From the NCBI GenBank assembly GCA_046290225.1, contig JBKAGE010000076.1, forward strand, positions 1-64,000: a stretch of DNA of 64,000 nt. Reading direction: 5' to 3'. Shown here in pieces: positions 1 through 64,000 of this stretch (positions are counted from its first letter, which is position 1; every line of letters starts with the position of its first letter). Under the pieces are notes generated by a model. The model was given only the letters and a program-made list of their open reading frames with translations, had not been told where the DNA came from and ran no database searches. The position numbers were made by a program, and so were the translations under genes. The DNA is from Bradymonadia bacterium. GTDB taxonomy: Bacteria > Myxococcota_A > Bradymonadia > UBA7976 > UBA1532.

Positions 1-98
1 CAGTTGAGTTCGAAGAGGCTTACTACAACCGTCAAGCTGCCCAATCCCGGGCCGCCTGACTCATACAAAACCGTCTCCGACGAACCCGGGGCAGTTCA
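1..98 (+). mobile_element. Right end of an IS3-family insertion sequence (IS6110/IS51-like): transposase OrfB C-terminus plus right inverted repeat
   Basis: The frame from 3 reads VEFEEAYYNRQAAQSRAA-stop (TGA 57-59), resembling the PxExExxYY end of IS3 OrfB. It is followed by GTCTCCGACGAACCCGGGGCAGTTCA (73-98), whose reverse complement TGAACTGCCCCGGG...GGAGAC is a typical IS3 TG...CA terminus. Confidence 0.85.
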
Positions 99-137
99 CA
101 AAGGCTGTCTTGAGAGATGCGAGCAAGGGTGTAGACG

Positions 138-1955
138 TCAGGGGCTCTTTGGGCCGGGGAGGGTGCGAACGGGACGCAAGCCCAAAGCGTCGAACTTGTA
201 AGCTGGGACGTCACCCCCACGGCTGGCAGCCCGCACACGCGCCGGGAAGCACTTCCAGCAGCCGCCGCGGCGAACACGAGTGATCCCGGAGGAGGGTCCC
301 TCGGGGTTTTCTTCGGTACGCTCAGGTAAGGGTGCATACCAGTCCTGCGTCCACTCCCAGACATTGCCCAACATATCGTAGAGGCCATGACCGTTGGGCT
401 TCAGCTGCTTGACGGGATGGGGGCTGCCGTTGCTGTTCTCGCTGAACCAGCCCACCTCATTCAGGCGATATTCAGCATCTCCAGCCACAATTGGGCGCGC
501 AGCAAGCGCCCACTCTGCCTCAGTGGGCAGGCGATAGCCCTCACACTCGATCGATGTAAGTGCCAAGTCGTAGTCATCCCCCTCATAACACTCACTCAGC
601 CCTTCGATGCGCGACACTCGGTTGAGGTAACGCACCGCATCAAACCAAGTCACGCGCTCGACGGGGCAATCATCTCCGCACGTCTGGAAGGCTGATGGGT
701 TGCTGCCCATGACCGCCCTCCATTGACCTTGGGTCACCTCTGTCTCGCCAATGGAAAACCGGTGGGTCACCCGCACGGTATGTATGGTCTCGTCGTTACT
801 CCTGCCAATCTCGTCCTCAGGGCTGCCCATCGTGATCTCACCAGGTTGAATGGTGATCATCTCGGGACGTATGGCAGGAATGGACCGGGCGGGGCGTAGG
901 CCCATAATGTCGCTGCCGGGGGAATATGTGAGGTCGCCTGAAAAACTGGCAGCCCTCAACACCCTCGCAGCAGAGGACCAAGCACCACCCCGCAAAACAC
1001 GATCATTGATCTCCACCATCTGTCTTGGCGAATTCCCATCGTACTCCACCCATTCAGACACGTTACCCAACATGTCATACATCCCCCAGGCATTGGGCTC
1101 TTTTCCTGCCACAGGATGTGTCCCACATTGTTGCTGCTCAGGATATTGCTTCTCAAGCCACTGAGCGCAGTCTGCAGCCCCCGGATAGGTGACACCGCTG
1201 TTGCCGCCGTACCATGCGATGGGGTCGAGCGCTGGCGCGTCATGCTCCCCTTTAATGAACCACTTGCCTTTATAAATAGCATTCTGTGTACCTGCCCTCG
1301 CTGCATACTCCCACTCCTCTTCTGTAGGGAGTCGGTACCCTTTGCAACCCGCCGCCTTTAGGGCACCTTCTTCATAGCATTGCTCGAGCCCCTCGAGGTC
1401 GGACAGCCGGTTCAGATAAGCCAACGCGTCGTTCCAACCCACACGCTCTACAGGGCAATCATCACCACATGCTTTGAACCTCGACGGGTTGCTGCCCATG
1501 ACCGCCTTCCACTGACCCTGTGTCACCTCCGTCTCTCCCAACGCGAATGTGTGCGTCAGCTCTACTCTATGGAGTGGCTCGTATTCGTAATGCCACTCAT
1601 CTCGACCTTCTTCGTACCGAGGGCTCCCCATCATGAACCACCCCGTAGGTAGGACACGCATTTTGGGCCTGAGCGCATCACCCGAAGTCGAGGACGCCGA
1701 GTCGAGTAGTCTTCGCTTCCATGCGTCGTCGCCCATGGTCGGTGCGAGGGCGCCCCATGCGGTCTCTGATGCTGGGCGCAGACGCTCGTCGAGCGCAACA
1801 TGCCCGAAGATCCACATCCACAACGACAACCCAGAGAGCACCAACACCGCGCCGAGAATTTGAACGCCACGCGGGCCCGGATTCAGTGTGCTCCACCGTT
1901 TCAAAGAAGCAGCCCAACGCGCCCTATCAGCTTGATCCTTCATCAGAGCCTTCAC
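138..1955 (-). CDS. Membrane-anchored protein with two tandem FGE-sulfatase (SUMF1/CLec-fold) domains
   Basis: N-terminal TM helix, then two copies of FxMGS...ETEVTQGQW...PVExVxW...YRLPTExEW...PNxxGxYDMLGNVxEW...RGGxW...GxRP. Likely start is GTG 1955 (or ATG 1943), immediately after the upstream stop. Confidence 0.9.
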   Translation of the reverse strand: MKALMKDQADRARWAASLKRWSTLNPGPRGVQILGAVLVLSGLSLWMWIFGHVALDERLRPASETAWGALAPTMGDDAWKRRLLDSASSTSGDALRPKMRVLPTGWFMMGSPRYEEGRDEWHYEYEPLHRVELTHTFALGETEVTQGQWKAVMGSNPSRFKACGDDCPVERVGWNDALAYLNRLSDLEGLEQCYEEGALKAAGCKGYRLPTEEEWEYAARAGTQNAIYKGKWFIKGEHDAPALDPIAWYGGNSGVTYPGAADCAQWLEKQYPEQQQCGTHPVAGKEPNAWGMYDMLGNVSEWVEYDGNSPRQMVEINDRVLRGGAWSSAARVLRAASFSGDLTYSPGSDIMGLRPARSIPAIRPEMITIQPGEITMGSPEDEIGRSNDETIHTVRVTHRFSIGETEVTQGQWRAVMGSNPSAFQTCGDDCPVERVTWFDAVRYLNRVSRIEGLSECYEGDDYDLALTSIECEGYRLPTEAEWALAARPIVAGDAEYRLNEVGWFSENSNGSPHPVKQLKPNGHGLYDMLGNVWEWTQDWYAPLPERTEENPEGPSSGITRVRRGGCWKCFPARVRAASRGGDVPAYKFDALGLRPVRTLPGPKSP

Positions 1956-1956
1956 A

Positions 1957-4900
1957 TCAGTAAGACGTCCGCACTGGCCTGAACCCCAAGAAGTAGTATC
2001 GCGAATTTGGAGGCCAACTTCCACGCACAGCCAACCGGGTATCACTCGCAGTAGCCGCCCATGCACCGCCGCGGATTACCCGATCTCCACTCTGAGTGTT
2101 CACGAAAGGATCCTCGAGCACACCATCATCCTTGGCTTGCTCAAGGGCATCAAATGCTTTGCTGCGGTAGCTGCTCCCGGTCCACTCCACGACGTTGCCG
2201 AGTACGTCGTATACACCCCAGAAGTTCGGCTCTTTCTGTGCGACAGGGTGGGGACCACACAGTGTTTGATCGGGGTATTGCTTCTCGGCCCATTCTGTGC
2301 CGATGCACGCCTCGGCGCCCTCGTACGAGACCCCGCTGTTGCCTCCGTACCACGCGATCGAATCAAGCGCAGGTGCGTTGTGCTCGCCGACGATGGACCA
2401 ATCGTTCATCGAGTACGTAGCCCCCTGAAGCACATCGCCTCCGATATGAGATCTGGCCATGTATTCCCATTCAGCCTCTGTAGGCAACCGATACCCTTTA
2501 CAATCAATACTCTTGAGTTTTGTGCCCTGCTCATCGCCATCGCGATAGCACTGTTCGAGACTCTCCGCCTCAGACAGCCGGTTCAAGTATTCGATGACAT
2601 CGAACCAGCTGACGTTCTCCACAGGACAGTCATCGCCACACCGATAGAAATGAGATGGGTTCTGCTTCATCAGGGCCTTCCACTGCCCTTGCGTCACCTC
2701 TGTCTCTCCAACCAAAAACCGTCGGCTCAGGCGCACGTCATATTGTGTCTCATTGTCATACCTACCCTCTTCTTCTTCAGGGCTCCCCATCGTGAAGTAC
2801 CCCGGCTGGATCACGACCATGTTCGGGCGCAAGCGCGACTGCCTGATTTGAACAGGCCCTGACGGCTCGCCTTCGCCGACCTCTACCACTTGGTGGATAG
2901 TCACATCGAAGGGCACCTGCGCACCGAGGCTGACCACGCGGGGTGTAGATGCCAGAGCGTCCAGCCCTACGCTGAGCGTGTAAAACGCGATGGCAGCGGT
3001 GAGGCACGCACACCCAATCACCGCAGCGGCCCGACCGGCGAGGGTGCTCGGCCACCACCTCGGCGTCAGGCCAATGAAGCCACCCAGCGCCTGCTCCCCC
3101 TCACCTCTGATCTCTGTCGAGAGAGTCGCGAGGGCTTCTGTCAGCTTGAACGTCGTCGGATGTATCTCATCGGGGGCGTCGACACAGTCCATCTCGAGGG
3201 CCAACCATCGGTCTATCTCGTCCCCCATCATGCCTTCCCGACCCGCCATCAACGCCTTGAGGTTCTTCGGGGTTGGATCTGCGCGAAATGTATGGAACTT
3301 GACACTCCATATTAGCTGTACGCGCTCGATGTAGCCCATCTCTTCGCCGGTGCTCAACCGGGCAGACAATACCCTGCGCCAATAGTCGTGCACCTGATTC
3401 AGCATGCGCTGGCCTGCGAGAGTGCGTGCCGCTTCCAGCTTCCACCCTCGCCACCAATCGAAAGGGATGTGCAGGGTGGAGGCTCCGCTGGTGGGATCCC
3501 CTCTGAAACCTCGGCCGTCGATGGCCTGCCCTTTCTTCGCGATGTCTTCCACCAGCCACCACACATGCCAAGGCTGATCGAACCACCGGGTCACTTTTGG
3601 GAAGGCCGTACGCACCATCTCCATCTGATCCCAAGTGGCCATGGGCGAGACAGCCAAGGCCAGCCGCCAGAGTGCCATAGCCTCGTCATAGACATCCACT
3701 TCGGGGCTGGGCGCCTCTGGCCGCTCGGGAGGAGTATGCCAAGGCACCTCTTCTCGGTGGCGACCCTCAGCACTGAGGAACCGCGCCATGGCGATGAGCC
3801 CACGCGGGGTGGTGGGGAAACGCGCCAGCCCCTCAGCCTCAAGCATCTTGATCTCAGCAGCCATCCCAGGGCGGTCTTGGGCAGAGATGGGTGAAGGATC
3901 GAGCCACGCCACCGTAGACCAGGCGCCGAGATAAGCGCTCCAAGTGGCTCGCTTCGCCTGTCTCGACCCAGCGCCTTTGGAGGTGTCGCCCTTGGGGACC
4001 TGACTGTGCTCAAACGCCAGGGCCTGCCGAGAACAGATCAGCAGCGGGCCACTGATGTCGCGCGCCAGGGCGCCGAGGGAGATGAGCCGTTGACTGCCTT
4101 CGGCCCTCACATAATCGGGCTTGAGTTCAAACTCGTACACCCTCAGGGGGACCCCCATCTTTCGCCAAGTCTGGAGCAAGCGACGCAAAGCCCCGAGCCA
4201 GATGTGGCCGGACTGCCGGCTCTCCACGTCGAGCAACACGGTCAAGCTGATCTGTTGAGGTGCCGCCTGCATCACCGGCGCCCACGCCCCGCCCCGTTCA
4301 AGGGTGGCCTCGATGGTCTCTTCGACGTCGAGGGTGTCTCCAGTGGCGGGCGTGCCCAGCCGAGACAGCAACACAGCAGTCTCGACCAGAGTGCCCTGGT
4401 CGAAAGGTGGCTCTGCGAGAAACTGAAGTGAGCGTCGGTGTCGTTGCGCGAGGGCCTTCTCTTGCGCTTCGATGAGCGCGGCTCTTCGACGCTCCGCGAT
4501 CTGCCCCTCGTGTTGTGTTACCTCTTCTCGCGCACGCGACTCAGCCTCACGCCCCGACTTCGCACGGGCGGGCGCCCTCAGCCACCATCCCCCGAGCCCC
4601 ATAAAGAGCACACCCAGCGCGCCCAAGAGCCACTCGGCGACGCTGAACACCACAACTGGGGCCTCGACCTCGATCTGTCTTGGACGCATCAGATCAGGCC
4701 GCGGGATCTCTCGAAAGGCGCGGGTGGGCTGCGTGGCTTCTGGGTTTAAAGTGGGCGTTGGTGCCGTGGGCGCTGGTGGCGGGCTCGGCTCAGGGATTGA
4801 GGGCTGGCTCTGCTCCACAGAGTCAGTGCTTGAGGTGGCGAGCCACCACCCGATGGCGGCCACGAGGCACACAGAGACGCCCGTGAGCACCCGCCTAAGG

Positions 4901-5199
4901 CCCAGCGAAAGCTGAGCTTGGGTAGGCTGAACCTGATCTCTCGTACCCGACGCTCGAGAGAAGTGGTGATCGAAACGCCACCCCAGGCGGGCCTGCTCTT
5001 CAGGAGTGCGGGCGATGAGCGCCACCACAGAGTCTCTCAAAGCCTCGGGGCGCTGGAGCAGATCAGGCGCGCCCTCGATGAGCTGAGTGATGGCGAGCAT
5101 GTCTCCGGTACCGACAGGCAGTGAGAGTTCTTGCCTGACCATCTCGAGATAGCTGCGTAGCTCGTCGAGATCCCACTGGGGTTGGGTTGGGTTATCCAT
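1957..5199 (-). CDS. vWA component of a MoxR ternary system, with TM segments and a C-terminal FGE-sulfatase domain
   Basis: CoxE/vWA-like motifs (LDVEETIEAT...LTVLLD...WLDP...RFP), hydrophobic segments and a complete FGE domain at the C-terminus. Overlaps the MoxR stop codon. Confidence 0.8.
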   Translation of the reverse strand: MDNPTQPQWDLDELRSYLEMVRQELSLPVGTGDMLAITQLIEGAPDLLQRPEALRDSVVALIARTPEEQARLGWRFDHHFSRASGTRDQVQPTQAQLSLGLRRVLTGVSVCLVAAIGWWLATSSTDSVEQSQPSIPEPSPPPAPTAPTPTLNPEATQPTRAFREIPRPDLMRPRQIEVEAPVVVFSVAEWLLGALGVLFMGLGGWWLRAPARAKSGREAESRAREEVTQHEGQIAERRRAALIEAQEKALAQRHRRSLQFLAEPPFDQGTLVETAVLLSRLGTPATGDTLDVEETIEATLERGGAWAPVMQAAPQQISLTVLLDVESRQSGHIWLGALRRLLQTWRKMGVPLRVYEFELKPDYVRAEGSQRLISLGALARDISGPLLICSRQALAFEHSQVPKGDTSKGAGSRQAKRATWSAYLGAWSTVAWLDPSPISAQDRPGMAAEIKMLEAEGLARFPTTPRGLIAMARFLSAEGRHREEVPWHTPPERPEAPSPEVDVYDEAMALWRLALAVSPMATWDQMEMVRTAFPKVTRWFDQPWHVWWLVEDIAKKGQAIDGRGFRGDPTSGASTLHIPFDWWRGWKLEAARTLAGQRMLNQVHDYWRRVLSARLSTGEEMGYIERVQLIWSVKFHTFRADPTPKNLKALMAGREGMMGDEIDRWLALEMDCVDAPDEIHPTTFKLTEALATLSTEIRGEGEQALGGFIGLTPRWWPSTLAGRAAAVIGCACLTAAIAFYTLSVGLDALASTPRVVSLGAQVPFDVTIHQVVEVGEGEPSGPVQIRQSRLRPNMVVIQPGYFTMGSPEEEEGRYDNETQYDVRLSRRFLVGETEVTQGQWKALMKQNPSHFYRCGDDCPVENVSWFDVIEYLNRLSEAESLEQCYRDGDEQGTKLKSIDCKGYRLPTEAEWEYMARSHIGGDVLQGATYSMNDWSIVGEHNAPALDSIAWYGGNSGVSYEGAEACIGTEWAEKQYPDQTLCGPHPVAQKEPNFWGVYDVLGNVVEWTGSSYRSKAFDALEQAKDDGVLEDPFVNTQSGDRVIRGGAWAATASDTRLAVRGSWPPNSRYYFLGFRPVRTSY

Positions 5200-6193
5200 A
5201 TGCCCGCTCGAGGTCTCTCCAATCCTCGAAGAGCTTGATCAAGCAGCCCAGGTGGGGCACCTCGCTCCACGACGGCCGATCGCCAGGGGTGTAGCCCTGC
5301 ACCATCTCGCGATCATATGGGTCTGTGGCGTCGCTCTCCAACACCGTCACCCACTCCAGCAGCTCGGTGGTCGATGGTTTCTTCTTCAGAGTCTCTCTCG
5401 CCCTCAACGCGCTGAACATTTCGACAGCAGACACACGCAAAGGGCCCTGCCATTCTGCTTGAGGCTGACCGAGCCACCCGCTCACGATGGCATTCAGATC
5501 AGATGTGTCGGGGAATGGCACATGGCAGTAAACACAGCGTCGCAAGAACGCGTTGGGCAGCTGATGCTCGCCGTTGCTTGTAATGACCACGACAGGTCTG
5601 TGCTCTGGTGCTCGCCCTCGGGTGCCCATCACCCGCTGAAGCGAGAGACCTGATCGGTCGTACACCTCACCCTGTAAGACCTCATCGATCTCCGAAATCT
5701 CAAACTGGCCTTGATCGAGCTCTCGGAGCAAGTCATTGGGCAAATCACGGCGGGCCTTGTCGATCTCGTCGATGAGCACCACACGCCGTCGCGCGCTGGC
5801 GATCGCGACACCCAGCGGCCGCAGCTCGATGTAACATCTCGGATCAGCGGTCCGTGCCATGGCGTCTGAGTCACCATGGTGCGCATCCCCAAAACGCTTG
5901 AGAGAGTCATAGTGATACAGCAGATCTCGGGCCTTGCTCTCGGATCGCACATAACACTCAAGCAAGCCACGCTCGGGATCTTCTGGGGCCCAGTCTGGGG
6001 CGCCATCAAGCCAGCGCGCCAGCGCGAAGGCGAAGTCAGTCTTGCCGCAGCCAGGCTCACCGCTGAGCAGCAACGGCCGCCCCAAGATCATGGCGGCGCT
6101 GGCAGCATGTATCAGCCTCAAGGGTGGGATGAACGGCTTGCCGGCTCTGCCCTGAAGATAGTCGATGTCGTCTGGAGTGATGATTGTGTGCAT
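5192..6193 (-). CDS. MoxR-family AAA+ ATPase
   Basis: Walker A GEPGCGKT, ARDLLYHYD, Walker B VLIDEIDKA, PNDLL, ITSN...LPNAFLRRC and KKPSTTELLEW. Likely start ATG 6193. Confidence 0.93.
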   Translation of the reverse strand: MHTIITPDDIDYLQGRAGKPFIPPLRLIHAASAAMILGRPLLLSGEPGCGKTDFAFALARWLDGAPDWAPEDPERGLLECYVRSESKARDLLYHYDSLKRFGDAHHGDSDAMARTADPRCYIELRPLGVAIASARRRVVLIDEIDKARRDLPNDLLRELDQGQFEISEIDEVLQGEVYDRSGLSLQRVMGTRGRAPEHRPVVVITSNGEHQLPNAFLRRCVYCHVPFPDTSDLNAIVSGWLGQPQAEWQGPLRVSAVEMFSALRARETLKKKPSTTELLEWVTVLESDATDPYDREMVQGYTPGDRPSWSEVPHLGCLIKLFEDWRDLERAYG

Positions 6194-6198
6194 TGGCC

Positions 6199-8511
6199 TT
6201 ATGTGTATTGGGCGACGATGCGCTGCAGGGCCTCGCACAGCCCTCGAAACGTACCGTGTGTGTAGTGAGACCTCCACGCAGCCTCAGCCTCTGCGAGGGC
6301 TTCCGCGTCGGGGCCAACACGGAGCCTCACCAGCTCGTCCACGTCGTCAGAGGTTGGGAAGGTCACCTCTTTCAGAGTGAAGTGGCTCAAGGCGATGCGC
6401 TCAGGGCCTGCCTGCTCAACTGAGTCGAAGCTGCGCATCAACAACTCGACCTCTGGGGTATTCAACGGGCCAGCGGCCGGCTCTGTCAGGCGCTCGCGAT
6501 CGTGCTCAAGCAGGACACATACGCGCAGGCCCTTGAGCGTGACGCTGGTTTTTTGGGCCGCGCTCCACAGCAGGTCAGGGATCGCCTTCACCCACGCGGC
6601 GAGCGCCGCGATCTCTTCTCGGTGCGTTGTGACATCCAGCGGACCGACGACGAACAGGGCGGGCTCGCTCATCAGCAACACAGACAACGCCTCAACGAGA
6701 TCGATGTTCGACTCGGGGCCATCATAGTATTCGATGATCTCCTCCCAGAGCATCAGTTCCCAGCCCACGATGTTGTTGGCGCGAGCCGCTTTCACCCTCT
6801 GGGGGCTGAGCTCGATCGTGTAGTGCGATCCAGAGATGCCGCTGCGGATGTCTCGCTTGATCCGGTCGATGAAGACATCCAGGTCTTGGCGCCTGTCACC
6901 ATGGAGCAGAAAGGTGAAGTGCCCAGTCTTGTTTCGGCACCCCCTGATCAGCTTCCCCCACTCGGTCATCCGGTCCAGTTGAATCACCCAAGGGGACAAA
7001 TCGGTGGCGCTGGGCTCGCCGATGCCCGCTGGTCGCCTACCTCTCCGCTTCGGCGCCTGCCCGCTCTGACCGAGCCTCTCCGAAATCCACGCCGTTGTGG
7101 CCGGAGGGAGTTGGCTCAAGCTCAATGTGTGCACCTTCTGACTCGGGGTGCCGTCAGGCAATACGCTCACCTGCTCTTGCACGAGCCCTGTGGTCGAGAG
7201 CTCCGCCCATGTGAAGCACCAGCTTACGCCCTGGCCGGCAAATAAGGTCAGCCGTTCCTTATAGAGGTTGTGTACTCCGCCAACACGGGCTGGGCCCGAG
7301 CTGGCCGCCGAGCAGATGATGTGCGCCTCCCTTTCGAGGGTTTGTTGGAGCACCTTGAGATCTACGCCGTGTGTTTGGGGCTTCAATGCACCAGGATCGT
7401 CATAGGCGATGATGATCGAGAGACGCTCACCTGTCTGGTCGACCGCCTGCTTGACGACGCTTTGATCCACTACGCATGGCGCTCGCGCCTCCGGCTGGCC
7501 TGGATAGTCTCGCCAACAGGTGTTCAGGCCCAGCACATGCACTGGCAGGTCATCGGGGCGTATCGGCTGCGCCCACCACAGCGCGCTCCCGCGTTGGTAG
7601 GTGTATGCAGAGTTGCTGTCTGACTTGATGAAGTCGTCGAACTTCGACCAGTAAGTCGCCCACGCCTCTGCGCTGCTTCGGGGCAACGACCAGAGCCGCC
7701 TCCACAACCTCTTGTGAGCCTCTTTACTCTCTCTCCGCATAATGGGCCCGATGTCGCTCGGGCCCGGTACCACGAAGACGCGCTCGTGAGAAACCTTGGC
7801 GGCCACGGCGAGCCGCTCAAGATACGCGCCGACATCAGGCTCTCGCTCTGCTGAGCCAGCCCACCGCCCAGAGACTCGATCAAGAAGCTGCCCTGAGACG
7901 ATGACAAAGTCGGGGCCTTGTCCGCGCTTCACATACTCCTGCGCTCGGTCACAGATCAGGCCGAATCGCACGTCACCATGCTCAGTGCCCAGATCCAGGT
8001 CGGCGAGGTGAAGCCACCTCAGCTGCATTGCCTTCGGTGGGGGCGGCGCAGCCTTCGGTGAAGGTGACGTCTTATTCAAGCCCTGGCTCAATGTGGTCAG
8101 AGGTGCCCTTGAGACGCCTGCACTTTCAAATTTGGCGTTGAGAATTTCGTCCTGAAGGACCTCAAGGTAATCATAAACAACCTTGAGCCTCTGCTGATAC
8201 TCGGGCCTCAGGTGGTCACCCTCGAAGTAACTGGGGCTGACGTCGCACAGCCAACCTTTGCGCTCGAAGCCAGGAGCCAGCAGCATCCCGATGGCACCTT
8301 CATAGTATTGAGGAGATTGGGTTTTTTTAGCTGCTTTGAACACTTGCTCAACAGCATCTTCATTATCACACCCCCCCGTAAAGTCCCGATACAAACCAGG
8401 CAGAGCTTTGACCGCTAGAGCTCCCCCTGGAAAGAGCACTTTCAGGTGTGCCTTCACCTCTTTGAGGCGCTCGCCAACCTCTCGCCACAGCTGTTTGGCA
8501 TGAGCCCCCAT
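6199..8511 (-). CDS. Third component of the ternary system: variable N-terminal domain, degenerate calcineurin-like phosphoesterase and inactive STAND (iSTAND)-like domain
   Basis: LRWLHLADLDLG / PDFVIVSGQL / VFVVPGPSD / VLGLNTCW trace a metallophosphoesterase fold. The C-terminal LDRMTEW...FLLHGDRRQDLDVFIDRI resembles a Walker-A-less STAND. It lies directly upstream of MoxR and vWA. Confidence 0.7.
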   Translation of the reverse strand: MGAHAKQLWREVGERLKEVKAHLKVLFPGGALAVKALPGLYRDFTGGCDNEDAVEQVFKAAKKTQSPQYYEGAIGMLLAPGFERKGWLCDVSPSYFEGDHLRPEYQQRLKVVYDYLEVLQDEILNAKFESAGVSRAPLTTLSQGLNKTSPSPKAAPPPPKAMQLRWLHLADLDLGTEHGDVRFGLICDRAQEYVKRGQGPDFVIVSGQLLDRVSGRWAGSAEREPDVGAYLERLAVAAKVSHERVFVVPGPSDIGPIMRRESKEAHKRLWRRLWSLPRSSAEAWATYWSKFDDFIKSDSNSAYTYQRGSALWWAQPIRPDDLPVHVLGLNTCWRDYPGQPEARAPCVVDQSVVKQAVDQTGERLSIIIAYDDPGALKPQTHGVDLKVLQQTLEREAHIICSAASSGPARVGGVHNLYKERLTLFAGQGVSWCFTWAELSTTGLVQEQVSVLPDGTPSQKVHTLSLSQLPPATTAWISERLGQSGQAPKRRGRRPAGIGEPSATDLSPWVIQLDRMTEWGKLIRGCRNKTGHFTFLLHGDRRQDLDVFIDRIKRDIRSGISGSHYTIELSPQRVKAARANNIVGWELMLWEEIIEYYDGPESNIDLVEALSVLLMSEPALFVVGPLDVTTHREEIAALAAWVKAIPDLLWSAAQKTSVTLKGLRVCVLLEHDRERLTEPAAGPLNTPEVELLMRSFDSVEQAGPERIALSHFTLKEVTFPTSDDVDELVRLRVGPDAEALAEAEAAWRSHYTHGTFRGLCEALQRIVAQYT

Positions 8512-8649
8512 GTGACACCCTTCTCACGCATGTCGTTGTTTCAAGTAGGGAACTATCGGCTCGGTGTACGGAGCGCAAGGACCTCGATTCGTTCTCTGTA
8601 GACTCTTTGGTGCTTGAGATGCGAGCTCGCCGCTCTTCTCCCCACTTCG

Positions 8650-8687
8650 TTCCCCCACAACTCCCCCACAGCTCCCCTACAGCTCCC
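8650..8687. repeat. 11-bp direct repeat x3.5 in the divergent intergenic region
   Basis: TTCCCCCACAA / CTCCCCCACAG / CTCCCCTACAG / CTCCC. Confidence 0.85.
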
Positions 8688-8759
8688 TCGCCCTGATGAC
8701 TAGCGTGCAAACCACGTCCTGCCACGAGCCTCAAGGCCTTAAGAAGCAAGGGGAAAACC

Positions 8760-9620
8760 ATGAAGCCCGACACCACCACTCAGCGCGCTCACCCTCTACT
8801 CGATGAGGGCACCGTCCTCCGGCTCTACACCCTCGCTCAGCGGTTCAAAGGGCTCGGCGCCCAGGGAGGCCTGACACCAGAAGATCTCGTCCACGAAGCC
8901 TTGGGAGCGATGCTGGCCGGCAAGAAGACGCTTGAGTACCGCTCGGAGGCGACGTTCATGGCCTGGGCGCGAGTTGTCTTGTATCGAATCGCCATCGACG
9001 GCAAGCGCAAGCGCTCTCTCGAGCGTGCGCTCAACCACTCGAGCAACGGATCTGCAGATGCCTCGGAAGAGATTTATGCGCCTCACATCCACAGGGCCCG
9101 CGCTTGCCCATCTTCTGACCTCGTCGATTTCGCCTACGAGATCGACGACAACGCCAAGTCGTGGGGGCTTGAGTTTGAAGATCTCGTCATGTTGATCAGG
9201 CATACCCTCGACACACCCCTGGAGCTCGCCGGCCAAGTCGATCAGTTCATGGAGTTCTTGCTCGTCTGCGCCGCCGAAGCCAAGAGCCCTGCGTTGATGG
9301 TGGCCGGTCTCTTGAAGCGTGTGATCGAGAAGTGCGTTGCGGATGCGAAGCAGGGCACTCGGCGGGCCAACCGGCGCGCCTATCTCAAGCTTATCCTCGA
9401 CAACCCCGAGAGCTTTGCATCGGTGCTGAGCCAAAGGTCATACGTCAGCTTCATCCCCGTGTTGTTCGCCCACTACGCTCAAGGCAAGAGCTTCAAAGAC
9501 GCCTCAGGCGAGCTGGGCTGCTCCTATTCGAACGCCCGCAACAAGCACTCAGATCTGCTCAAAGCTCTCAAGGGCCAAGTCTTTGGTTTGGTTACACAGG
9601 ACATCGCCTGGGCAGCTTAA
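8760..9620 (+). CDS. ECF-type sigma-70 factor-like protein with a long insertion between regions 2 and 4
   Basis: Region 2-like EDLVHEAL...FMAWARVVLYRIAIDGKR and region 4 HTH-like HYAQGKSFKDASGELGCSYSNARNK. GGGG RBS upstream. Confidence 0.7.
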   Translation: MKPDTTTQRAHPLLDEGTVLRLYTLAQRFKGLGAQGGLTPEDLVHEALGAMLAGKKTLEYRSEATFMAWARVVLYRIAIDGKRKRSLERALNHSSNGSADASEEIYAPHIHRARACPSSDLVDFAYEIDDNAKSWGLEFEDLVMLIRHTLDTPLELAGQVDQFMEFLLVCAAEAKSPALMVAGLLKRVIEKCVADAKQGTRRANRRAYLKLILDNPESFASVLSQRSYVSFIPVLFAHYAQGKSFKDASGELGCSYSNARNKHSDLLKALKGQVFGLVTQDIAWAA

Positions 9621-9628
9621 GGAGCGGC

Positions 9629-10162
9629 TCACCCAAACACCCCCTCCACACCCGGGAAGCTCTCCACCAGATACCCCACCCCCGTAATCATCTCCTCGTA
9701 CCCCGGCACCGTGCGCTCTGCGTCGCTCACCCCCGCCGCCTCGTGCAACATCACACACAGCAGCGCTGTGAGCACGAACGCCGCCCCTGCCTCAGCGCCT
9801 TCGCCGAGGTTCTGCGCCTCCTCGCTCGCCCGGATCGCCACCTCGTCCGTGGGTCCGCACATCGCCAGCGCCTCGCTCTGCACCGACGGCTCTTCCAGCC
9901 ACAGCGCCAGTACGTCTATCCCGCGTCGCGTCAGCGCAATGTCCACCTCCGCCAACGCCTCATCTCCACCGGACCAGTACCCGCGCCAGCACTCTGCCCA
10001 GAGTGGCTGCAAACCTTCGAGCACCGGCAGCGCACCGCGCACGCGGTCGTCAGCGGCCTCAAAGGCCAGCATCCCGTCGATCCACGCCTCTACACTCATC
10101 GCCTCACCTCGAGAAATCTCGCCGATGTTCACCTCGCCAGTGAACACGCGACGCGCTGACAT
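9629..10162 (-). CDS. Hypothetical acidic protein
   Basis: 177-aa ORF with an ATG start that fills the gap, convergent with the sigma gene. No recognisable motif. Confidence 0.55.
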   Translation of the reverse strand: MSARRVFTGEVNIGEISRGEAMSVEAWIDGMLAFEAADDRVRGALPVLEGLQPLWAECWRGYWSGGDEALAEVDIALTRRGIDVLALWLEEPSVQSEALAMCGPTDEVAIRASEEAQNLGEGAEAGAAFVLTALLCVMLHEAAGVSDAERTVPGYEEMITGVGYLVESFPGVEGVFG

Positions 10163-10188
10163 CGTTGCTCTTCCGTGTGCACACGCAT

Positions 10189-10351
10189 TAGAGCGTTATG
10201 AGGAAGAAGCTGCTACACCAGACTTGCCCATCGACGAGATCTCAAGCTCAGAAATGCTCGGTGATGCTTTGGCATCGCCTGCGCTTTCTTCCCTCGACCT
10301 CTCGCCGATGTTCTTCGCCTGCCGCATCAGCTTCTTCCGCATAACGCTCTA
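10189..10351. mobile_element. MITE-like element with 22-bp terminal inverted repeats flanked by TA
   Basis: TA-GAGCGTTATGAGGAAGAAGCTG (10189-10212) and CAGCTTCTTCCGCATAACGCTC-TA (10328-10351) are inverted with one mismatch. The interior has no convincing coding capacity. Confidence 0.75.
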
Positions 10352-10386
10352 TCAGCAGAGAACGCACCCAGAGCCCAGGCAAACCC

Positions 10387-12351
10387 ATGAGACTCATCAT
10401 CCCCTTGCTGCTGCTCCTCGCCTGCGGCTGCGACGCCACCTCCAGCTACTTCGATCAGTTCAAGACCGGGCCCCGGGCCCTCACCGACGAAGATGCCTTC
10501 GGGCGGCTGAGCCCCGATCGCAGCGGCGCCCCCGAGGCCGACATCAGCTCAGTCATGATGGCCATCGACAACGAGATCCGTGGCGGCGGTCCCATGGCGC
10601 AAGACCCCCAGGTCGATCAGCTGATGCGTCGCGTCGTCTTCGATCGCCAGCACATCGACGAGAGTCGGTTCGAGCTCGTCGACTTCGGAGAATTTGGCCT
10701 CGAAGAGAGCGTTGAGAAGAGCAACTGCGCCTTCGAAGCCCCCGACGAAAAGCTCATGGCCGACGACTATGTGATCCCTGGCGTGGAGAAGATCCCTGTG
10801 CGCAGTCAGGGTGGGCGGGGCACCTGCGCCGCCTTCGCCGGCATCGCCAGCATCGAGTATGCCGCCCTCAACCAGAAAGACGGTCCCGCTGCATCCACCC
10901 TGCCCACCCTCGATCTCAGCGAGCAGCGGTTCTACTGGATGTCGAAGCCCAGCTGCCAGGGCCCCACGGGGTGTGAGTGCCCGGACTGCAAACAGGGCTC
11001 GTGGTACACCGTGGGCATGGATGCCTCCGCTGCTGGCGGTGACTTCAACATCCCTCTGGAGACTGACTGCCCCTACAACCGCACCAAGGGCGACAACGAC
11101 ACCCAGTATCCCCAGGCCGAGAGCTGTAAGATCGGCGCCGTGCAGGTGGAAGAGGTCGACAACTGGTGTGGCATCGACGATCTCATCGACTTGCTCAACC
11201 GGGGCTACGCCGTGCCCTATGCCAGCCCGCTCTCGGGCAACTGGTCCGCCAACGACGGCCTCATCACCGCCGCCGACCTCTCCAAGCCCGACAACAGCAT
11301 CCACTCCGGGGGTCACGCCTACCTGATCGTGGGCTACCGCAAGCTGCCCGACATGCCCGAAGAGGGCGGCGTGTGCTTCTACATCAAGAACTCGTGGGGC
11401 ACCGGCTGGGGCGTCGCAGGCTACAGCTGCCAGACCCTCGAGTGGATGCGCCAGGTCACCTTCAACGGCTTCATCTCCCGGCAACAGCCCGTGGCCCTGA
11501 AGGTGCGTGTTCGTGACGACTTGCAGCGTGGAGACGCGCTGCCCGACAACGACGACACTGAGGGTGACTTCCCCGACATCTTCGACGAGACCGATCCCGA
11601 CGATGACGACGTGCTCCCTGCGCCACAACCTGACCCTGAGCCGGAGCCAGAGCCTGAGCCTGCCCCGGAGCCCCCTGTAGAGGTCTTCACCGACGCCAGG
11701 CTCTACGGGCCGAATGAGACCTACTACGAGGTCCAGACCCACGCAGAAGACGACGACCTGTTCATCCGGGGCGAGATGAAGCAGGGGGCGGGATACACCG
11801 AGATGCTGCGGCTCAAGCTCGACGGCGACAACATCATCTACAAAGGCGACGTGATCGGCGAACGGCGCGGCGACGTGCTCACGGTATGCACCCGAGAGTG
11901 GGCGCCGCTGTGCGCCCTGCGCTACCGGGATGTCGACCAGCGGCTCTACGTGCAGTTCCGCGATGACGACCTGCGAGCGGTCAAGGCAGAGGAGACCGCC
12001 GAAGAGCGAGGCACGTGGTACAGCCTCGATCTCGGCCGCGAGTACGGGCTGTTCCTGCCCAACGACGTCACCTCGTTCGACTTCCTGCTCAACCCGAAGA
12101 CCTTTGTGCGCCTGGGCGGCAGCGTCCCTGCCAGGGTCTCGCTGCAGCGGGTGAGCGGCGGCACCGACTTCATGGTGAGGCTCAGCGGTCAGGAGATCGG
12201 GGTGTTCAAGCCCACAGCGCCCACTCAGAGCGCCCTGTGCAGCGGGCCGGACTATGGCGAACGCTGCGAGCTGCGGGGCCTCGACCGGACCTTCGTGCTC
12301 CCTCGAAACACGGGCACTCGGGTCAAACGCGCGGAAGAGGTCGAGCGGTAG
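10387..12351 (+). CDS. Papain-like (C1 family) cysteine protease lipoprotein
   Basis: Lipobox LLACGC; oxyanion Q and catalytic Cys in QGGRGTCAAFA; LDLSEQ; catalytic His GHAY; IKNSWG; acidic/PE-repeat linker before an unknown C-terminal domain. Confidence 0.88.
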   Translation: MRLIIPLLLLLACGCDATSSYFDQFKTGPRALTDEDAFGRLSPDRSGAPEADISSVMMAIDNEIRGGGPMAQDPQVDQLMRRVVFDRQHIDESRFELVDFGEFGLEESVEKSNCAFEAPDEKLMADDYVIPGVEKIPVRSQGGRGTCAAFAGIASIEYAALNQKDGPAASTLPTLDLSEQRFYWMSKPSCQGPTGCECPDCKQGSWYTVGMDASAAGGDFNIPLETDCPYNRTKGDNDTQYPQAESCKIGAVQVEEVDNWCGIDDLIDLLNRGYAVPYASPLSGNWSANDGLITAADLSKPDNSIHSGGHAYLIVGYRKLPDMPEEGGVCFYIKNSWGTGWGVAGYSCQTLEWMRQVTFNGFISRQQPVALKVRVRDDLQRGDALPDNDDTEGDFPDIFDETDPDDDDVLPAPQPDPEPEPEPEPAPEPPVEVFTDARLYGPNETYYEVQTHAEDDDLFIRGEMKQGAGYTEMLRLKLDGDNIIYKGDVIGERRGDVLTVCTREWAPLCALRYRDVDQRLYVQFRDDDLRAVKAEETAEERGTWYSLDLGREYGLFLPNDVTSFDFLLNPKTFVRLGGSVPARVSLQRVSGGTDFMVRLSGQEIGVFKPTAPTQSALCSGPDYGERCELRGLDRTFVLPRNTGTRVKRAEEVER

Positions 12352-12364
12352 CCCACTGTGACGC

Positions 12365-12408
12365 TCACGCCCGTAGCTTCTTACGCCCGCAGCCCTTACG
12401 CCCGCAGC
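12365..12408 (-). repeat. Three 13-bp copies of the gene-terminal sequence GCTGCGGGCGTAA
   Basis: Copies at 12365-12377, 12381-12393 and 12396-12408; the last is the true gene end. A similar pair lies at 14002-14014 and 14017-14029. Confidence 0.8.
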
Positions 12409-13988
12409 AGCGTCACCGCACGGCCTGAGGGCGTGGTGTGATCTTCAAAGCGGACACGGTCGTCCACGTCGGCAGCGTCGTCACGCATGTCGAAGATGAC
12501 GAGCCAGCCGTGGGCCACGCCAGTGCGGCCCAAATACTCGTCGATTTGCTCCAGCCCGCGGGCCAGTGGGTCACCACGACGGTCGGTGGTGGCCCAGCGC
12601 TTGAGCTCGACGACCTCGCGCTGCACCTGACGGCCCTCTGGGGTCTCGTGAGGCCAACGCACCAGCAGGTCGATGCGGCCACGACCCATGCCGTACTCGC
12701 GGTCGATGGTGCCGCCGCCGTTCACCACGCGCTGCAGGAACGCCATCATCACGATTTGAGCCGTAGCCTCGGGGTAAGTTTGCCCAGGGCGGGCCATGGC
12801 CTCCCCGTGCTCCATCCAAAACTCAGCGAAGGCCTCCATGGCGCCGCGCATGTCGAAGCGCCCATCAGACAACACGAAGCGCGACGGCTCCACCACGATG
12901 CGGGGGGTGTAGTTCGCCGTCAGGGCCCGCACCATCACCTCGCGGTAAATCGGGTTCGCAGGCCGCACAGGCAGGTCCCGGGCGATGAGCCCCAAGTCGG
13001 TCACGTAGCTCACGTCGTCGCTGTACGTCATGTCCGAGCTCGTCTGAGGCGCCCCACCAGAGATGAGCGGCTCCAGCACTCGGCGCACCGGCGGCTCGTG
13101 CAGCTTCGACACCAGCGAGTCCAGGTGTGTCGCTCGGTCCAGAATCAGCCGCGCCTTCGCCAGCTCTATGTGCTCGACGGTGACGGTCTCAGTGACGCGC
13201 ATTTTGTAGAGCACCTCGGCGGCGAGGCTGTTCACCAACCATGGCTGCCCCTGAGTCAGCTCGACCACCCGGGACAACGCCTCGGTGGTGAAGCCCTGAT
13301 CCGTGGCCTCTGTGTGCAGTGTGTACAGCGCCTCGACCTGCTCAGCGGTGAAGTTCCCCAGAGTGAGCGACGCCACCTTGATGTTGAACGGGCTCGAGGT
13401 GCCCAGCCGATCGCTGCCCCCGCTGGCGCGTTTGTAGTCTCGAACGTCACGCAGCCCACACAGCGCCACCGACCAAGGGCCGTGCTCAGGGCGATGATTG
13501 TGCGTCGCTCGGAGCTGCCGGAGCACAGAGACGAGGCTCTGCCCGCGCAAAGCGTCGATCTCGTCGAAGAAGAGGACCACCGGCTTGGGGCACACCTCGC
13601 ACCACTCGCTCAAGAACGTGCTGAGCAGGGCTGTGTCGGGGCTCTCCTGAACGCGCTCAGGGGGCCGCTCCTGCTCTGGCAATTGGCGGCGGCTCTCCAT
13701 GCGGATTTGATGAATCACCGCCCGTTGCGCCTCGGCGTAATCGTCCCCTGCGGCCTCTCCTGCTTCACACGAGAAATAGACCGTCGTGAACGTCCCGGCG
13801 ACGTTGAGCGCCTGCGCGAGATGCTGCAACGCCGTGGTCTTGCCTGTCTGTCGAGGGGCGTGCACCACGAAATATGCCCCGTCTTCGACGAGCTCGTGCG
13901 CCTCTGGCAGGCGCTCCAGAGGCGGCAGCATATAGTGCCTGTGGGCATAGCACGGCCCAGCGGTGTTGAACTTTTTGGCTCTCTGCAT
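12396..13988 (-). CDS. AAA-like P-loop NTPase with C-terminal PD-(D/E)xK nuclease-like domain (paralog 2)
   Basis: FNTAGPC start, Walker A APRQTGKTT, Walker B FFDEID, SPFNIK, TQGQPWLVN, C-terminal REY...GRIDL...ELK. Start ATG 13988 with a GAGG RBS. Confidence 0.9.
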   Translation of the reverse strand: MQRAKKFNTAGPCYAHRHYMLPPLERLPEAHELVEDGAYFVVHAPRQTGKTTALQHLAQALNVAGTFTTVYFSCEAGEAAGDDYAEAQRAVIHQIRMESRRQLPEQERPPERVQESPDTALLSTFLSEWCEVCPKPVVLFFDEIDALRGQSLVSVLRQLRATHNHRPEHGPWSVALCGLRDVRDYKRASGGSDRLGTSSPFNIKVASLTLGNFTAEQVEALYTLHTEATDQGFTTEALSRVVELTQGQPWLVNSLAAEVLYKMRVTETVTVEHIELAKARLILDRATHLDSLVSKLHEPPVRRVLEPLISGGAPQTSSDMTYSDDVSYVTDLGLIARDLPVRPANPIYREVMVRALTANYTPRIVVEPSRFVLSDGRFDMRGAMEAFAEFWMEHGEAMARPGQTYPEATAQIVMMAFLQRVVNGGGTIDREYGMGRGRIDLLVRWPHETPEGRQVQREVVELKRWATTDRRGDPLARGLEQIDEYLGRTGVAHGWLVIFDMRDDAADVDDRVRFEDHTTPSGRAVTLLRA

Positions 13989-14016
13989 ACCGCTCACCCT
14001 CTCACGCACGCAGCTC

Positions 14017-15600
14017 TTACGCCCGCAACAATGTCACCGCCCGGCCTGAGGGCGTGGTGTGATCTTCAAAGCGGACACGGTCGTCCACGTCGGGGGCGTC
14101 GTCGCGCATATCGAAGATGACGAGCCAGCCGTGGGCCACGCCAGTGCGCCCCAAGTACTCGTCGATTTGCTCCAGGCCCCGCGCAAGTGGATCACCGCGG
14201 CGATCTCCAGTGGACCAGCGCTTCAGTTCAACGACCTCGCGCTGAAGCTGGCGGCCCTCTGCAGTCTCGTAGGGCCAACGCACCAAGAGGTCGATACGGC
14301 CGCGACCCATGCCGTACTCGCGGTCGATTGTGCCGCCACCGTTCACGACACGCTGTAAGAACGCCATCATCACAATCTGCGCCGTGGCTTCGGGGTACGT
14401 CTGCCCCGGACGGGCCATGGCCTCACCATGCTCCATCCAGAAGTCGGCAAAGGCCTGCATCGCCCCGCCCATATCGAAGCGGCCATCAGGCATCACGAAG
14501 CGCGCTGGCTCAGTGACGATGCGAGGGGTGTAGTTCGCCGTGAGGGCCCGGACCATCACCTCGCGATAGATGGGGTTCGCCGGGCGTATGGGCAGGTCGC
14601 GGGCGATGAGGCCCAGGTCGGTCACATAGCTCACATCGTCGCTGTATGTCATGTCGGAGCTTGTCTGAGGCGCGCCACCAGAGATGAGCGGCTCAAGCAC
14701 TCGATGCACAGGTGGCTCGTGCAGCTTTGACACCAGCGAGTCGAGGTGTGTCGCTCGAGCAAGGATCAACCGCGCCTTCGCCTGCTCGATGTGATCGACG
14801 GTGATGGTCTCGGTGATACGCATTTTGTGGATCACCTCGGCAGCGAGGCTGTTCACCAACCAGGGCTGCCCCTGCGTCAACTCAAAGGCGCGCAGCAGCG
14901 CAGCATCAGCGAATGCCTGTCCTGTCGTCTCAGTGTGCTCACGATAAAGAGCGGTCAGCTCACCAATACTGAAGTTGCCAACAGTGAGTGACTCCACCTT
15001 GATGTTGAACGGGCTCGCGGTCCCCAAGCGGTCGCTCCCCCCGCTGGCCTTTTTGTAATCACGCACATCGCGCAGCCCGCACAACACCACCGACCATGGC
15101 GCCCGAGCTGGGCGGTTGGGAAAACCAGCCCGCAGCTGACGTAGCACCACATTGAGCGCCTCACCCCTCAGGGCGTCGATCTCATCAAAGAGCAGCACCA
15201 GCTGTTTCGGGCAGGTCTGAGCCCATGTCGAGAGCGCGTTGAACAACATCGGTGGGGGCGAATCGAGCAGATCCTCGGGCGGCCGACAATCTGCGGGCAA
15301 CTGTGCAGAGGCCTCGGTGATCATCGTCCCGACGAGCTGTCGCATCGTCTCGTTGGGATCATCAGGCCATGCCGAGGCCGCCTCACAGGTGAAGTAGACC
15401 GCGGCCTGATCACCTTGAGCGTTGATGGCTTCAGCTGCAGCTCTGATGGTGGTGGTCTTGCCGCACTGTCGTGGGGCGTGCACCACGATGTAGTCGCCAT
15501 ACTCCACGTGATCGAGCAGCGAGGGCAAACGCGGCAACGGCGGCAACATATAGTGTCGCTGTCCGTCACAGGGCCCGGCGGTGTTGAAGCGCTTCTTCAT
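14017..15600 (-). CDS. AAA-like P-loop NTPase with C-terminal PD-(D/E)xK nuclease-like domain (paralog 1)
   Basis: Same motifs as the neighbour (APRQCGKTT, LFDEID, GRIDL...ELK); GAGGA RBS. Confidence 0.9.
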   Translation of the reverse strand: MKKRFNTAGPCDGQRHYMLPPLPRLPSLLDHVEYGDYIVVHAPRQCGKTTTIRAAAEAINAQGDQAAVYFTCEAASAWPDDPNETMRQLVGTMITEASAQLPADCRPPEDLLDSPPPMLFNALSTWAQTCPKQLVLLFDEIDALRGEALNVVLRQLRAGFPNRPARAPWSVVLCGLRDVRDYKKASGGSDRLGTASPFNIKVESLTVGNFSIGELTALYREHTETTGQAFADAALLRAFELTQGQPWLVNSLAAEVIHKMRITETITVDHIEQAKARLILARATHLDSLVSKLHEPPVHRVLEPLISGGAPQTSSDMTYSDDVSYVTDLGLIARDLPIRPANPIYREVMVRALTANYTPRIVTEPARFVMPDGRFDMGGAMQAFADFWMEHGEAMARPGQTYPEATAQIVMMAFLQRVVNGGGTIDREYGMGRGRIDLLVRWPYETAEGRQLQREVVELKRWSTGDRRGDPLARGLEQIDEYLGRTGVAHGWLVIFDMRDDAPDVDDRVRFEDHTTPSGRAVTLLRA

Positions 15601-15714
15601 CGATCCTCGTGCGGTGTCTCTCGAAGGCTCACCGTATCACGAAGCGACTCTGGAGCTTCAGTGGTCCGCGCTGACATATGGGGCAACGTCGGCTCAACTT
15701 GAACACCCGAACGA

Positions 15715-16965
<1,251 letters not shown>

Positions 16966-17033
16966 GGGGCTCCTGGGACCTGGGCACAGGTCGAATCTGG
17001 CATGCACGCTGAGGTGTACTCAGCGGCGACACA

Positions 17034-18452
17034 TCAAAGGGATTCCAAGAACTTCACGACGCGGGCGCGATCAGCAGCGGCGAGGGTGCGGAACCGCTCT
17101 CGGGCTGCTTTGGCTTCGCCACCGTGCCAGAGGATGGCCTCGGCAAAACCTTGAGCGCGGCCGTCGTGCAACAAGAGGGTGTGGCGGTTCACCGTCTCCA
17201 GAAGGCCAATGCCCCAGAGCGGCGCCGTGCGCCATTCGCGCCCCGTGGCTTCGAAGTCGGGGCGGCCATCGGCGAGGCCCTCGCCCATGTCGTGCAAGAG
17301 CAAGTCGGTGTAGGGCCTGATCTTCTGGTTCGAGACTTCGGGCACACCCTCGAGCACGCCGGTCTCGAAATAGGGCACGTGACAGGAAGCGCACCCCATC
17401 TCGCCGAAGAGCGCCTTCCCCGCCAGCACCTCGGGGTCCTTCCAGTTGCGCCGGGCAGGCACCGCCAGGGTTCGGGTGTACAGCGTCACCCGATCCAGTT
17501 TGCGGGGCGTGACCTCGGGCTCGGTCATCTTGCCCTCTGCGTCATAGCTCGCCCCTGTGCGCGCTGCGGCACACGCGGCCTGACCCTCGACACAGTTCTC
17601 CTTGGGGAAGAGCGTCGTCGTAATGCCGATGTCACCGAGGAAGGCGCCGGCGTTTTGCTGCAGCAGTGAGGGCTGGTTCGACTTCCACCCGAAGCGCCCG
17701 AGCCGGTGTGCCTCTGCAGAGGCATCCCATACCCGGTTGGGTCGACCGCTGATGCCATCACCGTTGGCATCGTCGGGATCTGCGTGGGCGAGGATCTTCT
17801 CCTCGGGGATCGCTTCGAGCAGCCCCAACCCGAAGACCGCCGGGGCGGTGCGGCCGGAGATGAGGGTGTTCGAGGGCAGCGTGCCCATCGACATCTCCGA
17901 GAACACGTACTTCGGGCGCCTCAACGTGTACGTGGTGCCATCGGCATACTCGCCGGGCACCTCGGTCCATTCGATGTCCACGCGGCCCTCGCCGGGCACG
18001 TTGGGGATGCCGAAGGGGTTGATCTGATCGCCATAGCCGGGCACGGGCACGACGCCACCGTGCGGGCCTGCACCCGGCACGCTGATGCGCACCAGCATGG
18101 ACTCCATGACCTCGCCCGCCTCTGGCGGCCTGCCACGGCCATCTTTGAAATGGCACACGTCACACGAGCGTGCGTTGAACACAGGGCCCAAGCCATCTCG
18201 GCCGGCGGTGGACGCCGGGGCGATCACCCAGGGCTTATTGAAGGCCGAGTTGCCGACGAAGAACAGCCCCCGACGCTCCGGTGAGAGGTTGCGCGCCCCT
18301 CGAGCGTAGGCGTCACGGGTGACGTCGAAGACCGTGGTCTCGCCTCCAGAGAGCTCTTCCCCGGGCTCTGGTGCCAGCGTGGGTGTCTCATCTCCGCAGG
18401 CGGCCAGGGTCGACACGAGGAGAGACAGGCAGACTGTGCGGCGGGACAGCAT
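17034..18452 (-). CDS. Di-heme oxidoreductase (DHOR/DUF1111) lipoprotein
   Basis: Lipobox LAAC; two CxxCH motifs (CDVCH, CASCH); GLGPVFNARSC; GRFGWKS; TDLLLHDMG; LHDGRA. Confidence 0.93.
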   Translation of the reverse strand: MLSRRTVCLSLLVSTLAACGDETPTLAPEPGEELSGGETTVFDVTRDAYARGARNLSPERRGLFFVGNSAFNKPWVIAPASTAGRDGLGPVFNARSCDVCHFKDGRGRPPEAGEVMESMLVRISVPGAGPHGGVVPVPGYGDQINPFGIPNVPGEGRVDIEWTEVPGEYADGTTYTLRRPKYVFSEMSMGTLPSNTLISGRTAPAVFGLGLLEAIPEEKILAHADPDDANGDGISGRPNRVWDASAEAHRLGRFGWKSNQPSLLQQNAGAFLGDIGITTTLFPKENCVEGQAACAAARTGASYDAEGKMTEPEVTPRKLDRVTLYTRTLAVPARRNWKDPEVLAGKALFGEMGCASCHVPYFETGVLEGVPEVSNQKIRPYTDLLLHDMGEGLADGRPDFEATGREWRTAPLWGIGLLETVNRHTLLLHDGRAQGFAEAILWHGGEAKAARERFRTLAAADRARVVKFLESL

Positions 18453-18519
18453 GAACGAGAGGCTCCGAGGAGGCGCTGACCTCCAGGCTGGTGTCGACGC
18501 CCATGATCACGGGCATCGT

Positions 18520-18539
18520 TTTGAATTCGGTTTTCATTT
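18520..18539. promoter_or_regulatory. Putative Fur-like iron operator
   Basis: AT-rich TGA-N9-TCA element (minus strand AATGAAAACCGAATTCAAAA) about 70 bp upstream of the DHOR-imelysin pair. Confidence 0.55.
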
Positions 18540-18633
18540 TACCGCGGGGCAGGCGACTCTCGTCAGAGAAAATCCAGCCACCCCTCATGTCATCGCGCAC
18601 AGAGCCTCACGCGATGGCCTGCTGGGCCTGCAC

Positions 18634-19215
18634 TCACCCCCGGTTGCGGTACAGCGCCTGATCGATCACCCCCGCCATGGCCTCTCGATCCAGCGGGCCA
18701 GCGCCACCGGCTTCGACGAAGGCCACCACTTTCTCCAGCTGGGGTCCGGGATCAGCCAGCATGCGGTTGTAGTTGATGTAGAGCACCTCGCACCCCGCGC
18801 GGCCATCCAGGTCTGCGAACACATCGTCGAGGTGGGCCCGGTAGATCGACGCCATTTCCTCCGACTCGGGGCCGGATGCTTCTCCACGGCGAGTGAGCAT
18901 GCGCTGCTGTGAGGCCAGGATCTCCGAGATGCGACGACGCATGAAGATCACCCGGCAAGGGGTCTCAGCCGGCAGGAACTGCAGCAGGTCGGAGATGATC
19001 TTCACCGCCTGCCCCTGAGCTGCGTCGAGCCACTCCACGTCACCCGAGGCGAGCTTCTTCACGCGCTCTGCCTCGAAGTACCCCTTGGGGTTGTCCTCGT
19101 CGGCCACCCGCTCACCGTCGGTGATGAGCGGCACGCCGCCGGCATCGAGCATGGACATCATCATCGAGGTGCCCGAGCGGGGCAGACCGGACACGATATA
19201 GACAGGCTGAGTCAT
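18634..19215 (-). CDS. Sulfotransferase-family P-loop protein
   Basis: PAPS-binding loop VSGLPRSGTSMMM, DNPKGYFE, IFMRR...SQ. Confidence 0.85.
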   Translation of the reverse strand: MTQPVYIVSGLPRSGTSMMMSMLDAGGVPLITDGERVADEDNPKGYFEAERVKKLASGDVEWLDAAQGQAVKIISDLLQFLPAETPCRVIFMRRRISEILASQQRMLTRRGEASGPESEEMASIYRAHLDDVFADLDGRAGCEVLYINYNRMLADPGPQLEKVVAFVEAGGAGPLDREAMAGVIDQALYRNRG

Positions 19216-19230
19216 CAATACATCTCGTGA

Positions 19231-20055
19231 CTAAAAAGAGAGTTTCAAAGGTCGCTTCAGCGCCAACACCACCAGGGTGGCCAGGATCAACCACCAGCCC
19301 CACCAGGGCATCGACAACCCCAGGGCCACCCAGCTCGCGGCGTCCGGGTGGGGCACGTCGATGCTCACCCAGCCCTGGGGCAGGGGCGCCTCGTCGCCCA
19401 GAGTCCACCACTGAGCCAGGCCCGCGCTCCGGGTCGGCCGGGGGGCGCCGCCCTCGGGGCCCACCAGGGACTTCGTCGCCGGCTCCGCCCCAGGGGCGGT
19501 CAGCGTCACCTCGTGGCGGCCCTGGGCTGTGAGCTTTGCCCGGATCTTCACCTGCGGCGGGCGATCAGCCGCCGCAGGCACCCGAACCACCGGCGCGGTG
19601 ATCTCCACACCATCGCTGGCCTCTGCCTGCACCTTCAGCGGATCCACACCGTCATCGAGGGTGGCGGTGATCACCACCGGGCGCTCGAGGGGCAGCGTCT
19701 CGTACCCATGACGGGCGTCGAGGTGCAGCCAGAGCAGGCCCAGAGGAGGCGTCAGCACCACCAGGGCGGGCATCCACGTGGCCAGGTAGCGCAGGTTCCA
19801 GAAGATCAGGCGGCCCTGAGCCGACACCACCCGACGGGGAGCGTCGAGGAACAGCCTGATCTCATAGACCGCCGCGGCCATCTGATCCCGCGCGCGGGTC
19901 ATCGCCTCTGGGCGACCGAGCTTCGCCATGGCCAGGGCCATGATGAGCCCGCTCACCACCGAGACGATGGCCAGCGACACCCACGGCGACAGCCCGTCGA
20001 GGGCGCCGAGGGCTGCCTCGACGGCTGATCTCAGCCAGTGGGTGATGGTGCCCAT
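19231..20055 (-). CDS. Conserved hypothetical membrane protein
   Basis: Three hydrophobic segments with a soluble beta-rich loop; tightly spaced in the operon. Confidence 0.75.
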   Translation of the reverse strand: MGTITHWLRSAVEAALGALDGLSPWVSLAIVSVVSGLIMALAMAKLGRPEAMTRARDQMAAAVYEIRLFLDAPRRVVSAQGRLIFWNLRYLATWMPALVVLTPPLGLLWLHLDARHGYETLPLERPVVITATLDDGVDPLKVQAEASDGVEITAPVVRVPAAADRPPQVKIRAKLTAQGRHEVTLTAPGAEPATKSLVGPEGGAPRPTRSAGLAQWWTLGDEAPLPQGWVSIDVPHPDAASWVALGLSMPWWGWWLILATLVVLALKRPLKLSF

Positions 20056-20068
20056 CGATCAGCGCCCG

Positions 20069-20389
20069 CTACTCGATGTAGCCCAGGCCGCGCAGGCGGG
20101 CCTCGAGCTTCTCGCGGCTCTCGGCGGGCTCGCTGTATGCCCGCAGACCACGGTCCAAAAGGTGCTCGACCAGCTCCTCGCGATCTGCGTAGCCCTTGAG
20201 ATCGACGACGGCCTCGAGGCGGTCCTTGAGCTTCGCCTGGGGATCGGGATCACCGAGCTGCACCAGGCCCTTGTCGATCAGGTGCATGGCGAAGTCGTCG
20301 GCCCCCTTGAATTGGTGATCCCTGGCCACGGTGGCCAGACGATCTTTCAGGTGGCTGGGGATTTTGACCTTGTTGCCGAAGCCGAACAT
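20069..20389 (-). CDS. Small protein with a duplicated ribbon-helix-helix-like unit and a C-terminal RLRGLGY tail
   Basis: Internal repeat LKDRL...HLIDKGL / LKDRL...HLLDRGL; strong AGGAG RBS. Confidence 0.75.
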   Translation of the reverse strand: MFGFGNKVKIPSHLKDRLATVARDHQFKGADDFAMHLIDKGLVQLGDPDPQAKLKDRLEAVVDLKGYADREELVEHLLDRGLRAYSEPAESREKLEARLRGLGYIE

Positions 20390-20399
20390 GGGGGTCTCC

Positions 20400-22423
20400 T
20401 TATTTGGCGGCAGAGCGCTCTGCCGAGGGAGGCGCGATGAGGGCGGTGCCGGTCATGACCTCTGGTGGCGTGATGCCGTAGTGGCGCAACACCGTGGGGG
20501 CTACGTCGGTGAGGTGGCCTGTGTCCTGAGTCAGGGCGCGGTTGCTCAAGAACACCCCGGGCACGAGGCGCGGATCCATACAGTGATCTCCGCTCCACTT
20601 GCCAGTGTTGTCTTCGAGCACCGTCTCCGTCACCTGCCCTGTGGCCGACTCGTCAGAGCTGCGGTAGCCCCGGTTGAAGCCCACGAGCAGATCAGGGGCC
20701 CGCTCGGGGAACACGCCCTCTGGGGGGGGCACGATCGACGTGATCACGCGCAGGCCGTTTTCTGGATCGCGCATGGCGAGCAAAGATCGTTTGATCCGCT
20801 TGAGCAGCACCGGCGCTTCGTCGGCGGGCACGATGCCACCGGCCTCGCGGCCCTGGCGATTGATGAAGAGCTGGTTGAGCCCCAGGGCGTACGCCTGCGT
20901 CCGAGACCAGTCGATGTGACCCAAAGCACCGCTGCCGGGGTTCTCGGTGTCGACGAACTCGGCGCCTTCGGGGGCACCCTCTTTGAGGGCCAGATAGCCC
21001 TGCTTGAGCAGCCAGGTGTTGAGGTGCACCTTGCGGGTGTACGGGGCGAAGCCGTGATCCGACATCACGATGATCGTGGCGTTGGCGGCCTTGGCGTGGT
21101 TCATGGCCTCGCCCAGGGCGGCGTCGGCCCTGGCGTAGAACTCGGGGATCACCCCGGCGTAGCGCTTCAGATCCGGGCTCGCCTCGGGATCTTTATCGGC
21201 GTCGAGGGTGCGCCAGAACACGTGGCAGACCTGATCCACCGAGGAGAAGTAGAAGAACATCACCCCCGACTCGAACTCCTCGAGCTGCTGACGCATGAGG
21301 CCGAGGCGCTCGGCATAGACCGACCGGGCCTGCGCCAGAAATGCCTCGTCGTCGAGCACCCCAGCGGCGAGGGCCTTGGTGTCTTCGGGCATGCCCTGGG
21401 TGTAGAAGCGGCCAGTGACCTCGGCCACGTGGGCGGCATAACCTCGGGGCGACGACAGAGGCATCGCCGGCGCCGAGGGATCGAGGTTGATGGGGCTCAC
21501 GTACAGGCTCAGGTGGGGCCGCACGCTGCGCAGATGCAGCCGGACCATACCCGGCACATCGCCCGTGAGGGGCAGCGTCTCGAAGCCCATGGGCAGCCAG
21601 TCCGTCCAGTCCCCCGGGGTCAGGATCCGCTCCTCGTCACCGAGCTGGATCGACACCACGTCATCTTCTGGATCCCGCATGATCTGCACAGGGGCTTCGA
21701 GGGCCTGCCCATCGGCGCGGAATGGGTGGGGCGGGCCCATGATGCTGCCCTCGGCGATGACGCCGTCGAAGGTGAGCGGCCGAATCTCACCGCCAGAGAC
21801 GCGCCTTTCGAGCCATGCCGGATCGTCGGTGAGCAGCTGGAACGTGCCATAGGTGCCCAACAAGTCCGGGGTGCCCATGCCTGAGACCGTGCGGCTCTCC
21901 CAATCGGGCTTCGGCGGGAAGTTCGCGGGGATCTTGAACACCATGGCCGGTATCCCCGCCTCTTCGAGCAATCCCCAGAACGAGCGACCCTCGCGGAGCA
22001 GCTCCACTTTGCCCTCGCCGAGGGGGATGGCGAAGCTGCCCAGGGTGAGCACCGTCTCCGGCGGCGCGGTGCTGCTCGTAGAGAGGTAGGGCGCCAGGGC
22101 GTGTGGATCCCGATGCACGAAGTCGTAGATGCCGTGATGATCCGAGCGATGGCCGGTGATGAAGTCGGACCACGCCACGGGACTCTGGGGCGGGTTGCTG
22201 GTGCCCAGCTCCATGAAGCCCCCAGCCTCGGCGAGGGCCTTGTGGTTCGGCATCAACCCCTCGTCGATGTAGCGACGCAGCAGCTGCGGATCCATGCCGT
22301 CGATGCCGAGGATGATCAGCGATGGCGCCTCGGTGGCCGGTAAAGCCCCAGGTGGTGGTTCGTCACAGCCAGTGCCCACGGCGAGGACCCCGGTGACGGC
22401 CGCGGCGAAGGCGAGCAGCCACT

Positions 22424-22427
<4 letters not shown>
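20400..22427 (-). CDS. Alkaline phosphatase superfamily (type I phosphodiesterase/nucleotide pyrophosphatase-like) lipoprotein
   Basis: ILGIDGMD, PPQSPVAWSDFITG, MSDHGF, WSGDH, DVAPT. True start MKWLLAF at 22427 overlaps the upstream stop (ATGA). Confidence 0.9.
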
Positions 22428-24653
<2,226 letters not shown>

Positions 24654-24661
<8 letters not shown>

Positions 24662-26561
24662 CTCCGAAGTACCCCAAGGCTTCGAGTTGCTTCTTGAGCT
24701 CCGGATCCATCTCACCGCCACCGCCGGCGCTGGCGCCACCGCCTTCGAGACCCTGGCGGCTGCTCTTCGCCGGTCGGGCGAGGGCCTCGCCGAGCAGCAC
24801 CTCGCACAGCGCTCTGGGCACCGTCGAACGTTTGCCCTCGGCGGGATCATCCCACCCTGTCACCTGCATGGGGGCGTCGGGGCCCTCGGCGAAGCAGTGC
24901 CAGGGACCCACGGTGACGCCGCGGCCTGCCTTCTGCGCCGCCACGGCGTAGCTTGGGCGGCTCACGGGGCGATCGTCGAGCCATGACAGCAGCGACTGCC
25001 CCTGGGCGTTCTTCATCGGCGGCAGGCCCATGAGCTCAAGCAGCGTCGGAGGCACGTCGATGAGCTCCACCAACTCAGCACGGGCGGCGTCCTTGGGCAG
25101 GCCGCCGTTGGGATAGTAGATGCTCACCTCGCCCACGGGGCCCGGGGGGGTCAGGGCGCTGCTCACGACGATGAGCGCGGTCTTCCTGGCCAGGGGGCCA
25201 AGGCCCTCGACGAGGGTGTCCAAGGGCTTGGAGGACGGAGCGGTGGTGATCACCGCCACGCTCCGGGTCTTGCCCTGAGCGGTGAGCCATGCCGCAGCGG
25301 CCTGGGCACCCTGAGGCCCCTCAAAGCGCTGTGTGACCACCTTGCTCGCCTGCAGCGCAGTCTCCAGAGGCGTCTGCTCACCGAGCGCGCCGTCGCCTTC
25401 ACCGGACCACCCAGGGCCGTAGTACCCGTACAGGGCCTGCCAGAGCGCGTGCTTCGCCCCTGGAGTGCCCCCTGCAGCGGGGAACCGTACAGCACCTGCC
25501 TCCCGGTGAGGCTTTGGGGCGTCGACGGAGCCATCGGCGACAAGCACCACGCCGTGGGTGGCCGGCGTGGCCAGCAACATCCCGTCGGGACCAGGGGGCA
25601 CCATGATCTCGGGCTCTCCGAAACCCGCGACCCCATCGCCAGAGATCCGACTCAGGGTGATCTCCACGGCATCGCCAGTGAAGCTGTCCAAGGGCAGCGC
25701 CCACTCGTGCCACTGGCCATCGTCGGCCTTACGTTTCTGTGTCGCGACCCTGCCGCCGTCGGTGATGGAGATCGTGAACTCGGCGGCCTGCCTGGCGCCG
25801 TAATCCACCACCAGCTGCCCTTTCTCGGGGACCATGGTGTGGAACACATAGCTGCGCGGAGTCGGTGTGGGCAGGGCCCGTCGGGTCCGGTTGCCCAGGC
25901 GCAGAGGCATGAGCCGCGGCGGCAACGGCGGCGCAGCTCCCTTCTGCTCGCCGAGCCACACCCAGTCGATCTCGAGCCCCTTGGGCCCCGACACAGTGAG
26001 GCTCACGGGCTGGCCCACGGTGAAGGTGCCTTCGGCGATGGAACCCGAGAAGGCCTGCCACTCGGGCTTCAGCGGGCCATTGATCAAGACTGTGTCGCCA
26101 GACTTCACCACCACCTCGCCGCCGTGGGGCGCTCGGGCCCTGATTTGCGTCTGCACCACAGGGCGCTTGAGCGGGCCAAGGTGCAGCGTGGCGGGATCGA
26201 GGATGCTGGCGTAGGTCACGCCCTGCTCGTCGGCATTGAGGCCGCCCCACAGGCCGCCCCAGTCACCGCGGATGTATTTGAACTGATCGGGTGTGCCGAG
26301 ATCGATCGAGAGCCCTGCGGGGTACACCGCCGCCCGCCAGATCGACTCGCTCAAGGGGGACCACGTCTCCAGAGTGCGGCGAACCGACTTCGCTGCCTTC
26401 ACGGGCTTCGAAGGTGAAGTGGGTTTGGAGGCCTTCACGGGCGCCGGTGTCTTTGACGACTCAACGCTCTTTGGGGCCTCAGCCTTCTTCTTTTCATCAC
26501 CCGTGCAGCCGTTCACGGCGAGGGGCAGGGCGCAGGCGATCAGCACATTTCGAAGCAACAT
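24654..26561 (-). CDS. Lipoprotein with a degenerate sulfatase-like C-terminal domain
   Basis: Lipobox VNGC; sulfatase-type tail VELIDVPPTLLELMGL...QGQSL and terminal QLEALGY. No CxPxR/SxPxR or SDHG catalytic motifs are visible. Confidence 0.7.
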
Positions 26562-26833
26562 ATGCCCTCGGGGTCCGGGCTCCCACCCGTTCCTTCGTGG
26601 TCAAAAGGGCGTATAGGCTGGCGATCCGCGTCATCGATTGCAACCCGTTTACCCACGGGGCTTCGGCGATCCGCTGATGTAATGAACGTTCGGTACGTGG
26701 CATGATACGCCCCCTCTTGCGGGCACACCGTGAGAGGGTGGGTCACATTGCACCCCTTGTGGGGCTTTTTGCCTACATTGTAAGATAACGCAATCTGCGT
26801 CCCTCGGGAGCCAGCGTCCATGAGGTTGAGTTC

Positions 26834-27340
26834 ATGAAAGCAATATCCCTCACCCCCTCAGTACCGCCCTTTGGGCTGGTGCTCCTGGGGGCCCTGATGA
26901 GCCTGACCGTCGCCTGTGATGATGGCGGTGGCAACGAAACCGGAGGCGGCAGCGGCGGTGCAGGGGGCGCGGTGACGGCCGATGGCGGCATCATGCCCGA
27001 CGCCGATCTCGTGGTGACCCCCGACATGGGCCCGGACTGCGAGTTCGACGAGGCCTGTGGCCCCGATCAGATCTGCAATGACAGCGCATGTGTCGAGGCT
27101 GAATGCTCCGAGTCGGGGCAACAGGCCGAATGCGACGACGGCTTCATCTGCATCGAAGGCCGTTGTGTGGCGATCAACCCCTCGGTCACCGGCGCGTTCT
27201 GTACCGCGTGTGGGGTCAGTGGCTCTGAGGGTTACACCTTGCTCGGCGGCCTCGAAGCAGGCGCCACGGGCAGCATCGAATCTGAAAGTTATCGTTTGGA
27301 GGCGGGCGCCATCAGGGCCTTCGCCGGAGAGGATGAATGA
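26834..27340 (+). CDS. Cys-rich lipoprotein
   Basis: Lipobox TVAC, Gly-rich linker, two C-x5-C-x4-C-x4-C-like repeats; stop overlaps the start of the collagen gene. Confidence 0.8.
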
Positions 27341-30300
27341 TGAAAGCCATGCGTAGACGCCTCGAGCGGGGCAACCGCGGGCGCACTCACCTTCGGCGCT
27401 TTCTCGCCGCCGCCCTCGCCGCCGGTGGGATCATGGCCCTCGGCGTTCAGGCCCAAGCCCAGGTGCCCGAGGTCCTGACCCACAACGGCCGCCTGTTCGA
27501 TCAGGCCCAGCTCCCCATCACTGGTGAGCGGAACATGACCTTCGCCATCTACGGCGCCTCCGAAGACGGTGAACCTCTCTGGCAGGAATCCCTCTCCGGG
27601 GTGGTCTTCCAGAACGGCTACTACTCTGCCGATCTGGGCCTCGACACGCCTTTCCCGGAAGATGTGCTCGCTGGGGGCACACTCTTCATGGAGATCTCCA
27701 TCGGTGACGAGACGCTGAGCCCCCGGCTGCCCATCGCCTCCACCCTCTTCGCCCTCAAGGCCGCCGTGGCCGACGACGCCGTGGGCGACATCCACCCGTC
27801 CACCATCTCGGTGAACGGCCAGCTCGTCGTCGACAACGAGGGCCGCTGGGTGGGCGAGCTGCCCGATCTCGGTGATCTCCGCGGTGAGCAGGGGCCCGAG
27901 GGTCCCGAAGGCCCTCAGGGTCCTCGCGGCGATCAGGGCCTCCAGGGTCCTCAGGGCGAGCGCGGGCCGGCTGGTCCTCAGGGCCCCATCGGCCCCGAGG
28001 GTCCTCAGGGCGCCCGTGGTGAGCAAGGCATCCAGGGCCCCGCAGGTCAAGACGCCGACAACAACGAGATCGCGCGTCAGCTGGCGGTGGACGAAGACGT
28101 ACGCTTCGGCGTGGCCCAGAGCATCGCCGAGAACTTCGCCGACGAGGTGCGCGGGCCTGCCGGCCCTCAGGGCATTCAGGGCCCCCGGGGTGTGCAGGGT
28201 GATGTGGGCCCTCAGGGTGAGCAGGGTCCCTCTGGCCCCGCTGCTGATCCCGAGGAGACCTCCCTGGCCCTCGTGGACAACCAGAACTTCCTCGATCGTG
28301 TCTCCGCCACCCTCTTCGATCGCTTCGGCGACGAGCTCGAAGGTGATCAGGGCCCCCAGGGCATCCAGGGCATCCAAGGCCCTCAGGGTCCTCAGGGCGA
28401 GCCCGGCCAGGACGTCTCTGCGGACGCGGTGGCCAACCGACTCGGTGGCGACGAGGACTTCCGCGATGATGTGACCCTCAACCTCTTCGACAACTTCGCC
28501 GAAGAGCTCCGCGGCCCCATTGGCCCTCAGGGCATCCAGGGCCCTCAGGGTGACCAGGGCATTCAAGGCATTCAGGGTCCTCAGGGCGACCGCGGCCCTG
28601 AAGGCCCTCAAGGCGAGCAAGGCATCCAGGGCATCGCCGGGCCTCAGGGCCCTCAAGGTGATGTCGGGCCTCAGGGCGAGCAAGGCCCTCAGGGTGATCG
28701 AGGCCCTCAGGGCATCCAAGGCATCCAAGGCCCTCAGGGCGATGTCGGCCCCCAGGGTGACCAGGGCGTACCTGGTCAGGACTCAGATCCTGCAGACGTT
28801 GCTGGCCGCCTCGCCGAAGACAACAACTTCGTCGAAGACGTGACCCTCACACTCTTTGATGTCTTCGGTGAAGATCTCGTGGGTCCCCAAGGGCCTCAGG
28901 GCGACCAGGGCATCCAGGGTATCCAGGGTGAGCAGGGCATCCGTGGGCCTCAGGGCCTCACCGGCCCTCAAGGCGAGCAGGGCCCTCAGGGTCCTCAGGG
29001 CGACCAGGGTATCCAGGGTATCCAAGGTGTGCCCGGACAGGATTCCGATCCCGACGTGGTCGCCGGCCGCCTCGGCGAGGACGCCGACTTCATCACCAAG
29101 GTCCGCGACACCCTCTTCGACATCTACCAGGAAGATCTCACTGGCCCCCAGGGCCCTCGTGGCGAGCAGGGCATCCAGGGTATCCAGGGTCCCCAGGGCG
29201 ACCAGGGTATTCAGGGTGAGGTCGGCCCCCGTGGTCCTCAGGGCGAACAGGGCATCCAAGGTGAGGTCGGCCCCCAGGGCCCTCAAGGTGAGCAGGGTAT
29301 CCAGGGTATCCAGGGTGAACAGGGTGACGTCGGTCCCCAGGGCCCTCAGGGTGAGCAAGGCGATCAGGGTATCCAGGGTCCTCAAGGTGATCAGGGTCCC
29401 CAGGGTGAACAGGGCCCTCAGGGCGACCAGGGCCCTCAAGGCGAACAGGGTGAGGTCGGCCCCCAGGGTCCTCAAGGCGAGCAAGGCCCTCAAGGCATCC
29501 CCGGACCTCAAGGCGAGCAGGGCGATGTTGGTCCTCAAGGCCCTCAGGGTGACCAGGGCGATCAGGGTATTCCCGGCCCTCAAGGCCCCGAAGGTCCGCA
29601 GGGTCCTGCCGGCGAAGATGCCTCTGCAGAAGACGTGGCCACTGTGCTCGGCAACGATCAGGACTTCGCCGACACGGTGGTCCTGACCCTCGTGGACGCC
29701 TTTGGCGAAGAGCTCACCGGGCCGCAGGGCCCTCAGGGCGCCGAAGGTCCTCAAGGGCCTCAAGGTGTGCCTGGCCCTCAAGGCCCCGAGGGCCCCGTGG
29801 GCCCGCAGGGCCCGCAGGGTGACGACGCAGATCCTGTTGCGGTGGCGAACATCCTCGTAGAAGACGAGAACTTCTTCACCGCCCTCGGCGATGTGATCAC
29901 AGACCAGTTCGCTGACCGCATCCGCGGTGAGCAGGGCCCCCAGGGTGTTCAGGGCCCCGAGGGTCCTCAGGGTGAGGTCGGTCCCGCAGGCCCTCAGGGT
30001 GAGCAGGGCATCCAGGGTATTCAGGGTGAGCAGGGTCTCCAGGGTATCCAGGGTGAGCAAGGCCTCCAGGGTCCTCAGGGTGACGAAGGCCCCACAGGTC
30101 CCGAAGGGCCCCAAGGTCCTCAAGGTGACGTCGGCCCCGAAGGCCCTCAAGGCCCCGAGGGTCCCGAAGGTCCTCAAGGCCCTCAGGGTGACCAGGGCCC
30201 TCCCGGCCAGGACGCCTCGGCCCAGGCTGTGGCCACGGTGCTGGCGAACGACGCAGACTTCGCCGACACCATCGCCCTCGTGCTGTTCCAGGTCTTCGGC

Positions 30301-30870
30301 GACGACTTCGCCCAGACCCTCGCTGCCGACGTGGCGTTCCAAGGGACCGTGGCCACTGGCCTGACCAACAGCCAGGACTTCGTCGACACGGTCACGCTGA
30401 ACCTCGTGGAGAACTTCCAGGACGACCTCACCGGCCCCCAGGGTCCCCAAGGCCCTGCCGGTGAGGGTGTACCCTCAGGCGCGATCATGCCCTTCGCCCT
30501 CGCGAGCTGCCCTGCAGGCTGGATCGCAGCAGACGGCGCCAACGGCACGCCTGATCTCCGCGGGCGCATGCCCCTCGGTGTCGGCGCCCTCGGCGGGACT
30601 GCGTTGCCCGACAGCGTCGGGCTGGGTCAGGTAGGCGGCGGCAGCGAGTTCCGCATGTTCGTGCAGAACAACCTCGTGGCCATCGGGGACAACGATCAGG
30701 CGATTCAGGGTGCCGGCCTTCGCTGGTTCCAGGCAGACGGCCAACAAGAGAGTGTCTCGTTCGCCAACAATGGCAACGGCCAAGACTCAGGTGACACCGA
30801 AGGGGCCAACGCCCGCCACCTGCCCCCCTACGTGGGTCTGCTCTACTGCGTGAAGGCTGATCAGAACTGA
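27337..30870 (+). CDS. Secreted collagen-like fibre protein with a phage tail-collar-like C-terminal domain
   Basis: Signal peptide (AQA), long G-X-Y runs ([12 protein letters not shown]) broken by about 35-aa repeats, and C-terminal PSGAIMPF...CPAGW...[12 protein letters not shown]...[11 protein letters not shown]. Confidence 0.92.
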
Positions 30871-30901
30871 TTGAGCGGCCGCTTTGATGCGGCCGCCCAC
30901 C

Positions 30902-33103
30902 TCACGGCCGCGGCCGCGGCGCCGGGGTCACCACACACGGCTCCCCTCCACATGGACTGATGGCGACCCCCGGGGCCTCCGGATCAAGGAAGGCCTTCGT
31001 CTGCTCGTGCACCTCGTCATTGCGTCGAATCGAGCCGTGGGCCCCAGTGTTGTGGCGCTCGTCCAGGCGGGGCTGAGGGAACCCCAGGCCTGGATCGTAG
31101 TACTGAAGCACGCTCACCCCCGGGCCTGCTGGGGACTCGATCGTCTCTACACCATAGATCTCGCGGAAGGTTGGCCCCAGCTGCGGGAACCCGCCCGTAC
31201 GCATCATCATCTCGCAGCCATACCACGGTGCATCGGTGTCACCGAGAGCGCATTGCCAGAGGCACTCTTTCGCACCGAGATCTGTGAGGGGCTCCGCGGC
31301 GATGTTCTGCATGTAGTTGATCGGATCTGCAGGGTCGAAGAGACGCTGAATCAGCGCAAAGAGCATGGCCTGATCGTTGGTGTCGGGCACCGCGCCATCG
31401 ACGATGAGCTGGAACTGGGCGAACTGCGGCGAGTGAGGCAACGCGTGAGCGTACGCACCGGTGGGTACATGAAGCACGCCGGTTTTCACGTAGGGACTCA
31501 GGGCCATGTAGGTCGTGCCGAAGATGCCCCCCTGGCTGATGCCGGTGTAGGTGGCGTCGGTGGGGCTCACGAGGCTGCCCGAGCCATCAGCGGTCTGCAG
31601 CAGATCATCTTGAGAGAGCACCCGTTGCACGAAGGGCGTCATCAGGATCGTGTTCGTGACGCCCTGAGTGATCAGATCCGCCAGGGCCGGCATGCGGGAG
31701 AAGTCACCTGCGACATTCGCCGCCCGGGTGAAGTCGTCGGTGGACAGTCCGAGCCAGTAGGTGCCCACGAAGATGGCCTCCATCTTGTTCGACAGCTCGT
31801 GCTGGCCGGAGCCCGCCTTGTCGTCGCCGATGTAGTCCTGAGGCGTCGCCAGCAGGCCATGGCCGAAGGTGACGATGGGCACCGTGCCCGGAGCTGCCCC
31901 CTTCACGGACTCGGGGATCATGATCACGAACTTCGCCGGACGGGTGCCCTGCATCACCGGGTTGCCGGCCTCGTCGAGGACCACCCGGCCGTCGTCATCG
32001 AGGAACCAGGGCATGTCCACCAGACCGTAGATACGACGCCAGTCCTCGTCCCAGAGGGGGTAGCCGTCGTCGCGGGTGTTGATCCAGTCGCCGCCCTCGG
32101 CAGGCATCAGCTCCGACTGATCGGTCACGCAGCCCAGCTCCGGGCGCATCTCGGCGTCATCGGCGATGCAGCCTAAAATCTCGTAGTTGAAGGTGGCCGT
32201 CTCTGCCTCGGCCACAGCAACCTCCACCATGCCCGGCAGAGGCCCCTTGGCCTTGGCCTCGGACATGATCGGCGCTTGCCACGCGAGCACGATCGAGTCG
32301 CGACTCACCCCCGCAGCCTCAGCCACGGTGAAGATCTCCTCGGTGTAGCTCCGGCGGAACTCGATGTCGGGGTTCGCGCTGGGGGTGCCGTCGCGCAGCT
32401 CCAAGAAGCCCGCTGTGGGTGAAGGCGTCGACCCATCTTCGAAACGCAGGTTGTCGGTGATCACCACCGCCGCCCGATGGCCAAAGGGAATCGCCGTGAG
32501 AGGACGCACGATCAATGGGCGATCAGCTGCGGTCTCCCCGCGCAGATCCACCTCGGACCACGCGGGAATGCGCTCACCTGTGTCGAGATCGAAGAGCTGC
32601 ACCGGTGAGTCGGCGCTCATGCTCGTGGACGGATCATCAGGCAGCGTGAGGTTGCTGGTGTCCACGAAGCCGCCGTCGATGACCGCAAAGAAGGCCGTGG
32701 AGTTGGGGAAACCGTCGTCATCGAGGAAGTCGAGTAGGATCTGCGGATCAGCCCCGGCGTTCGGAGGCAGGATCTCGGCGTTCAGGCGTACATGCCAGCC
32801 AGTCTCGGTGCTCTCGTCGGGCTGCACGTAGAACATCGAGGGGAACGGCTGGCCACAGACGGCCTCCACGAGGGGGTCACAGTTGCCTGTGGGCCACTCG
32901 ACGGGCATGCCGCCGGCACCGCCAACGTCGCCACCCGATCCGCCAACCATGCCCCCAGCGCCACCGAGATCTCCGCCGGCGCCGGCCATGCCTCCGGCGC
33001 CTCCGGGATCACCACCACTGTCGTCGTCATCGCAACCAGACAAGGGCGCCGCAAGGGCGGCCACCATGCCCAGACAACTGAAAATCGTTCGGGTGCTCAT
33101 CAT
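30902..33103 (-). CDS. Alpha/beta-hydrolase-fold lipoprotein
   Basis: Lipobox LSGC, GGAGG linker, VTFGHGLL, nucleophile elbow GISQGG, C-terminal His (GAHG). Confidence 0.8.
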   Translation of the reverse strand: MMSTRTIFSCLGMVAALAAPLSGCDDDDSGGDPGGAGGMAGAGGDLGGAGGMVGGSGGDVGGAGGMPVEWPTGNCDPLVEAVCGQPFPSMFYVQPDESTETGWHVRLNAEILPPNAGADPQILLDFLDDDGFPNSTAFFAVIDGGFVDTSNLTLPDDPSTSMSADSPVQLFDLDTGERIPAWSEVDLRGETAADRPLIVRPLTAIPFGHRAAVVITDNLRFEDGSTPSPTAGFLELRDGTPSANPDIEFRRSYTEEIFTVAEAAGVSRDSIVLAWQAPIMSEAKAKGPLPGMVEVAVAEAETATFNYEILGCIADDAEMRPELGCVTDQSELMPAEGGDWINTRDDGYPLWDEDWRRIYGLVDMPWFLDDDGRVVLDEAGNPVMQGTRPAKFVIMIPESVKGAAPGTVPIVTFGHGLLATPQDYIGDDKAGSGQHELSNKMEAIFVGTYWLGLSTDDFTRAANVAGDFSRMPALADLITQGVTNTILMTPFVQRVLSQDDLLQTADGSGSLVSPTDATYTGISQGGIFGTTYMALSPYVKTGVLHVPTGAYAHALPHSPQFAQFQLIVDGAVPDTNDQAMLFALIQRLFDPADPINYMQNIAAEPLTDLGAKECLWQCALGDTDAPWYGCEMMMRTGGFPQLGPTFREIYGVETIESPAGPGVSVLQYYDPGLGFPQPRLDERHNTGAHGSIRRNDEVHEQTKAFLDPEAPGVAISPCGGEPCVVTPAPRPRP

Positions 33104-33313
33104 GCCTCTCGATGGCTTGGGTGTGTCTCTCTGTCGAGGGGCAGATGTATAGCCTCTGGGTGGGGTTGCTCTCCAGAGACACGATACGAACCACGCTCAT
33201 GTTGTGTACCGGTTCGCCCCTCAGCCCAAACACCACCCTCGCCCCAAAGCTGGAGCAACGCCGTGCACGAGCCGCGGAAGCGCGGAGGTGGCGGCAGTCG
33301 TCGATGAGGTGGT

Positions 33314-33400
33314 GAGTTTGCGTGCAGGCCCGGCGGAAAAACCGCAGTCGTGGCCGGAGGCCACGGCGAGGATTTTTCCGCCGGGCCTGTGCGTGAAATC
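33314..33400 (+). repeat. Long intergenic stem-loop (REP-like element, structured RNA or terminator)
   Basis: Perfect 17-bp inverted repeat CAGGCCCGGCGGAAAAA / TTTTTCCGCCGGGCCTG enclosing a second stem CGTGGCC/GGCCACG. Confidence 0.8.
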
Positions 33401-33406
33401 GCCGGC

Positions 33407-35707
33407 TCAGCGGCGGCTGCCGCCGCCGGAGAGCCGGAGCAAAGTCACTTGCCAGGGCTTCGGGTACATGCCCAGCGCCAGCGAGCCGTCGGGGGCAAAG
33501 GCAGCTTCGGGCGCATCCGTGGCGGGGGCCGCCTGACCCGTAGAGCGGGCGATGTGACGGATCGGCTGCTGCGCACCCGTGTTGGTGTCGACCAGCACCG
33601 CCTCAAGGCCGCGGCGGGCGAAGAAGATCCAGCGGCCGTCGGGGGACACCTCGAGGTGCGAGGGCACCGAGGGCACCCAGACTCCGCCACCGATGTCGAA
33701 GTGGAAGGTCTGGGCCTGTGCCCCATCCAGATCAGAGATGACCACCGTGCACTGCTGTGTGTTGCAGTACTCCCGCAAGATACGGCTCTCGCTCACCATC
33801 CAGGTCTGCGTCAACGCGCCACCGTGACCTTGGAGGAGGTTGTCCACCACGCGGGTGCCCCCGGCGCTCTCGGCCACATTGGCCATCACCTTCAAGACAG
33901 GTGCGCCGTCGGTGCTGAACAGATCAGCGATGGGCTGTGTCACATCGAGCACCTTCAGGCCTTCTTTGGTCGGCACCACGATGCGGTTGGCCCGCACCTT
34001 CATGCCACGGGCGTCGAAGCCCACACGCGCTCGAGGGATGACCTGAAAGTACTCAGGGTTCAGCTTGCCCGTCTTCGATGAGCGGGTGTAGCCCTTCACG
34101 AAGTCGTCCAGATCGGTCGACACCAGCACGCTGCAGTCGGCGTTCACCCCGAAGTTCCAGCCCTCGCCCATCTTCACCATGTTCGACGGTGTGTACTTCC
34201 GCTTCCCCTTAGGGGAATACACCACCAGATCACCTCGGTAATTCACCGCCGCCAGGGCGCCGTTGGGGCAGCTCTCCACGTGAATCACGTCTTTGCGCAT
34301 CGACTTGCTCAGCCAGAGGCGCTTGCCTGTGGCGGTGTCGATCACCCGGACCTTATCGTCGTTGCCGCCCACGGCGAGGCGCCCCGTATCGCCGAGCCAG
34401 GCCACGGCGTCGACGGTGCCGTCACCCTTCATGCCCGAGCTGCGACCCTTCTTGGGGTGGGCGTCGATGATGCTGCTCACCTGCCAGCCCAGATCTTCCA
34501 CCTTCTCGACCCCGGGGCTCGCCGAGGTGCTCACCTGTACCACCTCTTCGAGAAGCGGCTTGGGGCCTGGCAAGGGCAGCTCGAAGGCCTTGATCGAACC
34601 GTCATAGGCCGCCACATAGCCCATCTTGCTGTCAGCGACGAGCTGCGTCGGCGCCTTGGACAAAGCCACAGTGCCCACTCGACGCATGTCGACGGGATCG
34701 AGCAAGAACGCGAAGTCGTCCATCCCCGTGCCGCCGACAGCAGAGAGCAACACAGCGCCAGCGTTCGCCGGCGATATCCCCGCGTTGCCGGGCGTACTCC
34801 GGCCAACAGGCTTCTTCGTCTCCAGGTCATATGCGATGAGCGCGCTCGTCGAGGAGACGTACAGACGATCCATGTCGGCCTGCACCAGCCCGCCATCCAC
34901 GGACTGGCCGCCCTCGATGGCCGTACAGGTGACGTTGTTCGGGTTCTTGATCGAGGTCATGCACACCTCGGTGAAGCTGCCCCCGTGGATCCCGTGCGCC
35001 GTGGCGAGGGTGTCGCCTCCAGCATCGAGGAAGGTCAAGTAGGGCTTCTTCACCGGGAAGGTGAGGGTACGGGCCTCGCCGGTGGCGCAGCTGACCGCCG
35101 TGAGGCCGTTGAAGAGACGCCCTCGGCCAGAGAATGTGTAGGCGAAGACCGAGCCGCCGCCGTCGCCGGCGAGCTCGCTGGGCACCGGGGTACGCCAGCG
35201 GGTCGTGCCATCTACAGGATCGATGGCGCGGGCGAGCAGGGTGCTCTTGCCGTTGGCGTCAGCACCTCGATGAGAGACCACCACGAGGCGACTGCCCTCG
35301 CAAGTGGTCAGGCGGCTGGCGGGGGCCTCGAGTTCGATGGCCCACTTCTGCTTGCCGGTCTGTGGATCGAGGCCCAACAGCTGCGTGTCTTCGGCGTTTC
35401 GCCACACCACGACGCCACCTGCGAGGGCGATCTCACCGTGTTGATAGTCATGTGGTTTGCGGGGTTTCTTCTTCCACACCCGCTTTCCTGTGGTGGTGTT
35501 GAAGGCATACAGCTCACCGGACCAGCTCACGGCGATCAGGCGCTCACCTGTGGAGAGCATGTCGACAGGGCCAGCGTCTTTGCCGGCTTTGGCGCTCCAG
35601 CGGACCTTCAGGGGCTTGTTCATCAGATCGGTGCCCACAGGGCCAGCAGTGGCGAGGCTGGCGGTGAGCAGAACGGCACCGAGGCTGCTCAGGATGGGAA
35701 AACGCAT
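33407..35707 (-). CDS. Secreted PQQ-like/WD40 beta-propeller protein
   Basis: Signal peptide; repeated AxDxxTGKxxW motifs; WD-like GGNDDKVRVID. Start ATG 35707 with a GGAGGAG RBS. Confidence 0.82.
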   Translation of the reverse strand: MRFPILSSLGAVLLTASLATAGPVGTDLMNKPLKVRWSAKAGKDAGPVDMLSTGERLIAVSWSGELYAFNTTTGKRVWKKKPRKPHDYQHGEIALAGGVVVWRNAEDTQLLGLDPQTGKQKWAIELEAPASRLTTCEGSRLVVVSHRGADANGKSTLLARAIDPVDGTTRWRTPVPSELAGDGGGSVFAYTFSGRGRLFNGLTAVSCATGEARTLTFPVKKPYLTFLDAGGDTLATAHGIHGGSFTEVCMTSIKNPNNVTCTAIEGGQSVDGGLVQADMDRLYVSSTSALIAYDLETKKPVGRSTPGNAGISPANAGAVLLSAVGGTGMDDFAFLLDPVDMRRVGTVALSKAPTQLVADSKMGYVAAYDGSIKAFELPLPGPKPLLEEVVQVSTSASPGVEKVEDLGWQVSSIIDAHPKKGRSSGMKGDGTVDAVAWLGDTGRLAVGGNDDKVRVIDTATGKRLWLSKSMRKDVIHVESCPNGALAAVNYRGDLVVYSPKGKRKYTPSNMVKMGEGWNFGVNADCSVLVSTDLDDFVKGYTRSSKTGKLNPEYFQVIPRARVGFDARGMKVRANRIVVPTKEGLKVLDVTQPIADLFSTDGAPVLKVMANVAESAGGTRVVDNLLQGHGGALTQTWMVSESRILREYCNTQQCTVVISDLDGAQAQTFHFDIGGGVWVPSVPSHLEVSPDGRWIFFARRGLEAVLVDTNTGAQQPIRHIARSTGQAAPATDAPEAAFAPDGSLALGMYPKPWQVTLLRLSGGGSRR

Positions 35708-35803
35708 GGGACTCCTCCATAGACAGGGCGGCCATTGTGGCCTTTCACCTGTGATCTGCACAGTCTCGGAGGGCGTTTTTTTCTGGCGGGTTCAGGCAGA
35801 GGC

Positions 35804-36223
35804 TCAGATGCCCTGCTTCCCCGTGTTGCCACGGTTGTCGCCCACGTGGGGGGTCACGTCCGGGGGCGTCTCCGTAATGTTCAGGGCACGGCTCTTCAGG
35901 GTGTGCGGGCCCAGGTTCACCTCACCCCCCTCCACCGTCACGGGGAGCTTCAAGGGTTCGTAACCGATGGCGTTGATCACGATTGTGTAGGTCGTGTCTT
36001 CGAGGCCCTCGAAACCACCGTTCTCCATAACGCGGCGGTTGATGTTGAAGACTCCCAGGCGGGTGGTCTTGACGAAATCCGTGGCCGGCTGGGTCTTCAC
36101 CTCGATCCCTTTGATGGGATCACCCTGCTCGTCGACCAGCTGGCCGATGATCGCCCGCTGGCTGCCGCACCCCACGAGCCCGAGCAGGCCGAGCCCCATC
36201 AACACTCGACGGTAGTCATTCAT
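35804..36223 (-). CDS. Lipoprotein with a carboxypeptidase-regulatory-like (beta-sandwich) domain
   Basis: Lipobox LVGC; IIGQLVDEQGDPIKG...YTIVINAIGY; GAGGAG RBS. Confidence 0.75.
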   Translation of the reverse strand: MNDYRRVLMGLGLLGLVGCGSQRAIIGQLVDEQGDPIKGIEVKTQPATDFVKTTRLGVFNINRRVMENGGFEGLEDTTYTIVINAIGYEPLKLPVTVEGGEVNLGPHTLKSRALNITETPPDVTPHVGDNRGNTGKQGI

Positions 36224-36283
36224 GTCAATCTCCTCGTGAAGCAGTCTTTGCTCTATAGACGGCAGCCCACAGAATAACTGAAA

Positions 36284-37681
36284 TCACAGTGGAGACAGAA
36301 GGGTCCCCAATGCAATGGGCTTCACCGCGCTGAGGAGATGTACGCGCCGGCTCAGCAAATGATCCACGCACGCCTCTGCCAGTGGCATGTGCTCTTCAGC
36401 CCCCACATCGGCCATCAAGGGGTGAACACACTCGACCAGCACGTCGCCGGATTCGATCACGATCACATCGACACACGCCGCGGTCCAGCCCATGGCTTCA
36501 GCGCCCCTTACAGCCAGATCGGTCAGCAGGGTGTGCTGATCTTCAGTGCCTGGCACTTCGCCGATCACCACCCCGTCGATCACCCTCAGGCGATGACGCG
36601 CCAGAGGGATTGCGCCGCTCTCCACCACAACCATGGGCGCGGCATCGAGCTGCTGCCGAAGCAGAACTTCGAGGGTGTGCACATCTGTGACCGGCACGAC
36701 ATATGGGGGCAATGCTCGATCAGATGCGGGGACCAGCACCCGCACGGGGAGCCCGCCCAAGGCCGTTACGAGATCTTCAGCGCGCCAGGTCATCTGGCGG
36801 TGCACCATCAGGCGAGGTCGAGTGGGCACGTCGGCCCAATCCAGCAACTGTGCCCCAGGACACGGCGCCCACAACGGCCCCTGCGGGTGATGGTGGAGCG
36901 TGGCCACCTGAGGGCCGAAGCACTGGCGTTCGATGTATCGAGCCAGCGCCGTGTCGCTCACACACAACAACATCGATCCTGGTGCCAACGGCCCTGTGGT
37001 GGGATCCATCGAGCGCGGGGTGATCTCCACTGCGCCGATCGATCGGGCGCTGCAGGCCGCCTCGAGGGCCCTCACCATCGCTGGAGCAGGCCTCGCTGGA
37101 TCAACCACCCAATGCAGCGTAGGCGCCACGGGCTCCGGAGGCCCATATGCGTGCCACGTGAGGGTGGTCCGCACACCACCACGAACCGGCAGCACCTCGT
37201 GACATGCCCCTGGATCAGGCACATCACCGAGATAATTGCGCCAGATGGCGAGGCGACCTGAACGCGGCACGATCTCAGTGGCCTGCGGGCCACTTTCAGG
37301 CCAGCGGCTCTGGCCTCCGGCCTCCGGGGCCTCTACGTGCACCATGGCGCTGGCGTAGCGCCGTAGACCGCCGACCTCGTGGGCGTCGTGCACCGGCCCT
37401 CGGCCCTGGCCGATCTCACACCGATGCAGGCGCCAGACAGGCGGACCGAGGTGTGTGTCGAGATCGAAGCGGGCGATGAGGCGCCCGGCGAGGACCTCGA
37501 GTGCGGGGTGAGCGCTCAAGGGCAGATCGACCACGAGGCCGTCGGGCCCTCGATGCACCTGCGCCGAGGGTGGCCAGAGAGCTTCGTCGGCACACACCGC
37601 TCTCAAAGCACGGAGCAGAGGCTCGTCGACGAAGCCGTCGATGATGCGCAATTGTGGACGGTGAGCAGACTGGGCGCTCAT
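36284..37681 (-). CDS. 2OG-Fe(II) oxygenase (prolyl-4-hydroxylase-like) domain fused to a degenerate ATP-grasp-like domain
   Basis: PQLRIIDGFV...RRYASAMVHV...GGQSRWP...PRSGRLAIWRN...HEVLPVRGGVR, then LGGLPVRV...RLRVIDGVVIG...ACVDVI...LVEC. Start ATG 37681. Confidence 0.65.
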   Translation of the reverse strand: MSAQSAHRPQLRIIDGFVDEPLLRALRAVCADEALWPPSAQVHRGPDGLVVDLPLSAHPALEVLAGRLIARFDLDTHLGPPVWRLHRCEIGQGRGPVHDAHEVGGLRRYASAMVHVEAPEAGGQSRWPESGPQATEIVPRSGRLAIWRNYLGDVPDPGACHEVLPVRGGVRTTLTWHAYGPPEPVAPTLHWVVDPARPAPAMVRALEAACSARSIGAVEITPRSMDPTTGPLAPGSMLLCVSDTALARYIERQCFGPQVATLHHHPQGPLWAPCPGAQLLDWADVPTRPRLMVHRQMTWRAEDLVTALGGLPVRVLVPASDRALPPYVVPVTDVHTLEVLLRQQLDAAPMVVVESGAIPLARHRLRVIDGVVIGEVPGTEDQHTLLTDLAVRGAEAMGWTAACVDVIVIESGDVLVECVHPLMADVGAEEHMPLAEACVDHLLSRRVHLLSAVKPIALGTLLSPL

Positions 37682-37755
37682 GGAGTGCTCTTGCGACCTC
37701 GCCGGAGAGAGTGGATGGTGAGGGCGCACCATAATCCTCTCCGAGAGCGATCACC

Positions 37756-39726
37756 ATGTCATCGGCCCCACTGAGCGCCTGGGCCCTCGCCGGACTCCTG
37801 CTCACCGCCTTCGCCCACTCAACAGCCACCGCCGAGCCAGCGGTCGACCGATATGGCGATCCGCTCCCTGAGGATGCCGTAGCCCGACTCGGGAGCGCAC
37901 GGTTGATGCACCCGGGGCCGGTCATCGGCGCGCAGTTCGTCCAACAGGGCCGAGCACTGCTCGTGGCCTTCATACCTGCCCCTGCGGCTGATCCACAGAT
38001 GGTGCGTCCCACCATGCGTCTGTGGTCGGTGCACGACGGCGCCCTCCTCAAAGAGATCGAGGGTCCTCCCTTCCCGCTGACGCCGCCCAGGACGAGCCCG
38101 GACGGCAACATCATCGTGGCGCTCGACGCCCTCGGCCGACCCCGCCCCCTCGATCTCGAGGCGGGGCGGTTCGGTGCTCCTGTGGTGCTGCAAGGGGCGA
38201 GCGGCATCACCGCCATCGCGCCCACCAGCGATGGCCACGTGCTCGCCGCTGATGGCCAGCAAGTGGGGCTGTGGGCCTGGCCTTCAGGGGCGCGGGTGCG
38301 GACCTTCGACCTCGGCAGCCGGTGGCCCGAGCAGCTCACCGTGAACGCAGAGGGCACCCGGGGCGCCGTCGCCGTGGGCGATCGCGGAGACGTGGCCCTC
38401 TTGATGCTCGACCGACAAGAGCCAGTCCGTGTGTTGCCAGGCAACGGCCGCTCTGTCGTGGGTCTCGACCTGGACCCCAAAGGCGAGAGCGTCGCCATCG
38501 CCGAAGAGGGAGGCACCCTGCGCGTTCACCGTTTCCAGGGGCCCAGGCGCTTCGACCCCATCCAAGGTGGCCGCGGACTGTTCTCTGCAGATGGGCAGCG
38601 CATCTTCGTCGGATACCCGACCCCGAGCATCCATGTTGTGGCCGATGGTACCCGACAGGCGTCGATCCTCTCTGGCTGGCCGGGATTGATTCGCGTACTC
38701 GATCGAGGGCCAGCCCTCGCGGTGTTGGTGAATCAGCGACACGTGGTGCTGACCACCCTCTCAGGCACCCCACTGCATCTCGAACAGACCGCAGGCACAG
38801 CCCGCTCAAGCCAGGCTTTTGGCCAGCTGCTCGACGCCCCCAAAGGCGGTGTACCTCGGGCCCTCACGTGGGCCCCCGCTGCCGGCGTATCCGTCTGGTC
38901 CGGGGGCGGCGAGCGTGTCGCGTCAGGACACGAAGGGCTCGATCTGCTCGGCGCCACCGCCCTCAAAGGGGATCAGGTGGCGCTGCATCACCGCAGCCTC
39001 GATGGTGCGCAAATCACCCTGGTGACCCTCACCGATCTCGATGACGTTCGTCGGTTCCCTGTCCGGGCCGAGTCACCTTCTCACTTGAGCACGGGGCCGA
39101 AGGGCAACCGGATCTTCATCACCAGCCAGGGGGTCGACGACCCGCTCTGGCGCGCCGATGTTCGCACAGGCCGTGGGGGCCGCCAGACACCCGACAAGGG
39201 GAAATGGTCTACGGTGTGTCATGGCCCTGACGGGCAGATCGCCGCCCTGGTCTTCAGCCCGGCCCCCGGGTGGCGCAAGACCCCTTCTGGGAGCGTGTAC
39301 CTCTGGGCCAATCACCGGGCCAAGGGCAAGCGCATCATCCTCGAAGTCGCCGGACGCCTCGGCAGGGGGCGCCAGCCCGACCTGCGGACGTGTGCCTTCA
39401 CCCCAAGCGGTCGCACCCTGATCGTCGCCGGCCCCAACGGCATCCACTTCGTCGATGCCCGACGAGGTCGACGCCGCCGAAAGCACATCGACCTGCCTGA
39501 CCAGCTGGCCTTCTCTATGGCGCTCTCTCCTGACGGCCGATGGCTCGCCGCAGGCGACGCCGAGGGCGCGATTCGCCTCTGGAAGACCGACGATGGTGCT
39601 GCGGGGCCCACCCTGCGGGGGCACCTCGACGGCGTGCACCACCTTCACTTCTCCGCCGATGGCGCCCATCTGCTCTCGATGAGCGCAGACACCACAGGGC
39701 TGATCTGGCGACTCCCACCGCTCTGA
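37756..39726 (+). CDS. Secreted WD40-repeat protein
   Basis: Signal peptide, DRYGDPLPEDAVARLG motif, WD repeats (LSPDGRWLAAGDAEGAIRLW; LRGH...FSADG...SADTTGLIW). Confidence 0.88.
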   Translation: MSSAPLSAWALAGLLLTAFAHSTATAEPAVDRYGDPLPEDAVARLGSARLMHPGPVIGAQFVQQGRALLVAFIPAPAADPQMVRPTMRLWSVHDGALLKEIEGPPFPLTPPRTSPDGNIIVALDALGRPRPLDLEAGRFGAPVVLQGASGITAIAPTSDGHVLAADGQQVGLWAWPSGARVRTFDLGSRWPEQLTVNAEGTRGAVAVGDRGDVALLMLDRQEPVRVLPGNGRSVVGLDLDPKGESVAIAEEGGTLRVHRFQGPRRFDPIQGGRGLFSADGQRIFVGYPTPSIHVVADGTRQASILSGWPGLIRVLDRGPALAVLVNQRHVVLTTLSGTPLHLEQTAGTARSSQAFGQLLDAPKGGVPRALTWAPAAGVSVWSGGGERVASGHEGLDLLGATALKGDQVALHHRSLDGAQITLVTLTDLDDVRRFPVRAESPSHLSTGPKGNRIFITSQGVDDPLWRADVRTGRGGRQTPDKGKWSTVCHGPDGQIAALVFSPAPGWRKTPSGSVYLWANHRAKGKRIILEVAGRLGRGRQPDLRTCAFTPSGRTLIVAGPNGIHFVDARRGRRRRKHIDLPDQLAFSMALSPDGRWLAAGDAEGAIRLWKTDDGAAGPTLRGHLDGVHHLHFSADGAHLLSMSADTTGLIWRLPPL

Positions 39727-39855
39727 TGACCCATAAAGGGCATCTCACACCTGACCAGCCCTTCAACACGCACCTCGACCAACCGATGAACAGGGATGTG
39801 TTGTTCTGTGCGAGCAACACCTATGAGGTTTGCGTCGGGTACTTTGAGGGCATTG

Positions 39856-41394
39856 ATGCACACGCCACCCATCGAACCGGTGTTGCGACTCGTAATGGAC
39901 GCCATTCCGCAATGCGTGTTCTGGAAATCCAGGGAGTTCGTCTACCTGGGCTGCAACAAGAACTTCGCCCGAGTGGCGGGCCTCTCCGATCCGTCGGAGA
40001 TCGTCGGTCTCACCGACGAAATGCTGCCCTGGAGCTCGGAGGAGACCCTCCGCTTCCGCTCGGATGATCGCCGCGTCATGGAGAGCGGAGAGGCCCGCTT
40101 CAACATCGTCGAGCATTTGATGGATGCCGAGGGCAAACGCCGCTGGCTCGAGACCAACAAGATCCCCCTGCGAGATCCAGAGGGTCAGATCTACGGGGTG
40201 TTGGGCACATTCGAAGACGTCACCCACACCTTCGCTCAGCAAGAAAGCCTCAAGCGCCTCAATGGGCAGCTGCGGCAGATTCAGCGATTCGAGCAGCTCG
40301 GCGGGCTGCTCAAGGGCATCGCCCACGACTTCAACAATCTGCTCACCACCATCTCGGTTCAAAGCGAGCTGATACAAAACAGCGCCGATGATCAAGAGAC
40401 GCTGCACTCGTCGACCGAGCGCATTCTGGCCTCGGTGGCCTCGTCGAAACAGCTCTGTCAGCAAATGAGTGTCTTTGCCGGTGACGAGCAGGTGGTCCTG
40501 TCACCGCTCAACATCGGCGAGCTGTTTCATGGCGCCAATGGACTGATCCGCGCCCTGGTGCCTCAAAACACCCGCTTCAACGTCACGATCCCCGAGCACA
40601 TGCCCACCATCGACGGTGACACAGTGCAGCTGCGTCAGCTGGTCCTCAACCTGCTGAGCAATGCCGCCGAGGCGACCTCGAAGATCGAGCACCCGCGCAT
40701 CAGCATCGAAGCCTTCCCTCACATGGTGGAAGAAGACGACGCGGTGCCCGCAGGTGAGTACGTCGCCCTTCAGATCACCGACAACGGCCGTGGGATCCCC
40801 AATTCGCTCAAAGAGAAGATCTTCGAGCCCTGCTTCTCGACCCACCCACGACACACAGGCCTCGGGCTCTCGATGGCTCGGGAGATCGCCCACCGCCATA
40901 CCGGGCATCTGATCCTGGTGGACAGCGCACCGGGTCAGACGATCTTCAGAGTATTGCTGCCCCAACAGGGTGCGATGACCCCTCTGCCTCAGAGCCTCAC
41001 CCCGGAGGGCCAGCCCACAGCCTTCGAAGGGCGCTGCCTGCTCGTCGACGACGAGCCTCTCACCCGACGCTCGTTGAGCCTCGTGTTGCAGCGGGCTGGC
41101 TTCGAAGTGATCGAGGCCACGAACGGGCTCGAAGGGATCGCGCTTCACGAGCGCCACGCAGAAGAGATCTCGGTGGTGGTCCTCGACGTGACGATGCCAG
41201 GCATGGGCGGCATCGAGGCCCTCTCCCGCATGCGCATGAACCACCCGGGCACCCCGGTGGTGCTCATGAGCGGCTACGCCGACAAGGTGCTCGACGGCGC
41301 CCTCTTCGGTGACTGGCACCCGGTTTTTCTGCAAAAGCCCTTCAACTCAGGGCAGCTCTTCGAGTCCATCATCGAAGCCCTCTCCGAAGGCTGA
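39856..41394 (+). CDS. PAS-domain hybrid histidine kinase/response regulator
   Basis: PAS (FWKS...YLGCN...WLETNKIPL), H-box IAHDFNNLL, N-box NLLSNA, DNGRG, GLGL, and receiver LVDDE...LDVTMP...KP. Confidence 0.93.
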   Translation: MHTPPIEPVLRLVMDAIPQCVFWKSREFVYLGCNKNFARVAGLSDPSEIVGLTDEMLPWSSEETLRFRSDDRRVMESGEARFNIVEHLMDAEGKRRWLETNKIPLRDPEGQIYGVLGTFEDVTHTFAQQESLKRLNGQLRQIQRFEQLGGLLKGIAHDFNNLLTTISVQSELIQNSADDQETLHSSTERILASVASSKQLCQQMSVFAGDEQVVLSPLNIGELFHGANGLIRALVPQNTRFNVTIPEHMPTIDGDTVQLRQLVLNLLSNAAEATSKIEHPRISIEAFPHMVEEDDAVPAGEYVALQITDNGRGIPNSLKEKIFEPCFSTHPRHTGLGLSMAREIAHRHTGHLILVDSAPGQTIFRVLLPQQGAMTPLPQSLTPEGQPTAFEGRCLLVDDEPLTRRSLSLVLQRAGFEVIEATNGLEGIALHERHAEEISVVVLDVTMPGMGGIEALSRMRMNHPGTPVVLMSGYADKVLDGALFGDWHPVFLQKPFNSGQLFESIIEALSEG

Positions 41395-41416
41395 GCCTCC
41401 TGTAGAACCAAAGCCC

Positions 41417-42307
41417 TCAGAGATATCGCCGGGCGATGGACACCGCCTGGGCCCCGTACGATCCACCGAACAGCACACAGTGGTTGAGCACGTGATACAG
41501 CGTGTAGAGCGGCAGCCTCTCCTGCCAGCCTGCGCTCAAGGGCCAGCTGGCTGCGTACGCCTGGAACACACGTTGAGAGAAGCCGCCAAAGAGCACCATC
41601 ATGCCCAGCTCCGCTTCGCGGTGGGCGTAATATGCAGCAGGGTCGATGAGGGCGGGGCCGCCCTCAGGGCCAGTGTGTAGATTGCCCGACCACAGATCAC
41701 CATGAATCAGGGCTGGGGGCTCGGGATCGGCAGCAAGCAGCTCGGGGAGTCGATCGAGCACGCGTCGGAGCACCTGACCGTCTGCCACTGAGAGGTGCCC
41801 TTGCTGACCCGCACCCTCGATCAGTGGGGCCAGACGCTGTTCACGATAGAGGTCTGACCAGCAAGACTGCCAGACGTTCACCTGCAGTGTGGTGCCACAG
41901 TACGTGTCGGCGGAGAAGCCATAGTGGCCCGAGCACTGTTGATGTGGGGCGCGATGCATCGCCGCCAGGCCTGCGCCGAGGCGTTCGTCGAAGCCATGCC
42001 GCCGGGGCGCGAGGGGCAAGTGCTCGAGCACCAGGAACCCCGGGCGTCGGCCCACGGCGATCACCTCGGGGATCACCAGCTCTGCACCACTCGATGCCAC
42101 AGCCTGCGCCATGGCCCGCAGCCCCAGCGCTTCTCGCTCGAAGAGATCAGCAGGGCCGTTCGGGTGCCACTTGACGAAGTACCGACGACCGCCCACCGAA
42201 ACCAGAACCGACTCATTGATGCAGCCGCCACCCACAGGCTCGACCGCCGTGACTGGCCCACCCAGCGCGTCACTCAGAGCTGCACTCACCCCCCTGGGCA
42301 GCCTCAC
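41417..42307 (-). CDS. Fructosamine kinase family protein
   Basis: GGGCIN, FVK, PALIHGDLWSGN, IDPAAYYAHREAEL, FGGF. Confidence 0.93.
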   Translation of the reverse strand: MRLPRGVSAALSDALGGPVTAVEPVGGGCINESVLVSVGGRRYFVKWHPNGPADLFEREALGLRAMAQAVASSGAELVIPEVIAVGRRPGFLVLEHLPLAPRRHGFDERLGAGLAAMHRAPHQQCSGHYGFSADTYCGTTLQVNVWQSCWSDLYREQRLAPLIEGAGQQGHLSVADGQVLRRVLDRLPELLAADPEPPALIHGDLWSGNLHTGPEGGPALIDPAAYYAHREAELGMMVLFGGFSQRVFQAYAASWPLSAGWQERLPLYTLYHVLNHCVLFGGSYGAQAVSIARRYL

Positions 42308-43983
42308 GTGAGGGCCTGCTCTTCAAGCAGCTCGATGATGCGCGCCACGGCCTGGGGGTGCTCGAGCTCGGCCACACTCATGGGCAGCTCGCTCCACGGC
42401 ATGGTGTCACCTTCAGGCATCGTGAATCCCGCGCAGAGCACGGGCTGTCCGCTTTGGATCGCCAGTCGAGCCACGGCACATGCTCGGCGACAGGCTTCTG
42501 CCCCGCGGGGATCCTCCAAATCGGCGTTGAGCTCGGCTGCGAGACGCTCGGGGGTCACCAACAGACTCTTGCGGCCCCATCGAGCCAGGGCATCGTGTAC
42601 CTGCTCGGCGAGGGCTTCGTGAGGGCCGAGTTCGAGGGCAAAGGCCGAACTTGCGACCCCCTCAGGGCGCTGCTGCGCCGAGGGTCGATCCACCAACATG
42701 CCGGCCCCTACAGTGGCGCAGGTGGCTCGATCGATGAGCACAAAGGCCCCTGTGGTCCGATTTCGCGTGTACGGATCCCAGATGAGGGGCTGATCTGTGC
42801 GCAGCGTCACCCGGCCGATGTCGTTGAGTTCGAGTTGATCGGTTTGTCGCCGTCGGAGGGTGGACATCTCCACGGCATAGCGTACCCCCGTGACTGATCC
42901 AGGCACGGTACGCCCAGTATGTTGCACCCAATATCGACGACCTGGGGTCAGGGCCGCTTCCGACATCCAGACCATCATGGCCTCGAGCTCTGTGTCGAGG
43001 TGGGGCGTATTGTGTGCCCCAGCGATCATGTCGCCTCGGGTGAGATCGAGCTCGTCGGCGAGGGTGATGGCCACCGCCTGGGGGGCCTGAGCGCTGTCGA
43101 CCACCCCTTTGGGGGTACGGATCCCGGTCACAGTGCTGGTCTTGCCCGAAGGCAGGGCCACCACCTCGGCGCCTGTACGCAAGATGCCTGCGGCGAGGGT
43201 GCCCGCAAAGCCCCGATAGGTGTGATCGGGTCGAATCACGCGCTGTACGGGCAGCCGCAGATCGATGAGGTTGGCGTCACCGGCGACGTGCACCGTCTCG
43301 AGGGCGCCGAGCAAGGTGCTCCCGGTGTACCAGGGCATGCGGTGGCTGCGATGCACCACGTTGTCGCCTTCTCGGGCACATACAGGCACGAACTGCACAT
43401 CATCCACCTGCAAACGCGCCGAGAACTCGGTGAAGGCGCGCCGCACCGACTCGAAGGCCTCTGCCTCGAAGTCCACCAGATCCATTTTGTTTACGGCGAT
43501 GAGCAGATGCTTGATGCCCAACAGGCTGCAGATGAAGGCGTGGCGCCGGGTCTGCTCAAGCATGCCCTGAGTGGCGTCCACCAGGATCACCGCCAGCTGA
43601 CAGTGAGAGGCCCCGGTGGCCATGTTCCGGGTGTACTGCACATGGCCGGGGCAGTCGGCGATGATGAAGCGCCGCCTCGCCGTGGAGAAATAGCGCCAGG
43701 CCACGTCGATGGTGATGCCCTGCTCCCGCTCCGCCCGAAGGCCGTCGACGAGCAGGGCCATGTCGAGGGCCTCACCGGTGGTGCCGTATCGGGCAGAGTC
43801 GCGCTCCAGGGCGGCGAGATGATCGTCGAAGACCAGCCGGGCGTCGTGCAACATGCGGCCGATGAGGGTGCTCTTGCCATCATCGACGCTGCCACAGGTC
43901 AAAAACCGCAGCACGGTGCGGGCACGGTACGACTCGAGGAACGCCTCGAGCCCCATCTGTTCGAGGGCTTGGGCCTCGTTCAT
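42304..43983 (-). CDS. cysN: Sulfate adenylyltransferase subunit 1 with a degenerate APS-kinase-like tail
   Basis: TCGSVDDGKSTLIGR, AEREQGITIDVA, DCPGH, NKMDL. Start ATG 43983 overlaps the cysD stop. Confidence 0.95.
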   Translation of the reverse strand: MNEAQALEQMGLEAFLESYRARTVLRFLTCGSVDDGKSTLIGRMLHDARLVFDDHLAALERDSARYGTTGEALDMALLVDGLRAEREQGITIDVAWRYFSTARRRFIIADCPGHVQYTRNMATGASHCQLAVILVDATQGMLEQTRRHAFICSLLGIKHLLIAVNKMDLVDFEAEAFESVRRAFTEFSARLQVDDVQFVPVCAREGDNVVHRSHRMPWYTGSTLLGALETVHVAGDANLIDLRLPVQRVIRPDHTYRGFAGTLAAGILRTGAEVVALPSGKTSTVTGIRTPKGVVDSAQAPQAVAITLADELDLTRGDMIAGAHNTPHLDTELEAMMVWMSEAALTPGRRYWVQHTGRTVPGSVTGVRYAVEMSTLRRRQTDQLELNDIGRVTLRTDQPLIWDPYTRNRTTGAFVLIDRATCATVGAGMLVDRPSAQQRPEGVASSAFALELGPHEALAEQVHDALARWGRKSLLVTPERLAAELNADLEDPRGAEACRRACAVARLAIQSGQPVLCAGFTMPEGDTMPWSELPMSVAELEHPQAVARIIELLEEQALT

Positions 43984-44879
43984 CAGAAATACCCCTCGCG
44001 CTTCTTGTCTTCCATGCTGCCCCCCTCGTCGAAGTCGATCACCCGGCCCTGCCGCTCCGACTCCCGGGCCATGAGCATCTCGCGCAAGATCCCGTCGATG
44101 TCCGTGGCCTCTGAAGGGACCGCCCCGGTGAGCGGGTAGCAACCCAGCGTACGAAACCGCACCTGCTGCATCTGGGGCACCTCACCAGGCTCGAGGGGCA
44201 TGCGCTCGTCGTCCACCATGATCAAAGTGCCATGGCGCTCCACCACCGGGCGGGGTTTGGCGAAGTAGAGCGGCACCACGGGGATCTGCTCGAAGCGCAC
44301 GTACATCCAGACATCGAGCTCGGTCCAGTCCGAGAGCGGGAACACCCGGATCGAGCCCCCACCTTTGAGGCGGGTGTTGTAGACATTCCACAGCTCTGGC
44401 CGCTGGTTGCGCGGGTCCCATTGATGCTGGGCGTCTCGGAACGAGAAGATGCGCTCCTTCGCCCGGCTCTTCTCCTCGTCTCTCCGGGCGCCCCCAAAGG
44501 CGGCGTCGAAACCGTGATGATCGAGGGCCTGCTTGAGGGCCAGCGTCTTCATCACGTGGGTGTGATGCTGGCTGCCGTGGGTGAAGGGGCCCACGTCGTC
44601 GGCCACCCCATCGGGGTTGATCCACTCGTGCAGTTGCACCCCGAGATCGGCGGCGAGCTGATCGCGGAAGCTGATCATCTCGCGAAACTTCCACCGGGTG
44701 TTCACGTGCAGCAGCGGGAACGGGATCGGCCCCGGTGCGAAGGCCTTCCGAGCAAGATGCAACATCACGCAGGAGTCCTTGCCTACGGAGAACAGCATCA
44801 CCGGCCGTTCGAAAGCGCTGGCGACTTCCCGGATGATGTGGATGCTGCGGGCTTCGAGATCGTCGAGGTGGGTATGCAT
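43983..44879 (-). CDS. cysD: Sulfate adenylyltransferase subunit 2
   Basis: [45 protein letters not shown]. Start ATG 44879. Confidence 0.97.
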
Positions 44880-44995
44880 GGCGGCCACAGCGAACACGAA
44901 AGCACGGCCCCCTTGCAACCCGGTTCCTCTTCGAGAGATCACTTCCGGGTGATCGCTCGTCGACGCACTTCCCAGATCAACGTACCGAGGCCTTC

Positions 44996-45781
44996 ATGCT
45001 CGCCGTCGTCTCCCCCGCCAAGAAGCTCGATTACTCCCCTGCCCCCGAGGCCCTGCCCTTCACCCGTCCGGCCCTCTCGGAAAAAACCCGGGCCCTCGCC
45101 GAGGTCACTCGCACACTCTCCGCCGCAGATCTCAAAGGCCTGATGCGCATCAGCGACAACCTCGCCGAGTTGAACCATGGCCGATTTCAGCGCTTCATCC
45201 TCGACGAGAGCGCCCTCACCCTCGGTGAGCACGCCAAACAGGCAGCTCTGGCGTTCAGCGGTGACACCTATGTCGGTCTTCAGGCCAGCGAGATGAGCCA
45301 GGACGATCTGCAATGGGCTCAGGATCATCTCGCCATTCTTTCAGGGCTGTACGGGGTGCTCCGCCCCCTCGATCTCATCCAGCCCTACCGCCTCGAAATG
45401 GGCACCCGTCTGCAGACTTCCGCCGGCAAGACCCTGTATGCGTGGTGGGGGACCGACATCGCCGAGCGCCTGAAGGCCATCGTGGCCGACCACGACAGTC
45501 CGGTGATCCTCAACTGTGCGAGCAATGAGTACTTCAAGGCCATCGACACCCAGGCCCTGGGGGTGCGCGTGATCACACCGGTCTTCAAGGAGATCAAAGA
45601 CGACAAGGCCCGCACGTTGGGCATGTTCGCCAAACGCGCTCGGGGCATGATGGCGCGTTACCTCGTCACCCACCGCCTTGAAAACCCTGAAGATTTGAAG
45701 GGGTTCGATCTTGGCGGATACAGCTTCCAGAGCGATGGCTCGTCGGCGGACACATGGCTCTTCACACGCCCTCAACCTTGA
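44996..45781 (+). CDS. yaaA: Peroxide stress protein YaaA (DUF328)
   Basis: SPAKKLD, ILSGLYGVLRPLD, YRLEMG, NCASNEY, AKRARGMMAR. Confidence 0.95.
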   Translation: MLAVVSPAKKLDYSPAPEALPFTRPALSEKTRALAEVTRTLSAADLKGLMRISDNLAELNHGRFQRFILDESALTLGEHAKQAALAFSGDTYVGLQASEMSQDDLQWAQDHLAILSGLYGVLRPLDLIQPYRLEMGTRLQTSAGKTLYAWWGTDIAERLKAIVADHDSPVILNCASNEYFKAIDTQALGVRVITPVFKEIKDDKARTLGMFAKRARGMMARYLVTHRLENPEDLKGFDLGGYSFQSDGSSADTWLFTRPQP

Positions 45782-45954
45782 TTCTCACCACCGACGAGTG
45801 TTCTCTTCCGTGACAGTCAACTCGAGGTGGGTGTCACAGATTGGGCAGCTCTGCCCACCTCTTGGCCTTGATCCGACTTCCGCCGATGAAGGGGGAGACG
45901 TCTCACTGCTCCGAACCGAGTCAGTCGACGTGAACGCCATCAGGACGGGACACT

Positions 45955-48252
45955 GTGAGCCTCTTCGTCTTCAGCTCTGCGATCTGCGCGACCACCTTCG
46001 GCATCAATGCGTGTTTGTTGCTGACATGGTTCTGGCGCAAGCCCGATGCACGCATGCTGGGCCTGTTCAGCCTTTCCGTGTCCTGCTTCTTCGGTCTGGA
46101 GTTCATCTGGCGCCTGTCAGGTGATCCAGCGCACTTCGCCGCCCTGTATCCCACATACATGGCGATGATTTTGCCCATGGTGGTGCTGTTCATGCACTTC
46201 GCCATGCTCTACGCCGGCTACGGCTCGGCGCCGCGTTTTCAGCGCACCGCCGGTGTCCTCTACGCCCTCGCGGTGGTGCTGGGTCTGTCTGTGTACCTCG
46301 TGCCCACCCCCAAGCCCATCACGCTCGGCGGCATCCAAGCGGTCGACGACATGCACCAGCACTGGTTGCTCATCATGGTGAAGGGGGTCGCCTCGATCTT
46401 CAGCATGGCCGTGGGCGCGCTGTTGGTGCGGGCGATGCTCAACCAGACCCACCCCGACGAGCGGCGGCGCCAGAAGATGCTGACTCGGCTCGCAGTGCTC
46501 AGCGTCGTGTGCCTCGTCCCCCTCGAGGTCTCCCGAGTGATTCTGTCGTGGGATCTGCCGAACCTCTCTTCCACTGTACTGCCCCTCTACAGCGTCGCGT
46601 TGATCTGGAGCCTGATTCAACGCACCCCCTTCGAGATCTCGCCCCTGGCGGTCTCTCGCGAGGTGATGGACTGTATGTCGGAAGGGCTGATCTTGTGCTC
46701 ACCTACAGGGCAGATCCGCTACATCAACCCGTCGATGAAACGCATGACCGGGTGGGACATCGACGATCTCATCGATGCACCTTTGAGCCGAATCTGCCCG
46801 GATCTCGAAGAGCTGTTTGCCTCCTCGGACGACTACTTTTTGATGCACGCCAAGGAGACCAGCCTCCTGACCCTTGGTGATCGGCCCCTGCCAGTGCTGA
46901 TCTCGCTCAACCCGGTCACCAATCGTCAGGACCAAGTTCAGGCCCTCGTGCTCACCGCCACCGACATCACTGGCCGGCGTCTGAACCAGTTGGAACTGCA
47001 AACAGCGAAGGACAAGGCTGAGGCAGCCACTCGGGCAAAGAGCGCGTTCCTGGCCACCATGAGCCACGAGATCAGGACCCCGATGAACGGGGTCATTGGC
47101 ATGACCGGGCTGCTGGCAGAGACCGATCTCACCTCAGAGCAGACCGAGTACGTCGAGACCATCCGCCGAAGCGGCGACGCTCTACTGGCGATTTTGAACG
47201 ACATCCTCGACCTCTCGAAGATCGAAGCGGGCCGGGTAGAGGTGGAGCAACACGCCTTCAACCTGTACCGCCTGCTCCTCGACTGTCAGGAGCTGCTGGG
47301 CTCGAGGGCTCAGGCCAAGGGCCTCGAGTTCTCGGTGCAGATCCACCCGCGGGTACACAAGTACATCCGCGGTGACTCTGCCCGCCTGCGGCAGGTGGTG
47401 ATGAACCTGCTGAGCAACGCGGTGAAGTTCACCGAAAAGGGCTCGGTCAGCTTGATCTGTGAGCCCCTGCCCAACGACATGGTTTCCCTCAAGGTCACCG
47501 ACACGGGTGTAGGCATCCCCGAAGACCGGATGAACCGCCTGTTCCAGCCCTTCAGCCAGGTCGACGCTTCGATCAACCGCCGCTTTGGCGGCACGGGCCT
47601 GGGGCTGGTGATCAGTGAGCGCCTCGCAAGCCTGATGGGCGGCTCGCTCACGTGTGCCTCGGTGCTGGGTGAGGGCACCACCTTCACGCTGAAGTTCAAG
47701 GGCATACAGGCAGAGAGTCCTCAGCTGAGCACCATCGAGATGGGGGCCTTCAAGCCTGTGCAGACCACCGAGCTCTCGGTGCTCATCGCAGAGGACCACC
47801 CCATCAACCAGCGCGTGACGCAGAAGATGTTGGAGCGCATGGGGCTCAGCGCCGACGTGGCCTTCAACGGCCTCGAAGCCCTGGCCGCCCTGGAGCGCCG
47901 CCACTACGATGTGGTGCTCATGGACATGCAGATGCCCGAAATGGACGGCCTCGAAGCCACCCGACGCATTCGCGAGCGCTACGGCAAGTGCGGCACGCGC
48001 TCACCCGAGATCCACGATCGCTTCGGGCCCTACATCATCGCCCTCACGGCCAACGCCATGAAGGGCGACGAGACCCGCTGCCGAGAGGCGGGTATGGACG
48101 ACTACCTGAGCAAGCCCGTGAAGCCCATGGCGCTGTATCAGGCCTTGAGTCAGGTGGTGGTGGCCCCCAAAGACACCCCGCCTTCCGCTGACCCCATCCA
48201 CGGCGGGCCCACAGCAGCGGAGCCCCCACCGCCTCCGGTCGATCCTTCTTGA
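45955..48252 (+). CDS. Multi-TM PAS hybrid sensor histidine kinase/response regulator
   Basis: About 7 TM N-terminal segments, PAS, FLATMSHEIRTPMNG, NLLSNAVKFT, GGTGLGL, and receiver MDMQMPEMDG...KP. Confidence 0.95.
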   Translation: MSLFVFSSAICATTFGINACLLLTWFWRKPDARMLGLFSLSVSCFFGLEFIWRLSGDPAHFAALYPTYMAMILPMVVLFMHFAMLYAGYGSAPRFQRTAGVLYALAVVLGLSVYLVPTPKPITLGGIQAVDDMHQHWLLIMVKGVASIFSMAVGALLVRAMLNQTHPDERRRQKMLTRLAVLSVVCLVPLEVSRVILSWDLPNLSSTVLPLYSVALIWSLIQRTPFEISPLAVSREVMDCMSEGLILCSPTGQIRYINPSMKRMTGWDIDDLIDAPLSRICPDLEELFASSDDYFLMHAKETSLLTLGDRPLPVLISLNPVTNRQDQVQALVLTATDITGRRLNQLELQTAKDKAEAATRAKSAFLATMSHEIRTPMNGVIGMTGLLAETDLTSEQTEYVETIRRSGDALLAILNDILDLSKIEAGRVEVEQHAFNLYRLLLDCQELLGSRAQAKGLEFSVQIHPRVHKYIRGDSARLRQVVMNLLSNAVKFTEKGSVSLICEPLPNDMVSLKVTDTGVGIPEDRMNRLFQPFSQVDASINRRFGGTGLGLVISERLASLMGGSLTCASVLGEGTTFTLKFKGIQAESPQLSTIEMGAFKPVQTTELSVLIAEDHPINQRVTQKMLERMGLSADVAFNGLEALAALERRHYDVVLMDMQMPEMDGLEATRRIRERYGKCGTRSPEIHDRFGPYIIALTANAMKGDETRCREAGMDDYLSKPVKPMALYQALSQVVVAPKDTPPSADPIHGGPTAAEPPPPPVDPS

Positions 48253-50576
48253 GCATCCCTCTGGGCCCCTGGTCCCTCAGCCCTCGATATTTCGTCCGCA
48301 CCAGTGGGGTGCCCTTCGAGCGCATCGAGCTCACCGATGAGCATGTCGATGCCATCTCCGAGGCGCTGGGTCGCCTCGACGCATCCCACGCCCACATCGA
48401 GGCAACCGCGTCAGCAGCCCACCTATGGCTCGATGACGCTCCGGATGTACCGACGAACACACGGCGACGTCTTCGCCGCCACATCGCCCGACGTGTCCCT
48501 CTGCCTGAGGGGCTGAGCGCCCTCGATGCATGCCTCGAAGCCTATACAGATGCCCTTCACAGGCATGCTCGATCCACCCAGGCACTGACGACGTCGTACG
48601 ACGCGCTGCGCCTCACCGCCCGCGAGCAGCTGTGGGCCGCCTGGAACACAGAACAGGTGAGCGACGCCATCACCCTCTTGAGCCCGAAGGCCGCCGCCTG
48701 GCTGGGCAAGGGCAACTTCACCTCCGAGGAAGGCGCACGACAGCGCAAACTGGAGCGCCGGCTCTATCTGTATCTACAGCGTCTGTGCACCAAGGCTGAG
48801 ACTACGAGCAGCTTCGGCCCCATCGCCAGCGGCCAGGTGGAGCATGGCGCCACTGGTGTGCACATGCGCCATGGGCCTCGACTCATTACACAGGGCCGCG
48901 CCTATCCGTCGGGCTGGCTGGTCAGAGCTGTGGCGGCTCAGGGGGCTGTGCGCTTCGGCGACGCGTTGCCTGTGAGGCCTGCCCTCGACGTCGTGACGTG
49001 CCCTGACGGCACGTACCGATATGTCGACGTGAGCCCCTTCGAGCGTCGTTGGTTGCCTGACGATGGTCTGCGGAGCCGAACCCCGGCCACCCCTCGGCAA
49101 CATGCTGACGGCTTGAGCGCCCTCGCCGAGTCCTGGTCACACATCGACCACCCGGAGATCCGCACCTTCGTCGGCGACGTCGAGGCCCTGGCGGCTCAGA
49201 TCCGCGCGTTCCCCCTCACCTCGGGCGCTGCACGCCGTGAGGCCCTCGCGGCCATCGCAACACAGGCCGAGGCCCTCACAGGTGAGCCCGGGTACCGCGG
49301 CGCGGGTGAGATGTACGCCGATCGGATGCCCTTCTTCGAGGACTGTACTCGGGATGTTGAGCGGTTCGTCATCGGGCACGACATCGTACAGGCCATGGCC
49401 CCACTCGGCGCCGCCCTCGATCTCTGGCTCGGTGCCGGGGTCTCTCAGAGGCTGCACCTCGCCGACATCCACCACACATGGCGCGCCCACTGTTTCCCCG
49501 AAGCCCTGCAAGGCGAGCCGGTGGACATGGGGGTGTTCCTGCAGCGATATCATCAGGCCCTGCAGGCTGAAACACTCGAAGACGCCATCTTCGCCAGCCA
49601 GCATCGGCTCAACCTCACCCCGCCCATGCCAAGAGCGCTGCTCGACGCCATCGACGCATCACCCGATGCCGTGTGTCCCGTCGATCTCGAGGCCCTGCCC
49701 GGAGATCGTGGGCAGGAGCCCGCGGTCGCCTCTTTCGACGTACATCTGCTGCCCCCTTGCGATGGTCATGGCTGGCAGGTGGTTCTCGGCGAGGGTCATG
49801 CCATGGTGTGTGCCTTTCAGTTCTTCCTCGATGGCCTGCCCGATGAAGCAGAGTTCTACGCCGAGCTCGACGACATCTATCGCGCCGTCACCGACGACGA
49901 GGTGCTGCTCAAAACCTACGACACTTTCGACGCCAAACTCTCCTACCGGTATCTGTCACCTGCACTGGTGGACTTCGACCCTGGCGCTGAAGGCCCACCG
50001 GATCGGCCCAAGATCGGATGGGCTGATCTGAAACTGCACTTCGAAGAAGGTGGCTGGCATCTCTCCACCCCCGATCCGAGAGCGGACCATCAAAGGCGCC
50101 GAGGGCGGTTTCTGCTCAAGGCGCCTCGAGAGCTGGGCCCCGAGCACGCGCTGCCGGGCGTGGCGCTACAGGGGAAGGGCCTCCCTCGCCCCGGTGTCGA
50201 GTCATCCCCGAGGGTGGTCGACGGCGATCTGGTACTCTTCAGGCGCACCTGGAGGCTGGCCCCAGAACAACTGATGCGCTGTAACGCCCCCACCCGAGCG
50301 GCCACCTTTGCCCGAGTGCACCGGCTGAGATGCAGCCTCGAGATCCCGCGGTTCTTCTTCGTCAAGGCACCTGATGAGCCCAAGCCCATCTGGATCGACG
50401 CCTTGAACCCGGTGGCCATCGACCTGCTGATCTCGCTGGCACGTCACAGCGACCGCCCGCTGATCTGCTCGGAAATGCTCCCTGACCCCAGTCAGCTCTG
50501 GTTTAGAGACGACCGTGGGCGCTACGTCTGTGAGCTCCGCGCGAATCTATACCGACGCCAGGTGAATCATCGGTAG
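48249..50576 (+). CDS. Stand-alone lantibiotic dehydratase N-terminal-domain protein (small LanB/PEARL-like)
   Basis: YLQRLCTKAETTSSFGP, FFEDC, VVLGEGH, PRV...LFRRTW, PRFFFVK...EPKPIWID...N, SEMLP...LW...YVCELR. The protein ends without an elimination domain. Confidence 0.85.
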   Translation: MSIPLGPWSLSPRYFVRTSGVPFERIELTDEHVDAISEALGRLDASHAHIEATASAAHLWLDDAPDVPTNTRRRLRRHIARRVPLPEGLSALDACLEAYTDALHRHARSTQALTTSYDALRLTAREQLWAAWNTEQVSDAITLLSPKAAAWLGKGNFTSEEGARQRKLERRLYLYLQRLCTKAETTSSFGPIASGQVEHGATGVHMRHGPRLITQGRAYPSGWLVRAVAAQGAVRFGDALPVRPALDVVTCPDGTYRYVDVSPFERRWLPDDGLRSRTPATPRQHADGLSALAESWSHIDHPEIRTFVGDVEALAAQIRAFPLTSGAARREALAAIATQAEALTGEPGYRGAGEMYADRMPFFEDCTRDVERFVIGHDIVQAMAPLGAALDLWLGAGVSQRLHLADIHHTWRAHCFPEALQGEPVDMGVFLQRYHQALQAETLEDAIFASQHRLNLTPPMPRALLDAIDASPDAVCPVDLEALPGDRGQEPAVASFDVHLLPPCDGHGWQVVLGEGHAMVCAFQFFLDGLPDEAEFYAELDDIYRAVTDDEVLLKTYDTFDAKLSYRYLSPALVDFDPGAEGPPDRPKIGWADLKLHFEEGGWHLSTPDPRADHQRRRGRFLLKAPRELGPEHALPGVALQGKGLPRPGVESSPRVVDGDLVLFRRTWRLAPEQLMRCNAPTRAATFARVHRLRCSLEIPRFFFVKAPDEPKPIWIDALNPVAIDLLISLARHSDRPLICSEMLPDPSQLWFRDDRGRYVCELRANLYRRQVNHR

Positions 50577-50623
50577 GTCCAGGCGGGGCCTAAATCGCTC
50601 AAAAAACATCCCAACCCCCCCGT

Positions 50624-50637
50624 TCTGTATCTACAGA
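50624..50637. promoter_or_regulatory. Palindrome, possible repressor operator upstream of the secretion operon
   Basis: TCTGTA-TC-TACAGA in an AT-rich intergenic region about 100 bp upstream of the ABC gene. Confidence 0.3.
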
Positions 50638-50738
50638 TGGTGATTTTTGGGCCCGAGCATCACACGACTCAATAAACACGAAACCATTTTCGGCCTTATG
50701 ACATCAGATCCCGGTGGTCCCATGGTGGAGACAACGGC

Positions 50739-52841
50739 ATGAACATCTCGGTCAAGGCAGGCGACACCCCACTGCTCAGCGGCCTCGCCGCTGCGCTGTG
50801 CGAGGCTCTCGGCGCGCCAGCACCGGCAGAACTCGATCTGCTCATCGGAGGTCGGCTCATCGACGCCGATCTCGACCCCGAGCTGCGCCTCGAAGAAGCG
50901 CTTCAAGCCACGGGGCTTCGACCCAGTCAGATCCACGCCACCCTCACCGAAGCCCGCTGGTCCAGCGATCCTCTGGTGGCTCGAGCACCCGCATCGGACC
51001 ACTCGATCCGCTGGGTGGCCATCATCGGCGCCCGCCGGCGCAAGCTGAAGGTGGTCATCGCTGATCAGTCCGGCATCCGCCGCCGGCTGATGACCATGAA
51101 GGACACGGCCCAGCTGCTCGGCCTGACCGATCACCGCACCCCTGTGGCCTTCATGCAGGTCGAGGCGGCTCTGCCCCTCGAAGCTCTGCGACTCAGCGGC
51201 GCCCACCCCAACCCCTGGGAGCGGGTGAGGGCCCTGATGCGCCTCGAGCGTCAGGAGATCAGCACCCTCGTCGTCTACGCCGTGGTGGTGGGCTTCTTGA
51301 GCCTCGCCACGCCGGCGGCGGTGCAGACGCTGGTGAACACGGTGGCCTTCGGCACGCTGCTGCAACCCCTGGTGGTGCTCACAGCGGTGCTCTTCATCTG
51401 TCTGGCCTTCTCCGGCGTGCTCCGGGTGTTGCAGTACTATGCCGTGGAGATTTTGCAGCGGCGCCTGTTCGTACGGGTGGTGCTCGATCTCGCAGGGCGC
51501 CTGCCCCAAGTCGACGAGCGCATGCTGGGCAAATACAACATGCCCGAGCTGGTGAACCGCTTCTTCGATGTGGTCACGGTGCAGAAGTCGGCCTCGAAGC
51601 TGCTCCTCGACGGCCTCGAGCTGGGTCTGCAGACCCTCATCGGCATGATCTTGCTGGCTCTGTATCACCCCTTGCTGCTGGCCCTCGACGTGGTGCTCAT
51701 CGGCGCCATGCTCGTGGTGCTCTTCGTCATGGGGCGCGGATCGAGCCGCACCGCCCTCGCGGAGTCGGACGCCAAGTACGCCGTGGCGGCGTGGCTCGAA
51801 GACGTGGCGGCGCAGCCTCAGGTCTTCCGGTCAGGCAAGGGGGCCCAGGCGGCCCTGGAGCGGGCCAACGGCCTCGCCACCACCTACCTCGCCCGGCGCA
51901 ATGACCACTACCGCATCGTGTTGCGACAGTTCATGGGCGGCGTGGGCATTCAGGTGGTGGCCAACACCCTGGTGCTGGGCATCGGCGGCTGGCTGGTGCT
52001 CGACGGGCAGCTCACCCTGGGTCAGCTCGTGGCCTCCGAGCTCATCGTCGCCCTCGTGGTGGCCGGTATGGCCAAGATCGGCAAGCAGCTCGAGACCCTC
52101 TACGATCTCGTCGCCGGCCTCGCCAAGATCGGCAAGCTCGTCGACCTGCCCCTCGACCACAGGCGCGATCACGCCAGCTCGTCACCTTCGGGCACCGCCC
52201 TCACGCTGCAAGACGTGGCTCTGCCCTCTGGCGTGAAGATCCCCGACATGGAGATGCGCCCTGGTGATCGCCTGCGCGTGCTGGCCACCATGCCCGACTG
52301 TCGGCGGCAGTTCCTCGGCGCCCTCGAGGGCCAGGTGCCCCTGGCCAAGGGCAGGATCCAGCTCAACGGTGAAGACGTGCAGCGGCTGTCGCCCATGAAC
52401 CTCGGGGACCACGTGGCCCGCATCGAGGGCCCGGCGCCGGTGAACGGCACCATCCTCGAGTACCTTACCCTGGGCCTCGACGGGGTTCGGGGCACCGAGA
52501 TCGACGCCGCCCTCGAGGCTGTGGATCTGCTCGAGACGGTGGGCCGTCTACGGGGCGGCCGGGCCACGCGCCTGATCTCCAGTGGCGCCCCTTTGAGCCC
52601 GGAGCGCTGTGCCCTGCTCGCCGTGGCCCGGGCCCTGCTCGCAGGGCCCCAGGTGCTCATCATCGACGACTGGCTCGACCGCTTGCCCCCAGAGCAACGC
52701 CGCCGCGTGCTCGACAACCTGAGCGCGTGGCCTCAACCCATGGTGCTCATCATCGCCACCCACCTCCCCTCGGACGCGTGCCCGTGGGATCACAGCGTGT
52801 GCCTGCAGGTGGGCAGCGACATCAACGGCGAGGAGGCCTGA
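50739..52841 (+). CDS. Type I secretion ABC transporter (TM domain plus degenerate nucleotide-binding domain)
   Basis: ABC membrane domain (LSLATPAAVQ, PELVNRFFDV, LTLGQLVASE). The NBD has ARALL...LIIDD but no Walker A. Confidence 0.88.
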   Translation: MNISVKAGDTPLLSGLAAALCEALGAPAPAELDLLIGGRLIDADLDPELRLEEALQATGLRPSQIHATLTEARWSSDPLVARAPASDHSIRWVAIIGARRRKLKVVIADQSGIRRRLMTMKDTAQLLGLTDHRTPVAFMQVEAALPLEALRLSGAHPNPWERVRALMRLERQEISTLVVYAVVVGFLSLATPAAVQTLVNTVAFGTLLQPLVVLTAVLFICLAFSGVLRVLQYYAVEILQRRLFVRVVLDLAGRLPQVDERMLGKYNMPELVNRFFDVVTVQKSASKLLLDGLELGLQTLIGMILLALYHPLLLALDVVLIGAMLVVLFVMGRGSSRTALAESDAKYAVAAWLEDVAAQPQVFRSGKGAQAALERANGLATTYLARRNDHYRIVLRQFMGGVGIQVVANTLVLGIGGWLVLDGQLTLGQLVASELIVALVVAGMAKIGKQLETLYDLVAGLAKIGKLVDLPLDHRRDHASSSPSGTALTLQDVALPSGVKIPDMEMRPGDRLRVLATMPDCRRQFLGALEGQVPLAKGRIQLNGEDVQRLSPMNLGDHVARIEGPAPVNGTILEYLTLGLDGVRGTEIDAALEAVDLLETVGRLRGGRATRLISSGAPLSPERCALLAVARALLAGPQVLIIDDWLDRLPPEQRRRVLDNLSAWPQPMVLIIATHLPSDACPWDHSVCLQVGSDINGEEA

Positions 52842-52842
52842 A

Positions 52843-54195
52843 ATGAACGGACACGCCCCCCGCATCCGCGGTGAATCAGCTCTGCGCCGGGTCAAATCGC
52901 CCCGCATGGTGGGCAAGATGGCCCGGGCCCTCGCCTGGATCATCCCCGGCGGCATCCTCACCATGGCCTTCGTGCCCTGGCAGCAGACCGCCAAGGGCTT
53001 CGGCCGCGTGATCGCCTACGCCCCCCTGGAGCGCACCCAGGCCATCACGGCTCCCCTCGACGGCCGCGTGACCGAATGGAAGGTCCAGGAAGGCGACCTC
53101 GTCAATGAGGGCGATCTCATGGCGGTGATCGCCGACAACGATCCTGATCTGCTCGATCGCTTGGGACAGGAGCTTACGGCAGTCAAGACGTCCATCCACG
53201 CCAACCAGGCCTCTGCCCATGCCCTCGAGAAGCAGATCGAAGCTCTGGAAGAGGCCCGTACGCTGGCGCTCTCCGCCGCAGAGGCCAACGTCAAGGTGGC
53301 TCAGCAGAAGGTCCGGGCCCAGAAGCGCGCCCTCGAGGCAGAGCAGGCGGTGTATCGCACGGCGAAGCTCAATCTGACCCGCCGGGAGAAACTGGGCAAA
53401 GAGGGGCTGGTCTCACAGCGTGATCTCGAGCTCGCCGAGCTGTCTGCGGCGAAGGCCCGGACCTCGGTGGCCAAAGCCAAGGCTGCCCTCGAAGCAGCAC
53501 GGGGCTCGGTGCTGAGCAAAGAGGCCGAGCGAGAGCAGAAAGCCGCTGACAACCTCGCCAAGATCGCCAAGGTTCGGTCTTCGCTGGAGAAAGCGCGCTC
53601 TGACCTGGCCAAAGCCAACGCCGATCGGATCAAGGTGGAGACGAAGCTTGCCCGTCAGGCCCGCATGGAGGTCCGGGCCCCGAGAGACGGCACGGTGCTG
53701 CGCCTCATCGTCCGGGCCAACACCGAGTTCGTGAGCCCTGGTGATCCCATCGCCACCCTGGTGCCCGAGAGCACCGATCGGGCGGTGGAGCTCTGGGTGT
53801 CGGGGAACGACGCGCCGCTGGCAGCGCCCGGGCGCAAGGTGCGCCTGCAGTTCGAAGGCTGGCCTGCGGTGCAGTTCTCTGGCTGGCCCTCGGTGGCCGT
53901 GGGCACCTTCGGCGGCGTCGTGGCCTTCGCCGACGCCACCGCCGACGCCTCCGGCCGGTTCCGGGTGGTGGTCCGCCCTGATCCGGACGACAACCCCTGG
54001 CCCGTGGACAACACCTTGCGTCAGGGGGTCCGGGCCAATGGCTGGGTGCTCCTCGATCAGGTCACCATCGGCTTCGAGCTGTGGCGTCAGCTCAACGGCT
54101 TCCCCGCCTCGGTCCCCGCAGATGATCCGCTGCTGCAGACCGGCGACAAAGACGGCAAGAAAAAGAAGAAGAAAAAGAAGAAGGACGACAAGTGA
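52843..54195 (+). CDS. HlyD-family membrane fusion protein
   Basis: TM, PWQQ, lipoyl-like APLDGRV...VQEGD, coiled coil, VRLQFEGWPAVQFSGWP. Confidence 0.92.
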   Translation: MNGHAPRIRGESALRRVKSPRMVGKMARALAWIIPGGILTMAFVPWQQTAKGFGRVIAYAPLERTQAITAPLDGRVTEWKVQEGDLVNEGDLMAVIADNDPDLLDRLGQELTAVKTSIHANQASAHALEKQIEALEEARTLALSAAEANVKVAQQKVRAQKRALEAEQAVYRTAKLNLTRREKLGKEGLVSQRDLELAELSAAKARTSVAKAKAALEAARGSVLSKEAEREQKAADNLAKIAKVRSSLEKARSDLAKANADRIKVETKLARQARMEVRAPRDGTVLRLIVRANTEFVSPGDPIATLVPESTDRAVELWVSGNDAPLAAPGRKVRLQFEGWPAVQFSGWPSVAVGTFGGVVAFADATADASGRFRVVVRPDPDDNPWPVDNTLRQGVRANGWVLLDQVTIGFELWRQLNGFPASVPADDPLLQTGDKDGKKKKKKKKKDDK

Positions 54196-55781
54196 TCACA
54201 TCGTGGTGTCTGGTGGCCTTGCTGGGCGCCCCCCCTGTGGGTGACGTGCCTGCAGCAGATGTGTCACCTGCGGATGCGCTCACAACCAGCAAACCTGCTG
54301 GCAAAGAATCTTCTGACAAGACCCCCTCTCGCGAGGTGCCCTCCAAGGACAACCTGCCTCGAGTCGACAAGTTGCCTCGACCGTCTTCGCTCGACGTCTT
54401 CGAAGAAGATCTGCTCGCTGTCGAGAGCGGCACCCTCACCTCGGGTGAAGCGCTGACGCTGAACCAGGTGATGGGCACGGTGGATGATCATCACCCGATG
54501 CTCCGGGCAGCACAGGGCAAGATCGACGAGGCCGAGGGCAAGCGCTTCTCTGCAGAGGGTGGCTTCGATCTCAAGCTGAAGGCTGGCCAGAAGCTGATCC
54601 CCTTCGGCAAGGACGAGTACGGCCACACCGAAGCCATGGTGGAGCAGCCCACCACCTTGTGGGGCACCACCTTCTTCGGCGGCTACCGTCGCAGCAGCGG
54701 CGAGGTGCCTGCCTACGCTGGCGATCTGGAAACAGTGGGGGCCGGTGAGGCCGTGGTGGGGGCGAAGATCCCCCTGTGGCAGGGTGGCGCCATCGATCGT
54801 CAGCGCGCCGACTTGCAGCAGACCGGTCTCGGTATCCGCATCGCCGAGCTGAGCCGACAGAAGATGCAGCTGAAGCTCTACGGCGGCGCCGCAGAGGCCT
54901 ACTGGAAGTGGGTGGCCGCCGGCCACGTGTTGCGCATCAGGCAGCATCTGCTCGAGGTGGCCCAGCTGCGCATGAAGCAAATCGAAGATCGCGTCGCCCG
55001 TGGTGATTTGCCGGAGATCGATCGCATCGACAACCAGCGCTCGATCTTGAAGCGCGAGTCGAGCCGGGTGAAGGCCACCCGAAAACTGCAGGAGGCGGCC
55101 CTCAAGCTCTCGCTGTACGTGAGAGATGGCGACGGTCGCCCACGGCAGCCGCTGCTCAAGAGCCTGCCCCCCAAGATCCCCATGGCGCCTGATCTGCCGG
55201 CCACCGAGGTGGGCGGCGACGTCGAGGCCGCTCAACGCCGCCGACCAGAGCCGGCGCAGATCGAGCTGGCCCGAGATCAGCTGCAAATCGAGGTGGATCT
55301 CGCCGACAACCAGACGGCCCCTCAGATCGACTTCACCGTGGCGGGCATCGAGCCCCTCGAGGAAGACAAGAAGTTCAAGACCGAGCTCGAAGCCGGGGTG
55401 AAGTTCACCATGCCCCTGCAGCGCCGCAAGGCCCGGGGTAAGCGCGCGGCCGCTCAGGCCGCCAAGACCCAGCTCGAGGCTGAATCCACCTTCCTCAACG
55501 AGCGTATCGCCGTCGAGGTGGCCGACGCCCGCTCGGCCCTCGAAGCCGCCGCCCAGCAGGTCGAGGTGGCCCGTCAGGAGCTGAAGGTGAGCCGCCTCGT
55601 GGAAGACGCAGAGCACACCCGCCTCGATCTGGGGGCGAGCACGCTTCTGGTGGTGAACTTGCGGGAGCAGGCCACCGCCGACGCCGCCGAGCGCTTCGTA
55701 CAGGCCCTCGCCGAGCAGCACATCGCCTACGCCCGCTGGCGGCTGGCTCAAGGTGTGTGGGTGCCCGAGCCCAGGCAGTGA
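54192..55781 (+). CDS. TolC-family outer membrane protein
   Basis: Two OEP-like repeats (AEAYWKW...GDLPEID; LGASTLLVVNLRE); follows the ABC and HlyD genes. Confidence 0.9.
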   Translation: MITSWCLVALLGAPPVGDVPAADVSPADALTTSKPAGKESSDKTPSREVPSKDNLPRVDKLPRPSSLDVFEEDLLAVESGTLTSGEALTLNQVMGTVDDHHPMLRAAQGKIDEAEGKRFSAEGGFDLKLKAGQKLIPFGKDEYGHTEAMVEQPTTLWGTTFFGGYRRSSGEVPAYAGDLETVGAGEAVVGAKIPLWQGGAIDRQRADLQQTGLGIRIAELSRQKMQLKLYGGAAEAYWKWVAAGHVLRIRQHLLEVAQLRMKQIEDRVARGDLPEIDRIDNQRSILKRESSRVKATRKLQEAALKLSLYVRDGDGRPRQPLLKSLPPKIPMAPDLPATEVGGDVEAAQRRRPEPAQIELARDQLQIEVDLADNQTAPQIDFTVAGIEPLEEDKKFKTELEAGVKFTMPLQRRKARGKRAAAQAAKTQLEAESTFLNERIAVEVADARSALEAAAQQVEVARQELKVSRLVEDAEHTRLDLGASTLLVVNLREQATADAAERFVQALAEQHIAYARWRLAQGVWVPEPRQ

Positions 55782-55788
55782 TCGCCCC

Positions 55789-56937
55789 TCAACGCTGAGC
55801 GAGCATCGCCTTGGCCCACGCCCGCACCACCGCCGCAGCCAGCTCACCCTGCTTCAGCCCCGCCGCATGGCGCTCCACACGACGAAATGCGGCCTCGAGA
55901 TCTGATTTCGATACTCCGAAGTACAACCGCTCGAAAGTATCCTGGGCCTGCCCCAGACGCACACGATATGCCGCCATCTCTGGTGCGTTGGCGCTGGCGA
56001 GCGCGATGAGGGAGACAGCATGGCCTACATGCACCTTGGCCTCGGGTACGCGCCCAGTTTGTGATCGCTGCACCGCGAGCATCAACAACGCCTCCCCCCA
56101 CTGCAGCTGCATGGCCGGATCTTCCGGGTGCTGCTCGTAGAGCCCACGGGCGAGCAGCTCTGCCTCTTCGAGAGTCTCCGCAGCCTGGGGGAACGCCTTC
56201 TCGGCCATGTACAAGCGCCCCACCTGAAGCAAGGTGTGGCACAGGCGCTCTCGGTGCACCGACTTGCCAGGCTCGGCTTCGAGGATGGCCCGGGAGATCT
56301 TTGAAGCCTCGACATAGGTCTGCTGCCCAGCGAGGTTGTCACCTCCCATCACCTGAGCGCCAGCGATGCCCCTCAGCGCGTTGGCCCGCATGACCATGGT
56401 CTCAGGAGATGATCCCTGCACGAGCATCAGCATCTGGGCCTGTTGGTCGAGGTTGCGATAGGCCGCCATGGCTTTGCCGGCCTGCTTCAAGGCGATGTGG
56501 ACGTCGCCGAGTCGACGAAAGGTGGCCCCCAACATGTGCCGCCACGCCAGGGCGGTGTTCGTGGGCAACGTCAGCAGCGACTGCATCTCGGTGATGGCCG
56601 CGGTGAAGTGATTCACCGCCTGCGCGTAGGCACCGTTGTTCTTCGCCATGATGCCCAGGCGGCCGTGGTAACGGAACACGAGCTCTCGGGCCACGAGATC
56701 GTCGGGCTTCACCTTCAAGTGACGGCGGGTGTCGGCGAGGCCCTGGCGATATCGCTTCTCAGCAGCAGCCTCGTCTCGATCGAAGAGCGCGTCGCCTTCA
56801 GCGATGCCCGCCTTTGCACGGGCCAGCAGCAGATCTGTCTCAGAGGTTGTGGGAGGCACTGCGGGGCCAGCCAGGGCAGGGCTCCGAGGTGGAGAGATCG
56901 CGCCCATCAGCGCTGCGAGACAGCAGACAACCCTCAT
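55789..56937 (-). CDS. Secreted TPR-like helical repeat protein
   Basis: Signal peptide and repeated LG...A...Y/F helical pairs. Confidence 0.7.
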   Translation of the reverse strand: MRVVCCLAALMGAISPPRSPALAGPAVPPTTSETDLLLARAKAGIAEGDALFDRDEAAAEKRYRQGLADTRRHLKVKPDDLVARELVFRYHGRLGIMAKNNGAYAQAVNHFTAAITEMQSLLTLPTNTALAWRHMLGATFRRLGDVHIALKQAGKAMAAYRNLDQQAQMLMLVQGSSPETMVMRANALRGIAGAQVMGGDNLAGQQTYVEASKISRAILEAEPGKSVHRERLCHTLLQVGRLYMAEKAFPQAAETLEEAELLARGLYEQHPEDPAMQLQWGEALLMLAVQRSQTGRVPEAKVHVGHAVSLIALASANAPEMAAYRVRLGQAQDTFERLYFGVSKSDLEAAFRRVERHAAGLKQGELAAAVVRAWAKAMLAQR

Positions 56938-56996
56938 CGATGCTCCTGGAAGGATCCGCGGAGCAAACGATCAACAGAGGCGGCCCATTCTGCCAA

Positions 56997-59900
56997 TCAT
57001 CGAGGCAACGCGATCAGGCGGAACCGTTCCCATGCATGATTGCTCGGGCGGTTGGCCACCAACGGCTCACCACCGCCATTCTCTGCGGTGACGAACTGCT
57101 GTGTCGTCGCCGTGCGGAGCGAGATCGTGCCATCGGCGTTGGGCACGAGGTCGAAGCGCTCATGGGACAGAATCCAGCTGCGATCAGCGAGGAGCTGCCC
57201 ACCACCACCGTTCACCGCCCTGACATACTCACCGTCGTGACGCAGCGCGATCTCGAGCCCACCGAGGTTGACGAAGTCGAAGGTGGTCGAGGCGTCGACC
57301 TGCGTCCCGGTGAGGGCGATGCCATTGGGCGTCACCTGCACATAGCGGCCGTCTACCCCCTGAATCGCCACTGGGGTGCCTGCCAGATCGACGAGGGTGA
57401 AGCGGGTGTCCTGGGCCCCTTGCGCCCCATCGGCGACGAGCAGGCCGTCCTCACCATCACGCAGGTGGTGCGCCCCGCCCGTGCTCAGCGCCACGAAGCC
57501 AAAGCCCAGCTCGATCAAGTCGAACTTCTCCCACGACCTGAGCCACCGCGCGTCGCTGTACACCTCACCGTCATCCCCACCTTCGACCCCGACGAAGCGG
57601 CCGTTGGGCAACCGCAAGCCCACCTGTTCTTCACCCACGGACACCATCTGTAGAGGCAACGGTGCGATGGCGTCGGAGATCATGCTGCCGTCGGGATCCT
57701 GCCCGACGAAGAAGCCCTCGGCGGTCTGCAGCGCCACAGGACCTGCGTCGAGGGCCTGCAGCTCGAACATCTCCCAGAAGCCCACATCTGCCTGATAGGC
57801 GAGGATCTCACCGTCCGGGCTGACACCCACGTATCGATCATGGACCGTGCGCAGCGCCACACGGCCGTTCCCCTGAGGCTCCAAGGTGAAGATCTCCCAG
57901 GGGCCGATCCACGGCGTGTGCACAGTGAGTGATCCCCACAGATCATCTTCGGCGGTGATGAAGTGGCCGTTGTCGCCCTTGAAAGCCACCTGATTGTTGC
58001 CGAGCTCGATCATCTCGAAGGTGCTGCTCTCGTCGAGGTAGGGCATATCGGCTTCGGGGTGGTCGCCCCACGAGAACACGGTGGTCTGCCCGATGCCCAT
58101 GTCGATGAGAAACTGCAGGTGCACGTATCGATGGTTTCGGGCCATGAGGGCCACCTTGCGCCCGGAGCGCGACACCGACGCATAGGCCTCGGGGTCGAAC
58201 ATGTTCAGCGCGCCCTGGCCGCCGATGGCCTCACTCACCGAGAGGGTGTGGCCCGCTTCCCCAAAGGGGGCGGCGGACCAGACATCCCGGTCGAAGAAAC
58301 AGAAGTCGTCGAGATCTTCCACAAAGCCTGCGCCAGGGCCCTCACCGACATTGTTGTGGCCCAACCCGCTGAGGGCTCTGCACACCTGCATGCCCGCCGG
58401 GGGCTGGGGCTGATCCGCCGAGCCATAGACCTCGATCTGACGAGAGAGACCACAGCCGTTCACGTGATCCATGAGCCCGCCAGGGACCAGCGCCGAAGGG
58501 GCCGGCAAATGATCGGCGGATCGGTCGAGATACAGCGTGTGGGTCCCCGCGGCGGGATACACCTGGATGTGGTGGCCACCCTGGAAGATCGGATCACTGA
58601 TCGCGAGGTGTGCACACGATGCGTGCGTGCACTCGGCGCCGGAGCCTGCCACCCACCGATGACGATCACCCACCTGAGCGCTCACGAGGGTGAACATCGA
58701 CTGACCCGCATGCTCGGTCCGCCGCACGTGCAGCTTCACAGTGGCCGTGTCGCGCCAGTGCGCAGCTGTGTCCAAGGGCAGGTAGCCACCGTCCTGTTCG
58801 AAGAGCATGAGGTAGCGCAGCTGCACGATCTCACCAGCCTCACCGAGATCTCGAATGGGGCTCACCCGGAGCAGGGTCGCGGGCTCGTGGGGTCGCCGAG
58901 CGTGCTCGTCGCTGTCGAAACGTACGTAGGGGGCGAAGTACTGCCCCAAGGCGTTCTCCACTGCATCGGCGAGGCCGTCGCCATCGGCATCGGCCTGATC
59001 GGCAAAGGCAGGGGGCGTGTACGTCAGGCCTGGGCGCTGCTCGGTCTGGATGACCCTGTACGCGTAGACGTCATCGGTGGCCACCATCGCGATCAGCTCG
59101 TCCTTGCCGTCTTCGTCGATGTCGTACGCCGTGAGCGCCGCCGCTGCGGTGTGCTCGAGGCTGGGGATGTGCCATGTGTCCTCAAAGGCCCCTGCCACAC
59201 CACTGCCGTGCAGCTGATGGCTGATCTTGAGCCTCAGCTCTTCCCGGCCACACGGCGCATCGTTGGCCAGCAACGCCAGCCCGGGCGCCCCGTCGCCGTC
59301 GAAGTCACCGATGGCGATGCCCGCACCGCGGGCTACATCACCGAGACCCGCGATTTCCACCTGATGACCCATCGACCCCGGGGCGCCGAGGGCGCCGAGA
59401 TCTCGAGCCACTCGATACCGGAAGCTGTTGGGCCCGTTGGGGTTGTCGTAGGCCATGACCAGCATCTCGGGACTGCCGTTGCCGTCGAGATCCGCGGTGC
59501 TGATGCCCGCCCCTTGAGCCTCGTTGCCCAGCCCGGGCAGCGTCAGCACGTCGCTCTGATCGAGTGTGTTGAAGAGGCCACCCCCGCTGGTGGCGTAGAC
59601 CTGGTAGCGGAAGCTGTTGGCGCCCTGGGGGTTGTCGTTGGCCATGAAGATCAGCTCGTCATAGCCATCCTGGTTCAGATCGATCAGCTCGACGCCGGCC
59701 CCTTGACCCTGATGCCCGAAGCCGTTCATGACCGTGTGCCAGTCCCAGTCATCCGTGTGCCCGGCATGATCGAGGTTCCACCCGATGCGCACATAGAACT
59801 GATTGGGGCCGCTGTGGGGATCCCCGTTCTCGTCGAGATAGACCACCGCCACGAGATCGGGCCGGGGATCGTCGTCGAGTTGCCCCACGGCCACCCCAGC

Positions 59901-60575
59901 CCCCTGTGGCGTGCCGGAAATCTGCTCGATGGTGTGCCACTGCGTGGTCGTGTAGCACTCGGTCCCGGAGCTGATGGCGCCCGACTGCACCGACCAGCAT
60001 CGCTGAGCGCTCGGGGTCAGGGTGACTTCGGGTGTATAGCTGCACACCTCATCCTCACCGGGGCACCCGGCTTCGGCCCGGGTGACGGTCTTCACGGCCT
60101 GCTCACCGAGATCGGTGGTGACGGTCAGCTGAAAGTCATCGTCACCGATCCCCGACGTCCAGGTATAGGTCGGGCGCGGGCTGGTGGACGCCACCAGGGG
60201 CGAGAGGAGGGTGGGCTCTGAGGCGCCCAGAGAGAACGACATCCACTCGGAGACAGGCCCGTCGCCCATGCCCCAGGGCTTCACCTGCCATTGCCCATCA
60301 CCGGGCACGTCGAAGTCGACGCCCGCCACGGCGCAGATCCTACGCGCCTCGGAGCAGTGGGCACTCGCGGAGAACCACGTGCCCTGGTTGCCATCAGGGT
60401 GCAGGATCGTGAGCCTGTACCAGAGCGCGTCTTCTACATGAGTCCAGACAAAGTTGAGGCGCTCTGGCGCCACCCCCTGATCCCCCATGGGTCCCAGAAG
60501 GGTGGGCGCCTCTTGAGGCTGCGCCATGGCCGCGGCCCCCCAGAGCGTCATCAACGCGAGTGTGGGTTTGAACAT
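56997..60575 (-). CDS. Large secreted protein with FG-GAP/VCBS-like repeats and three fascin-like beta-trefoil domains
   Basis: Signal peptide; DxDGDG/DLNQDGYDEL repeats; C-terminal VAL+xxxGx(Y/F)V...WExF repeats. Start ATG 60575 with a GGAG RBS. Confidence 0.82.
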   Translation of the reverse strand: MFKPTLALMTLWGAAAMAQPQEAPTLLGPMGDQGVAPERLNFVWTHVEDALWYRLTILHPDGNQGTWFSASAHCSEARRICAVAGVDFDVPGDGQWQVKPWGMGDGPVSEWMSFSLGASEPTLLSPLVASTSPRPTYTWTSGIGDDDFQLTVTTDLGEQAVKTVTRAEAGCPGEDEVCSYTPEVTLTPSAQRCWSVQSGAISSGTECYTTTQWHTIEQISGTPQGAGVAVGQLDDDPRPDLVAVVYLDENGDPHSGPNQFYVRIGWNLDHAGHTDDWDWHTVMNGFGHQGQGAGVELIDLNQDGYDELIFMANDNPQGANSFRYQVYATSGGGLFNTLDQSDVLTLPGLGNEAQGAGISTADLDGNGSPEMLVMAYDNPNGPNSFRYRVARDLGALGAPGSMGHQVEIAGLGDVARGAGIAIGDFDGDGAPGLALLANDAPCGREELRLKISHQLHGSGVAGAFEDTWHIPSLEHTAAAALTAYDIDEDGKDELIAMVATDDVYAYRVIQTEQRPGLTYTPPAFADQADADGDGLADAVENALGQYFAPYVRFDSDEHARRPHEPATLLRVSPIRDLGEAGEIVQLRYLMLFEQDGGYLPLDTAAHWRDTATVKLHVRRTEHAGQSMFTLVSAQVGDRHRWVAGSGAECTHASCAHLAISDPIFQGGHHIQVYPAAGTHTLYLDRSADHLPAPSALVPGGLMDHVNGCGLSRQIEVYGSADQPQPPAGMQVCRALSGLGHNNVGEGPGAGFVEDLDDFCFFDRDVWSAAPFGEAGHTLSVSEAIGGQGALNMFDPEAYASVSRSGRKVALMARNHRYVHLQFLIDMGIGQTTVFSWGDHPEADMPYLDESSTFEMIELGNNQVAFKGDNGHFITAEDDLWGSLTVHTPWIGPWEIFTLEPQGNGRVALRTVHDRYVGVSPDGEILAYQADVGFWEMFELQALDAGPVALQTAEGFFVGQDPDGSMISDAIAPLPLQMVSVGEEQVGLRLPNGRFVGVEGGDDGEVYSDARWLRSWEKFDLIELGFGFVALSTGGAHHLRDGEDGLLVADGAQGAQDTRFTLVDLAGTPVAIQGVDGRYVQVTPNGIALTGTQVDASTTFDFVNLGGLEIALRHDGEYVRAVNGGGGQLLADRSWILSHERFDLVPNADGTISLRTATTQQFVTAENGGGEPLVANRPSNHAWERFRLIALPR

Positions 60576-60786
60576 CTCGGCTTCTCCATCAACGTTGCGG
60601 CCCGAGGGGCCTGATCGCCGATTACAAAGCCGGTGGGGTTTTCTTTCGCCGAGGTGAAAAATCACGAGCGCTTTCATACGCCCAAGTGGGCAACCGCCTC
60701 ATCTACCGTCCTGGTGGCGACGGTCGCAGAGAGCACGAAGCATGGTGTAAGGTCCCGCGCCATCCAGGGTCTAAGTTGAGGACCCC

Positions 60787-63213
60787 TTGATCAATCGGAA
60801 AGCCACACCGGTGAACGCCGCCCCCAATACACGCTGGTCGCTCACGCTGAGCACCCTGTTGCTGTTGTCGCTCCCAGTGACCCTGCTGCTGGCCCATGCC
60901 GCGGAATACATGCCCTTTGTCGCCGACGATGCGCTGATCTCGTTGCGGTATGCCGATCGGCTGCTCGCGGGTGAGGGACTGAACTGGACCGCAGGGGCCC
61001 CAGTGGAGGGCTATTCGAACCTGCTCTGGATTCTGCTCGACGCTGCTCTGGGGGTCTTGGGTGTCGATCTCATCGACGGCGCTCGATTGTTGGGGATGGC
61101 CAGCACCGTGGGGGTGTTGTGGGCCATGGGGCGTCTGCACGGTGGCGGGGGTTTGCCTGGCCTACTGGCGATCTGGGTGGCTGGGGCGGCCTTTGTGCTG
61201 TGTGGTCCGGTGGCGATCTGGGCCATCGGCGGCCTCGAGCAGCCCCTCGTGGCATTTCTGCTGGCCTGGGGCGTGGTCCGGTGGGGCTCGATCTCGGCGA
61301 CGACCACGCTGCGCGAGGCCATCTCTGCAGGCATCCCCCTGGGCTTGCTGTGTCTGACCCGACCTGACGGCGCTCTGCTGGCGGGGCTCTTCGGCCTCAC
61401 CCTCGTCATCCTCGACCGGGGCCGAAAGCGGGCTTGGCGCCAAGCGGTGGGGCTGGGTCTCTGGCCCGTGGGGCTCACCCTCGCCCAGCTGATCTTCAGG
61501 CTGGCCTACTACGACGACTGGGTCCCCAACACAGCCCACCTCAAAGCCAGCTGGACCTCGGTACGCTTCTGGGAGGGGGTCGATTACATCATCGCCGGCC
61601 TCGAAGGCTGCGCCCCTCTGGCGCTGTTGAGCACTCTGGGCATCTATGCCGCCATCTGTGGGCACCGGCGCCGAGAGGCGGTGCTGTTGGTGGTCGTGTC
61701 GGTGGTGTGGCTGGGCTATGTGGCCTCGGTAGGCGGCGACATCTTCCCCGCTCACCGGCACCTGCTCCCCGCGCTGGCCTGCTTTGCTCTGCTCTCGGCG
61801 AGCGGCATCCGGTGGCTCACCACCGATCTCGCCCCCAAACACGTGGGGGCCTGGGGTCTGATGTCGGTGGCCCTGCTGTACGGCCACTACGCCCTCCAGG
61901 GCCACGACTTCGCCAACAAGCGCGCCAAGATGGAGCGCTGGGAGTGGGACGGCCTGACCATCGGGCCCATGCTCCGCGCCGCCATCGGTGATCGAGATCC
62001 GCTGCTGGCCGTGACCGCCGCCGGCGCCCTGCCCTACTTCTCGGGCTTCCGCAGTCTCGATATGCAGGGCCTCAACGACCGGCACATCGCCCAGCAGCCT
62101 CCACAAAAGGGCGCATGGCTCGCCCATGATCGAGGCGACGGCAAATACGTGCTCGATCAGAAGCCCGATCTCATGGTCTTCGGTGGCGTGATCGGCGGAC
62201 CGCCGAAGTTCGTCTCCGGCAGTCAGATGTACCGGGACAAACGGCTCAAGCGTCACTACCGCATGATCACCCTCGAGGGCTTCGACCCGCACCGGGCGGT
62301 GAGCCGCCCCTGGGTGCGCCTCGATGGTGCCCTGGGCCTGCAGATCTCACCCGATCGCGTCGAGGTGCCCGGGCACTTCTTCTCCGAGTCGGTGGGCCAG
62401 CCCCTGAGCGATGGGCGCCTCGGCGCCCGGTTCACTGAAGACACCCCCGCCGAGAGCCTGCACGTTCAACTCTCCCCCGGCCCGTGGCAGGTGGAGATCA
62501 TGCCTCCGGAGGCGAATCTGCAGGTGGAGATCGTCAATGTGGGCGATCAGCCCGCGCAGGCAGTGGCTGGGCCCAAAGGGGGCATACAGATCGCGAAGAC
62601 GCAGCGTGTTCAGCTGCGGCTCACCGCCCGCAGGGCAGACACCGTGGTGTCGAGCATCGCCCTGGTGAAGCGATCTTTCGGAGGACAACGACGATCCCTC
62701 GCCCCCAAGGCGTCGGTGACGCTTCACACGCCGAAGCTCACCCCCCGAACCATGGTGAAGGTGATCGGCAGCTTCAAAGAAGGCCTCGACGGCTGGCACG
62801 TCTCGGGCGACGCCTTTGAGCGGAACCCTCACCACGGCCCCAAGGGCAAGTACAGCAAACGGCAAAAAGGCATGAAGGGCTACACAGGCCCCATGCTCAA
62901 CACGTACCACGGCGAAGATGGGGACGAGGCCCGCGGGTGGGCCTCGAGCCCGACCTTCACCCCAGAGCAGGGGCAGATTCTGGAGTTCCGCATCGGCGGC
63001 GGCGACAACCGGGTGGAGCTGCAATTGCTCGATGTGGCCGACGGCATCGAGCGCCCGGTGATGGCCTGGACCGGCCCGCGCTCAGAAGCGCTGGAGACCC
63101 GCCGGTATGACCTCTCTCTTCATGCAGGCCGCACACTTCGGCTGAAGCTGGTAGACGACGCCGACCTCGGCTGGGGACACATCACCCTCGATGAAGTTCA
63201 AATCCTCCGTTGA
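60787..63213 (+). CDS. GT-C-like multi-pass membrane glycosyltransferase with extracellular C-terminal domains
   Basis: DDALISLRYA...VEGYSNLLW, GLE, TRPDG, PNT, GGD, AGALPYF, DMQGLND; about 11 TM segments. Confidence 0.78.
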   Translation: MINRKATPVNAAPNTRWSLTLSTLLLLSLPVTLLLAHAAEYMPFVADDALISLRYADRLLAGEGLNWTAGAPVEGYSNLLWILLDAALGVLGVDLIDGARLLGMASTVGVLWAMGRLHGGGGLPGLLAIWVAGAAFVLCGPVAIWAIGGLEQPLVAFLLAWGVVRWGSISATTTLREAISAGIPLGLLCLTRPDGALLAGLFGLTLVILDRGRKRAWRQAVGLGLWPVGLTLAQLIFRLAYYDDWVPNTAHLKASWTSVRFWEGVDYIIAGLEGCAPLALLSTLGIYAAICGHRRREAVLLVVVSVVWLGYVASVGGDIFPAHRHLLPALACFALLSASGIRWLTTDLAPKHVGAWGLMSVALLYGHYALQGHDFANKRAKMERWEWDGLTIGPMLRAAIGDRDPLLAVTAAGALPYFSGFRSLDMQGLNDRHIAQQPPQKGAWLAHDRGDGKYVLDQKPDLMVFGGVIGGPPKFVSGSQMYRDKRLKRHYRMITLEGFDPHRAVSRPWVRLDGALGLQISPDRVEVPGHFFSESVGQPLSDGRLGARFTEDTPAESLHVQLSPGPWQVEIMPPEANLQVEIVNVGDQPAQAVAGPKGGIQIAKTQRVQLRLTARRADTVVSSIALVKRSFGGQRRSLAPKASVTLHTPKLTPRTMVKVIGSFKEGLDGWHVSGDAFERNPHHGPKGKYSKRQKGMKGYTGPMLNTYHGEDGDEARGWASSPTFTPEQGQILEFRIGGGDNRVELQLLDVADGIERPVMAWTGPRSEALETRRYDLSLHAGRTLRLKLVDDADLGWGHITLDEVQILR

Positions 63214-63443
63214 GGCTTTCTCCTGAATGGCACCCGGCCCATTGCAGTCTTGGGCTCGGGGCAGCGACCACAATCGGGAAAATCATCTCGAAGAATATTC
63301 AACAGAAGGGAAAAGAATCGCTTGGCCCCCCTGTAAACACCCACCAGAGCCCCCTGCCTCTCCTGTATTTATATCTATGGAAATGTAGGGGTCTTGGAAG
63401 CGCGGACAGAAACAGGTAACAGAAGGACTCTCTGGGGAGAGAG

Positions 63444-64000
63444 ATGCAGACCGACGACGCCCTCGATCAACTCATCCGGCAGGCTCTCGCCGAGTCGAAG
63501 CCCGTGGCTGACGCCAACGAGCAGGCGGATGATCACGACCTCGACGACGGGGCGTGGGCACAGTGGGCCCTCGGCACCCTGAGCGACGCCGCACGGGATC
63601 AGGTCGAGGGTCGGCTCGCAGCCGACGCCGAGGCCAGAGCCCTGGCTCAAGCACAGCGCGAGCCCGTGTCGGAAGACCTCGCGCAGTGGGCCCTCGAGCA
63701 ATGGGTCGATGTGCAGAGCGGCGCGTCGTCAAATCAAGCCGGACCTTCGGCACCCGCTGAGCCAGCCCCAACGACGTCGGACACAGACGGCAAGGTGGTC
63801 TCGCTCTGGGGCTGGCGCGCCTGGCCCCTGGCAGCGGCGGCCGCCGTGGCCATCACCGTGGGCAGCGTGCTGTGGTCCACCTCGGGCGTGGTGCCCGGAC
63901 CTCAATACACCGCGGGGCCGCTCATGGGCAGCGCCCGCACCATGCGGTCCGAAGAGCCCGGCACCGGCGTGTTCCTGCCCGACAGCAGGCTACAGGTCGA
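63444..64000 (+). CDS. Partial single-pass membrane protein, anti-sigma-factor-like (runs off the window)
   Basis: Open frame from ATG 63444 (GGGGAG RBS): MQTDDALDQ...WALGTLSDAARDQVE...KVVSLWGWRAWPLAAAAAVAITV. Absent from the ORF track because it has no stop in the window. Confidence 0.6.
   Translation, partial: MQTDDALDQLIRQALAESKPVADANEQADDHDLDDGAWAQWALGTLSDAARDQVEGRLAADAEARALAQAQREPVSEDLAQWALEQWVDVQSGASSNQAGPSAPAEPAPTTSDTDGKVVSLWGWRAWPLAAAAAVAITVGSVLWSTSGVVPGPQYTAGPLMGSARTMRSEEPGTGVFLPDSRLQV

Follow-up and report, generated by a model that had tools for sequence, protein, structure and literature searches.

Two questions are raised by this locus: whether four minus-strand genes, divergent from a gene for an ECF-like sigma factor, form an iSTAND-MoxR-vWA ternary system and, if so, which end of it senses and which end responds. 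The iSTAND ternary systems have so far been predicted only, and the placing of the sensing and responding ends is disputed. Membrane-spanning members separate these ends physically and can therefore decide which of them senses. A 64,000-nucleotide stretch from a Bradymonadia bacterium (contig JBKAGE010000076.1, positions 1 to 64,000; the window) was analysed, and the features of the locus are collected in Table 1.

Table 1. Features of the locus and their coordinates in the window
Feature	Coordinates	Strand	Detail
End of multicopy element	1..99	.	Identical sequence at ends of contigs C70 and C50
Accessory gene, about 601 aa	138..1943	-	One TM + tandem FGE domains (882-1667, 165-866)
vWA component, 1080 aa	1957..5199	-	Predicted helical N-domain, TM1, Pro-rich loop, TM2, vWA, helical linker, TM3, FGE
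FGE/C-type-lectin-fold domain past TM3, predicted extracytoplasmic	1969..2826	-	vWA protein C-terminus
CoxE-like vWA domain, aa 258-474	3778..4428	-	hhalign, Foldseek
MoxR-type AAA+ ATPase, 333 aa	5192..6193	-	Walker A, Walker B, arginine finger
Third component, 770 aa	6199..8511	-	Orphan N-terminal domain + pseudo-phosphoesterase + iSTAND
iSTAND domain, aa 491-770	6199..7041	-	AAA+ fold without Walker A lysine
Calcineurin-like phosphoesterase, predicted inactive	7102..8025	-	PF00149 E 0.018; Atlas top matches Metallophos
Orphan N-terminal domain, aa 1-130	8122..8511	-	No family or paralog found
ECF-like sigma factor	8760..9620	+	Divergent, 248 bp from operon

The preliminary description had proposed four tightly coupled minus-strand genes and a divergent sigma gene. 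All five open reading frames were present at about the places first given and were free of stops, but two starts had to be corrected. The MoxR gene starts at ATG 6193, 5 nt past the stop of the third-component gene, and its product is identical to database protein P0002; the most likely start of the accessory gene, last in the operon, is ATG 1943 or GTG 1955 (601 or 605 aa) and not 2066. The MoxR and vWA genes overlap by 8 nt (5192-5199), and the 8.4-kb operon was tightly coupled and without internal stops. NCBI annotates the third component at 626 aa. The 770-aa reading of its gene is preceded by a ribosome-binding site and matches the length called in another assembly, which may come from the same sample (P0128, 100% identical). 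The GC3 of the operon was within the lowest 2 to 6% of the genome, a composition which suggests acquisition as one unit. The end of a multicopy element, which we take to be IS3-like, lies 38 bp past the last operon stop, where the contig breaks. PADLOC gave weak generic matches only, and 8300-10400 contained no sigma-70 promoter-like site. The genome's second MoxR, on contig C78, was considered as a second copy of the system and rejected, being part of a CoxD/CoxE-like pair.

The MoxR protein had a Walker A motif (GEPGCGKT, 45-52), a Walker B motif (LIDEIDK, 140-146) and an LRR arginine finger (217-219), all of them invariant in the aligned relatives. Relatives named MoxR matched the window protein, which has no VMAP-type extensions, at 45 to 53%, while 33 viral loci had a distant MoxR (22 to 30%). 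A metagenome scan with generic MoxR words kept 80 loci, one of which (L016) belonged to this subfamily; the other 79 were left out. The vWA fold claimed for the 1080-aa protein was present as a CoxE-like domain with a degenerate MIDAS. It aligned with the genome's CoxE-like protein (hhalign E 1.1e-4 over 194 columns), and the NorD vWA was its best Foldseek match (E 5e-4). Structural scores were modest, the match to Rea1-MIDAS (Z 9.2) being tied with non-vWA dehydroquinase folds (Z 9.0), and no Pfam vWA match was obtained in any of 12 aligned rows. In all 12 rows the first MIDAS Asp (D324) was invariant and the second was absent, strand 4 ending in Ser-X. Sequence comparison also detected an N-terminal block of 90 aa that was conserved across nine aligned vWA proteins and is a candidate for the four-helix N-terminal domain of the class.

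This protein is predicted to span the membrane, as had been proposed, although with three hydrophobic peaks (104-122, about 187-207 and 724-742) rather than one. All three peaks were present in seven of nine related vWA proteins, and their layout would place the vWA domain inside and the FGE domain outside. The accessory protein had one hydrophobic peak. Three FGE domains were detected in the window (PF03781, E 1e-38 and 2e-80), and the layout of the peaks supports the prediction that they lie outside the cytoplasm, after TM helices; their even cysteine counts are consistent with disulfides there. In a tree of FGE domains, in which the segment for the vWA protein of locus L129 was taken too long, the three window domains formed no supported clade but by path were mutually nearest. 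Tandem FGE domains in the accessory gene were seen only here among the related loci compared. The membrane-spanning, FGE-rich layout itself had been described as unusual. This did not hold, since the same layout was the norm in relatives and appears in the available text of PMC7159879 (Kaur 2020), which gives N-terminal TM segments for ∼28% and FGS for ∼22% of iSTAND systems.

The C-terminus of the third component had a STAND-like fold, namely a P-loop-less AAA+ domain nearest to ORC/Cdc6 and STAND proteins. Its predicted model (pLDDT 86) matched ORC/Cdc6 (Cdc6/Orc1) with a Z of 12.5 (rmsd 5.0, 226 aligned) and APAF-1/NRC4 with a Z of 10.7, and the Walker A lysine was absent in 15 of 15 aligned rows. 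Profile PF19995 scored 14.6 to 15.5 bits on the window domain, below its cut-off of 24, and its genome-wide best match fell on the window third component. In relatives its matches were weak in 8 of the 13 scanned and above the cut-off in L132 alone (E limits 0.5 and 0.1). Judged by sequence, the iSTAND domains of the window and its relatives are a diverged branch. Used by itself as a query for homologs, the iSTAND region returned no protein other than its own, and an iSTAND profile run at low sensitivity against longer proteins detected no calcineurin fusion, the sole relative being P0122 with a weak DRHyd-like match. PDB sequence searches with both profiles gave no match, and hhalign gave no significant match between the iSTAND profile and the AAA_35 protein of the window.

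Alignment of the phosphoesterase region with the intact relatives L142 and L143 supported the prediction that this domain is dead. Six of seven metal ligands were changed and D171 was retained; LADLD, SGQ, PGPSD, YDDP and SAASS stood in place of LSDLH, TGD, PGNHD, HHP and GHxH, with loss of the DxH, GD, GNH, H and GHxH metal motifs. Despite a change in all five motifs, the frame was open over 308 codons. The orphan N-terminal domain had a GC3 of 0.55 (0.5th percentile of the genome). Its identity as an EAD, a kind of domain that is optional in the iSTAND ternary class, was unsupported: neither Pfam nor the EAD1 comparison gave a match. No paralog was present in the assembly at E 1e-3, and hence no homotypic partner, as needed by an EAD adaptor, was found there. 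An Atlas search with aa 1-135 of the third component gave no match. The orphan domain is likely an adaptor or effector, and the pseudo-phosphoesterase probably binds nucleotides or phospho-ligands or acts as a decoy for them.

The window shared the order third component-MoxR-vWA with 13 related loci; a 14th, L138, ends at a contig edge and is uninformative. Ten of these 14 had the accessory FGE gene. In relatives, the N-terminal slot of the third component held TIR (n = 4, including L003, L131 and L139), caspase (n = 1) or EAD5 (n = 2); the combination of an orphan domain and a pseudo-phosphoesterase in this slot was observed only in the window among the loci compared. The core genes encode no active catalytic toxin, as had been noted. 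An enzyme-free third component is, however, not special, since in two relatives EAD5 stood alone and in four more no Pfam family was detected N-terminal to iSTAND. The unusual part of the operon is the dead enzyme domain only. Overall, with a STAND-like fold, a vWA fold and a gene order retained as a unit, the locus is an intact iSTAND-type MoxR-vWA ternary operon and a member of a class already described computationally.

Defence or conflict activity is predicted for the operon from these genes. The reading that we prefer, and to which we give about an even chance, is that of a membrane-spanning system which senses threats from the outside in and has a non-catalytic output, and in which the adjacent sigma factor probably plays no part. 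Its observed basis consists of the genes present, the folds of their products, the loss of catalytic motifs and a gene order shared with relatives. The three FGE/C-type-lectin domains, of which the vWA protein has one and the accessory protein two, would lie beyond the inner membrane and bind a surface ligand, for which a phage, predator or epibiont surface or a damaged envelope are candidates. TM3 and the helical linker would relay the binding signal to the vWA domain in the cytoplasm, and the MoxR ring would remodel the vWA-iSTAND complex in an ATP-driven manner. The iSTAND domain, predicted to be unable to hydrolyse NTP, may then act as an oligomeric scaffold by which an N-terminal cargo is exposed or released; this cargo would be TIR, caspase or the EAD5 adaptor in relatives and the orphan 130-aa domain with the pseudo-phosphoesterase in the window. 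Outside-in signalling is proposed in the available text of PMC10907252, and the Esr pathway, as far as its available text goes, is an experimental precedent for a surface sensor containing MoxR and vWA (bioRxiv 10.64898/2026.09.08.750141). No experimentally tested iSTAND system was found in the literature searched, and so each mechanistic step is one that we infer. The sub-threshold PF19995 scores, the modest structural scores of the vWA domain, the missing partner of the N-terminal domain and the amino-acid changes in a near strain (below) also weigh against this reading.

The opposite direction is proposed by Kaur et al. (2020/2021; available text), with iSTAND sensing inside and FGS as the effector. 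Applied to the window, the iSTAND domain and dead phosphoesterase would sense invader nucleic acid or nucleotides, MoxR would remodel the vWA protein, and the FGE domains would bind or contain the invader at the envelope. The nearest folds of the iSTAND domain are indeed DNA-binding ORC/Cdc6 ATPases, inactive STANDs are proposed as nucleic-acid receptors in the available text of PMC8195603, and inactive enzymes are described as decoys in that of PMC7159879. However, the third component of relatives bears TIR or caspase, known output domains which fit a downstream position, and the FGE domains are membrane anchored in an operon that encodes no protease to free them; we consider inside sensing rather unlikely. 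A disarmed relic, in which the phosphoesterase was an active effector that has lost its activity and the operon is slowly decaying without output, would account for the lack of a catalytic effector in all four genes, the lack of a partner for the N-terminal domain in the assembly and the IS-like element downstream. Such systems do decay, or assemble badly, as related loci L015 and L137 were frameshifted. In a near strain, moreover, all four of the differences listed for the 3' portion of the region encoding the phosphoesterase were non-synonymous, which fits relaxed selection there, although this evidence comes from a single contig at a depth of 3.6. Loss of six ligands is slow, yet the frame was preserved meanwhile, the coupled genes remained stop-free and the MoxR motifs are intact, and decay is the least probable of the readings.

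It had also been suggested that the system has its own sigma factor and signals rather than kills. The third component's N-terminal modules would act as an anti-sigma, and MoxR remodelling would make them let go of the ECF-like sigma factor, which would then switch on a defence regulon; we judge this improbable. The ECF-like label was upheld: sigma2 (22-97) and sigma4 (234-271) were found, but the sequence is divergent, with both regions below curated cut-offs and a TIGR02937 score of 26.9 bits against a cut-off of 42.9. The gene lies head-to-head with the operon and has a good ribosome-binding site, and chance adjacency would be ∼1% per neighbour (58 ECF-like matches; >4,460 long open reading frames). 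It is atypical, with an insert of ∼135 aa, and like the orphan modules it lacks a close homolog, as searched in 30 genomes of the order and 400 of the phylum; in the near strain pieces of the operon and of the sigma gene were both present, though on separate contigs. In the available texts, ECF genes adjoin EACC2-caspase systems (PMC8195603), an HTH gene replaces VMAP at DGR 8 (PMC10907252) and Esr is a precedent for transcriptional output (bioRxiv 10.64898/2026.09.08.750141). Against this, a sigma gene was nearby in none of the 14 related loci, 12 of which had at least 4.1 kb of upstream sequence available; a control profile of 41 of the genome's ECF-like segments detected the window sigma factor (E 2e-10). 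Its GC3 was at the 17th percentile, compared with the 2nd to 6th for the operon. No domain common to the sigma insert and the N-terminal domains of the third component was found. On these results, the sigma factor next to the operon probably does not belong to the system. It is correspondingly doubtful that the locus is an ATP-driven trans-envelope device in which outside lectin domains fire MoxR, stripping sigma off an anti-sigma formed by the iSTAND-fused pseudo-phosphoesterase and orphan domain; if real, an iSTAND ternary system would here have exchanged killing for a transcriptional output, and sigma factors would have a novel mode of activation. The window copy, whose output has no easy assay, is of value mainly as an example of non-catalytic output and would be of much greater value with a real sigma link; the TIR-output relatives (L003, L131 and L139) are better test cases for deciding which end senses.

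Among known systems, the locus was closest in its parts to the iSTAND ternary systems (vWA-MoxR subsystem 2; Kaur, Burroughs, Iyer and Aravind 2020, PMC7159879). As described in the available text of that paper, both have an inactive STAND third component, a MoxR without VMAP-type extensions, a CoxE-like vWA whose N-domain, helical in the published systems, is predicted to be so in the window, TM segments near the N-terminus, envelope domains preceded by TM, N-terminal fusions that vary, and FGS, their commonest C-terminal domain. The fusions named in that text are TIR, DRHyd, caspase, trypsin, EADs and bDLD1, and the window's dead calcineurin-like and orphan domains are not among them; its passages on iSTAND systems likewise do not mention an accessory TM-FGE gene of the window type. 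Two MIDAS Asp residues, a feature that does not strictly define ternary vWAs, are retained in most of them according to the same text, in contrast to the window group.

The clade 5A and DGR-linked MoxR loci (PNAS 2024, PMC10907252) also resemble the window, in the available text, in that the gene for a long CLec protein comes immediately after MoxR and that there is a second CLec gene, a short one; CLec domains in tandem and periplasmic CLec with a TM anchor are found among them, and CLec is proposed as the sensor. Unlike in these loci, no DGR was found in the assembly. In an assembly 99.4% complete, with the contig broken 138 bp downstream of the operon, the best non-self match to each of the three FGE ends had at least 25 non-adenine mismatches per 100 nt, and the genome's two reverse transcriptases were located elsewhere and looked retron-like. 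A DGR-diversified CLec locus was rejected on these grounds. The Esr epibiont-sensing pathway of Actinomycetales (bioRxiv 10.64898/2026.09.08.750141) likewise combines MoxR and vWA with a surface sensor; in the available text it was tested by deletion and has a signalling output and a pseudophosphatase domain in EsrG1. A beta-propeller/Ig sensor, a transglutaminase, a kinase-phosphatase-FHA relay and Esx secretion are its own, that text does not describe iSTAND or FGE, and Esr is a works-like analogue from a different family.

The four minus-strand genes at the left end of the window form a real and intact operon. The assembly containing the window, which belongs to contig C76, comprises 8.58 Mb and is 99.4% complete. 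A 5-nt gap separates the third component from MoxR, MoxR overlaps the vWA gene by 8 nt, and at most 13 nt lie between the vWA and accessory genes. The open reading frames of the preliminary description were confirmed, but 6277 for MoxR and 2066 for the last gene were longest-ORF starts and were not upheld. The contig breaks 38 bp past the operon's last stop, at a multicopy element that we take to be IS3-like.

Features of the operon and its surroundings
Feature	Position	Strand	Length	Remark
Multicopy element end	1-99			Identical sequence at ends of contigs C70 and C50
Accessory FGE ORF	1943-138	-	601 aa	
vWA protein ORF	5199-1957	-	1080 aa	
MoxR ORF	6193-5192	-	333 aa	
Third component ORF	8511-6199	-	770 aa	
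Sigma ORF	8760-9620	+		Start 248 bp from third-component ORF
Orphan gene	9629-10162		177 aa	Convergent with sigma, whose stop is 8 bp away; no Pfam, NCBIfam or PADLOC family
MITE-like repeat	10188-10351		164 bp	33-nt imperfect inverted ends; 12 further contigs carry complete or two-arm copies
Papain-family (C1) peptidase	10387-12351			Lipoprotein-like N-terminus, Pro/Glu-rich linker, host-typical codon usage
Two tandem AAA_35 + PD-(D/E)XK-like genes	12396-15600			77% identical; 9 family copies in genome

The STAND-like fold proposed for the C-terminus of the third component was borne out by modeling. Residues 491 to 770 were the genome's best match to PF19995 (iSTAND), at a score below the cut-off, and a model built on 15 aligned sequences had an AAA+ topology (pLDDT 86). 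Foldseek placed ORC4 and Cdc6 on top (E 2e-6, TM 0.40 to 0.48), and the VIA matches were Cdc6/Orc1 at Z 12.5, with APAF-1 and NRC4 both at Z 10.7. The P-loop position reads HGDRRQD, and the Walker A lysine was absent from all 15 aligned rows. In the calcineurin-like domain (residues 163 to 470), alignment with two intact relatives from 400 phylum genomes showed one of seven metal ligands kept and six changed; because aspartates are among the substitutes, weak metal binding may be left to this domain. Residues 1 to 130 yielded no family and no paralog and had the lowest GC3 within the locus (0.55), which suggests that this orphan domain is a recently added module.

The motifs of MoxR were intact, and scoring of 8000 candidates gave at least 508 relatives at E 1e-40; those with names came from Nannocystis, Sorangium, Haliangium and Entotheonella, among others. 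The 1080-aa protein had no Pfam vWA match; its profile aligned residues 258 to 474 with the genome's CoxE-like protein (E 1.1e-4). With its model (pLDDT 77), the NorD vWA ranked first in Foldseek (six of the seven top rows), and VIA placed Rea1-MIDAS first (Z 9.2), tied with dehydroquinase (9.0). The MIDAS is degenerate throughout the subfamily. Since hydropathy indicated three TM segments, the N-domain and vWA are predicted to lie on the inner side, with the Pro-rich loop and the FGE on the outer side. The cysteine pattern of the real FGE enzyme is missing from all three FGE ends, the last of which has a CWKC of its own. A second tandem-FGE protein (G000:C36:420835-422685) has a lipoprotein-like N-terminus, is 36% identical to the accessory protein and has no MoxR gene beside it. 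No DGR acting on the operon was found: the genome's two convergent reverse transcriptase genes (G000:C79:178175-181442), with WGR-, SWIM- and HEAT-repeat-like neighbors named by eye, look retron-like, and none of the FGE ends is matched by a template repeat.

Fourteen related loci were examined, found through MoxR (L003, L014 to L016 and L129 to L134) or the iSTAND profile (L137 to L140). In all 10 MoxR-found loci, MoxR was preceded by an iSTAND-like gene and followed by a vWA gene, and both MoxR and vWA were present in three of the other four, L138 stopping at a contig edge. The operon very probably belongs to the iSTAND-MoxR-vWA ternary class, and is a further member of a known, experimentally untested class. 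The N-terminal slot held TIR (L003, L131, L139, L140), caspase (L016) or EAD5 (L129, L132), matched no Pfam family in L014, L130, L133 and L134, and was broken in L015 and L137, where several frameshifts each (L015:8157-14437; L137:7135-12692) reflect either decay or bad assembly. In none of the 14 did this slot contain a counterpart of the window's phosphoesterase or orphan domain; judged against text sections of PMC7159879, this pair is a novel filling for a slot whose content varies by definition. The L138 third component (L138:8139-9831, same-family genome), which by eye has a trypsin-like N-terminus with seemingly degenerate catalytic motifs and an EAD5-like C-terminal segment, is a possible second dead-enzyme variant. 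About 2 kb upstream of the L133 system lies an eCIS-core protein (L133:2796-6200) whose C-terminal domain resembles a deaminase toxin.

The membrane/FGE layout, previously called unusual, proved typical of the branch: all three TM peaks occurred in 7/9 related vWA proteins, and an accessory FGE gene, frequently on the opposite strand, in 10/14 loci (contig ends cut three of the remaining four), with a TM peak in eight of these 10 proteins. Two FGE domains in one accessory protein were seen in none of them. Distribution is patchy, the system being present in 4/28 family genomes and 6/401 phylum-sample genomes (six candidates scored per genome).

We favor outside-in sensing with non-catalytic output, to which we give about an even chance: the FGE side would sense outside and a non-catalytic output would follow, and we infer every step beyond the anatomy. 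Sensing from the inside is unlikely. Signaling by release of the sigma factor, slightly less likely again, was weighed against the comparative evidence. The sigma protein, with sigma2 and sigma4 separated by a 135-aa insert, is a singleton cluster. A profile built on 41 ECF-like segments of this genome recovered it at E 2e-10 and detected no sigma gene in the 14 related loci, and neither the 30 genomes of the order nor the 400 of the phylum contained a close homolog; the operon's "own sigma factor" lacked comparative support. As the genome holds 58 ECF-like matches (46 above cut-off), chance adjacency is about 1% per neighbor, which is low, yet expected to happen in a large scan. The sigma gene's GC3 percentile (17th) falls between those of the operon (2nd to 6th) and the flank. 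In a closely related strain covered at low depth (2 to 4), 6/12 listed sigma differences and 4/4 in the phosphoesterase region were residue-changing, a thin sample carrying little weight. Decay of the system is the least probable reading.

The literature searched, with most subscription journals outside its coverage, yielded neither an experimental test of an iSTAND system nor a sigma-linked one, and the word "sigma" is absent from the main text of PMC7159879. Three other sources describe related arrangements: PMC8195603 has calcineurin domains on the N-terminal side of STAND-FGS proteins, and ECF genes that neighbor EACC2-caspase systems; PMC10907252 takes CLec (the FGE fold) as a sensor and describes two-target loci and tandem CLec; and in bioRxiv 10.64898/2026.09.08.750141 deletion evidence indicates that a MoxR/vWA-containing cluster detects a surface parasite and activates transcription. 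In section 20 of PMC7159879, iSTAND systems are described with TM segments, FGS and action near the envelope; TM segments and FGS are features of those systems and of the window's operon alike.

What the first reader, a model, noticed from the sequence alone, without database searches (positions are those of the whole stretch)
48249..50576. Orphan PEARL-like (tRNA-dependent small LanB) enzyme coupled to a sensor kinase and beside a type I secretion system
Seen: a LanB N-terminal domain without an elimination domain, with its start overlapping the kinase stop. No clear precursor peptide, cyclase, elimination protein or tailoring genes are nearby. Known: stand-alone LanB-N proteins (PEARLs such as TglB) append amino acids from aminoacyl-tRNA to peptide C-termini, normally inside biosynthetic clusters. 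Inference: this enzyme may modify a distant peptide or a full-size protein, an undescribed use of the chemistry, with export possibly via the adjacent ABC-HlyD-TolC.
Basis: partly seen in the sequence, partly recalled or inferred. Interest (0 to 1): 0.7.

Follow-up and report, generated by a model that had tools for sequence, protein, structure and literature searches.

The report
Orphan tRNA-dependent ligase with rewired pocket
This gene encodes an enzyme with the full active-site signature of ligases that add an amino acid from a charged tRNA to a peptide's tail, yet no usual target peptide or partner enzymes were found in its nearly complete genome, so it likely acts on a different, still unknown target, while the neighbouring kinase and exporter are probably incidental.

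Summary
48249-50576 (+) is a 775-aa LanB-N-only protein whose TTG start overlaps the kinase stop. It is a PEARL by sequence: 13 of 13 mapped BhaB7 active-site positions are kept, including the PEARL-only Asp497 and Arg764. The 99%-complete genome gave no elimination domain, YcaO, condensation domain or TglA/AmmA-type scaffold (controls rang).

It defines a rare, long-branch subfamily of three species. Its predicted peptide-binding loop is acidic in 3 of 3, but basic in 22 of 23 scaffold-linked PEARLs. This copy also lost about 36 residues of its RRE.

The neighbours are weak links. No homolog of the kinase sensor part was found elsewhere. The ABC-HlyD-TolC triplet has a degenerate ATPase and occurs in 88 of 401 phylum genomes, nearly all without a PEARL. 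However, shared contig lengths put PEARL and HlyD together in one sister species.

Best reading: an active ligase for an unlinked, non-canonical polypeptide C-terminus. The substrate is not identified. The scan earlier noted orphan PEARLs beside kinases on other DNA (Verrucomicrobia); I did not test those notes.

The parts
48249..50576 (+). PEARL-type (LanB-C) enzyme, 775 aa, founder of a three-species divergent subfamily
48771..48821 (+). tRNA 3'-CCA-binding helix and motif, residues 175-191 (Y175, R178, K182); the family Asn is Ala183 in all three subfamily members
   Evidence: roles from PMC11962472
49044..49050 (+). Site of an in-frame loss of about 36 residues (RRE helices), specific to this copy: 47 residues between positions 243 and 290, against 82 and 84 in the orthologs
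49314..49325 (+). Y356-A-D-R359 motif (BhaB7 Y426/R429 equivalents)
49737..49799 (+). ATP-grasp-like metal ligands D497, E515, H517 (BhaB7 D558/E575/H577); D497 is PEARL-specific
49920..49937 (+). Predicted substrate-contact loop, residues 558-563: two Asp in 3 of 3 subfamily members where scaffold-type PEARLs have Arg/Lys
   Evidence: loop role from the AlphaFold3 model in PMC11962472
50532..50540 (+). E762-L-R764 (BhaB7 E813/R815); R764 is PEARL-specific
45955..48252 (+). Membrane hybrid histidine kinase (TM region, PAS, HisKA, HATPase, REC); stop overlaps the PEARL start; probably co-transcribed, link not found conserved
50739..52841 (+). ABC-type membrane protein with degenerate nucleotide-binding domain
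52843..54195 (+). HlyD-family adaptor; its 80%-identical ortholog shares contig lengths with the PEARL ortholog
54192..55781 (+). TolC/OEP outer-membrane channel
44996..45781 (+). yaaA-family gene upstream, same strand; found in 6 of 27 family genomes that lack the PEARL

Best explanation
The protein carries the complete PEARL active-site signature and is likely an active ligase that would phosphorylate a C-terminal carboxylate with ATP and couple it to an aminoacyl-tRNA, most likely on a polypeptide encoded elsewhere whose tail is predicted to be non-acidic, unlike known scaffold peptides. Shown: the family, the residues, the searched-for partners not being found, the acidic loop and the RRE loss. 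Inferred: activity (about 0.8 on its own), a polypeptide rather than small-molecule acceptor, and that the kinase and the ABC-HlyD-TolC triplet are incidental neighbours. The donated amino acid cannot be predicted.
For: 37 of 41 positions conserved in at least 85% of 219 other PEARL-type proteins are kept. D497 and R764 are present, while 0 of 9 full-length LanB controls have either. These two residues separate PEARLs from split LanBs (PMC11117183). All 13 BhaB7 positions map with identical residues, through a locus protein whose numbering runs at a constant offset of 15-16 to BhaB7. 35 of the 41 sites are identical between this protein and its 52%-identical ortholog, and lineage-specific changes are similar (88 vs 77), so no sign of decay. 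Not found in the genome: PF14028 (control 4 of 4), YcaO (control 5 of 14), condensation domain (control 4 of 14), TglA/AmmA-type scaffold (17 found in other loci; control E 5e-13). The 558-563 loop has two Asp in 3 of 3 members; 22 of 23 scaffold-locus PEARLs have at least 2 basic residues there and 0 of 23 have 2 acidic ones. The loop aligns without gaps to the scaffold type and differs from the 10 NRPS-linked enzymes. BhaB7 can label tagged full-size proteins, and the substrate segment expected to bind its RRE is dispensable (PMC11962472).
Against: No substrate was identified and no expression data exist. The family-wide Asn of the K-N-E/D-T motif (92%) is Ala; the paper with the TglB mutants was not held. 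This copy lost its RRE helices and has a low codon score (0.23, about the 10th-25th percentile), both compatible with decay. The TglB-like enzyme of L095 also lacks the basic loop yet sits beside an acidic scaffold, so loop charge does not strictly predict substrate charge. The higher profile score to the scaffold group (357-376 vs 142-177 bits) is biased by group size, 48 vs 10. PEARL and HlyD are co-located in a second species, which fits a real link to the triplet as well as plain inheritance. The ortholog neighbourhoods could not be read.
Confidence: 0.45

Rival explanations
1. Same chemistry, but the acceptor is a small-molecule or lipid carboxylate (SnaE-like), giving an N-acyl amino acid or similar metabolite; no peptide substrate exists.
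For: SnaE amidates a short non-ribosomal carboxylate (PMC11212132). No scaffold was found in the genome. RRE lost here. Five adenylate-forming enzymes by motif.
Against: No condensation domain and no ketosynthase motif by a crude pattern. The substrate loop does not resemble the 10 NRPS-linked enzymes. Both orthologs keep a full-length RRE segment.
Confidence: 0.22
2. A relic of a lost biosynthetic cluster, now decaying.
For: Found in 0 of 112 other class genomes. RRE deletion. Low codon score. No partners found.
Against: Open frame and 37 of 41 conserved sites kept across three species at 44-52% identity, with no rate excess in this copy. RRE-short PEARLs recur: 17 of 231 aligned proteins. 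Listed read pieces from near relatives over the gene show no gaps (table 8).
Confidence: 0.15
3. PEARL and the ABC-HlyD-TolC triplet form one unit: the enzyme modifies a cargo, or a component, that the triplet exports.
For: Same strand, 162-bp gap. Orthologs share contig lengths 87,932 and 10,481 in a second species. HlyD tails in this clade are very Lys-rich (9-11 of the last 25 residues), a charge match to the acidic loop.
Against: The triplet's ABC is in 88 of 401 phylum genomes and 3 of 27 family genomes without this PEARL, elsewhere next to NhaR-like regulators. Its ATPase is degenerate. 0 of 5 other PEARL genomes have it. No HlyD member with the third ortholog's contig lengths appeared in the 16 HlyD clusters read (16 of 120 listed). 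Lys-rich tails occur in 42 of 122 HlyDs and are expected to be periplasmic (general knowledge).
Confidence: 0.1
4. The enzyme modifies the coupled hybrid kinase (for example its 30-residue Pro-rich C-terminal tail) or acts in its signalling pathway.
For: Overlapping stop and start. Earlier scan notes report orphan PEARLs fixed beside hybrid kinases in Verrucomicrobia (unchecked). Myxococcaceae PEARL pairs follow a STAS-Ser/Thr kinase gene.
Against: No homolog of the kinase's residues 1-350 among 8000 candidates or in 27 family genomes; weak, since the same tool missed the 45%-identical PEARL ortholog (vs 18). No histidine kinase match in the other PEARL loci fetched. Such overlaps are 16% of co-directional pairs.
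Confidence: 0.06
5. Glutamylation half of a split LanB (thiopeptide or lanthipeptide dehydratase).
For: PF04738 hit; best solved relative is TbtB (6EC7, E 2.5e-47 for the family profile). Ala183 matches the LanB residue in 8 of 9 controls.
Against: D497 and R764 present; no PF14028 or YcaO found in the genome.
Confidence: 0.02

Closest known systems
RiPP-type PEARLs: BhaB7 (BhaBC-Trp), TglB, TmoB, AmmB1-4
   Same: LanB-N-only architecture; the ATP-site residues (D558/E575/H577/R715/F755/K763/E813/R815) and tRNA-end residues (R34/Y205/R208/Y426/R429) of BhaB7 all have identical counterparts.
   Different: No scaffold peptide, tailoring enzymes or protease nearby, and no scaffold found in the genome. 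Acidic instead of basic substrate loop; Asn-to-Ala in the K-N-E-T motif; RRE helices deleted in this copy; about 20-29% identity to PEARL relatives outside the subfamily.
SnaE-type PEARL-like amide ligases of NRPS/PKS clusters (PMC11212132)
   Same: No ribosomal precursor nearby; same catalytic signature.
   Different: No NRPS condensation domain found in this genome; substrate-loop pattern differs from 10 NRPS-linked enzymes.
Split LanB glutamylation proteins (TbtB, PDB 6EC7)
   Same: Same fold family.
   Different: PEARL-only Asp and Arg present; no elimination partner found.
Orphan PEARLs of Chthoniobacterales noted earlier by this scan (e1-7823297, e1-4383069, e1-4303662, e1-3896806; unchecked AI notes)
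   Same: Orphan PEARL beside a hybrid kinase, no precursor.
   Different: Those are reported as order-wide and syntenic with ParA; this one is rare and its kinase link was not found conserved. No look-alike by sequence, and no protein outside the subfamily scores above 142 bits.

Membership tests
PEARL enzyme family (LanB-C) | LanB N-terminal domain without elimination domain in the protein or neighbourhood | tested here: met
PEARL enzyme family (LanB-C) | ATP-site residues found only in PEARLs (TglB D542, R803) plus E801 | tested here: met
   D497, R764, E762; D and R absent in 9 of 9 LanB controls
PEARL enzyme family (LanB-C) | tRNA 3'-CCA-binding residues (BhaB7 Y205, R208, R429; R34) | tested here: met
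   Y175, R178, R359, R17; the variable Q201/R197 sites are R171/K167
PEARL enzyme family (LanB-C) | ATP- and aminoacyl-tRNA-dependent amide formation at a carboxylate | not testable with these tools
   needs an assay
PEARL enzyme family (LanB-C) | Embedded RRE (typical, reported non-essential) | tested here: inconclusive
   Helices deleted here, full-length segment in both orthologs; no structure model of my own was available
Pearlin / pyrroloiminoquinone RiPP cluster (tgl, tmo, bha, amm) | Co-encoded acidic scaffold peptide | tested here: not met
Pearlin / pyrroloiminoquinone RiPP cluster (tgl, tmo, bha, amm) | Clustered tailoring enzymes and protease | tested here: not met
   the six DUF692 genes lie on other contigs, three beside their own Cys-rich ORFs
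SnaE-type NRPS-linked ligase | NRPS/PKS line in the cluster | tested here: not met
Split LanB (TbtB type) | Separate PF14028 elimination protein; Tyr/Leu in place of the PEARL Asp/Arg | tested here: not met
Type I secretion system (neighbour triplet) | ABC + HlyD + TolC genes | tested here: met
   (all below NCBIfam T1SS cut-offs)
Type I secretion system (neighbour triplet) | Catalytically intact ABC ATPase (Walker A, LSGGQ, Walker B Glu) | tested here: not met
   this copy lacks all three and keeps the switch His

The most novel reading that the evidence does not exclude
This subfamily uses aminoacyl-tRNA to extend the C-terminus of full-size cellular proteins: a non-templated C-terminal aminoacylation used as a protein modification (a tag, or a C-degron or export switch) in predatory Myxococcota, with an acidic pocket selecting basic tails. 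Orphan PEARLs recur in other Myxococcota, and a natural scaffold tail fused to a 509-aa enzyme in one Rhodobacter genome suggests that PEARLs can meet protein-sized substrates.
Probability: 0.25. Interest if true: 0.85.

Novelty: new variant of a known kind. Interest (0 to 1): 0.52.

Why it matters
All PEARLs in the papers I read act inside biosynthetic clusters, on acidic scaffold peptides or NRPS intermediates. An intact PEARL kept across three species, in a genome where neither substrate type was found and with a charge-reversed substrate loop, points to a third substrate class. If it is a protein tail, that is a new ribosome-independent post-translational modification. It would also be a natural starting point for C-terminal protein-labelling tools with a different tag preference. 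The case is weakened by rarity, an unknown substrate and neighbours that look incidental.

Tried and rejected
Ortholog loci could not be read. The scan of metagenome contigs gave 18 loci of distant relatives only; the first scan of genome contigs confirmed 0 of 93 candidate stretches. Searches of 40 relatives, 27 family, 112 class and 400 phylum genomes found no subfamily member. Plasmids gave only weak hits (16 records).

No structure model of my own could be made. The fold rests on the Atlas model (pTM 0.81; TM 0.78-0.85 to lantibiotic-dehydratase-N clusters) and a profile search of solved structures. The single sequence found 0 solved relatives.

No RNA holder was listed; this says nothing on expression. 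Three marine DNA runs from 2 studies hold short pieces of the locus, 5 listed inside the PEARL gene, none spanning the RRE deletion, so the deletion was not independently confirmed. One low-depth contig shows a +2/-3 indel pair at 50399-50405 that I could not assess.

LanC search: no match, but the control was silent. Promoter scan: 0 sites, uninformative. DUF692 loci as distant partners: rejected, no scaffold near any of the 6. Stand-alone PqqD genes as a trans RRE: both lie in unrelated contexts. RTX-type cargo: 3 candidates, all on other contigs.

Phylogeny (231 proteins of 600-1250 aa, 694 columns, FastTree; P0060-P0154 left out): subfamily support 1.0 on a 1.23 branch, sister group unresolved (0.35-0.62).

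Literature searches for an orphan or signalling-linked PEARL found nothing relevant (one search was too broad to count). Zhang 2019 and Ting 2019 were not held. No complex prediction was run, as no binding is claimed.

Full report
OBSERVATION. The ORF 48249-50576 (+) encodes 775 aa from a TTG that overlaps the TGA of a 765-aa hybrid histidine kinase; ABC, HlyD and TolC genes follow after 162 bp. The TTG is the first start in the frame and is needed to include W8 and R17. Pfam finds PF04738 (40.1 bits, cut-off 28) and nothing else; NCBIfam finds nothing. The genome (8.58 Mb, 99.4% complete) has no second PF04738 gene. Close HlyD homologs are labelled Bradymonadia or Myxococcales by their sources, as is one PEARL ortholog, so the host is probably a Myxococcota (inference). 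Short DNA pieces of near relatives lie in three marine runs.

IT IS A PEARL BY SEQUENCE. PMC11117183 (passages) states that TglB D542 and R803 occur only in PEARLs. PMC11962472 (parts 1 and 3 of 6 plus passages) and PMC12945691 (passages) list the BhaB7 ATP-site and tRNA-end residues. I had no BhaB7 sequence. However, an ORF in L005 carries all 13 residues at a constant offset of 15-16 to BhaB7 numbering, and its columns correspond to R17, Y175, R178, Y356, R359, D497, E515, H517, R665, F704, K712, E762 and R764 here, all identical. Of 41 positions at least 85% conserved in 219 other PEARL-type proteins, 37 are kept; the misses are N183A, R216G, a gap at 507 and L752F. Nine full-length LanB controls lack both D497 and R764. 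The Atlas model agrees with the fold, and the family profile's best solved relative is TbtB. Supplementary alignments of these papers were not read and may bear on the Asn-to-Ala change.

NO USUAL PARTNERS. PF14028 gave 0 matches here and rang in 4 of 4 LanB-bearing genomes. YcaO and condensation domains gave 0, with controls ringing in 5 and 4 of 14. LanC gave 0 with a silent control. A scaffold profile built from 14 distinct peptide tails recovered 17 TglA/AmmA-type peptides in other PEARL loci and nothing in this genome's 107,323 ORFs (best E 4.6 for whole ORFs, 1.6 for tails). An independent six-frame search agreed (control E 5e-13). Six DUF692 genes lie on other contigs, without a scaffold nearby. 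A scaffold of a new sequence type would escape these tests.

A RARE, DIVERGENT SUBFAMILY. Among 1.84 billion representatives only two others score above 142 bits: P0003 (735 bits) and P0007 (433 bits). Pairwise identities are 52, 44 and 45% (using the full-length P0159). The clade has support 1.0 on a long branch and no resolved sister. It was not found in 112 other class genomes or 400 phylum genomes. Conserved sites are identical between P0002 and P0003 at 35 of 41 against 52% overall, and lineage-specific changes are 88 vs 77. I read this as purifying selection (inference).

TWO FEATURES BEAR ON THE SUBSTRATE. First, this copy has 47 residues where the orthologs have 82 and 84 and the family median is 85: the RRE helices are gone, in frame. 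Similar shortening occurs in 17 of 231 aligned proteins, and the substrate segment expected to bind the RRE is dispensable for BhaB7 and TglB. Second, the loop that the BhaB7 model places on the acidic scaffold helix (S619/K620) has at least two basic residues in 22 of 23 PEARLs from scaffold loci (12 of 17 loci sampled, at most two each) and two acidic residues in none. All three subfamily members have two Asp there. The one exception, L095, sits beside an acidic scaffold, so the rule is not strict. The loop aligns without gaps to the scaffold type and differs from 10 NRPS-linked enzymes. I infer a polypeptide acceptor with a neutral or basic tail.

THE NEIGHBOURS. Kinase: residues 1-350 found only themselves among 8000 candidates and nothing in 27 family genomes. 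This is a weak negative, because the same tool missed P0007. No histidine kinase matched in the other PEARL loci fetched up. Four-base overlaps make up 446 of 2872 co-directional pairs by crude gene calls. Triplet: the ABC lacks Walker A, LSGGQ and the Walker B Glu; among 12 family members LSGGQ is absent in all, the Glu is present in 1 and a canonical Walker A in 3. It occurs in 88 of 401 phylum genomes. None of the 7 other PEARL-type genomes is among them (0 of 5 on deeper search; PEARL counts are lower bounds). Elsewhere it lies next to NhaR-like regulators (2 of 7 regions), cytochrome bd or a P-type ATPase. It is thus an independent cassette.

AGAINST THAT READING. The 80%-identical HlyD cluster and the P0003 cluster share two contig lengths, 87,932 and 10,481. 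The four genes need about 7.6 kb, so PEARL and triplet are almost certainly neighbours in a second species (inferred from lengths, not read). No HlyD with the third ortholog's contig lengths appeared in the 16 of 120 HlyD clusters read. Inheritance of gene order between close relatives explains this; a functional link is not excluded.

CONTEXT. Orphan PEARLs recur in the phylum. In 7 regions from 6 genomes I found no scaffold or NRPS motif, and three of these genomes gave no convincing scaffold hit genome-wide (one weak match, E 0.002, inside a 583-aa frame). Earlier scan notes describe an order-wide orphan PEARL between a hybrid kinase and ParA in Verrucomicrobia (unchecked; no look-alike by sequence). 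One named Rhodobacter assembly (L103) has a TglA-type tail fused to a 509-aa class III aminotransferase inside a tgl-like cluster. Its PEARL was found in 1 of 251 family genomes, so the fusion is a single observation and may be an assembly error. SnaE shows that non-peptide acceptors exist (PMC11212132, passages). PMC9303977 (passages) notes that the donated amino acid cannot be predicted. PMC12452194 (passages) added nothing on orphans.

MECHANISM AND VERDICT. Most likely the enzyme phosphorylates a C-terminal carboxylate with ATP, is attacked by an aminoacyl-tRNA and releases the tRNA (established for the family; inferred here, about 0.8). The acceptor is most likely an unlinked non-canonical polypeptide (0.45). 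Rivals: small molecule 0.22, relic 0.15, unit with the triplet 0.10, kinase target 0.06, split LanB 0.02. It is a member of the PEARL enzyme family by sequence but not of any described PEARL system: a new variant of a known kind. Searches for a published orphan or signalling-linked PEARL found none, in a library that lacks most subscription papers. Interest 0.52.

Noticed in passing
L103:3039-4568 (+) (Rhodobacter sp. assembly, JASJDP010000029.1): A 509-aa class III aminotransferase ends in a TglA-type acidic scaffold tail (profile E 1e-4), in a cluster with a PLP decarboxylase, DUF692, PEARL, MFS, two methyltransferases and an M50-like peptidase. This would be a natural PEARL substrate fused to a full-size enzyme. 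Single genome (1 of 251 family genomes has this PEARL); no report seen in the listing.
   Followed up: partly
window 50739-55781 and L130-L148: A widespread ABC-HlyD-TolC cassette (88 of 401 phylum genomes) whose ABC lacks LSGGQ in 12 of 12 and the Walker B Glu in 11 of 12. It sits next to NhaR-like LysR genes or a small conserved ORF of about 100 aa that looks like a winged-helix regulator (label recalled; no NCBIfam hit). Function unknown.
   Followed up: partly
L057, L068 (Archangium, Myxococcus): Tandem PEARL pair directly after a STAS + Ser/Thr kinase gene and before a DAO-family oxidase. Both enzymes keep the basic substrate loop, but no scaffold was detected in the fetched flanks.
   Followed up: partly
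L125, L126, L127, L128: Further solitary PEARLs in other Myxococcota among unrelated genes; they too lack the basic loop. In L126 the PEARL is convergent with a glutaminyl-tRNA synthetase-type gene.
   Followed up: partly
G000 C77:93386-93850, C40:24769-25326, C79:258921-260096: Cys-rich repeat ORFs beside three of the genome's six DUF692 genes, probably bufferin-like or related MNIO substrates.
   Followed up: no
window 52843-54195: HlyD ends in a run of nine Lys; Lys-rich tails occur in 42 of 122 homologs and are among the longest in this clade.
   Followed up: partly
window 27337-30870: 1177-aa protein with 12 collagen triple-helix stretches.
   Followed up: no
window 12396-15600: Two tandem paralogous AAA ATPase + PD-(D/E)XK nuclease genes.
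   Followed up: no
G000 C36:439764-444732 and C35:371554-371841: Two stand-alone PqqD-family genes; the first heads a tight four-gene run that I did not annotate.
   Followed up: no
G000, whole genome: ARAGORN called one tRNA-Pyl and one tRNA-Sec; not checked and possibly spurious.
   Followed up: no
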